Shown here one piece after another: positions 1-32,000 of a DNA stretch of 32,000 bases (its first letter is position 1; each line of letters begins with the position of its first letter). The notes under the pieces are model-generated. The model saw only the letters and a program-made list of their open reading frames with translations, made no database searches and was not told the DNA's origin. Both the position numbers and the translations under genes were made by a program. Source of the stretch: Candidatus Saccharimonadota bacterium (GTDB lineage Bacteria > Patescibacteriota > Saccharimonadia > Saccharimonadales > Saccharimonadaceae); assembly GCA_001029695.1 (NCBI GenBank), contig CP011211.1, forward strand, positions 960,001 to 992,000. The letters run 5' to 3'.

Positions 1-1
1 T

Positions 2-481
2 TTAGGTATTTTGACCTCCGCACGACTTGTTTATTTTTATCGACATATTATGGAAGATTATGATCGAATGCAGTTTGCTTACGAAGCATTACGGCAAGTA
101 GGTAAAGCTAGTGAAACACTTGATGAGCCTGAGTGGTATGACATTATAACTGAAGTATTGATGGGGCTTGATGCGTCTTCAGTGGTTCTTCCGCTGACGC
201 AGGCATGGTTCTATCTTCATGTTAGTGCCATGCTTGGCTATGAACTTAATGCGCAACGTGATATTAATGACCAGAAACTGCAAGAGGGTGTGTCCTATCG
301 CTACGATAGCAATGAGCGTGGGTTTGTAGAGGCGAAAAATGGAACGATAACTACTGAACATATAAAGGTTCTTCGTCTCATAAAAGAACGACCATTGCAG
401 GTTATCGTGCAGGTTGGGGGGATTGAACAGTTGCTCGCTGAGTGTCTGTATGTGGCGCGAGAACATGCAGCCTTGTCATAA
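2..481 (+). CDS. recO: DNA repair protein RecO-like, C-terminal portion (5' end outside window)
   Basis: The frame is open to the window edge and ends at TAA 479-481. The sequence (LTQAWFYLHVSAMLGYEL...FVEAKNGTITTEHIKVLRLI) resembles the C-terminal half of RecO from memory. No zinc-finger cysteines are present. Confidence 0.5.
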   Translation, partial: LGILTSARLVYFYRHIMEDYDRMQFAYEALRQVGKASETLDEPEWYDIITEVLMGLDASSVVLPLTQAWFYLHVSAMLGYELNAQRDINDQKLQEGVSYRYDSNERGFVEAKNGTITTEHIKVLRLIKERPLQVIVQVGGIEQLLAECLYVAREHAALS

Positions 482-502
482 GGTTGCTTAAAAAAGTAAA
501 AA

Positions 503-544
503 CCTCCGCTTACATAACTTATTTTGAAATTATGTAAGCGGAGG
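503..544. terminator. Bidirectional stem-loop between convergent genes
   Basis: Perfect 15-bp inverted repeat CCTCCGCTTACATAA (503-517) / TTATGTAAGCGGAGG (530-544) with a 12-nt loop. It lies between the stop at 481 (+) and the stop at 561 (-). Confidence 0.6.
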
Positions 545-560
545 AGTACCTCCATTTCTT

Positions 561-863
561 TTAACGAGAGGGGTGACAGAGGCGGAGTAGGTCGCGAAAG
601 CATTCGCCGACGAGTCGGGGCTTCTTGCCGCAAGCTTGCCTCATCAAATTCTCGTACTGGTGTTGCCGAATACTGTCGCCACTATGGTAGGCCGCTGCCG
701 CTGCATTGACGTAGAATGATCGCCTTTGCAGGTTTGACGGTCTGAGGCGGTGGATTATGATAGCGCGGTGGTGCTGACTGGCAAATTCCAGCCGTTCAGC
801 TGGGTCTGATACGAAATCAAAACCAGCGAGTACCGGTTCGAACAAAGGATCATCCTTAATCAT
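561..863 (-). CDS. Hypothetical protein, 100 aa
   Basis: ATG at 863 is preceded on the minus strand by AGAGAGG with a 7-nt spacer (good SD), and the stop is TAA. The gene is divergent from glyQS. I recognise no family. Confidence 0.5.
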   Translation of the reverse strand: MIKDDPLFEPVLAGFDFVSDPAERLEFASQHHRAIIIHRLRPSNLQRRSFYVNAAAAAYHSGDSIRQHQYENLMRQACGKKPRLVGECFRDLLRLCHPSR

Positions 864-904
864 GATGCTACCTCTCTAAAATCTGGAAATGTACTACTAT
901 ATTT

Positions 905-922
905 ATAGCATAATTATGCTAT
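905..922. promoter_or_regulatory. 18-bp perfect palindrome in a divergent promoter region
   Basis: ATAGCATAATTATGCTAT equals its own reverse complement. Each strand reads as an extended -10-like TGCTAT(T/A)A, so it could be an operator or two overlapping divergent promoters. Confidence 0.45.
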
Positions 923-972
923 TAATACAAATAGTTCAAGAAGGGTTAGCGATCATGAAAAGTGCCGTCATC

Positions 973-981
973 TGTTATAAT
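973..981 (+). promoter_or_regulatory. Extended -10 element TGTTATAAT, 9 nt upstream of the glyQS ATG
   Basis: TGnTATAAT match at 973-981, with the ATG at 991. Only a weak AGGG lies in between. Confidence 0.45.
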
Positions 982-990
982 AGGGTAATT

Positions 991-2349
991 ATGAGTAGTC
1001 CCACCGAAAAAAACCAAGAGATGGAAAATATTGTTAGTTTAGCGAAGCGTCGCGGATTTATCTATCCAGGGTCGGATGTCTACGGTGGCCTTTCAGGGAC
1101 ATGGGATTATGGCCCTCTTGGCGTCGCGCTCAAGCGTAATATTATGCAACTATGGTGGAAAATGTTTGTTGATGATCGTGATGATATGTATGGCGTGGAT
1201 GCAGCAATCTTGATGAATCAAAATGTCTGGAAGGCGAGTGGGCATGTCGATACATTTACCGACCCACTTGTTGAGGATCTAGAAACAAAGCAACGATTCC
1301 GTGCTGATCATCTTGTAAAAGATGCTGGCTTTGCTGTCGATGGACTGTCAAATGGCGAGCTCAATGAGCTGATTATTGAAAAGCAGATCAAAAGCCCAAA
1401 TGGCAACGATCTTTCAGAAGTACGGACGTTTAATATGATGTTCCAGACGACTGTCGGGCCAGTTGCTGATGAAAAGTCGATTAGTTACTTGCGACCCGAA
1501 ACTGCACAGGGTATCTTCACTAATTACAAAAATGTTGTCGACAATTTTTATCCAGATTTGCCATTTGGCCTCGCACAGCAGGGTAAGGCATTTCGCAATG
1601 AAATCAGTCCACGTGACTTTATCTTTCGCTCACGTGAATTTGAGCAGATGGAAATCGAATATTTTGTCAATCCAGAGAACTGGGAGGAGTCATTTGAAGC
1701 GCTTCTCAAAGATATTCATAGCTACCTAGCGGCGCTAGGGCTTCCTGCTGAAAAGATCCACGAGCTCGAGGTGGACGAGAATGACCGTGCTCACTACAGT
1801 AAGCGTACAGTTGATATAGAGTTTGATTTTCCTATTGGGCGTGAAGAATTGCTTGGCCTTGCGTATCGTACTGATTTTGACCTTGGCAACATCCAGCGCG
1901 TGGCTGGAAAGAGCATGGAGTACACGATCAAGGGCACGAATACAAAATTTGTTCCTCATGTTATCGAACCATCGTTTGGTGTTGAGCGCGCACTCATGGC
2001 GGTACTGTCAGCAGCGTACACTGAAGATGAAGTAAATGGTGAAAAGCGGGTCTTCTTGAAGTTCCCAGAGCATCTCGCCCCAATACGGTATTGTGTTTCA
2101 CCGCTGTTAAAGAACAAGCCGGAGCTTGTCACAAAAGCTCGCGAAGTATATACGCTTCTCAAGAAAAAATACGGAAATGTGATGTGGGACGACAACGGAA
2201 ATATCGGCAAGCGCTATCGTCGTCAGGACGAAATCGGCACACCGTACTGTGTTGTTATTGACTTTGACACGCTTGAAAAAGATGGACTCGTCTCTATTCG
2301 TGAGCGTGATACAACTGAGCAAAAGCGCGTGGACATAGACAGCCTTTAA
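991..2349 (+). CDS. glyQS: Glycine--tRNA ligase (class II, homodimeric GlyQS type)
   Basis: Canonical N-terminus ENIVSLAKRRGFIYPGSDVYGGLSGTWDYGPLGVALKRNI, plus RPETAQGIF, FRNEISPR and EPSFGVERA motifs. I chose the start at ATG 991 rather than the ORF-track start at 889. Confidence 0.95.
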   Translation: MSSPTEKNQEMENIVSLAKRRGFIYPGSDVYGGLSGTWDYGPLGVALKRNIMQLWWKMFVDDRDDMYGVDAAILMNQNVWKASGHVDTFTDPLVEDLETKQRFRADHLVKDAGFAVDGLSNGELNELIIEKQIKSPNGNDLSEVRTFNMMFQTTVGPVADEKSISYLRPETAQGIFTNYKNVVDNFYPDLPFGLAQQGKAFRNEISPRDFIFRSREFEQMEIEYFVNPENWEESFEALLKDIHSYLAALGLPAEKIHELEVDENDRAHYSKRTVDIEFDFPIGREELLGLAYRTDFDLGNIQRVAGKSMEYTIKGTNTKFVPHVIEPSFGVERALMAVLSAAYTEDEVNGEKRVFLKFPEHLAPIRYCVSPLLKNKPELVTKAREVYTLLKKKYGNVMWDDNGNIGKRYRRQDEIGTPYCVVIDFDTLEKDGLVSIRERDTTEQKRVDIDSL

Positions 2350-2356
2350 GGTTAAA

Positions 2357-2722
2357 ATGCCTGAGAGTACGACTACTACAAAGGAGTGCCTGGCCACTTC
2401 TAAGAATGGCAGGGTGGTGTATATCGACTATGGCAATACGAATGTGACATTTCATATTCGCGAAACCTCAAACCTACTGGAACTTGTAGAAGAGGTGATT
2501 GAGCAAACGGATATCTCAGGTGAGAAAGTAGTGTTTGAGACAGATATGGGTCGAGTCGTCGGCACAACAACACTTGTTGAGACAACTGGTCGTGATGAGA
2601 TTGTATATGCAAAACGAAAAGAGCGGAATGCATATTCACGATTCGTAAAACATCGAGAAGCTGTACCGTCACAATATATTGTGGTTGCATTGAACTATAT
2701 TGCAGGTGACTATTTTCTCTGA
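2357..2722 (+). CDS. Hypothetical protein (121 aa to the first TGA; frame stays open to 2941)
   Basis: ATG lies 8 nt after the glyQS stop. The ORF ends at TGA 2720-2722, but the same frame continues for 50 codons to TGA 2873-2875 and 21 more to TAA 2939-2941. Confidence 0.5.
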   Translation: MPESTTTTKECLATSKNGRVVYIDYGNTNVTFHIRETSNLLELVEEVIEQTDISGEKVVFETDMGRVVGTTTLVETTGRDEIVYAKRKERNAYSRFVKHREAVPSQYIVVALNYIAGDYFL

Positions 2723-2940
2723 ACGGCTATGTGTGGAAGATTACTTCCTGACGACTACTATGATCCATCCGATCGACTGAAGTCAGACGGCTTCTACCAG
2801 ACACATGCTCAGGTGTACGACGAAAGTCTCATCCAGCTAGATACTGTACGGATGGATGATCTAGGGTTGTTTTGAGCCGTCCGACTCCTGGCGCCTATTT
2901 TTATAGTATCAGGTGGGGAAGAGGTGATACACTTACTTTA

Positions 2941-3138
2941 ATGAGGAATGAAAACGAAGGTGTAATTCGGCGGTGCAATAAGGCTCCTAATCACCTGGAG
3001 ATTGATCGAATTAGGACGATTGGCGGAGACGTCATAAAGGTGATCATTATGGGCGATGAGATTGCTGTCTTTACAGCACTGCCAGAGGCGGAAGCCGAAG
3101 CTACTCAAATTGAAGATGAGACAAAGAGGACGGAGTAA
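2941..3138 (+). CDS. Hypothetical small protein (65 aa) with an acidic C-terminus
   Basis: ATG 2941 overlaps TAA 2939-2941 of the upstream frame (TAATG). The stop lies 3 nt before the CYTH gene start. I recognise no family, and the ORF-track TTG start at 2872 is also possible. Confidence 0.35.
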   Translation: MRNENEGVIRRCNKAPNHLEIDRIRTIGGDVIKVIIMGDEIAVFTALPEAEAEATQIEDETKRTE

Positions 3139-3141
3139 CAT

Positions 3142-3735
3142 ATGACCCCAGAAATCGAAGTGAAATTTGCAAATGTCGACCATGAATCAGTTCGCAAGAA
3201 GCTTATCGCTGCAGGTGCTCGTCTCGTGCAGCCGATGCGGCTAATGAGACGAGTAGTATTTCATAATCAGACGCTTAAAGAAAAAAATGCGTTTATACGC
3301 GTCCGAGATGAGGGTAATAGAGTCACTGTAACGTATAAGCAGTTCGATGCGATCTCTGTCGATGGAGCTAAGGAGATCGAAACGGTTATTGACGATTTTG
3401 ATATAGCTGTTGCGCTTTTAGAGCAGACAGGTCTATCAAATGATGCGTATCAAGAAACTCGTCGAGAAACATGGCTACTTAATGGTGTAGAGGTTGTGCT
3501 TGATGAGTGGCCGTGGGTGCCGACATATATTGAAATTGAGGCTAAGACCGAAGAGGAGGTGCGTTCAGCAGCTGAGTTGTTAGGTTTTGATTGGAGTAGG
3601 GCGCTGTTTGGCGGTGTCGCGTCGATTTATATGCTCGAGTATCCTACGGTTGGGGATGAGATGCCCGAGATTATCAACCATAAGGTTGGAAAGATCCGTT
3701 TTCAGGATCCAGTGCCAACACTGTTTCTAAGATAG
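3142..3735 (+). CDS. CYTH-domain protein (triphosphate tunnel metalloenzyme family)
   Basis: N-terminal ExExK signature (PEIEVKF), followed by IRVRDEG, VTYK, EIETVIDD and VVLDEW...YIEIE. The SD GAGGACGGAG lies upstream. Confidence 0.85.
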   Translation: MTPEIEVKFANVDHESVRKKLIAAGARLVQPMRLMRRVVFHNQTLKEKNAFIRVRDEGNRVTVTYKQFDAISVDGAKEIETVIDDFDIAVALLEQTGLSNDAYQETRRETWLLNGVEVVLDEWPWVPTYIEIEAKTEEEVRSAAELLGFDWSRALFGGVASIYMLEYPTVGDEMPEIINHKVGKIRFQDPVPTLFLR

Positions 3736-3749
3736 GAGGGTATAAACAT

Positions 3750-4304
3750 ATGCGAGAAATAGAAGTAAAAGCACGATTGAAGGATATGACTTTAGTAATT
3801 GATCGTTTGACGGGTGCTGAGGTAGCGGTGAGTGACCCTGTGACACAGCGAGACCAGGTGTTTGGTCTCATTGGACAGGACGGCAGTGGGGATAATCAGC
3901 ATCCTTGGTTGCGACTTCGTACAGAAACAAAAAACAACACGACAATACATATTTTTACACTTAAAAAATCTGTTACAAGTCAATTAGACAGCATCGAGCA
4001 TGAAACGATAGTAGATGACCCTGCGGAGCTTGTCGAAATTATTGCGCAGCTTGGCTTTGAAGCATACTCTGACCTTACGAAGACACGCCGCAAAGCTAAG
4101 ATTGGTTCTATAGAGTTATGTCTTGACACTGTTGAGGGGCTCGGTAACTTCATTGAAGCCGAACAACTAACAGATGACGCCGCTGATTACGATGCTATTT
4201 CGCAGGGGTTGTGGCGTTTGCTTGAAAAGTACGGGGTATCACGGATGGACGAGGTTACTGATGGGTACGATACTCTCGAGAGGCGACAGAGAGGCCTTGA
4301 ATAA
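3750..4304 (+). CDS. CYTH-domain protein, CyaB-like (class IV adenylate cyclase/triphosphatase family)
   Basis: REIEVKARL (ExExK), WLRLRTE, FTLKK, EHETIVDD and LCLDTVEGLGNFIEAE. The SD AGGAGGG lies 7 nt upstream. Confidence 0.85.
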   Translation: MREIEVKARLKDMTLVIDRLTGAEVAVSDPVTQRDQVFGLIGQDGSGDNQHPWLRLRTETKNNTTIHIFTLKKSVTSQLDSIEHETIVDDPAELVEIIAQLGFEAYSDLTKTRRKAKIGSIELCLDTVEGLGNFIEAEQLTDDAADYDAISQGLWRLLEKYGVSRMDEVTDGYDTLERRQRGLE

Positions 4305-4305
4305 G

Positions 4306-4767
4306 ATGAATGTATCGGAGGTTATCAAAGTCCACCTTCGAGATGCACGTGTCATGCAAGTAGCAACCGTATCAAAGGATACGGGCAGGCCGTGGGTGTG
4401 TTCTGTCTATGTGGCGATGGACCCTACGAGTAATCAGTTATATTGGCTCAGTCTTCCTGGGCGTCGGCATAGTGTTGAGATTGCCGATAACGCATACGCT
4501 GCTGTTGCGCTTGTTATTGAGTCGCAGTTGCCGGTCGTGGGGGTGCAAGCTGAGGAGCATGTTGCGGTGGTACGGGACAGTACGCTTATCGAGCAAGTAA
4601 TGGAGGATTACGTCAGACGACATCATACGGGTATGTCGTATACGGATCGCTTCAAGAGCGGAAGTGTAAAGCATGTTCTTTATTGTTTTACGCCGTCACG
4701 CTTCAGTCTTTTTGATGAGCGTCAGTTTCCTGACTATTCTCCTTTAGAATGGGTGGTTGAGGCATAA
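4306..4767 (+). CDS. Pyridoxamine 5'-phosphate oxidase-like FMN-binding split-barrel protein
   Basis: VMQVATVSKDTGRPWVCSVYVAMD...LYWLSLPGRRHSVEIADNAYAAVALV matches the PNPOx-family pattern. ATG 4306 lies 1 nt after the CYTH stop. I rejected the ORF-track start at 4174 because it overlaps the previous gene. Confidence 0.6.
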   Translation: MNVSEVIKVHLRDARVMQVATVSKDTGRPWVCSVYVAMDPTSNQLYWLSLPGRRHSVEIADNAYAAVALVIESQLPVVGVQAEEHVAVVRDSTLIEQVMEDYVRRHHTGMSYTDRFKSGSVKHVLYCFTPSRFSLFDERQFPDYSPLEWVVEA

Positions 4768-4772
4768 GAAGC

Positions 4773-4802
4773 TTGTCGCTAACACTTGTGAGATGGTAAA
4801 CT
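4773..4802 (+). promoter_or_regulatory. Promoter TTGTCG-18 nt-(TGg)TAAACT, 6 nt upstream of ATG 4809
   Basis: -35-like element at 4773-4778 and extended -10 TGGTAAACT at 4794-4802. No SD lies before the ATG. Confidence 0.45.
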
Positions 4803-4808
4803 ATATAC

Positions 4809-5108
4809 ATGAAAGCACTATGGAACAATACAGTCATTGCAGAAGCGCCCGAACAAGATCTTATTAAAATTGAGGGAAACTGGTATTTTCCACCTGAAAG
4901 TATAAACAGGCAGTACCTCAAGCCAAGTTATGAGACTTCAGAGTGCGTATGGAAGGGTACAGCAAGCTATCATGATGTCGTTGTTGACGATGAGAGAAGT
5001 GAAGCTGCTGCATGGTATTACCATGAGCCAAACGACAGCGCGATAGCTCGTGTTGGTAAGGATTTTACTGACTACATCGCGTTTTGGCGTGGCGTTGAAG
5101 TAGCGTAG
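4809..5108 (+). CDS. DUF427 domain protein
   Basis: IKIEGNWYFPPESI...SECVWKGTASYHDV...AAWYYHEP is the typical DUF427 pattern. Confidence 0.8.
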   Translation: MKALWNNTVIAEAPEQDLIKIEGNWYFPPESINRQYLKPSYETSECVWKGTASYHDVVVDDERSEAAAWYYHEPNDSAIARVGKDFTDYIAFWRGVEVA

Positions 5109-5111
5109 TCT

Positions 5112-5561
5112 GTGATTACGTACTACACTGACGGCAGCGCAAGCCCTAATCCAGGTCCTGGAGGATTTTCGGTTATAAAAGAAAAGCAACCGTATATCTT
5201 AGGTGGCGAACCAAGCGGCGCAGTGACGACGAATATTCGTATGGAAGGTCTTGCGATCGTAGCAGCGCTAACTGATGCAGGTGGCGAACCATGCCAGATC
5301 TATACAGATAGTGAATTCTGGATTAATGTCATTACAAAATGGGCACCCGGCTGGGCTGCAAAGGGTTGGAAGAAAAAGGGTGGCGAAATCAAAAATATTG
5401 ATATTGTGCAGCAAGCATACCAACTGTACCAAGACTCACAAGCGACCCTGACGTGGGTGAGAGGTCATGAGGGTGATGAGGGTAACGAACTTGCAGATGA
5501 GTGGGCAAATAAAGCTCGTGAACGCCACGAAACTATGCCGATTAGGGTCTCTGAGCTCTAG
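5112..5561 (+). CDS. rnhA: Ribonuclease HI
   Basis: YTDGSASPNPGPGG, MEGLA, YTDSEF, WVRGHEG..GNELADEWA (DEDD catalytic set). The start codon is GTG. Confidence 0.9.
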   Translation: MITYYTDGSASPNPGPGGFSVIKEKQPYILGGEPSGAVTTNIRMEGLAIVAALTDAGGEPCQIYTDSEFWINVITKWAPGWAAKGWKKKGGEIKNIDIVQQAYQLYQDSQATLTWVRGHEGDEGNELADEWANKARERHETMPIRVSEL

Positions 5562-5578
5562 CGTACTTTACCTTTGCC

Positions 5579-5584
5579 CATAAT
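5579..5584 (+). promoter_or_regulatory. -10-like CATAAT, 6 nt upstream of ATG 5591
   Basis: The hexamer is followed by gtcgtt and then the ATG, with no SD. Confidence 0.3.
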
Positions 5585-5590
5585 GTCGTT

Positions 5591-7204
5591 ATGCTTATAT
5601 ATATGCGTCAAACTATTCTTCGTGCTGTAGTCCTGAGTAGCCTACTTATTACAAGCCTTATTGGTATTCAGATCCTCGGTTCGCCGACGGCAGCCGCAGT
5701 AGCTTCAGACCCTAAAATGTTCGTCAGCGGCGACAACACGTTCTACGCGTACGTAAAAAGTGGCGAGACGGTGGGTGCGAATTTTTTGAAGAGTGCTCAG
5801 GTTGAACCGCTCGGTCTTCCGGCGGTTGATATTGCCGTAACACTTGAAGGCCCAGGTGTGCCTCAGAAAAAATGCATGATTGCTAAAGATGTGGCGACTG
5901 GTCAGGGCTGCGGCTTTAAGGATGTTATCGCGCCAAAAAGTGGTATTTGGCGAATTCAATTTGACGTTCCAGATACGGGCCAACTATATCCTCAGGTCTC
6001 ACCGACTGTGCGCTGGAATCGTAATATGTTTAGCTGGAGCATAGCTGTTGCGGACAGTGCGGGTGAAAAGAAAGGTCGGGTGTGGTCAGAGCTATATTCG
6101 ATTCGTCAGCCGATTGAAGCGGGGTATGATACGAATCTTCTCTATTATTATGTGAGTGAGAGTGGGTATGTCTATAGGGCAACCTATAAAGGGTATAATG
6201 GACAAATATCGACGTTGTCTGCAGATGCTTTTGGTATTCGTCAGGGTGAAACGTGTATGTCAGCGTATCAGAGTGTCACCGTAGACGACGCGAAGATGTC
6301 ACCGGCATTTGGAACATGTGGCGGAAGCTATAAGCTGTTTTTTGAGCAGCCTTCTGGTGATCTTCCAAAAAATGCAGAAAAGTGGGATGAAAAGAATGAC
6401 TGGATTTCTCCTGCTGTTAGTCGGCCAGTTGTCTCTGATCTCTCTTTCGAACAAGACCAAGCGGGAGATATGCAATCTGGGAAGATTAGCTTTTTGTTAA
6501 AAAATTATATCGGTCAGTTTGATATCAAGATAGATACAAATAATGATGGTAATTTTGATGCTACAGAGGATGTGAAAATTATTCATCAAATCAAAAAACT
6601 CGATAGCGGTCGTCAGGAGATCCAATTTAAGGGTATGAATGGTGATGGTCAGCCGGTACCAAAGTCTCAGAGAATTGGTATCAAGATTGATATTGCTAAG
6701 GTTGCGGAAATTCATCTCGTTAACGCTGACGTTGAGGGGAGAATAGATGGCCTTGAAATCGTACGTATGAATGGAGATAATGCTCCGTCGAGTCGTATGT
6801 GCTGGGATGATACAAAACTAGCAGCGATCGATAACCAAGCGCTCAAAACTGAGAAAACTGACGGACGACTTTGTCCCGATAGTACGGGCGGTGTTCACGG
6901 ATGGGCCTACGGAACTGGTTCCTGGGGCGATATGCGCTATATTGATGATTGGGCGTATGCGTCGGCAAAGGTTGACGGTACGGCTAAAATTCTCTTTCCG
7001 TTGAACGAGGAAGAGATGACTGCTGTAGTTAAAAAGAATAATACAGCACTCATCATAGCTATAGTTAGTGGAGCCCTTGTCTTGGCTATAGTCGGAGTCG
7101 TAGTGACGATTGTCGTCAAAAAGAAGCGCCGCGCTGCAGCGATTCGTGCAGCTCAGGCAGCGCAAATTCCTCCTGAACAATACCTGCCGTCACAGTATAA
7201 TTAG
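5591..7204 (+). CDS. Secreted surface protein with a C-terminal TM anchor (537 aa)
   Basis: N-terminal signal peptide (LRAVVLSSLLITSLIGIQILGSPTAAAVAS) and a C-terminal hydrophobic helix plus KKKRRAAA stop-transfer. An internal DTNNDGNFDATED motif looks calcium-binding. No LPXTG motif is present. Confidence 0.7.
   Translation: MLIYMRQTILRAVVLSSLLITSLIGIQILGSPTAAAVASDPKMFVSGDNTFYAYVKSGETVGANFLKSAQVEPLGLPAVDIAVTLEGPGVPQKKCMIAKDVATGQGCGFKDVIAPKSGIWRIQFDVPDTGQLYPQVSPTVRWNRNMFSWSIAVADSAGEKKGRVWSELYSIRQPIEAGYDTNLLYYYVSESGYVYRATYKGYNGQISTLSADAFGIRQGETCMSAYQSVTVDDAKMSPAFGTCGGSYKLFFEQPSGDLPKNAEKWDEKNDWISPAVSRPVVSDLSFEQDQAGDMQSGKISFLLKNYIGQFDIKIDTNNDGNFDATEDVKIIHQIKKLDSGRQEIQFKGMNGDGQPVPKSQRIGIKIDIAKVAEIHLVNADVEGRIDGLEIVRMNGDNAPSSRMCWDDTKLAAIDNQALKTEKTDGRLCPDSTGGVHGWAYGTGSWGDMRYIDDWAYASAKVDGTAKILFPLNEEEMTAVVKKNNTALIIAIVSGALVLAIVGVVVTIVVKKKRRAAAIRAAQAAQIPPEQYLPSQYN
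7196..7201 (+). promoter_or_regulatory. TATAAT hexamer, 6 nt upstream of the yaaA ATG
   Basis: The TATAAT is embedded in the last codons of the upstream gene. ATG is at 7208 and there is no SD. Confidence 0.35.
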
Positions 7205-7207
7205 GCT

Positions 7208-7975
7208 ATGTATACAATTCTTGCCCCCTCAAAGACGCTGGAGTTATCGGCATCACTCCCAAGTTGGGTTGAGTCGACCAGACCTATTTTTTCCGTTCAA
7301 GCTAAAGAGATTCACGAGCAACTATTGAGTATGGCCGAGGCGGATATTACGAAACTTATGAAAATTAGCGCTAGTAAATCCGAAGAAGTGCAGCGATATT
7401 TACAAAGCTGGGAGAGTACTCCTTCGCGCTCTGCGGTATATACCTATAGAGGAGATGTCTATAAGGGCTTCTACGTTGATACGCTAGATGAGCCTGCTAT
7501 GCTATGGGCACAACGACACATCGGTATTATGAGTGGACTTTATGGCATTCTTCGCCCACTTGATGACATGTCGCCATATCGCCTTGAAATGGGATTAAAG
7601 TTGCCTGTTGGCAAAGCAAAAAACCTTTATGAGTATTGGGGCGATAAATTGGCGCGTTATGTGGATAGCCAAGCGGACGGTACTATCTGCGTCCTGTCTT
7701 CTGAAGAGTATGCAAAACCTGTTACAAAATTTAGTCAATCTCGAATTATTATCCCTGTATTTATGGATCATAAGCCAAATGGAACGGTGGGGCAGGTGCC
7801 AATCTATAGCAAGATGATGCGTGGAGTAATGGCGCGGTGGATAATTGATAACCGCATCGATGACGCCATCGGATTAAAAGAGTTTACTGGATTTGATTAT
7901 AGGTACGATAAAGATCGTAGTTCATCTGATAGACCAGTTTTTGTGCGTTCAACTATGAAGCCGTTAGTGTTTTAA
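7208..7975 (+). CDS. yaaA: YaaA-family peroxide stress protein (UPF0246)
   Basis: ILAPSKT at the N-terminus and SGLYGILRPLDDMSPYRLEM are hallmark YaaA motifs. Confidence 0.9.
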   Translation: MYTILAPSKTLELSASLPSWVESTRPIFSVQAKEIHEQLLSMAEADITKLMKISASKSEEVQRYLQSWESTPSRSAVYTYRGDVYKGFYVDTLDEPAMLWAQRHIGIMSGLYGILRPLDDMSPYRLEMGLKLPVGKAKNLYEYWGDKLARYVDSQADGTICVLSSEEYAKPVTKFSQSRIIIPVFMDHKPNGTVGQVPIYSKMMRGVMARWIIDNRIDDAIGLKEFTGFDYRYDKDRSSSDRPVFVRSTMKPLVF

Positions 7976-7987
7976 GTGCGCTATTCA

Positions 7988-7996
7988 TGATACGAT
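7988..7996 (+). promoter_or_regulatory. Extended -10 TGATACGAT upstream of the riboswitch
   Basis: TGnTAnnnT match. The predicted transcription start falls a few nt before riboswitch P1 (8014). Confidence 0.4.
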
Positions 7997-8013
7997 AGTA
8001 TTGTTAACAACCT

Positions 8014-8118
8014 AAATATCAAGAGTCTAGCGAGGGATACTGGCCCTACGACCTAGCGGCAACCGGGTGGAAACATCACGGTGCTACTTCCAGCCTGACG
8101 TAGTTCAGGAAGATATTT
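8014..8118 (+). promoter_or_regulatory. SAM-I (S-box) riboswitch aptamer upstream of metK
   Basis: P1 pairs AAATATC (8014-8020) with GATATTT (8112-8118). Conserved S-box blocks are present in the correct order: ATCAAGAG, GCGAGGGA, CTGGCCC, GCGGCAACC and ACGGTGCTACTTCCAGC. A P4 hairpin pairs CCTGA with TCAGG. Confidence 0.9.
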
Positions 8119-8175
8119 TTCTTTTTATAGAAGTATTCTTTCTGAATGCCAATGGGTAGATAGAAAGGATTTTTT

Positions 8176-9150
8176 ATGTCTATTGAATCAAACTACCGAA
8201 CCGCAGAGAGTGTGAGTCCAAAACATCCGGATAAGATCGCTGATCAAATTTCTGATGCAATTCTTGATGCTCATCTCGTTAAAGATCCTAGGGCGCGAGT
8301 TGCTGTAGATGTTGCAGGTGGTCATGGCAAGATCTATGTGACCGGGGAAGTAACCTCACATGTGACGGATATAAATGTGCCCTCTATAGTGCAGCGACTC
8401 GCGGGAGATAGTATCGAGTTGATTGAGAATATTGCCGAACAGAGTCTGGAGATTGCTCAAGGGGTCGATACCGGTGGTGCGGGAGATCAGGGTATCGTTG
8501 TAGGCTATGCGACGAGCGAGACTCCTGAGTTACTTCCAAAAGAAGTGGTGTTGTCTCGTGCGCTTAATCAGCATCTTTATAGGTCATGGCCATGCGATGG
8601 TAAGACGCAGATTACACTCAATGGCAAGGGTGATATTGTTGGGGTGGTGGCGAGTTTTCAGCATGCACCAACACCTCATCTAAAAGAAACAGTGGAGTCA
8701 TGGCTTGATGATTTTGCGGTGGCCGAACAGGTTCGTATTCATGTAAATCCTGCAGGGGATTGGCATATTGGTGGATTTGATGCGGATGCAGGGCTGACTG
8801 GTCGTAAGCTTGCAGTAGACAACTATGGTCCGCGTATTCCTGTTGGGGGTGGGGCATTTAGTGGTAAAGATCCAAGCAAGGTTGACCGTAGTGCGGCGTA
8901 CGCGGCACGGCAAGTCGCCGTACGATACCTTCACGAGCGACAGGCCGATGAAGTGTTTGTGCGTATTGCCTATGCAATCGGCGTGGCTGAGCCGCTCGAG
9001 CAAACAGTGATTGTCGATGGCGCGGCAGAGCAGATCACGGGTTTTGACCTAACCCCAAATGGAATTATAAAAAGCCTTAATCTTAGAAGGCCTATTTATG
9101 AACAAACAGCAAGATATGGTCATTTTGGCCATGGATTTGACTGGGAGTAG
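8176..9150 (+). CDS. metK: S-adenosylmethionine synthase (compact, 324 aa)
   Basis: ESVSPKHPDKIADQISDAILDA, GAGDQGIVVGYAT, GGGAFSGKDPSKVDRSAAYAARQVA, YAIGVAEP, TARYGHFG. The SD AGAAAGGA lies 6 nt upstream. Confidence 0.95.
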   Translation: MSIESNYRTAESVSPKHPDKIADQISDAILDAHLVKDPRARVAVDVAGGHGKIYVTGEVTSHVTDINVPSIVQRLAGDSIELIENIAEQSLEIAQGVDTGGAGDQGIVVGYATSETPELLPKEVVLSRALNQHLYRSWPCDGKTQITLNGKGDIVGVVASFQHAPTPHLKETVESWLDDFAVAEQVRIHVNPAGDWHIGGFDADAGLTGRKLAVDNYGPRIPVGGGAFSGKDPSKVDRSAAYAARQVAVRYLHERQADEVFVRIAYAIGVAEPLEQTVIVDGAAEQITGFDLTPNGIIKSLNLRRPIYEQTARYGHFGHGFDWE

Positions 9151-9250
9151 TCAGGTTTCGTGTCAAGGAAAAATATACAACGCTTAAGCTGCAAGCATGT
9201 GCTTTAGATGTAGTACAATGAAACAAGTTGTAAAAAAAGAAAGTTAGAAT

Positions 9251-10321
9251 ATGGAACCTGAAACCCCTCAAGAAATTGATCAGACTATTGATGTCGTCGA
9301 AGAAAACACACAAGAAGATAAAGCGTCACGTATTGAGCCAGAAGAGACGCATGCTTTGGATGCTACGGATATCTTTTTATGGGCGAACAATACTGATGGG
9401 GTAAAAAAAGAATTGGATGTTGAGTTCTTTTTGTTCAATAAAAACTACACGCCATATTCGACAAACTTCGCGAGTGAACTCAATGCCCAAATCAAGCCAC
9501 TTTTTCTGTTTGATTTGATTAACTTTGTTAATCTTGGTGCAGGCACTGGTCTTAGTGTCAGAGACTTTGAAATGAGCGAGGGTGAAGATAATGTACTGCT
9601 TCGGACAGATCTTGATAAGGTCGGACGAGCTGAAACGCTTCTTCACCTTATCGAAAATGAGCGTCATGATATGGTTGAGTTTAGCGAAAGTGAGCATGAA
9701 TTTAAGCGCATCAAAGGTATCATTGCGAAATTTTCACATAAAGATTCACCCGACAAAGTCTTTTACAGTATTAAGCAGATCCAGCAGGGGAGTGTCCTTA
9801 AGGGCGCTACTGCATGGGAATTTCGTGATGGTAAGTTTGGTGCGTTTCAGGCGGAAGTTGGACTTAAAATTCCAGATGACAACCAAGTACTTATTATCGA
9901 CAAAGATATATTCGTGTTTAATCAGTCAAAATTTGAAAAATTGTTTAACTATGAGTACAAGAAGCAGCTTCTCGCTGATCAAAAGGTAGCCGAAATAGAA
10001 GATAAGTTCCAGCTTAGCTTTCCTGACGGCCTTGATCTACAGTCACTTGTACGAGATCGAAAAAAGATCGTCAATAAGCTCCAGAAGATGGAGATTGGTG
10101 ATGTTACTCAAGAGCAGGCGGTTGAGTATGCTGATGAGATGCAATTAGAGCTGATGACTGATGATGCAGGCGCGATTATCATTATGGATGGTAATGATCT
10201 TGATACATTTGTGAATCTTATCAATGAAGACTACATCACTAGCCATGTAACAGGTAAGCGTTACGAGATTAAGAGCAAGAAACTCCTCGATGATGCAGAG
10301 GGTGAGCCACCTCGTGGATAG
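9251..10321 (+). CDS. KwaB-like (DUF4868-like) protein, 356 aa
   Basis: Clear ORF with an acidic N-terminus. The central IIDKDIFVFNQSKFEKLFNYEYKKQLLADQKVAEIE and C-terminal DTFVNLINEDYITSHVTGKRYEIKSKKLL resemble my recollection of Kiwa KwaB/DUF4868. I have not verified this by search. Confidence 0.45.
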   Translation: MEPETPQEIDQTIDVVEENTQEDKASRIEPEETHALDATDIFLWANNTDGVKKELDVEFFLFNKNYTPYSTNFASELNAQIKPLFLFDLINFVNLGAGTGLSVRDFEMSEGEDNVLLRTDLDKVGRAETLLHLIENERHDMVEFSESEHEFKRIKGIIAKFSHKDSPDKVFYSIKQIQQGSVLKGATAWEFRDGKFGAFQAEVGLKIPDDNQVLIIDKDIFVFNQSKFEKLFNYEYKKQLLADQKVAEIEDKFQLSFPDGLDLQSLVRDRKKIVNKLQKMEIGDVTQEQAVEYADEMQLELMTDDAGAIIIMDGNDLDTFVNLINEDYITSHVTGKRYEIKSKKLLDDAEGEPPRG

Positions 10322-10342
10322 CTCGTCAGTGAGTTCTGCCGA

Positions 10343-10864
10343 CTAGTAGGTGAGTGTATACTTGCACAATGTAAGGCCGCTCGATACGGAGGTTTCAACT
10401 ACAAGGTCATCGGGGCAAGAATTATTTGATTCAAATGCTCCAATAAGCTTGATGTCTGTCGCTCCTATGATTGCATATGGCCCAGCGTACGTAGCGACGG
10501 CTGAAGTTGATACAGAAGGAAGTGTAGGACTAACGCGCTTTAATTCGTTCATGAGCCCTGTACTTGCAGCGACAGTTGGCGCTGTCGAAGATGATGTGTC
10601 GGCGCACTTTCCTGTAGAAAAACTACTTCCGAGGCAATATGAGCCGGTTGCCTGAGAAGGATAAGTACTGAAACGTGTCTTATATAGCTCGAAGGTTGAT
10701 TTCCATGTCTCAAGTTCATTGGCGCGCGCTGTATTGCGCGATTGAACTGATACGCCATTCCATCCTACGACTACGATAGCTGCAAGAATTGCCATGACAG
10801 CAATGACGATGAGAAGTTCGATGATAGTAAAGCCAGTGGGTTTTTTATACATTGATTTAATCAT
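10343..10864 (-). CDS. Type IV pilin-like protein (prepilin N-terminal methylation motif)
   Basis: MIKSMYKKPTG/FTIIELLIVIAVMAILAAI is a class III signal peptide. The SD GGAG lies 10 nt upstream of ATG 10864. I rejected the ORF-track extension to 10948. Confidence 0.85.
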   Translation of the reverse strand: MIKSMYKKPTGFTIIELLIVIAVMAILAAIVVVGWNGVSVQSRNTARANELETWKSTFELYKTRFSTYPSQATGSYCLGSSFSTGKCADTSSSTAPTVAASTGLMNELKRVSPTLPSVSTSAVATYAGPYAIIGATDIKLIGAFESNNSCPDDLVVETSVSSGLTLCKYTLTY

Positions 10865-10928
10865 AAGCAATATACTCCATGTGTGCAATGGTACAGGAAG
10901 AAAATAAATGAAAACAAGAGGAGCTAAA

Positions 10929-10946
10929 GGAGGTATGCACACCTCC
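10929..10946. promoter_or_regulatory. Inverted repeat GGAGGT-6 nt-ACCTCC in the pilin/pif1 divergent region
   Basis: 6-bp arms at 10929-10934 and 10941-10946, immediately upstream of the pif1 extended -10. Confidence 0.3.
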
Positions 10947-10950
10947 AAGC

Positions 10951-10959
10951 TGTTATACT
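10951..10959 (+). promoter_or_regulatory. Extended -10 TGTTATACT, 7 nt upstream of the pif1 ATG
   Basis: TGnTATACT at 10951-10959, with ATG at 10967. The spacer is aaaaaga and contains no SD. Confidence 0.45.
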
Positions 10960-10966
10960 AAAAAGA

Positions 10967-12493
10967 ATGAATCAGGGATTAGCTCTAGAAATTATGCTTT
11001 CAGGTGAAAGCGTTTTGTTGACCGGACCAGCGGGAGCAGGTAAGACATTTGTATTAAATCAGTTTATTAAGATTGCTAAGGCTGACGGCAAACACGTCTC
11101 TGTAACCGCTACGACAGGACTAGCCGCCACGCACCTAGGTGGTACGACAATTCATTCTTGGTCGGGAATGGGTATTCTTGATCATATTCCCGAGGGGTTT
11201 GCGGCGCATGTTGCAAAAGGTCGTCGAGAAATTATAGAGAAGACTGATGTATTGATTATCGATGAGATTTCGATGTTGCACGACTATCGTCTTGATATGG
11301 TTGATGAGGTATGTCGGCTGATTCGGCGAAAAGATATTCCATTTGGCGGCATACAGGTGATTATGTCTGGAGACTTCTTCCAGTTACCTCCAATAAATAG
11401 AGGTGATTCACGTGCAGGTGGATTTGTTGTACATAGTAACGTCTGGCAAGAACTTGACCCGACGATCTGCTATCTCCAGGAACAGCACCGTCAGGATGAT
11501 GAGCATCTCCTCGATATTCTCAATTCACTTCGAGCCGGCGATATACGGCGTCATCATGCCGAAAAGCTGCTTGCACGTGTCGAGGCTACGCCACCTGAGG
11601 GTATGGTGATGACTGAGCTACATACGGTGAATATCGATGTCGACAAACTAAATGAGCAACGACTCGATGCGCTTTCGGGTGATGAGCTTTTTTATACACA
11701 GTCAACAACGGGAGCTGACAATTACGTTGAAAACCTTCAACGATCCGTACTTGCCCCTGCGACACTTCGACTCAAAAAAGGTGCGTTGGTAATGGCAGTG
11801 AAAAACGCAACTGATCGTAGATATGCCAATGGGAGTATTGGGACGGTGATTGATTTTGAGAGCGGTACTGAATATCCTGTTGTTGAGTTTAAAACGGGGC
11901 GTATTGTGAGTATGCAGCCTGATAGTTGGGAGCTTCGCGATGGCGACAAAAAGCGTGCGAGTATCAGTCAAATCCCTCTTAGGCTTGCCTGGGCGATTAC
12001 GGTCCACAAGAGTCAAGGAATGACGCTCGATGCCGCAAGGATTGATCTGCGAAAAGCATTTGTAGAGGGGATGGGATATGTGGCGCTTAGTCGTGTGAAA
12101 AATCTTGAGAATCTCTATCTCGAAGGAATTAATCGTATGGCGCTTGCGGTGAGCGAAGATGCTCAGGCTATTGACGCGAATCTGCGCACACGAGCAAGTA
12201 ATGATGTTAAAAAATTCTCACATCTTGAGGTCAAAGCTGAAAAACGTAAGCATGCACCTGAGCCTAAGAAAAAGCCAGCCGTAGGGTCGAGTGGTTGGGC
12301 TGATAAAATTGCTAAGATGCGCGAGACGCATCCAAACGCGTATAAGCCATGGACAAATCAGGACGATTCTCTCTTAAAACAAGAATTCCAAAATGGTGTT
12401 TCCGTTGCGGGACTAAGTGAACAGCTTGGTCGGCATGAGGGAAGCGTGAAGATGCGTCTGCAAAAGCATTTCGGTGAGGATGCAGTTCAGTAA
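10967..12493 (+). CDS. pif1: Pif1/RecD-family ATP-dependent DNA helicase with a C-terminal HTH-like domain
   Basis: Walker A GPAGAGKTF, Walker B IIDEISML, SGDFFQLPPI and TVHKSQGMTLD. The C-terminal WTNQDDSLLKQEFQNGVSVAGLSEQLGRHEGSVKMRL looks like an HTH. Confidence 0.85.
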   Translation: MNQGLALEIMLSGESVLLTGPAGAGKTFVLNQFIKIAKADGKHVSVTATTGLAATHLGGTTIHSWSGMGILDHIPEGFAAHVAKGRREIIEKTDVLIIDEISMLHDYRLDMVDEVCRLIRRKDIPFGGIQVIMSGDFFQLPPINRGDSRAGGFVVHSNVWQELDPTICYLQEQHRQDDEHLLDILNSLRAGDIRRHHAEKLLARVEATPPEGMVMTELHTVNIDVDKLNEQRLDALSGDELFYTQSTTGADNYVENLQRSVLAPATLRLKKGALVMAVKNATDRRYANGSIGTVIDFESGTEYPVVEFKTGRIVSMQPDSWELRDGDKKRASISQIPLRLAWAITVHKSQGMTLDAARIDLRKAFVEGMGYVALSRVKNLENLYLEGINRMALAVSEDAQAIDANLRTRASNDVKKFSHLEVKAEKRKHAPEPKKKPAVGSSGWADKIAKMRETHPNAYKPWTNQDDSLLKQEFQNGVSVAGLSEQLGRHEGSVKMRLQKHFGEDAVQ

Positions 12494-12494
12494 G

Positions 12495-13349
12495 TTATTT
12501 GAGCCTGGCGACTTTTATACTGCCATCAGTGACATAAAATGTCCGAATCTGCTGTCCACGAAACCGCAGTTCTTCACCCGAAGCAGTGACGAATGATTTT
12601 TTTATACACTTGTTAGCTTCAAGGGAAGATAAGATAAAGTCCCGTTCTTTATCGCTGTCATGACTACCGCCGTGCGTGAGACGACCAGTACGCCATTGGA
12701 TATCGATCGCGTGCGTCTCTTCAGTTGCTGCACCAATCCATACTTCACGTGTGCCAGAAAAGAGATGCTGTAATTTATCTTGCCAAAAATGATAATGACC
12801 CTCGTTGCGCGCGCCGCTATTTGGTTCCTCTAGTCGCCAAAACCGTACATGGTGACGTGTCCGCGCGCTCCCTGCAGTATTTGTTGGAATCTCAAAGCCT
12901 ATGTCGTGCGTACGATCAAAGAGATAGAGATTGCTCAGTGGTGCCTCTGGATAAGACCGATTAAATACGATAGACAATACTTCCCGAAATCCATTTTTGA
13001 AAGTAAGAGGATCAGCTGTGTACCAGCCGGCTTCTTGCATTTTGTGCTCTAGGTGGGAGCGATTTTTGACGATCAGCGCTAGGTTGACGGGGTCGGAAGG
13101 CCAGCCGTCACCAGTCGTTACGTAGAGAGGGATATGATGCGGGCGGGAAAATACATGGAAAAGTCGCATGAGGTTGGGTATGACGACGTATGCCATGAGA
13201 CAGTAAAGCAGGAGGAGGCCAAAAAAGAAGGCGAGTTGACTATCCGCATATGGCCATGCTGTATAGCTGATGCCGGCAAAAATAATACACCCAAGCAGAA
13301 AAATAAGTGCTCGCCATAGCGTACGAAGAATAAAACGAAGTTGTGACAT
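12495..13349 (-). CDS. Membrane protein with an LssY-like C-terminal domain
   Basis: Two N-terminal TM helices, then GWPSDPVNLALIVKNRSHLEHKMQEAGWYTADP, which is typical of the LssY_C family (from memory). Confidence 0.55.
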   Translation of the reverse strand: MSQLRFILRTLWRALIFLLGCIIFAGISYTAWPYADSQLAFFFGLLLLYCLMAYVVIPNLMRLFHVFSRPHHIPLYVTTGDGWPSDPVNLALIVKNRSHLEHKMQEAGWYTADPLTFKNGFREVLSIVFNRSYPEAPLSNLYLFDRTHDIGFEIPTNTAGSARTRHHVRFWRLEEPNSGARNEGHYHFWQDKLQHLFSGTREVWIGAATEETHAIDIQWRTGRLTHGGSHDSDKERDFILSSLEANKCIKKSFVTASGEELRFRGQQIRTFYVTDGSIKVARLK

Positions 13350-13359
13350 GATTGTAGTT

Positions 13360-13365
13360 ATTATA
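13360..13365 (-). promoter_or_regulatory. TATAAT (minus strand), 10 nt upstream of ATG 13349
   Basis: ATTATA on the plus strand equals TATAAT on the minus strand. It lies within the 64-nt divergent intergenic region. Confidence 0.35.
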
Positions 13366-13399
13366 CCTTACAAAATCATCTTCGTGTGAGACGGTGCGG

Positions 13400-13405
13400 T
13401 ATAAT
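13400..13405 (+). promoter_or_regulatory. TATAAT, 8 nt upstream of ATG 13414
   Basis: The hexamer is followed by agaatgat and then the ATG, with no SD. Confidence 0.4.
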
Positions 13406-13413
13406 AGAATGAT

Positions 13414-14676
13414 ATGAGTACAACACCGGCATCGAAGCCATTTCCGAAAAAATTCCTTTGGGGCGCCTCTACTGCAGCACATCAAGTAGAAGGGGGTAAC
13501 CACAATCAATGGTCAGTCTGGGAGCTCGAGAACGCAAAGAGTCTTGCGACGCAGTCTGAATATCATTACCATGACCTCGAGAGCTGGTCTCGCATTAAGA
13601 AAGAGGCCACATCACCTCAAAACTACATCTCAGGCGATGCAAGTGACCACTATGTTCAGTATGAAAAAGATTTCGACATTTTAACAAAGCTCAATATGAA
13701 TGCGTTTCGTTTTAGTGTCGAATGGTCTCGCATTGAGCCGCAAGAGGGGGCGTGGAATGCTGAGGCGATCGAGCACTACAAGCACTATGTGCAAGCATTG
13801 AAGCAGCGAGAGATTGAGCCTATCGTGACGTTATTTCATTTTACATTGCCCGTATGGTTTAGTGAGCTTGGTGGGTTTGAAAAGAAGAAAAATATCCACT
13901 ATTTTACACGCTTTGCAGAAAAGATCATTAGTGAACTCGGGGTGTCAGTTCGGTACATAATTACCATCAATGAACCAGAGGTGTATGCACACGAAAGCTA
14001 TCTTGCTGGTAATTGGCCGCCGATGAGGCAGAGCAAGAAAACGATGATCACAGTGCTCAACAATCTCGCAATAGCTCATAAGCAGGCAGCGAAGGTTATC
14101 CATACGCTGAATCGGCGATATAAAGTGTCTGTAGCGAAGAATTCTTGTTATTTTTATGCAGGTGACGATGCGTTGTTGAGTAGGAAAACTGCGGACATTA
14201 TGCAATACGGTCAAGATGACTATTTCCTTAAAAAAGTTGCAAAACACTGTGACTTTCTCGGAGTTAACTACTATTTTAGCAATCGAGTATACGGCTATCG
14301 CGTACATAACCCGGATATTGATATGAGTGATTTGGGATGGGATTTAAGCCCTGCAAATATCCAGCAAGTACTCGAGCGGCTTCATGACAAGTACGAACTA
14401 CCAATCATTATTACTGAAAATGGACTTGCCGATGCAACGGACGAACATCGAAAGTGGTGGCTTACCCATACAATTATAGCTATGCAACGAGCAATGGCGT
14501 ATGGCGTGAAACTCGAGGGATATCTTCACTGGAGTCTCCTTGATAATTTTGAGTGGGATAAGGGGAAGTGGCCGCGATTTGGGCTTATTGCTGTTGATTA
14601 TGCTACGCAAAAGCGTTCAGCACGCCCGAGTGCTATATGGTTGTCTAAAACATTAAAAAAACTGAGGGGAATATAG
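13414..14676 (+). CDS. Glycoside hydrolase family 1 beta-glucosidase
   Basis: FLWGASTAAHQVEGG, acid/base motif ITINEPEV, nucleophile motif IITENGLAD, and WSLLDNFEW. Confidence 0.9.
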   Translation: MSTTPASKPFPKKFLWGASTAAHQVEGGNHNQWSVWELENAKSLATQSEYHYHDLESWSRIKKEATSPQNYISGDASDHYVQYEKDFDILTKLNMNAFRFSVEWSRIEPQEGAWNAEAIEHYKHYVQALKQREIEPIVTLFHFTLPVWFSELGGFEKKKNIHYFTRFAEKIISELGVSVRYIITINEPEVYAHESYLAGNWPPMRQSKKTMITVLNNLAIAHKQAAKVIHTLNRRYKVSVAKNSCYFYAGDDALLSRKTADIMQYGQDDYFLKKVAKHCDFLGVNYYFSNRVYGYRVHNPDIDMSDLGWDLSPANIQQVLERLHDKYELPIIITENGLADATDEHRKWWLTHTIIAMQRAMAYGVKLEGYLHWSLLDNFEWDKGKWPRFGLIAVDYATQKRSARPSAIWLSKTLKKLRGI

Positions 14677-14680
14677 CTTG

Positions 14681-15709
14681 ATGATGAAAGAACCGTTTGC
14701 TCGCACTGAAATAAAGATTGCTGTTATAGGTGGGGGGACGGGTAGTTTCACATTACTCAGCGCGCTAAAGGATCACACTTCTCAAATTGCAGCTCTGGTA
14801 AATATGGCAGACGATGGCGGAAGCACAGGGGTGCTGCGCGATGAGCTTGGTGCGCTGCCTCCTGGTGATGTACGCCAGTGTCTTGTGGCACTGAGTCGAA
14901 CACCTGAGGTACGTGATCTGTTTGACTATAGGTTTGATGAAGGTAGCTTAAAAGGTCATGCCTTTGGCAATCTATTTTTAACAGCACTTGAAAAGATGAC
15001 AGGTGACTTCGGAAAAGGCGTTGAACTTGCGAGTCAGGTACTCAATATCACTGGTGTCGTGGAGCCTATTACGCTGACGAACGTAAAGCTAGCGATGCGT
15101 CGCGCTTCGGGCGAGGAGACGCATGGTGAGTTTGAAATAGCACATAAAGAGTTTAAGGATGAGAAGCCTGAATTCTGGCTCGAGCCGAATGCGACGCCAA
15201 ATCCAAGGGCTATCCGCGCAATTGAGTCTGCCGATATTGTCGTTATTGCACCTGGTAACCTCTACGGTAGTCTCGCACCTGCATTGATCGTTCCTGGTGT
15301 AGGCGAAGCGCTCGCACGAACGAATGCATTTAAGGTGTACGTTTGTAATCTTGTTACAAAGCCTGGTCAGACGGATGACTATAAGGTGAATGATTTTGCT
15401 GATGAGATAGAGCGACTTGCGGGCACTCGATTTCTCGATGCGGTTCTATACAATACCAAAAGGCCGACAGATGACTTGATGGATAAATATGCCAAAGCAG
15501 GCGAGAGGAGCGTTGAGTATGATGACGCTACTCTTGAGGCGGCTCCGTATATTGCTGCGGGCACAAATCTTCTCGCAGGATCAATTTGGAAGAATTTTAA
15601 CGCAGCAGATCCAATCGCTGCGAGTCGTACGTTGATACGTCATGACTCTGCGGCGGTAGCGGCGGCAATTATCGAATTATACGAGTATAATCGTGGCTCT
15701 AAGAGTTAA
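14681..15709 (+). CDS. yvcK: YvcK/CofD-family gluconeogenesis factor-like protein
   Basis: IAVIGGGTGSFTLLSALK...LVNMADDGGSTGVLRDELGALPPGDVRQCLVAL. The SD GAGGGGA lies 10 nt before ATG 14681. Confidence 0.85.
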   Translation: MMKEPFARTEIKIAVIGGGTGSFTLLSALKDHTSQIAALVNMADDGGSTGVLRDELGALPPGDVRQCLVALSRTPEVRDLFDYRFDEGSLKGHAFGNLFLTALEKMTGDFGKGVELASQVLNITGVVEPITLTNVKLAMRRASGEETHGEFEIAHKEFKDEKPEFWLEPNATPNPRAIRAIESADIVVIAPGNLYGSLAPALIVPGVGEALARTNAFKVYVCNLVTKPGQTDDYKVNDFADEIERLAGTRFLDAVLYNTKRPTDDLMDKYAKAGERSVEYDDATLEAAPYIAAGTNLLAGSIWKNFNAADPIAASRTLIRHDSAAVAAAIIELYEYNRGSKS

Positions 15710-16394
15710 CCGCACGCTTCCTTCTGCAGTTGAAGTCGTTTATCTACTTGATTTTGATCGGTGTCTTGTAGACACGGAGAGATTATTTGGTATGTTTGTC
15801 GAGGTTGTGACGCAGCATACATCGATTCCTATTAGCGAACTTGAGGCTGCGGATCGCGATATGAAACGACGAGGGGACTCATTTGATACCGCAAGCTTCG
15901 TCCGCGAACGGCTACTTGAACTGGGGGATGTAATTATATGGGAGAAGATTGTTCAGGAGTTTATCGAAAAGGTAGGCGAGACGGATGTTCTTATGCTGGG
16001 TGCTCGTCAGCTTATTGATCAGCTCGACAGTCATCAGTTACATTACGGTATCTTAACATATGGTAATCCACTTTGGCAGGATATAAAGTTACGGGCCTGT
16101 GGTCTGAGTGATATTCCTACCTATATTGCTCCACGAAAAGAGAAGGGTCTTTTGATTCAATCGTGGCTACACTCGGGTGTTTTTTTATTGCCAAAAGAGC
16201 TGACGGGAGTGTGGGCTAAGGCGCTCATACTTGTTGATGACAAGGCCGTAAGCTTTGATGGATTTCCGTCATTGCCATCTCGAGGTTTTTGGGTGCTGGA
16301 TGATACGAAGCCTATACTTCCGTCCCAGCAAGGAGGCGTACCGAGCAATGTTGAGCGAGTGCAGAATCTTACTGACGTAATAAATACTATATAA
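15693..16394 (+). CDS. HAD-superfamily hydrolase-like protein
   Basis: YLLDFDRCLVDT (motif I-like DxD), ILTYG, RKEKG and LILVDDK (motif IV-like). The GTG start overlaps yvcK by 17 nt, and both the start and the family call are tentative. Confidence 0.45.
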   Translation: MALRVNRTLPSAVEVVYLLDFDRCLVDTERLFGMFVEVVTQHTSIPISELEAADRDMKRRGDSFDTASFVRERLLELGDVIIWEKIVQEFIEKVGETDVLMLGARQLIDQLDSHQLHYGILTYGNPLWQDIKLRACGLSDIPTYIAPRKEKGLLIQSWLHSGVFLLPKELTGVWAKALILVDDKAVSFDGFPSLPSRGFWVLDDTKPILPSQQGGVPSNVERVQNLTDVINTI

Positions 16395-16411
16395 CATTTA
16401 TATTCATATTA

Positions 16412-16440
16412 TTGACAAAACATAAACAGTATGCTAGTAT
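16412..16440 (+). promoter_or_regulatory. Promoter TTGACA-17 nt-TAGTAT with TGn extension
   Basis: TTGACA at 16412-16417, TG at 16432-16433, and -10 TAGTAT at 16435-16440 (TATAAT also at 16438-16443). ATG 16450 lies 6-9 nt downstream with no SD. Confidence 0.6.
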
Positions 16441-16449
16441 AATAATATT

Positions 16450-16683
16450 ATGACAAAGCAGACAAAAATAACCAAAAAAACAGTTACCACTAAAAAACAG
16501 CTTACTCTTGAGGCGGCTACTCCTGTAGTTGTATCAGGCGCCACTCAAGCAGACCAAGACGCTAAAAATGCGCTTCTTATCGTCTCTCTCGCGATTAATA
16601 TGTTTATTTTTATCGGCTGGATTGCCTTGCAGGTGACGACAGCCTATGACTACCAGGTTGCTGCACTGCTCTTTACTCGCTAG
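16450..16683 (+). CDS. Small membrane protein (77 aa), K/T-rich N-terminus with one TM helix
   Basis: Strong promoter upstream and a strong intrinsic terminator downstream. The TM segment is ALLIVSLAINMFIFIGWIALQV. Confidence 0.6.
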   Translation: MTKQTKITKKTVTTKKQLTLEAATPVVVSGATQADQDAKNALLIVSLAINMFIFIGWIALQVTTAYDYQVAALLFTR

Positions 16684-16703
16684 GGCGCTCGCTTCATTGC
16701 TTT

Positions 16704-16741
16704 AAATACCACGGATTATTCATAATCCGTGGTATTTTTTG
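16704..16741 (+). terminator. Rho-independent terminator
   Basis: 14-bp stem ATACCACGGATTAT (16706-16719) / ATAATCCGTGGTAT (16722-16735), followed by a T-run ending at 16740. Confidence 0.85.
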
Positions 16742-16761
16742 TTCTCTGTTGATGCCTATGG

Positions 16762-16783
16762 TTATCCACAGAATTGTGGATAA
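16762..16783. promoter_or_regulatory. Inverted pair of perfect DnaA-box 9-mers
   Basis: TTATCCACA (16762-16770), gaat, TGTGGATAA (16775-16783). Both match the TTATCCACA consensus exactly. Confidence 0.5.
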
Positions 16784-16814
16784 GTAAGACACGTCTGTGT
16801 TTATTGTCAAAATT

Positions 16815-16848
16815 GGGGGTTGTAGTGGGTAGTTGTGGGTAGTATGAT
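16815..16848 (+). promoter_or_regulatory. Putative MraZ operator (3 G-rich pentamer repeats, 10-bp period) overlapping the Pmra -10
   Basis: GGGGG 16815-16819, GTGGG 16825-16829 and GTGGG 16835-16839, each separated by a 5-nt spacer. -35-like TTGTAG (16820-16825), a 17-nt spacer, then -10 TATGAT (16843-16848). Confidence 0.6.
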
Positions 16849-16874
16849 AAGTCCAGTGGCAAACGTAGAACACC

Positions 16875-16891
16875 TACAAAAACAAACACAC
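16875..16891 (+). repeat. 17-nt exact repeat TACAAAAACAAACACAC, copy 1 (mraZ leader)
   Basis: Identical to 17557-17573. Lies within a G-poor CA-rich leader. Confidence 0.8.
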
Positions 16892-16945
16892 CACTAAACA
16901 AAACATTAAAAACCAATCTAACCAAAAACCCGGAAAGGGAATACG

Positions 16946-17317
16946 GTGGCCAGTATAGATTATTTTGAACGAAAGCTCGATGACAAGCGTCGATTGACGA
17001 TACCATCTGAGCTGCGCGATGAATTATCAAGCGGCGTTGTACTCACTAGGGGATTTGGCAAGTATCTTCATATGTATCCACAGCAAACGTGGGACAACGA
17101 AGTCGAACCAGAGCTAAAGGGAAGTATACTCGATGAACGAGTTGCTGACTTGAACGTACGGTTTCGACGCGGGAAGACCGATGCACAACTTGACATGAAA
17201 CAGGGTCGAGTGACAATCGAGCAGCATCTGCTTGAGTATGCTGGTATTGACCGAGATCTTGTAGCCGTTCGAGCTGGCGCCTATTGGCGTATCATGAGTC
17301 CGTCTGCCGAAGATTAG
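16946..17317 (+). CDS. mraZ: Transcriptional regulator MraZ
   Basis: Two SpoVT/AbrB-like halves: KLDDKRRLTIPSELRDEL and LDMKQGRVTIEQHLLEYAGIDRDLVAVRAGAYWRIMS. GTG start with the SD GAAAGGGA. It sits first in the dcw cluster. Confidence 0.9.
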   Translation: MASIDYFERKLDDKRRLTIPSELRDELSSGVVLTRGFGKYLHMYPQQTWDNEVEPELKGSILDERVADLNVRFRRGKTDAQLDMKQGRVTIEQHLLEYAGIDRDLVAVRAGAYWRIMSPSAED

Positions 17318-17495
17318 GTATATCAATTCGTCCTTTAACAATTCAACAAAGTAGAGAAACACTCTCGAGATCAACTATCTGGTAATAGTGCGTGGAAAAC
17401 TGCAAGAACCACATCATCAAAAAAAGACTTGTCGCACCTTCCTCTAAAACACACCTCCCAAAAAACTCCACCTCACAAACACATAAGTCTCTCAA

Positions 17496-17547
17496 CCGGT
17501 TTGATAGGGTATGAGTTACATAGTAACCCCCCAGTAATTCAAACCGG
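17496..17547 (+). other. Predicted nested stem-loop in the mraZ-rsmH spacer
   Basis: Outer 9-bp stem CCGGTTTGA (17496-17504) / TCAAACCGG (17539-17547). Inner pairs are GTTAC (17515-17519) / GTAAC (17523-17527) and GGG (17507-17509) / CCC (17528-17530). Confidence 0.3.
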
Positions 17548-17556
17548 ACCACTTAT

Positions 17557-17573
17557 TACAAAAACAAACACAC
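17557..17573 (+). repeat. 17-nt exact repeat TACAAAAACAAACACAC, copy 2 (rsmH upstream)
   Basis: Identical to 16875-16891. Confidence 0.8.
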
Positions 17574-17629
17574 TATGCGAAAACAAACAGCGCTATTACC
17601 GGTTAGGTGATCTCGAACTTTACGACTAA

Positions 17630-17638
17630 TGATATAGT
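17630..17638 (+). promoter_or_regulatory. Extended -10 TGATATAGT, 7 nt upstream of the rsmH ATG
   Basis: TGnTATAGT at 17630-17638, with ATG at 17646 and no SD. Confidence 0.45.
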
Positions 17639-17645
17639 AGTAAAG

Positions 17646-18542
17646 ATGAGTAAAGAACATCCACCACATCAAAATTTACATGTTCCAGTTCTTCTAGAAG
17701 CAACGCTTGATTCACTACATCCTATTGAGGGCGAGAATTATCTTGATCTCACGGCGGGATATGGCGGTCATGCAGAACGCTTTTTAGAAGTAACTAAAAA
17801 TTTCTCGGATTCCGTTTTGGTTGATCGGGACGACTACGCAATTGCGCGGTTGTCACGATTTGAGCAAGAAGGGGTTCGTTTGATGCATACCGACTTTGTC
17901 AGTGCTGCAAAAGCATTGGTCGAAGAAGGGAAGCAATTCGATATTGTACTGGCTGATTTGGGGGTGTCGTCACCACAGCTCGACCAGGGCGAACGAGGGT
18001 TTTCTTTTAAAAATAGTGGTCCACTCGATATGAGAATGGATCGTCGGCAAGAAGTGTCAGCGGAAACGTTGGTAAATACACTAACGGCAGATGAGCTTAT
18101 TCGAATTATTCGTGATTACGGCGAAGAGCCGCATGGATTTGCAAAACGTATCGCTGAGGCGATCGTGGTGAATCGACCATTTACTTCGACAGAAGAACTC
18201 GCAGAACTGATCAAGCAACAACATCGGGGCAAGTGGACGAAAGTTCATCCTGCCACGCGCACTTTTCAAGCTCTCCGTATTGCGGTCAACCAAGAGCTTC
18301 GGCAAGTTGAAGAGTTACTCCCACTCCTTCCACGACTTCTAAAGAATCAAGGAAGAGTAGGTATTATCAGCTTCCATAGCTTAGAGGATCGGCTAGTAAA
18401 GCGCTATTTCAAAGAACAAATAGATGCTGGACTCGAAGCCGAACTTCAGATTCTGACTAAAAAGCCGCTCGACGGAGCCACTTACGACGTTCACAATCCG
18501 CGGTCACGAAGCAGCAAGTTTCGGGCAGCAGTGAAAAAATAA
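17646..18542 (+). CDS. rsmH: 16S rRNA (cytosine1402-N4)-methyltransferase RsmH
   Basis: HVPVLLEATLDSL, DLTAGYGGHAE, LADLGVSSPQLD, RGFSF..GPLDMRMD, ISFHSLEDRLVKRYF. I chose the start at ATG 17646, not the ORF-track start at 17607. Confidence 0.95.
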   Translation: MSKEHPPHQNLHVPVLLEATLDSLHPIEGENYLDLTAGYGGHAERFLEVTKNFSDSVLVDRDDYAIARLSRFEQEGVRLMHTDFVSAAKALVEEGKQFDIVLADLGVSSPQLDQGERGFSFKNSGPLDMRMDRRQEVSAETLVNTLTADELIRIIRDYGEEPHGFAKRIAEAIVVNRPFTSTEELAELIKQQHRGKWTKVHPATRTFQALRIAVNQELRQVEELLPLLPRLLKNQGRVGIISFHSLEDRLVKRYFKEQIDAGLEAELQILTKKPLDGATYDVHNPRSRSSKFRAAVKK

Positions 18543-18642
18543 AACAAAAAAACGAAAGGGCAAAACACCATGCCAATTCATATTCCAGTACAAAACGCAT
18601 CAGTCGAAACACGAATCGCTGTACGCGTAAAATAATTGTTGT

Positions 18643-18666
18643 GCCGGCGAACTTTCGTTCGCCGGC
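18643..18666 (+). terminator. GC-rich hairpin (terminator/attenuator-like) between rsmH and ftsL
   Basis: GCCGGCGAAC (18643-18652), loop TTTC, GTTCGCCGGC (18657-18666), followed only by TTTC. The T-tract is weak, so its function is uncertain. Confidence 0.4.
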
Positions 18667-18756
18667 TTTCGCAACGCCATTTTATGGTAATTAAAATACG
18701 TTACGAAAGCCTTTTTACAACCCAAAAAATAAACATAAAAATGAGACTCCACCACA

Positions 18757-19104
18757 ATGTCATATCAAAGAACTCAACAATTTAGCAGTCGACGCCAGCA
18801 GGGCTGGAACCGCAACCAGAATACAACTCGATTTGTGTCTGCCATTAAACTAGGGCCAGTTGCTCATACAGTTATTGTGGCGCTTATGATTACTGTACTT
18901 GGTCTGATATACTTAACACAGGCAACTCGGGCAACCAGCTATGACTATCAAGCAAAAGAAATTGACAGTCAGATTGCAGAATTGACGACTAAAAAGGGCG
19001 ACCTTGAGGTTGAAAATGCTCGTCTCACTGCACTTGAGGCTGTGCAAAACAGTAGCGTTGCTCGTGAAATGACGCAGCCTGCATCGACCGAATACGCTCG
19101 TTAA
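18757..19104 (+). CDS. ftsL: FtsL-like cell division protein
   Basis: 115 aa with a single TM helix (VAHTVIVALMITVLGLIYL) followed by a coiled-coil-like region (IDSQIAELTTKKGDLEVENARLTALEA). It lies between rsmH and ftsI. Confidence 0.6.
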   Translation: MSYQRTQQFSSRRQQGWNRNQNTTRFVSAIKLGPVAHTVIVALMITVLGLIYLTQATRATSYDYQAKEIDSQIAELTTKKGDLEVENARLTALEAVQNSSVAREMTQPASTEYAR

Positions 19105-19118
19105 TTATAGATACACTT

Positions 19119-20861
19119 ATGAAGCTAGAGATACAAAAGGGTAGTAGATCAAAAATTCTCGCCATCATCGTCGTTGGACTGATGGCGGTTTTTGTGGTTC
19201 GGCTCTTTTATCTTCAAATTATCAAACACGACGAATATGTCGCACTTGCCAATAGCGAGCAAGTAAAGCGCTTAACGATCCCTGCGAAGCGGGGGCTTAT
19301 CTACGCCATGGACGGCACTCGTCCAGTTGAGCTAGTGCTCAATGAGACAGTGTATACATTGTTTGCTGATCCAAAAATTATCAAAGACAAGTCAAAGATA
19401 ACTGATACAATCCATCGAATCGCTGGTGGAAATGTCCGACCAAATATAGACGTTCTTCTCGATAAAAAAGAGACTCGATATCAAATACTTGCTACGAAGC
19501 TTTCACGAGCCCAAGCAGAGCTTATTAAGAAAGAAAAACTCGCTGGAATTGGCTTCCAGGAGGTATCACAGCGCGTTTATCCAGAAGGTGGCTTGGCTGC
19601 TCAGACGCTAGGGTTTGTGAACGCCGAAGGCATTGGTCAGTATGGTGTTGAGAGCAAACTAGACGCACGACTCAAAGGTGAGGATGGCATGCTCCAGTCG
19701 GTTACTGACGTCAGTAATGTACCGCTGACGATTGGTGATCGCAACGTGCATGATCCTGCAAAAAACGGCGATAACGTCGTACTTACAATTGATCGAAACA
19801 TCCAAGCATATACCGAAAAAGCCTTAGCGACAGGACTTCAGCAAACCGGCGCTCAAAAGGGAAGCGTCATAGTTATGAATCCCGAAAACGGTAGAGTTAT
19901 GGCGATGGCAAATCTACCTACATATAAACCTGCTGAATTTAATAAAGTACAAGATGCGGACGCTTTTAACAACGCTGTTATCACTAGTCCATACGAGCCA
20001 GGTTCGGATATTAAGACGCTTACAGTAGCAATGGGGCTTGATAAGGGCGTCATCGAACCTAACTCGACATTTGTGAATACGGATAGCATCAAGGTAGAGG
20101 ATAGGACCATCGGCAATGCAACCAAAGGTCAAACAGGGACGATTACGATGCAGACAGCATTAAACTACTCTCTCAATACGGGTATGGTAACAATTGCTCA
20201 GCGTTTGGGTGATGGCAAAAGTATCAATGCTAATGCCCGAAATACGATGTACGAATATTTTCATGATCGTTTTGGGTTTGGGATGAAAACAGGCATCGAA
20301 CTTGCTGGTGAGCAGCCCGGTACGATCATAGCCCCAACGCGGCAAGAAGGTAACGCAGTGCGATACTCCAACATGGCATTTGGGCAGGGTATGGACCTCA
20401 CTATGGCTCAAGTGAGTGCGGCATTTTGCTCAATCATCAACGGTGGAACCTACTTCAAGCCGACTGTTCTAGCAGGAACAATGAGCGTCGACCGTAAGAC
20501 GTTCAAAGAAGATACAGTGCAGCCGGTTCGCAGTGCAGTGATTTCACCGAGTTCATCAGCGAAAGCTCGAGCGATGGTGTACGAGGCCCGTACAAAATTT
20601 TATGCTGGTAAAGATAAACCGGGATATGAAATTGGTGGAAAAACAGGAACATCACAGACGATCGTTAACGGCAAGTATGTCGACAATCAAACTGATGGAA
20701 CATATCTTGGATATGGTGGCGACGATCGACCTCGATATGTCATAATGGTGCAAGTATCAGGCAAAAATATGAATCTTGAAGGCGGTAAGCATGCACTGCC
20801 GATATTTACTGATATTTCCAACTGGATGATAGATTACCTAAAATTACAGCCAAAGGGCTAA
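19119..20861 (+). CDS. ftsI: Penicillin-binding protein 2/3-type transpeptidase (FtsI)
   Basis: N-terminal TM helix, a PBP dimerisation region, and transpeptidase motifs SDIK (SxxK), SLN (SxN) and KTGTS (KTG). Confidence 0.9.
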   Translation: MKLEIQKGSRSKILAIIVVGLMAVFVVRLFYLQIIKHDEYVALANSEQVKRLTIPAKRGLIYAMDGTRPVELVLNETVYTLFADPKIIKDKSKITDTIHRIAGGNVRPNIDVLLDKKETRYQILATKLSRAQAELIKKEKLAGIGFQEVSQRVYPEGGLAAQTLGFVNAEGIGQYGVESKLDARLKGEDGMLQSVTDVSNVPLTIGDRNVHDPAKNGDNVVLTIDRNIQAYTEKALATGLQQTGAQKGSVIVMNPENGRVMAMANLPTYKPAEFNKVQDADAFNNAVITSPYEPGSDIKTLTVAMGLDKGVIEPNSTFVNTDSIKVEDRTIGNATKGQTGTITMQTALNYSLNTGMVTIAQRLGDGKSINANARNTMYEYFHDRFGFGMKTGIELAGEQPGTIIAPTRQEGNAVRYSNMAFGQGMDLTMAQVSAAFCSIINGGTYFKPTVLAGTMSVDRKTFKEDTVQPVRSAVISPSSSAKARAMVYEARTKFYAGKDKPGYEIGGKTGTSQTIVNGKYVDNQTDGTYLGYGGDDRPRYVIMVQVSGKNMNLEGGKHALPIFTDISNWMIDYLKLQPKG

Positions 20862-20870
20862 AGGAACACT

Positions 20871-21911
20871 GTGGAAACATTTACACTCGATCAACTTACT
20901 TCAGAACTTGTCACAACATTCCTGCTTAGCTTTGGTGCGTTTGTACTTGCCATGCTTTTGACACCTCTTTATACATCACTTGCATATCGATTTAAGTTTT
21001 GGAAAAAGCAGCGCGACACAAGTACGACAGGGGAGAAGCTGTTAGTGTTTGTGAAGCTGCACGAGGCGAAGTTTAAGAGAAACATCCCGACGATGGCGGG
21101 AATTATCGCTGTGCTTGCAGTAACTGTCGTAACAGTTGGATTTAACCTTGACCGTGCGCAGACGTGGCTGCCGCTTGCAGCCCTTATCGGTGGCGGACTT
21201 GTTGGATTGCTTGACGATATTATCAATATACGAGGACAAGGGACGGGAGTTGCAGGCCTGCGCTCAAGCTTTAAATTCCTTATGATCACTGCACTTGGCG
21301 TAGGGCTTGGATGGTTTTTTGTAGTAAAGCTTGGCTTTAACACCGTGAATCTTCCATTCCTTGGTGATTTTGCGTTAGGCTGGATGATGATTCCATTATT
21401 TGCATTTGCCGTTGTTGCTGCAGGTAATGCGGTAAATATTAGCGATGGTCTCGATGGCCTCGCTGGAGGCTTACTGCTTGCATCATTCGGTGCATTTGGT
21501 GTTATAGCGCTCCTTCAAGGTAACTTCGGCATTGCGGGCTTTTGTTTCACGGTTATTGGTGCGCTTTTTGCATACTTGTGGTTCAATATCTATCCAGCAC
21601 GTTTCTTTATGGGTGATGTGGGGAGCTTTGCGCTTGGCACTAGTCTCGGTGTTGTCGCGATGCTGACTAATAGCTTTTTCCTTCTTCCTGTTATTGGTAT
21701 CTTGTTTGTTGTCGAGGCGGGTTCAAGCGCTATACAGATATTTAGCAAAAAAGTATTTAAACGAAAAGTATTTATTTCTGCGCCAATTCATCATCATCTC
21801 GAAGCAATTGGTTGGCCTGAAACGAAGGTGACCATGCGTTTTTGGGTGATTGCTTGCGTTGCTGCATTCTGTGGTGTCTTACTTGCACTTGTCGGAGGGC
21901 ATATCTCTTAA
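20871..21911 (+). CDS. mraY: Phospho-N-acetylmuramoyl-pentapeptide transferase
   Basis: NAVNISDGLDGLAGG, FMGDVGSFALG, APIHHHLE. GTG start with the SD AAAGGA. Confidence 0.95.
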   Translation: METFTLDQLTSELVTTFLLSFGAFVLAMLLTPLYTSLAYRFKFWKKQRDTSTTGEKLLVFVKLHEAKFKRNIPTMAGIIAVLAVTVVTVGFNLDRAQTWLPLAALIGGGLVGLLDDIINIRGQGTGVAGLRSSFKFLMITALGVGLGWFFVVKLGFNTVNLPFLGDFALGWMMIPLFAFAVVAAGNAVNISDGLDGLAGGLLLASFGAFGVIALLQGNFGIAGFCFTVIGALFAYLWFNIYPARFFMGDVGSFALGTSLGVVAMLTNSFFLLPVIGILFVVEAGSSAIQIFSKKVFKRKVFISAPIHHHLEAIGWPETKVTMRFWVIACVAAFCGVLLALVGGHIS

Positions 21912-23239
21912 TGCAACAAGGGTGGCGCTCAACACGTACGGCGGCAAGTAGAAGAGTCAAAGGTGTGGCTCAATCTGCTGTTGCCTCGGTACGACGACAC
22001 CGTCCTGACTACCAGATTGCTTTGTATATGGGCCTTCTCATGCTGATTGGCCTTGTGGTGATGTATGCGATTGGGCCGCAACGCGCCAACTTCCTCAATA
22101 CGAGTGAGGGGACTGATTTTTATACAAGCACATACTTCTTCATCAAGCAGACTGTCAGTTTGTCGCTCGCGATAGCTTTTTTTGTATTTATGTCGATGGT
22201 GCCGTATAAAATTATTGATAAATACGCTGCAAAGGTATTAATAGTCGCATTTGCGGCCTGTGCGCTGCTTGTTTTTATGGGCAATATTTTAAATGTAGAG
22301 TGGCTTACGCTCTGTACGAAAGGTGCGTGTCGTTGGTTTGTCGTTCCTGGTCTGGGCACTATTCAGCCAGCAGAATTTTTGAAGTTTGGTATCTTATTAT
22401 TTACTGCTGGATTTCTGGGTGTTCGTTCACAGCAAGGGTTGATCAATGACGTCCAGAAGACACTCATTCCCATCGGAATTGTTACTGCGCTTGCGATGTT
22501 TTTCGTGATACTGATGCAAAAGGATATGGGAACGGGAATCGCACTTGTTTCTATTCTTGCGACAATGCTTGTTGTGTCTGGAATGCGGTGGAGACTGCTT
22601 TCAACGATTTTTGTAGGGCTTATTGTAGCAGGGTTGCTCTTAATCGTTGTTGCGCCTCATCGTATGGATCGGGTGACAACGTTTTTCAATGGTGATAATA
22701 CATCAGTGGACGAAAAGGGTGGATATCATATTACGCATGCTAAAATTGCGATAGGAACAGGCGGTGTTCTCGGGGTTGGTATAGGCAATAGTGTGCAGGC
22801 GTCTGGGTATCTCCCTGAATCGATTAATGACTCGGTCTTTGCGATTATGGGTGAGACATTTGGTTTCTTGGGACTTGTCGGTGTTTTGGCGTTATTTACA
22901 GCATTACTTCTACGGCTACTCAAGGTTACTGATCATCTTGTCGATATGAAACTCAAGTTACTTGTTGCAGGGGTGTTTGGCTGGTTAGGTTCGCATACTA
23001 TATTAAATGTTGCAGCTATGATCGGGGTATTTCCGCTGACGGGCATTACATTGCCGCTTCTCAGTTTCGGGGGAACGAGTATGATATTTATCGGCGGGGC
23101 GCTGGGCTTAGCGTTTCAGCTATCGCGTTATACGGCATTTGGAGGTAAACTAGAGGGACATGACAAAGAAAATTCTAGCAGTCGGCGGGGGGTCGGGCGG
23201 TCACGTTACTCCAGTCGTCGCAGTACTCCGCGAACTTAA
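21911..23239 (+). CDS. ftsW: SEDS-family peptidoglycan glycosyltransferase FtsW
   Basis: ATG 21911 overlaps the mraY TAA (TAATG). Multi-TM protein with the motifs QPAEFLKF, PESINDSVFA and LPLLSFGGTSM. The C-terminal 27 codons overlap murG. Confidence 0.9.
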   Translation: MQQGWRSTRTAASRRVKGVAQSAVASVRRHRPDYQIALYMGLLMLIGLVVMYAIGPQRANFLNTSEGTDFYTSTYFFIKQTVSLSLAIAFFVFMSMVPYKIIDKYAAKVLIVAFAACALLVFMGNILNVEWLTLCTKGACRWFVVPGLGTIQPAEFLKFGILLFTAGFLGVRSQQGLINDVQKTLIPIGIVTALAMFFVILMQKDMGTGIALVSILATMLVVSGMRWRLLSTIFVGLIVAGLLLIVVAPHRMDRVTTFFNGDNTSVDEKGGYHITHAKIAIGTGGVLGVGIGNSVQASGYLPESINDSVFAIMGETFGFLGLVGVLALFTALLLRLLKVTDHLVDMKLKLLVAGVFGWLGSHTILNVAAMIGVFPLTGITLPLLSFGGTSMIFIGGALGLAFQLSRYTAFGGKLEGHDKENSSSRRGVGRSRYSSRRSTPRT

Positions 23240-24326
23240 ATCTCAGGATCCTTCTATAGAAGTACGATTTTGGTGCGATAATACTTTTGGTCGACAGGCA
23301 AAAAGTATCGTTGGCTACTATGATCCTGAAGTGCGTGTAGATACGATCATCTCAGGTAAACTGCGCCGGTATCATCATTTGACGTTTTTACAACATCTAA
23401 CTATTCCATCTGTCCTATGGCCAAACCTAAGAGATGGCGTGCTCGTTGTTGCTGGTGTAGTGCAGAGTGTGAGTAAGTTGTTGATTTGGCGTCCGGATGT
23501 CGTCTTCACTAAAGGAGGCTATGTTTGTTTGCCGGTGGGCTGGGCGGCTCGTTTTTTGCGTATTCCACTAGTTATTCATGATAGCGATGCGCATCCAGGT
23601 CTCACGAACAGATTACTAGCAAAGCACGCTGATATTATTGCCACAGGAGCGCCCTTAGAGTATTATTCCTATCCGAAAGAAAGGTCTTACTATGTTGGTA
23701 TTCCTATCGGGGAGGAATTTAAACCATTTTCTCAGGAAGAACAACGTCATGCAAAGCGTCTACTGGGAGTTTCACTTGATAAGCCGTTAATCGTCATTAC
23801 GGGTGGTGGTCTAGGGGCAAAATTATTAAATGATGCCGTCGTATTGCATCTCGATGCACTCATGGAGCTTGGAACAGTTATACTTGTCTCGGGTTCGGCT
23901 CAGTATGATGAGCTTCGTGCGATTACTCCAAGTGGTGATAGTCGTTTCCAGCTTCATGCATTTATATCAAATGGCATGGCGCAGCTTCTTGGTGCCGCTG
24001 ATGTTGTTGTTACAAGAGCTGGAGCAACCACAATACTCGAGCTTGCAGGCCTCGCAAAGCCAACAATTCTCGTCCCGAATGGCCGACTTACTGGTGGGCA
24101 TCAGCTAAAGAACGCGAAAGTGTATGAAGACAAGAAGGCTGTACTTGTCATTGACGACAATAAGTTTGCCGAGCCGAGCGATGCATCTCTCGTGACCGCC
24201 GTAAAAACAGTCCTCGGTGATTCCAAGCTTCAAGAGTCGCTGTCTGCTGCGATTCGCACATTTGCAAAGCCGAATGCAGCAAAAGATGTCGCTAAATTAA
24301 TCATTCAGGCCATCAAAAAACAGTAG
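23160..24326 (+). CDS. murG: UDP-GlcNAc:lipid I N-acetylglucosaminyltransferase MurG
   Basis: KILAVGGGSGGHVTP G-loop, ITGGGLGA, VVTRAGATTILEL. GGAGG/GAGGGA lies upstream. Confidence 0.95.
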   Translation: MTKKILAVGGGSGGHVTPVVAVLRELKSQDPSIEVRFWCDNTFGRQAKSIVGYYDPEVRVDTIISGKLRRYHHLTFLQHLTIPSVLWPNLRDGVLVVAGVVQSVSKLLIWRPDVVFTKGGYVCLPVGWAARFLRIPLVIHDSDAHPGLTNRLLAKHADIIATGAPLEYYSYPKERSYYVGIPIGEEFKPFSQEEQRHAKRLLGVSLDKPLIVITGGGLGAKLLNDAVVLHLDALMELGTVILVSGSAQYDELRAITPSGDSRFQLHAFISNGMAQLLGAADVVVTRAGATTILELAGLAKPTILVPNGRLTGGHQLKNAKVYEDKKAVLVIDDNKFAEPSDASLVTAVKTVLGDSKLQESLSAAIRTFAKPNAAKDVAKLIIQAIKKQ

Positions 24327-24353
24327 TCATCTGCTACAATTAACAGTAGCATT

Positions 24354-25310
24354 ATGGCACTATTCTCAAAAAAATCAGCAGAATCTGATCTTCCTCGACG
24401 TCGAAGGCAGTCGAATGAGCCTCGTCGCGAGGAGGCGAGTCAGCGTCAGCAGAACGCGAACTACACGTTTAAGCGTAACCGTACGCTAACTGGGAGTGCC
24501 TCATCGCATGTAACGAGTATTAGTGATCCACATGGTGATCTGCAATCTCCGCGCACACAAACGCATCACTTAACGATGCATCGGCGCAAGCTTGGTGGGG
24601 TGTTTGCAATGACGATGCTATGTACTATGTTTTTTGGCTTCTTGCTCTATCAATTTACTGCAACAGCATCAGTATCTGCCGCGGATCAGTCGCTAGCTAT
24701 CGACGGCAAAGTATATCAAGAAACGATACAGAAATATCTAGTACAGCATCCAATTGAACGTTTTCGCTTTGCTCTGAATGAACAGCGGTTGACGGCATTC
24801 CTACAAAAGCAGCACAGTGAAGTAACTTCAGTGGCGAGTAATGGAATTGGCGGACTGGGTGCAAGTCAATTTTCTGTCGCAGTACGAAAGCCTATAGCGG
24901 GCTGGGTTATCGGTGACAAGCAGTATTACGTAGACGCTACGGGAGTTTCTTTTCAAAAAAACTACCACACTGCTCCTGGTGTTCAGATCGTTGACCAAAG
25001 TGGTGTTCGTCAGTCGGGCGTAGATGGCGGCGCGGTTGCGAGTGGACGATTTTTGACGTTTGTAGGGCGTGCTATTGCATACGCTGAGACTCACGACATG
25101 ATAGTCGAGCAAGCAATTATACCACCTGCTACAACTCGACAAGTAGAGCTACGCATTAAAGCGTATGACTTTCCTATTAAGCTATCACTAGATCGTCCAG
25201 TAGGGGAGCAGATTGAGGATATGCAGCGAACAATCATCTACCTACGAAGTGAAAGTATTACACCCAAGTACATCGACGTGAGGGTTTCCGGAAAAGCCTT
25301 CTATCGATAA
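24354..25310 (+). CDS. ftsQ: FtsQ/DivIB-like cell division protein
   Basis: Basic cytoplasmic N-terminus, one TM helix (VFAMTMLCTMFFGFLLYQF), a POTRA-like segment VAVRKPIAGWVIGDKQYYVDATGVSF and a C-terminal YIDVRVSGKAFY. It occupies the last position of the dcw cluster. Confidence 0.65.
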   Translation: MALFSKKSAESDLPRRRRQSNEPRREEASQRQQNANYTFKRNRTLTGSASSHVTSISDPHGDLQSPRTQTHHLTMHRRKLGGVFAMTMLCTMFFGFLLYQFTATASVSAADQSLAIDGKVYQETIQKYLVQHPIERFRFALNEQRLTAFLQKQHSEVTSVASNGIGGLGASQFSVAVRKPIAGWVIGDKQYYVDATGVSFQKNYHTAPGVQIVDQSGVRQSGVDGGAVASGRFLTFVGRAIAYAETHDMIVEQAIIPPATTRQVELRIKAYDFPIKLSLDRPVGEQIEDMQRTIIYLRSESITPKYIDVRVSGKAFYR

Positions 25311-25343
25311 AAGGGTAGTGCTACTATTATAGGTATTGATTAT

Positions 25344-25370
25344 GAGGAGCTATGACTCCTCTTTTCTTTT
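25344..25370 (+). terminator. Rho-independent terminator after ftsQ
   Basis: GAGGAG (25344-25349), 6-nt loop, CTCCTC (25356-25361), then TTTTCTTTT. Confidence 0.6.
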
Positions 25371-25375
25371 GCAGT

Positions 25376-25401
25376 ATGTTCTATTTTTGTTCTATCTTTT
25401 A
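25376..25401 (+). repeat. Direct repeat copy 1: ATGTTCTATTTTTGTTCTATCTTTTA
   Basis: Matches 26131-26157 except for one substitution and one 1-nt indel. Contains the internal half-repeat GTTCTAYTTTT. Confidence 0.8.
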
Positions 25402-25870
25402 CGTATCATGGCGTGATAGAGAAAAAACATATAATAATATCATAATAACAAAAAAGCAAATAGGTGAGTAAGACTCAAAAAGAGGGTAGTAGGTAATAAA
25501 AAGAGAGAAATGCAAACATCTAAAAAACTATAGCAATATGTGGAAAACTATATAAAGTCAAATTATGACACATGAGTCAAATGGTGCTTCTTGTTGTCGT
25601 GGCTACATAGATGGATCTATATATAAAAGCTGTAGCTTGTATAGCGTGACGATACGTATGATCATCAGTATTGAACTGAGGTTTGTTGTATACACTAGAT
25701 GAATATACATACTACTCCACTGAGAGTTAGTGTGTTTTCGGTATGTGTTTCTATATGTGGTCAAATAGCATACATTAAGGATGTATACTGAATCATCTTA
25801 TGTTTATTATACTAATGTCGTAAAAGATATATTGTGCGACGTAAGATCATTGTATTGATGCTGGTGTAGT

Positions 25871-25879
25871 TGTTATGAT
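25871..25879 (+). promoter_or_regulatory. Extended -10 TGTTATGAT upstream of the 66-aa ORF
   Basis: TGnTATGAT at 25871-25879, about 45 nt before ATG 25924. The leader carries the SD AAAGGA. Confidence 0.4.
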
Positions 25880-25923
25880 TCATCCATACAAATTAACGGT
25901 TCCGTCACCAAAGGAAAAAATCC

Positions 25924-26124
25924 ATGAATCACGACAACGCCCTACCATCAATCGCCCGCTTCTCTTTAGTCGAAAAAACGTCTAAAGTCGGTAATCTCTA
26001 CACTGAAGGAATTTTGCATTTAAATAATGATTATCAAATCCGTGTCGAGTTCTTAGCGCCGAATCTTATTACAGCCATCAAAGAATCTCTCAAACTTGCT
26101 AAAAAACAGACCCTCCAAGATTAA
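25924..26124 (+). CDS. Hypothetical protein, 66 aa
   Basis: The SD AAAGGA lies 8 nt upstream, with a candidate promoter further upstream and a TAA stop. I recognise no family. Confidence 0.5.
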   Translation: MNHDNALPSIARFSLVEKTSKVGNLYTEGILHLNNDYQIRVEFLAPNLITAIKESLKLAKKQTLQD

Positions 26125-26130
26125 TAACTA

Positions 26131-26157
26131 ATGTTCTACTTTTGTTCTATTCTTTTA
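26131..26157 (+). repeat. Direct repeat copy 2: ATGTTCTACTTTTGTTCTATTCTTTTA
   Basis: See 25376-25401. The distal part can form a small hairpin (GTTCTA ttcttt TAGAAC). Confidence 0.8.
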
Positions 26158-26169
26158 GAACACTCAATT

Positions 26170-26196
26170 AAAAAATACTGAATGTCGCGGTTCAGT
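26170..26196 (-). terminator. Rho-independent terminator of the minus-strand ATPase operon
   Basis: On the minus strand: ACTGAA, 8-nt loop, TTCAGT (plus-strand 26177-26196), followed by a T-run (plus-strand A-run 26170-26175). The stem includes the TGA stop of the 3-TM gene. Confidence 0.6.
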
Positions 26197-26494
26197 TAAT
26201 ATATTCAGATCGATAGATAAAGTACAGTGCATATAGACACGCTAAGATTGCAGGGATGAGATATCCGTATACTGATCTTTTGTAGGCATTTTTATGTTTA
26301 CGATTCACTATACTGCTTGTAATGCCGCATACGATTATGATTGGTATTCCATACCCTACCGCGAAGAGAATGCCAATGCCCGTGAGCATATCAGTATCGG
26401 TTGGAGGTAATATGGATGTCGCCATCATGACTACCCATACAGGGCTTAGGATAATTGAGAGTATGAGTATGCCGTGTAGGATTTTATTAGCCAT
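26192..26494 (-). CDS. Small integral membrane protein (100 aa, about 3 TM helices)
   Basis: Three hydrophobic segments. The gene starts 42 nt downstream of the ATPase gene on the same strand, and is one of only two TGA-terminated genes in the window. Confidence 0.6.
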   Translation of the reverse strand: MANKILHGILILSIILSPVWVVMMATSILPPTDTDMLTGIGILFAVGYGIPIIIVCGITSSIVNRKHKNAYKRSVYGYLIPAILACLYALYFIYRSEYIN

Positions 26495-26536
26495 AGTAGT
26501 GTGTGGGTATTTTAGATTATGCGTAAAGGCTACTAT

Positions 26537-29500
26537 TTATCGTAGTCGAAGTATTCCGTCATCCTGGGGTTTTTGCTGAGGAGTGGGCGCTTGTGGTGTA
26601 GCGACAGGCGCTTGTGGTGGCTGTAAAGGCTTTTTATCAACAGGGGGTGTTGATGGCACCACTTTAGTGTGATCGACGCGTAGTTTTGTTGGATCTGGTG
26701 ATGGCTTGTGGGGTGATGCTTGAGCAGGTGTGTGAGGCTGCTCTCGCCTGTGCGGTGAAGCGCCGTGAGGTATTGTAGGCGCCACTGTAGAGTCTTGCTG
26801 ATGCTGTCTTGGTGCTTGAAGGATTTCGTTCGTAGGGGTGCTTTTTTGTCGCTGAAGTTCAGCACTCCCTACCTCACTTGAGGCTGAACTTTGAGTAGTT
26901 TGATCTGAGTGTATCGCTGAAGGGTTCTTCTTTTTGCGACTACGAGTTCGTTTTTTCTTGACGGGCGTGCCGTCGGGATTGAGTGCGACTGGTGTATTCG
27001 CCACTGTGTTCTGCTGTTGTGGCAGTCGAGGCGGCTGCGGTTGCTGGTTTTGAGTGACACTACTCCCCTGCTCCGCCTGAGAGCTCGAAGATGGGTTTTC
27101 TATGATTATGCGCGGCTTGTTTGGCTGTGCGGGAACTACGGATTTGTTCTGAGAGTCGACGGGCCATTGCTTTGCCTGTGCACTTGACTGAGGTGGTTTC
27201 TTTTGAAGATTTTCTGGCATTTGTATGACATCGGAGATCGACTTCTCTACCTCGGCTCGAGGGAGACTGTAGAGTTGGCGAGAGTGTTCAATTATATGTG
27301 CGGTGTTGTCGACTTGAGGTGGCGGAAGCTGCAATGTTCGAGCGCTAAATGCTGGTGTTTTCTCTCCGTTGATTACCATATTGATGACAAAGTTTCGGTT
27401 GTGCATCTGGAGTAGATCATTTGCTTCAAACTGAGGTTCGAACTGCTTAGAGAGAATCGGAGCGTCGTCTGCAGATACGCGGAAACAAATCATCGTTCCG
27501 ACATTTCCGAAGACTGCATCTCGAACAGTTTCATTCATCTGGCTGATGTATTGGTTTGCTACTGTAAGATTGAGCGCATACTTACGTGCCTCAGAGAGGA
27601 TAGTGGCAAATGAATCGGTTGCAAAGTTTTGGAATTCGTCTACATAGAGGTAGAAAGGGCGACGGTCTTTGATATCTGGAATATCCGATCGACTCATCGC
27701 TGCAAGCTGGATTTTGGTTACGAGGAACGATCCAAGAATAGAGGCGTTGTCCTCACCAATAAGGCCTTTTGATAGGTTAACGATAAGAATCTTTCCATCG
27801 TCCATGATCTCGCGAATGTTGAAAGTACTTTTTGGTTGGCCGATAATGTTTCGAATCACAGGGTTTGCGGTAAACGCTCCTACTTTATTGAGTACAGGTG
27901 CGACGGCTTCAGCGACAAACTTGTCATTCCAGCTCGCAAATTCTACTGTCCAGAATTGCATAACGACCGTATCCGTACAGTAGCTGAGTGTCTCCTTTCG
28001 GAATTTTTTGTCAGTAAGCATACGAGTAATATCGAGCATAGTCGTCTCTGGGCGGTCGAGAAGCGCCAAGATAGTATAGCGAAGGATGTATTCGAGGCGA
28101 GGTCCCCAGCTTTCACCAAACATACGCTTCATAACTCCGATCACTTCTGAGCTGATATTACTCTTCATCGATGGATCGGTGACTTCAAGCGGGTTAAATC
28201 CGAGCGGGAATGCTGTGTCTGCTGGGTTGAAATATACGACATCTTTCATGCGCGAGGCAGGGATAAACCGCATATTATCGACTGCAAAGTCTCCGTGTGG
28301 GTCGATTATTGCGTAACCGTGATTATGGAAAATGTCTGAAAGTGCAAGAAGCGAGAGAGTACCGGTCTTACCTGCCCCAGTTTGACCAATGACGTACATA
28401 TGCCTTGAGCGATCAAAATTGAGCATGCCAAACTGATGGTTGATGCCGCGGAAATTAGTTAGGCCGAAGGCGCTAATGTTTTCATCGATTGCAGCGTTGC
28501 CTGTGATGATCGGTAGCTTCGCTGGTGGTTCAGCGGTTTTACTGCTCGCCCATACGATATTTGGTGTCTCAACGTTTGTGTGTGGTAAGTGGAAGACGCT
28601 GGCAACTTCTTCGATATTAAGGACAAACCCTTTATCAATAAAGAGTCGTGCTCGGTACTGCCCAAGGTCTTCTTTTTTGAAACTCGCCCCAGACACACGA
28701 AAACCGTTCAAGTTAGTACTGTTGTACTGTTTGAACGTACCGACGATAGCTTGCATACGTTGCTTGGCGATAGTTGTGTCTTCACCGAGATATGCAAGAC
28801 GAATCTTCACTTGGTAGCCAAGTTTTGTTGCTTTCTTTTCAGCTTCTGAAATACGAGTTTTGTTGCGTTCAGAAATCTCCTTTGGCGCTGGCGCACCGCC
28901 CGCTCCTTGCTCGGGCGGTTTCCATAGAGCTTCAAAAAGGCCTAGTATCCACTTCATACTAAACCCTTCACCACCTGTCAGCATTGTCATCGCGCCACTA
29001 CCGCCGCTCTTTACTGACTTTACCCAGTTATCGGAATCCTTGTGCCATGTGTCTGGAATCGGGCGAACGAGTACTTGCACCCAAAGCTCCTCGCCTGACG
29101 ATGGAGTACTGCCAGTTGACTCTGATTCGAGCTTCGCAAGTGTTCCGGTGATGCCGGCAAGAGGATCTACTTCAAAGCTCTGGAATGATTTGATAGGAAG
29201 AAACTCGCTATCAGTAAGTGTAATCTCGCTTGTGTAGATGACGCTATGTTCGCGTTCGTGCGAAACATAGTCTTCATCGGCTTCATGAATCTGGACAGTT
29301 GGGTACTGAGCATAGATCTGCCCTTCTACGAAACTTTGCAGAGCTTTCGGTACCCATACATAGAAGCGGATCTGACCATTGACGGAAGCGATCTCAAAAC
29401 TAAGATGTTCTTGGATTCCACCGTTTAGTTTCAGCTCTTCTTTATCGCGTAGTATGCCGTGGAGACTCGCAAATAACTGTTCCGCAGCCATTTCTGACTT

Positions 29501-29665
29501 GTCGTTTGCCTTTGGAATCTCAAGAATGAGCAGTGTGCTTTCGATAGCTTTGACAGCGTCGATACGCTGATAGTTTTTCCACGTAAGGTATCCCAAAAAA
29601 AGCACGATGGGAAGCCATACGTACCACGAAAGGAGCAGCCCGAAGATCCAGGATATAAGTTCCAT
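26537..29665 (-). CDS. Membrane-anchored TraD/VirD4-like (FtsK/HerA-superfamily) P-loop ATPase, 1042 aa
   Basis: N-terminal TM helix (ISWIFGLLLSWYVWLPIVLFLGYL) followed by about 400 aa I cannot assign. Walker A VIGQTGAGKTG, AIIDPHGDF, and Walker B-like FYLYVDEFQNF. The C-terminus is an approximately 220-aa P/Q/S-rich tail. Confidence 0.8.
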   Translation of the reverse strand: MELISWIFGLLLSWYVWLPIVLFLGYLTWKNYQRIDAVKAIESTLLILEIPKANDKSEMAAEQLFASLHGILRDKEELKLNGGIQEHLSFEIASVNGQIRFYVWVPKALQSFVEGQIYAQYPTVQIHEADEDYVSHEREHSVIYTSEITLTDSEFLPIKSFQSFEVDPLAGITGTLAKLESESTGSTPSSGEELWVQVLVRPIPDTWHKDSDNWVKSVKSGGSGAMTMLTGGEGFSMKWILGLFEALWKPPEQGAGGAPAPKEISERNKTRISEAEKKATKLGYQVKIRLAYLGEDTTIAKQRMQAIVGTFKQYNSTNLNGFRVSGASFKKEDLGQYRARLFIDKGFVLNIEEVASVFHLPHTNVETPNIVWASSKTAEPPAKLPIITGNAAIDENISAFGLTNFRGINHQFGMLNFDRSRHMYVIGQTGAGKTGTLSLLALSDIFHNHGYAIIDPHGDFAVDNMRFIPASRMKDVVYFNPADTAFPLGFNPLEVTDPSMKSNISSEVIGVMKRMFGESWGPRLEYILRYTILALLDRPETTMLDITRMLTDKKFRKETLSYCTDTVVMQFWTVEFASWNDKFVAEAVAPVLNKVGAFTANPVIRNIIGQPKSTFNIREIMDDGKILIVNLSKGLIGEDNASILGSFLVTKIQLAAMSRSDIPDIKDRRPFYLYVDEFQNFATDSFATILSEARKYALNLTVANQYISQMNETVRDAVFGNVGTMICFRVSADDAPILSKQFEPQFEANDLLQMHNRNFVINMVINGEKTPAFSARTLQLPPPQVDNTAHIIEHSRQLYSLPRAEVEKSISDVIQMPENLQKKPPQSSAQAKQWPVDSQNKSVVPAQPNKPRIIIENPSSSSQAEQGSSVTQNQQPQPPRLPQQQNTVANTPVALNPDGTPVKKKRTRSRKKKNPSAIHSDQTTQSSASSEVGSAELQRQKSTPTNEILQAPRQHQQDSTVAPTIPHGASPHRREQPHTPAQASPHKPSPDPTKLRVDHTKVVPSTPPVDKKPLQPPQAPVATPQAPTPQQKPQDDGILRLR

Positions 29666-29732
29666 AATTTACTTCTCTATTGTCGCACCTGTCGCCTCTG
29701 TATGCAATGGCAGATACGACGAGTGCGGAGGG

Positions 29733-30794
29733 TTATTTTTTAGCAGGTTCTTCAACGAGTGAGTAGGTTGCTTTTGCAACGCGCTTGAACTGTGGTTTGC
29801 TCTGTAGATTGAGGAGGATTGTCGTTTCTTTGACTTGTCGATTCTTGAGGACACGTTTCACGATCTCGTCGCGGTGAAGTGGCTCTTCTGATTTTCGAAG
29901 GATGTCGGCGATAGTATCAGCGACAGTTCCTTTGCTGTAACCCCAGCTGTCGAGCGCGTAGATGCCACGACCGATCAACACGAAGCGCTTGTCTTTGATG
30001 AGTTCGTTGTGAATCGCCTGTGTTGTGACGTTTTTGCGGCTAAAATTACTTTCCTTGATTGCATCGGCAATTTCAGAAAAATGAAGTGGCTTGCCATTTT
30101 CAGCGAGAATAACGTAGATTTTATCACGAATATTCTTTGGATTGACCGTTGGCCATTTGATAAGTCCCCAGAGGTCTTTTAGATGCGCAAGGTGCTTGCT
30201 GACGCTTGCAAGTGCGCGAACCTGGCTTGGGTGCTCGTAGTTGAGTTGCTCGTGAAGCTGGTCGATTGTGAGTGGCTCGCCATGCTTTTTGATAGCTTTA
30301 ACAATTGCGTCAACTTCTGTACGAATCTTCTTCTCATCACCGAAATCTTTGATAGCAACGGCATGACGATAATTATCGTTTTCATTTACGACAGTGAGGT
30401 TTGGCGCGAGCTCTGCGATAAATGCAACGCGAGCACGCTCAAGAGGTTCTGCAGTTTTGCCGAGTAATTTATTGGCAAGGTCAGTGACGGTTGCAAGGCG
30501 GCCCATCTCAGAGAGGTCGCGGACGATTTGCTTCTCTACTGCTGGGACTGCTGGAATTTTTCCTTCTTCAGCTGCGATCTTGAGGCGAATAAGAATAGCC
30601 TTTTCGAGCTGACGAACACGCTCTCTCGTGATGCCAAGGAGTTCACCGATTTGCTCAAGCGTCTCTTTGCGATCGTAAAGACCGAAACGACGGGTGATGA
30701 TTTCTCGTTCTCGCTCTTGATCGATTGTGCCAAGAATTGTTTCAACAATTGTATTGATATCAAGTGTTGTCTCTGTTTTGGGAGCTTCGCTCAT
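29733..30794 (-). CDS. Sigma-70 region-4 HTH protein fused to two HARE-HTH-like domains
   Basis: REREIITRRFGLYDRKETLEQIGELLGITRERVRQLEKAILIRLK is sigma region 4. KIYVILAENGKPLHFSEIADAI...RFVLIGRGIYALDSWGY and VADTIADILRKSEEPLHRDEIVKRVL...ATYSLVE are HARE-HTH-like. I chose ATG 30794 (SD GAGAGGA); ATG 30893 is an alternative start. Confidence 0.7.
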   Translation of the reverse strand: MSEAPKTETTLDINTIVETILGTIDQEREREIITRRFGLYDRKETLEQIGELLGITRERVRQLEKAILIRLKIAAEEGKIPAVPAVEKQIVRDLSEMGRLATVTDLANKLLGKTAEPLERARVAFIAELAPNLTVVNENDNYRHAVAIKDFGDEKKIRTEVDAIVKAIKKHGEPLTIDQLHEQLNYEHPSQVRALASVSKHLAHLKDLWGLIKWPTVNPKNIRDKIYVILAENGKPLHFSEIADAIKESNFSRKNVTTQAIHNELIKDKRFVLIGRGIYALDSWGYSKGTVADTIADILRKSEEPLHRDEIVKRVLKNRQVKETTILLNLQSKPQFKRVAKATYSLVEEPAKK

Positions 30795-30910
30795 AATGTG
30801 GTATCGTCCTCTCTGCCTCACCTCAGACTGCATTGGATTTGTTATTTTCTCAATGTATTCACTATAAAACAAATTTTTCATAATGTCAAACATTTTTCTT
30901 GATTTATTCA

Positions 30911-30919
30911 ATTATAGCA
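30911..30919 (-). promoter_or_regulatory. Extended -10 TGCTATAAT (minus strand) for the sigma-like/ATPase operon
   Basis: Plus-strand ATTATAGCA at 30911-30919 equals TGCTATAAT on the minus strand. Confidence 0.45.
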
Positions 30920-31036
30920 TGAAATAGACGCCATTAGTAAAGAGTGTTTTAGGACTTTTTAAAACTTCAGCTATAGTATGTTGCTTATATACAGTAGTAG
31001 CTGTATGTGATATGGCACTACGGATAGCGCTCGTGA

Positions 31037-31822
31037 TTAACAATTGCCTTGACGTGCTGAGCCGCCTGGACGGATCATCCATGGCGAGCTAGCGCTCACA
31101 CTATGTACTACGCGAAGACAATAGTATGCGCCGCTTTCGATAGGTGTGGCGCTCGGTAGTTCTTCTTTTACTACTCCGTTTCCAGGGGTCGCCCAAGAAT
31201 CCCAGAATGTCATAATTGGAAATGAGCCACCCTGCGCGTTAAGCCGATTGATAAGTTCTTGATAGAACCCTCGTACGGTTGACTGTTGATTGGGGTGCCA
31301 AGCATCGCCAGCTGGAACAGATGCAATATAGTCACTGAAGGTTGCTTCCGCAACTGGTGTTGCGAACACCTTAGATTCCCAACCGGTGACTTGCATACTA
31401 CCGTGATTCCAGTTACCACAGCCGGTAATGTATGTGTCAGTGCCACCTCCCAGATTGACTCCTTGGCCGAAACCTTCGTTTATCAGGTCTTGGCAGATTT
31501 GAGCCATTAGCACGCCATTTTGCACAGCTGAGACTCGATCATAATACGGCAGTGATGATTCGACGAGCGAGAGAGTTACTTTTGGTGAAGGCTTAGCAGT
31601 AGCAGGAAGTGCCGTTGGATAATGGCCATCGATCGTTTTTGCTATTTCCATGTGTTTGGCTGCTTGCGTGAGATCGTTTTTGATTGTGGTTTCGATTGCT
31701 CTACTCTGGACACTGCTAAATGCTACGAGAGTGATTGCTGCGAGTATGCCGATTACGACAATAACAATGAGCAGTTCAACTATAGTAAAGCCTGAGTTTT
31801 GTTGAGGTGCCCACCGGTTCAT
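31037..31822 (-). CDS. Type IV pilin-like protein (261 aa)
   Basis: MNRWAPQQNSG/FTIVELLIVIVVIGILAAI is the prepilin cleavage/methylation motif. The globular domain contains four cysteines. Confidence 0.85.
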   Translation of the reverse strand: MNRWAPQQNSGFTIVELLIVIVVIGILAAITLVAFSSVQSRAIETTIKNDLTQAAKHMEIAKTIDGHYPTALPATAKPSPKVTLSLVESSLPYYDRVSAVQNGVLMAQICQDLINEGFGQGVNLGGGTDTYITGCGNWNHGSMQVTGWESKVFATPVAEATFSDYIASVPAGDAWHPNQQSTVRGFYQELINRLNAQGGSFPIMTFWDSWATPGNGVVKEELPSATPIESGAYYCLRVVHSVSASSPWMIRPGGSARQGNC

Positions 31823-31830
31823 TACGTTTT

Positions 31831-31839
31831 ATGATAACA
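31831..31839 (-). promoter_or_regulatory. Extended -10 TGTTATCAT (minus strand), 8 nt upstream of pilin ATG 31822
   Basis: Plus-strand ATGATAACA equals TGTTATCAT on the minus strand. The spacer is aaaacgta and contains no SD. Confidence 0.4.
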
Positions 31840-31849
31840 GATTTTTATA

Positions 31850-31915
31850 TGAAAAACCCACCTCGAAAGATACTGCCGAGAGTAAATTCTCGAGGTAGGT
31901 CTTTCGGGGTGGGTT
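31850..31915 (-). terminator. Long compound hairpin with T-run: terminator of the gene at the right edge
   Basis: AACCCACCTCGAAAGA (31855-31870) pairs with TCTTTCGGGGTGGGTT (31900-31915), with an inner imperfect stem. On the minus strand it is followed by TTTTT. Confidence 0.6.
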
Positions 31916-31922
31916 AAGCTCT

Positions 31923-32000
31923 TTACGTTGTATCCTCGTTCCGTCGCTGATAAGCGACGGCTCTCCAGGAGAGGAGCGCGAATAAGAGGTACGTTGCGAC
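31923..32000 (-). CDS. 3' end of an unidentified gene (last 25 codons; remainder outside window)
   Basis: The minus-strand frame from the window edge reads VATYLLFALLSWRAVAYQRRNEDTT then TAA (31923-31925), immediately followed by the terminator. The fragment is too short to identify. Confidence 0.3.
   Translation of the reverse strand, partial: VATYLLFALLSWRAVAYQRRNEDTT

Follow-up and report, generated by a model that had tools for sequence, protein, structure and literature searches.

In a 32,000-nt chromosomal stretch of a Candidatus Saccharimonadota bacterium (contig CP011211.1; here called the window), the gene for a membrane-anchored ATPase of the coupling-protein (T4CP) type directly follows a gene for a protein with a sigma-70 region-4 helix-turn-helix (HTH) and three winged helices. 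This HTH-ATPase association is real: it persists between deeply diverged lineages and across several genomic contexts. We see about an even chance that the ATPase descends from a monoderm-type T4CP and has become fixed in the chromosome and vertically inherited, with the HTH protein as its DNA-binding adaptor and a T4SS in trans. The ATPase family had already been noticed in Patescibacteria, where the literature lists its members as T4CP homologues encoded at a distance from virB4 (PMC12102498). New here are the sigma-region-4/HARE-HTH gene as a conserved upstream neighbour of the ATPase gene, the homology of the whole ATPase architecture to a plasmid coupling-protein gene, with matches to split versions on haloarchaeal plasmids, and a confident model of the ~400-residue N-domain, whose predicted fold is matched in the PDB only by VirB4/TrwK.

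Results

Organization of the locus

The locus consists of three minus-strand ORFs (Table 1), and their coordinates, motifs, and spacing, including gaps of 67 nt between the HTH and ATPase genes and 42 nt between the ATPase gene and the gene for a small protein with three hydrophobic segments (3-TM), were as described in the initial annotation. The maximal form of the HTH ORF has 392 aa (29733-30911, minus strand). Translation probably starts at the ATG at 30794, since the N termini of orthologues align there and both promoter-like sites lie upstream. The extended −10 from which the gene string was said to run is present, but the top-scoring promoter match of the region is the TTGACA-17-TATAGT sequence upstream of that ATG. 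The proposed intrinsic terminator fared less well: its hairpin has an AT-rich stem of 5 bp followed by a T-run, and the terminator scan made no call there.

Table 1. Features of the HTH-ATPase locus (positions in the window)
Feature	Position (nt)	Strand	Residues	Basis or remark
Sigma-region-4 + three-winged-helix (one HARE-HTH) protein, 353 aa	29733..30794	(-)		Pfam, orthologue alignment
Sigma-r4 in HTH gene	~30579-30716	(-)		Pfam
HARE-HTH in HTH gene	~29943-30119	(-)		Pfam
Membrane-anchored DUF8128 + T4CP-like ATPase ("P1" paralogue), 1042 aa	26537..29665	(-)		Pfam, NCBIfam, AF2, Foldseek
ATPase TM helix	29579-29656	(-)	4-29	Single N-terminal TM segment
ATPase DUF8128 N-domain	28466-29548	(-)	~40-400	Precomputed PF26449
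ATPase NBD + all-alpha domain	27221-28423	(-)	~415-815	
ATPase Walker A	28364-28387	(-)		
ATPase Walker B	27623-27655	(-)		
ATPase disordered tail	26540-27178	(-)	830-1042	
3-TM ORF, 100 aa	26192..26494	(-)		Three hydrophobic segments; lineage-specific
Sigma-70-like promoter match, TTGACA-17 nt-TATAGT	30861..30889	(-)		11/12 consensus positions; consensus match only
Extended −10, TGcTATAAT	30911..30919	(-)		Read off sequence
Weak hairpin (ctgaa...ttcag), then T-run, 3′ of 3-TM ORF	26170..26196	(-)		Doubtful terminator; sequence reading

When the remaining large ORFs of the window were scanned with Pfam, no VirB4, VirB6, relaxase, or integrase was found, and the source contig has none in the 10 kb flanking the ATPase gene on each side. 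The description of a coupling-type motor with no nearby channel is supported. The lack of a channel concerns the neighbourhood, not the genome, and according to the literature a T4SS is almost certainly encoded elsewhere in such genomes (PMC12102498, PMC10633639).

The ATPase gene lies between topA and the dcw cluster, with dprA-topA upstream and dcw downstream, and neither repeats nor a compositional break was found at the locus. The ATPase is 82 to 89% identical among many Saccharibacteria, gene order being generally kept over long stretches in Saccharimonadia, and the flanking housekeeping genes vary by lineage. In Dojkabacteria-type loci, the ATPase gene adjoins what we take, by eye from the sequences, to be YebC-RuvC-RuvA-RuvB. 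A KwaB-like gene occurs elsewhere in the window.

Domains and predicted structure of the ATPase

The ATPase has the single N-terminal TM helix, TraD/VirD4-type P-loop core, and disordered tail ascribed to it, the tail comprising 213 residues rich in P/Q/S/T. It matches TrwB_AAD_bind, T4SS-DNA_transf, DUF87, and TraG-D_C in Pfam and carries GQTGAGKT and FYLYVDEFQNF. The family is very large (23,431 cluster representatives at E ≤ 1e-3); across 50 homologues the Walker residues are invariant, and all 50 matched T4CP Pfam families. Among 50 family members, AAA_10 was weak (20/50), FtsK_SpoIIIE only marginal (17/50; best E, 0.0024), and CagE_TrbE_VirB never matched. Scores fell far under the NCBIfam equivalog cut-offs (TIGR00929, 19 bits; cut-off, 643), while PADLOC mad8 (E, 1e-15) and HerA matches were confined to the P-loop core. 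The N-terminal ~400 residues, initially deemed unassignable, correspond to Pfam PF26449/DUF8128 by precomputed assignment.

AF2 models of the ATPase (pLDDT, 83 and 85) matched TrwK/VirB4, TrwB, HerA, Cag-beta, and DotL in Foldseek. The structure of the N-terminal region, left to prediction by the initial annotation, was modelled confidently, and the isolated domain gave just 12 PDB matches at E ≤ 1e-3, all of them TrwK/VirB4 chains. By Foldseek, the sole basis for this likeness (TM-score, ~0.4), the N-domain would be VirB4-like. The core is predicted to share its NBD fold with an all-alpha insert with TrwB/VirD4 proteins (R388 TrwB, PDB 1E9R; Cag-beta; DotL), aligning with 1E9R over ~414 columns (E, 7e-13; TM, 0.65 normalised to TrwB), in line with the TrwB_AAD_bind, TraG-D_C, and T4SS-DNA_transf matches. 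TrwB differs in lacking an N-domain and in starting with a pair of TM helices, whereas the window ATPase has one helix and a ~360-residue DUF8128 domain. The two-domain layout is instead common to VirB4 (R388 TrwK, PDB 7O42 and 8RTD), and the full-length model aligned with TrwK over ~900 columns (E, 1e-14). The ATPase family nevertheless differs from VirB4 in the absence of CagE_TrbE_VirB, the weak AAA_10, and the low TIGR00929 score, and the Patescibacteria T4SS cluster has a VirB4 of its own (PMC12102498, PMC10633639).

The HTH protein

Pfam matched Sigma70_r4 (E, 3e-12) and one copy of HARE-HTH (E, 1.4e-10) with weaker winged-helix matches on both sides of the latter, whereas Sigma70_r2 was absent. 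Thus, the sigma region-4 assignment stands, but the two HARE-HTH-like domains proposed for this protein become three winged helices, one scoring as HARE-HTH. Sequence matches to the PDB were restricted to sigma region 4. TRERVRQ and HNELI...GRG.YAL..WG are invariant in the orthologue alignment, and the HARE-HTH comes near the RNA polymerase delta model TIGR04567 (36.8 bits; cut-off, 42).

Conservation of the HTH-ATPase gene pair

Of 72 informative genome loci, 48 have the HTH gene immediately upstream of the ATPase gene on the same strand, mostly at gaps of 9 to 140 nt, and ~5 more have it nearby. When distant metagenome loci were sampled independently, anchored on the HTH protein, a DUF8128 ORF came next in 13 of 18 full-length HTH homologues. 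The flanks varied (LeuRS, YceG, PGK), and the link also held for ATPases encoded by two separate genes. The adjacency spans HTH proteins of 30 to 37% identity and no fewer than three unrelated sets of flanking genes. Berkelbacteria-type loci have the HTH gene between two DUF8128-ATPase paralogues; in some lineages, a DUF8128-only ORF with no adjacent ATPase follows it; and one Saccharimonadia subclade, Dojkabacteria loci, and Peregrinibacteria loci have the ATPase with no adjacent HTH gene.

The conserved association envisaged for all three genes holds for this pair only. The 3-TM protein matched no family in Pfam, NCBIfam, PHROGs, or PADLOC, its homologues occur only in the same genome's own contigs (L001/L002), and no small membrane protein is conserved in its position across loci. 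The adjoining pilin gene is present in just a few close relatives. Both genes are outside the conserved module.

Relatives on plasmids and phages

WP_338473401.1 ("DUF87 domain-containing protein") of Niallia sp. plasmid NZ_CP137637 shares 25% identity with the ATPase over 737 aa (E, 2e-52). The two are colinear over the N-domain, P-loop core, and helical insert and score against the same Pfam families, DUF87 and TrwB_AAD_bind. Its gene is the first of a locus that continues with Replic_Relax, TcpC, TcpE, VirB4-like AAA_10, and VirB6-like genes. This is a conjugation locus of the Tcp/MPF-FA(TA) type on the plasmid of a monoderm (Bacillaceae), and the protein is its coupling-position ATPase. 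By contrast, the window ATPase is chromosomal, has a 213-aa disordered tail and none of those conjugation genes within 10 kb, and is preceded by the HTH gene, which is absent from the Niallia locus.

On Natronorubrum aibiense plasmid NZ_CP045489, a 395-aa hypothetical protein homologous to the DUF8128 N-domain (E, 3e-17) is followed by an ATPase with a TraM-recognition domain (TraG-D_C, T4CP-type), the same split form as in distant Patescibacteria loci. This haloarchaeal pair differs in lying on an archaeal plasmid beside VirB6-like (TrbL_3) and "conjugal transfer" genes, without an HTH partner. In phage G, gp156 adjoins the "VirB-like" gp155. All close non-Patescibacteria relatives examined are set in T4SS or conjugation contexts.

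Published data on the family and on an orthologous pair

Quinonero-Coronel et al. (2025) counted 5,713 Patescibacteria homologues of the VirD4 type, most of them encoded at a distance from virB4, noted that T4CP genes are often apart from virB4 and close to a relaxase gene, and raised exaptation of t4cp as possible (PMC12102498). The Tn-seq of Southlakia epibionticum ML1 (Wang et al., 2023) covers an orthologous pair, undiscussed there as a unit: SEML1_0294 (HTH) is essential, and SEML1_0293 (ATPase) was called non-essential, its reads dropping ~4-fold over passages (PMC10633639). The ATPase paralogue SEML1_0142 and the T4SS genes are essential, and the T4SS cluster has no recognisable coupling protein (PMC10633639). 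DPAM divides SEML1_0294 into four domains, one tri-helical and three winged, and SEML1_0293 is flagged as a core, Patescibacteria-enriched family (PMC10633639). With both the count and these phenotypes in print, "uncharacterised" overstated the novelty of the module, and the initial interpretation as a whole is partly supported. The Southlakia pair has the strand, order, and domain content of the window pair, with dprA and topA also upstream; its downstream gene encodes a GNAT acetyltransferase, where the window has the 3-TM protein.

Discussion

Coupling motors normally feed DNA into a conjugation channel. On the basis of the observed homology, architecture, synteny, and Tn-seq phenotypes of the orthologues, the window ATPase would have originated as the coupling ATPase of monoderm-bacterial or archaeal conjugation systems of the Tcp/MPF-FA(TA) kind. 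Its single TM helix would anchor it in the membrane, and the basic KNYQR stretch after the helix suggests that the remainder is cytoplasmic. The ~360-residue DUF8128 fold appears to resemble the VirB4 N-terminal domain, which docks onto T4SS membrane subunits; it would be followed by a TrwB-like RecA core with an all-alpha insert and intact Walker A/B motifs, presumably forming a hexameric ring, and by the variable disordered tail. The plasmid homologue adjoins a relaxase-type gene and VirB4/VirB6 channel genes, from which the Patescibacteria gene seems to have been parted; in Saccharimonadia, and in several lineages farther removed, the sigma-70 region-4 HTH plus three-winged-helix protein precedes the ATPase instead. 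Its gene would be placed beside the motor gene much as the relaxase gene is in the examined plasmid locus, and we infer that the HTH protein may be the motor's nucleic-acid-recognition partner, contacting DUF8128 physically, with a role like that of the winged-helix gamma domain for FtsK. The substrate would be DNA, and the motor would work in trans with a distant T4SS. The FtsK gamma domain and the Streptomyces TraB wHTH are winged-helix DNA readers on membrane-anchored motors of the FtsK/HerA superfamily. The likeness, a motor combined with winged-helix readers, is one of functional analogy only, since the window readers sit on a separate protein and FtsK_SpoIIIE matches are marginal.

The identity of 82 to 89%, the topA-dcw position, and the core-family flag speak for the vertical, core character of the ATPase. 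The S. epibionticum T4SS cluster with no recognisable coupling protein and the frequent separation of T4CP genes from virB4 also favour the T4CP-descendant reading. Against it stand the lack of a relaxase to process any DNA substrate and the ATPase loci without an adjacent HTH gene. Moreover, since SEML1_0293 is non-essential and the T4SS essential, what makes the T4SS essential cannot depend on the ATPase. This dispensability suits an alternative that we consider rather unlikely, in which the motor was exapted to T4SS-independent work on the cell's own DNA, such as membrane-tethered dsDNA/ssDNA pumping when cells divide by budding, the uptake of DNA, or its repair. The multi-HTH protein would then read chromosomal sites as the FtsK gamma domain and TraB wHTH do. 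The printed suggestion of t4cp exaptation (PMC12102498), the DUF8128-only ORFs, and the DNA and division gene neighbours (dprA-topA, dcw, YebC-RuvC-RuvA-RuvB) point the same way, although flanks that vary by lineage carry little functional information. The conjugation setting of the close relatives outside Patescibacteria argues otherwise, and a canonical, essential FtsK in S. epibionticum (PMC10633639) means that the motor is no FtsK replacement.

Because the HTH orthologue is essential and that of the ATPase is not, the HTH protein must also act beyond serving a SEML1_0293-type motor; it could serve the essential paralogue SEML1_0142 or act on RNA polymerase. The two genes might even be neighbours rather than encode physical partners, the HTH protein being an essential RNA polymerase-associated or global transcription factor, a sigma region-4 mimic with a delta-subunit-like HARE-HTH, that regulates the ATPase gene or merely shares its transcript. 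The intact TRERVRQ motif, the near-delta score, the essentiality of the HTH orthologue but not of the ATPase, and the long-range gene order of Saccharimonadia fit this reading, which we find improbable. Adjacency that survives at least three unrelated contexts, 30 to 37% HTH identity, ATPase fission, and flanking paralogues indicates more than inherited synteny, and a regulator devoted to a dispensable gene would be dispensable too.

It is very improbable that the locus is a relic of an integrated conjugative element or encodes a HerA- or mad8-type ATPase for defence against phages. The mad8 and HerA matches that suggest defence cover the P-loop core only, and the fixed topA-dcw position, cross-species identity, core-family status (PMC10633639), and lack of integrase, relaxase, repeats, or compositional break at the locus all speak against this alternative. 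The KwaB-like gene would fit defence, as would the PLD nucleases that adjoin ATPase-only relatives in IMG/VR contigs.

Organization of the gene string

The ORF listing reproduced the three co-directional minus-strand genes of the initial annotation, with their coordinates (see the table) and the gaps of 67 and 42 nt between them. They encode a multi-domain helix-turn-helix protein (the HTH protein), a P-loop ATPase and a small protein whose three hydrophobic segments within 100 aa bear out its description as a 3-TM protein. Translation of the HTH gene likely starts at ATG 30794, giving a protein of 353 aa, because the N termini of orthologues align at this codon and both promoter-like sites lie upstream of it. 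The extended −10 is present as originally read, and the TTGACA-17-TATAGT sequence is the stronger match of the two. The intrinsic terminator assigned to the string is doubtful: the putative element is only a 5-bp AT-rich hairpin followed by a T-run, and the terminator scan made no call there. No RNA elements were found at the HTH-ATPase locus by Rfam and tRNA scans.

Coordinates of genes and sequence elements in the window
Feature	Position	Strand	Size	Remark
HTH ORF	29733-30911	-	392 aa	maximal ORF; ORF listing
ATPase ORF	26537-29665	-	1042 aa	ORF listing
3-TM ORF	26192-26494	-	100 aa	ORF listing
Extended −10, TGcTATAAT	30919-30911	-		upstream of HTH ATG 30794
Promoter match, TTGACA-17-TATAGT	30889-30861	-		upstream of HTH ATG 30794
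Prepilin-type (N_methyl) gene	31037-31822	-		
Spacer between 3-TM gene and FtsQ-position gene	25311-26191		~880 bp	GC 0.38
SAM riboswitch	8013-8119	+		Rfam RF00162, 59 bits
metK	8176-9150			downstream of riboswitch
KwaB-like ORF	9251-10321	+	356 aa	Pfam E 2.5e-9
Second prepilin-type (N_methyl) gene	10343-10948	-		
PIF1-like helicase gene	10967-12493	+	508 aa	adjoins second prepilin-type gene

The ATPase is a coupling protein-type motor with a conserved N-terminal domain

Profile searches against Pfam supported the TraD/VirD4/HerA-type P-loop core proposed for the ATPase. TrwB_AAD_bind (E 1.8e-9), TraG-D_C and T4SS-DNA_transf were all matched over their gathering cut-offs, DUF87 was matched as well, and the first three families were found in 50/50 ATPase homologues. 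The Walker residues are invariant in the 50-sequence alignment. Scores with the NCBIfam models for TraD, VirB4 and HerA were far under their cut-offs (19.4 bits versus 643 for the VirB4 model TIGR00929). The single N-terminal TM helix and long disordered tail noted initially correspond to a hydrophobic stretch (residues 4-29) and to a tail of 213 aa rich in P, Q, S and T. Such an anchor is present but atypical for a type IV coupling protein (T4CP), canonical members of which usually carry two TM helices. The FtsK_SpoIIIE motor domain is marginal in the family (best E 0.0024, 17/50 members), and the ATPase has no gamma domain and one TM helix, unlike the FtsK N terminus with its four.

The approximately 400 N-terminal residues that had been left without a family in fact belong to PF26449 (DUF8128), which the precomputed Pfam annotation places N-terminal to the P-loop core in an identical protein (P0001) and in all listed homologues. 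This domain contains about 50 invariant positions, a count similar to that of the motor domain, among 50 sequences reaching down to 44% identity. Saccharibacteria ATPases are 82-89% identical over 830 aa, and the family as a whole yielded 23,431 matches at E<=1e-3 and 6,474 at E<=1e-30 among 50%-identity cluster representatives. These data show the ATPase to be a P-loop motor of the T4CP kind that is anchored in the membrane, is catalytically intact and has an additional N-domain under strong conservation. The gene is inherited chromosomally and vertically.

AlphaFold2 gave confident models of residues 1-830 (pLDDT 83) and of the N-terminal region alone (residues 36-400; pLDDT 85, pTM 0.81), with an all-alpha insert, a helical block at 498-608, within the RecA core. 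The best Foldseek match of the full model was full-length TrwK/VirB4 of R388 (~900 columns, E 1e-14), followed by HerA and TrwB and then by Cag-beta and DotL; TrwB aligned over ~414 columns with a TM score of 0.65 normalised to TrwB. At E<=1e-3, the isolated N-domain returned 12 matches, all of them TrwK/VirB4 chains (probability 1.0, E 3.6e-5, TM 0.38-0.43, rmsd ~10 A). Homology to the VirB4 N-domain was not recovered at the sequence level, where CagE_TrbE_VirB was unmatched in the 50 ATPase members, AAA_10 was weak in 20/50, and a profile search against PDB sequences returned only the P-loop regions of TrwB, DotL and HerA. Owing to this lack of a sequence-level signal and TM scores near 0.4, we consider a VirB4-like fold of the N-domain moderately supported.

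The HTH protein is neither a sigma factor nor an RNA polymerase delta subunit

The initial annotation had described a sigma-70 region-4 HTH and two HARE-HTH-like domains. Sigma70_r4 was detected with Pfam, but only one HARE-HTH, flanked on both sides by weaker winged-helix signals. The HARE-HTH and the C-terminal winged helix are the most conserved part of the orthologue alignment, and the region-4.2 motif TRERVRQ is kept. Sigma region 2 was not detected by Pfam, NCBIfam or PDB sequence searches, and NCBIfam sigma models scored ~30-47 bits against cut-offs of 240-800. The protein was thus rejected as a sigma-70 family sigma factor, and the name 'RpoS' given to its orthologue in databases is unjustified. 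The RNA polymerase delta model TIGR04567 came just under its cut-off (36.8 versus 42 bits). In the delta subunit (RpoE of Firmicutes) the HARE-HTH is N-terminal, whereas it is internal here, and the acidic disordered tail of delta is absent from both the protein sequence and the orthologue alignment, so this identity was rejected as well. We found no literature on DUF8128/PF26449 or on the Patescibacteria sigma-r4/HARE-HTH protein.

The HTH and ATPase genes form a conserved pair away from secretion genes

Pfam scans of the window found no VirB4, VirB6, relaxase or integrase gene, and the 778-kb GCA_015999845.1 contig has no T4SS-like, relaxase or channel genes up to 10 kb to each side of the ATPase gene, as the initial view of an ATPase without a channel nearby had it. 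One 10-kb flank holds a pilin gene, a topA-family gene (assigned via cluster c1), dprA and TerC, and the other dcw genes.

Relatives were sampled around the ATPase with one genome per species, using ORF calls, phmmer and clustering. The HTH gene lies immediately upstream of the ATPase gene in 48 of the 72 informative loci and within 3 kb in about five more. The conserved order in Saccharimonadia is Der, Pth, DprA, TopA, HTH and ATPase, after which come, in convergent orientation, a 318-aa ORF at the FtsQ position, MurG, FtsW, MraY and PBP. Of these, the last four were named by their Pfam families, the 318-aa ORF has no Pfam match, and Der, Pth and TopA are what we take the genes to be from reading representative sequences. 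Because the class as a whole keeps much of its gene order, adjacency in Saccharimonadia alone is weak evidence of a functional link. The link is strengthened by the persistence of the pair in a different context in a deep-branching group (45% ATPase identity), where the order is an ATPase of the second DUF8128 paralogue type (P2), a 170-aa protein, HTH, an ATPase of the type in the window (P1) and SecDF. It is further strengthened by sampling metagenome contigs around the HTH gene: a DUF8128 ORF was next on the same strand in 13 of 18 full-length homologues (27-70% identity), with LeuRS, YceG or PGK as flanks where Saccharimonadia have TopA and dcw.

A third observation that strengthens the link is fission of the ATPase: in several of these metagenome loci and in one genome locus (L076), DUF8128 and the motor are encoded by different ORFs, and in four loci a DUF8128 ORF alone follows the HTH gene; the most persistent link is therefore that between HTH and DUF8128. 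Adjacency is missing from one nested Saccharimonadia subclade, from L040-43 and from Dojkabacteria and Peregrinibacteria loci. An apparent HTH-ATPase fusion in locus L016, a single 1340-aa ORF, proved to be an artefact of N-masking. These data show a conserved gene partnership of the ATPase with a four-HTH protein.

The partnership is one of two genes, not the trio first proposed. By phmmer, 3-TM homologues occur only in L001/L002, which represent this genome, and no positionally conserved small membrane ORF lies downstream of the ATPase gene, with a few unrelated ones in L007, L023, L025 and L067 and none in most loci; the 3-TM protein was accordingly dropped as a third partner. The adjacent pilin gene, previously read as context of the module, lies between topA and the HTH gene in only five related loci; it is therefore a lineage-specific insertion and was likewise dropped as a partner.

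In two Berkelbacteria-type contigs (L188 and L190, ~950-15500), the P2 ATPase, 170-aa protein, HTH and P1 ATPase genes end an extended co-directional cluster. It starts with a 355-aa protein (224 aa in L190) and a ~1000-aa protein with a glycine-rich TM region, continues before P2 with DUF5663 and a ~400-460-aa acidic low-complexity protein, and in L188 includes a 111-aa protein with two TM segments that separates HTH from P1. These extra genes could encode further parts of the module. In the Dojkabacteria-type loci L075, L078 and L080 (~6000-12600), the DUF8128 ATPase has no HTH neighbour and is flanked by what we take to be DnaB and RluD upstream and YebC-RuvC-RuvA-RuvB downstream, a recombination-gene context.

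The ATPase is related to conjugative coupling ATPases of monoderms and archaea

A tblastn search of plasmids with the ATPase returned 611 records, 35 of which cover >=80% of the query, N-domain included. A Tcp-type conjugation locus on a plasmid of Niallia (Bacillaceae) opens with one of these homologues, which is 25% identical to the ATPase over 737 aa (E 2e-52). The homologue occupies the coupling-protein position: genes for Replic_Relax, TcpC, TcpE, a VirB4-like ATPase (AAA_10) and a VirB6-like protein come after it. A plasmid of Natronorubrum encodes the N-domain in an ORF of its own (395 aa, E 3e-17); a TraG-D_C ATPase comes next, and the split pair adjoins VirB6-like and 'conjugal transfer' genes. 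No HTH homologue was found in the plasmid loci. On the strength of these homologies and conjugation contexts, the ATPase is a relative of the coupling ATPases of monoderm and archaeal conjugation, and the homologies show its descent from conjugative coupling ATPases. This kinship agrees with the published conclusion that Patescibacteria T4SS derived from MPF-FATA systems (PMC12102498).

Bacillus phage G gp156 is a full-length relative of the ATPase (E 8e-56) and adjoins a gene annotated 'VirB-like'; this relationship accounts for the match to phrog_5156, which had raised the idea of a phage origin. PADLOC matches are restricted to the P-loop core, and assignment to a defence system was rejected. 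IMG/VR contained ATPase-only relatives alone, at 50% identity or less. Those on contigs L083 and L084 do not have DUF8128 and are 45-50% identical to ATPase residues ~390-810. In L083 (7986-9284 and 9399-10040), a putative viral contig, the ATPase has a PLD-family nuclease, a holin and an M23 peptidase as neighbours, and a PLD-SNF2 helicase fusion lies ~3 kb from the ATPase in L084 (7884-9254). Together with the PADLOC mad8 match, these relatives suggest that the motor domain has a distinct branch in defence systems or phages.

Published record of the orthologues

Among 2,918 Patescibacteria genomes, 5,713 VirD4-type T4CP homologues have been reported, 148 of them near virB4; the copy of Southlakia epibionticum is far from virB4 and non-essential, and exaptation was raised as a possibility (Quinonero-Coronel et al. 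2025, PMC12102498). The proposal of an uncharacterised module thus needs qualifying: the ATPase family had already been recorded in the literature under orphan T4CP homologues, and it is the conserved pairing with the HTH gene that stood. In S. epibionticum, the essential T4SS cluster has no recognisable coupling and relaxase proteins (Wang et al. 2023, PMC10633639). The orthologue of the HTH protein, SEML1_0294, annotated 'RpoS', has Sigma70_r4 and HARE-HTH, and DPAM distinguishes a tri-helical domain and three winged ones in it. SEML1_0294 is a core, Patescibacteria-enriched gene, essential at all time points (PMC10633639 Table S1/S2). Directly downstream, the ATPase orthologue SEML1_0293 is likewise core and enriched and was called non-essential, with normalised reads of 5817, 2940 and then 1372 while its neighbours stayed flat; the next gene encodes a GNAT acetyltransferase, not a 3-TM protein (PMC10633639). 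Also essential are a second ATPase built in the same way, SEML1_0142 ('TraM recognition domain'), and the canonical FtsK, SEML1_0096 (PMC10633639); the presence of the latter led us to reject the ATPase as an FtsK substitute. Ahead of SEML1_0142 lie genes for a small DUF2178 protein and for a hypothetical protein of 139 aa, the latter essential (SEML1_0140-0142, PMC10633639 Table S1). Since PMC12102498 speaks of 'the' non-essential t4cp homologue of this species, the essential paralogue may have been overlooked there.

Possible role of the HTH-ATPase pair

The reading we prefer, whose parts taken jointly stand at about an even chance, is that the HTH protein would be the motor's nucleic-acid-recognition adaptor, its gene lying beside the motor gene in a manner comparable to the relaxase-type gene of the Niallia locus. 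DUF8128 would be where the adaptor, membrane subunits of the T4SS, or both dock, in the manner of the VirB4 N-domain, and the motor would act in trans with a T4SS encoded elsewhere. Such action in trans would be compatible with the non-essentiality of SEML1_0293, given that VirD4 is dispensable for T-pilus biogenesis in Agrobacterium, that the T4SS may be essential to S. epibionticum in a pilus-related role, and that the paralogue SEML1_0142 may cover the essential function. The HTH gene lies between both DUF8128-ATPase paralogues in the Berkelbacteria-type loci, an order that fits an adaptor shared by the two; speculatively, sharing would make the HTH protein essential even though this ATPase is not.

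The motor may instead have a T4SS-independent function on chromosomal DNA, a reading against which the conjugative kinship of the ATPase speaks; we think it clearly less probable than the adaptor reading. Slightly less probable still, the two genes could lie side by side although their products are not physical partners, in which case the HTH protein would be an RNA polymerase-associated or global transcription factor. The broad gene-order conservation in Saccharimonadia and the sigma-like and HARE-HTH domains leave room for this, and the recurrence of the pair among other flanks speaks for a link. A mobile-element or defence remnant is very improbable for a vertically inherited chromosomal gene.

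Extending the adaptor reading, the sigma-region-4/HARE multi-HTH protein might have replaced the relaxase-based substrate module in Patescibacteria and dock on the VirB4-like DUF8128 of one or both paralogues, forming a module that works without a relaxase, delivers (or acquires) nucleic acids or nucleoproteins and feeds the epibiont's essential T4SS; the shared N-domain would then also imply that VirB4 and monoderm-type T4CPs stem from a common two-domain ancestor, proteobacterial VirD4 having lost the N-domain. We regard this fuller scheme as doubtful.

Few machines have been shown to be essential to Saccharibacteria as epibionts, and the T4SS is one of them. The 'orphan' T4CP homologues are related over their full length to coupling ATPases on plasmids of monoderms and archaea, and they have a conserved gene partner, the sigma-r4/HARE-HTH protein, that is essential in the one species tested. 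The HTH-DUF8128 pair is a concrete candidate for a substrate-recognition module, testable in a genetically tractable system, and the putative VirB4-like N-domain offers a structural clue to the relationship between VirB4 and coupling proteins. Two misleading database names are also corrected, 'RpoS' for the HTH protein and the local T4SS implied for the ATPase. Three results are new as far as we found: the homology of the whole protein to coupling ATPases on monoderm and archaeal plasmids, the putative resemblance of its N-domain to that of VirB4, and the link between HTH and DUF8128, which reaches deep into the family and takes in the split forms.

Other features of the window

The remaining genes are largely housekeeping ones (aaRS, CYTH, RNase H, YaaA, MetK with an ordinary SAM riboswitch, CofD and GH1), together with the dcw cluster. 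The sole ORF in the spacer between the 3-TM gene and the convergent FtsQ-position gene is 66 aa long, is seen in this genome alone and accompanies no Rfam match; a gap of 600-850 bp separates the ATPase gene from the FtsQ-position gene in most related loci too. The ORF with a KwaB-like domain (Kiwa anti-phage system) sits in the lowest-GC kilobase of the window's left half (GC 0.395).
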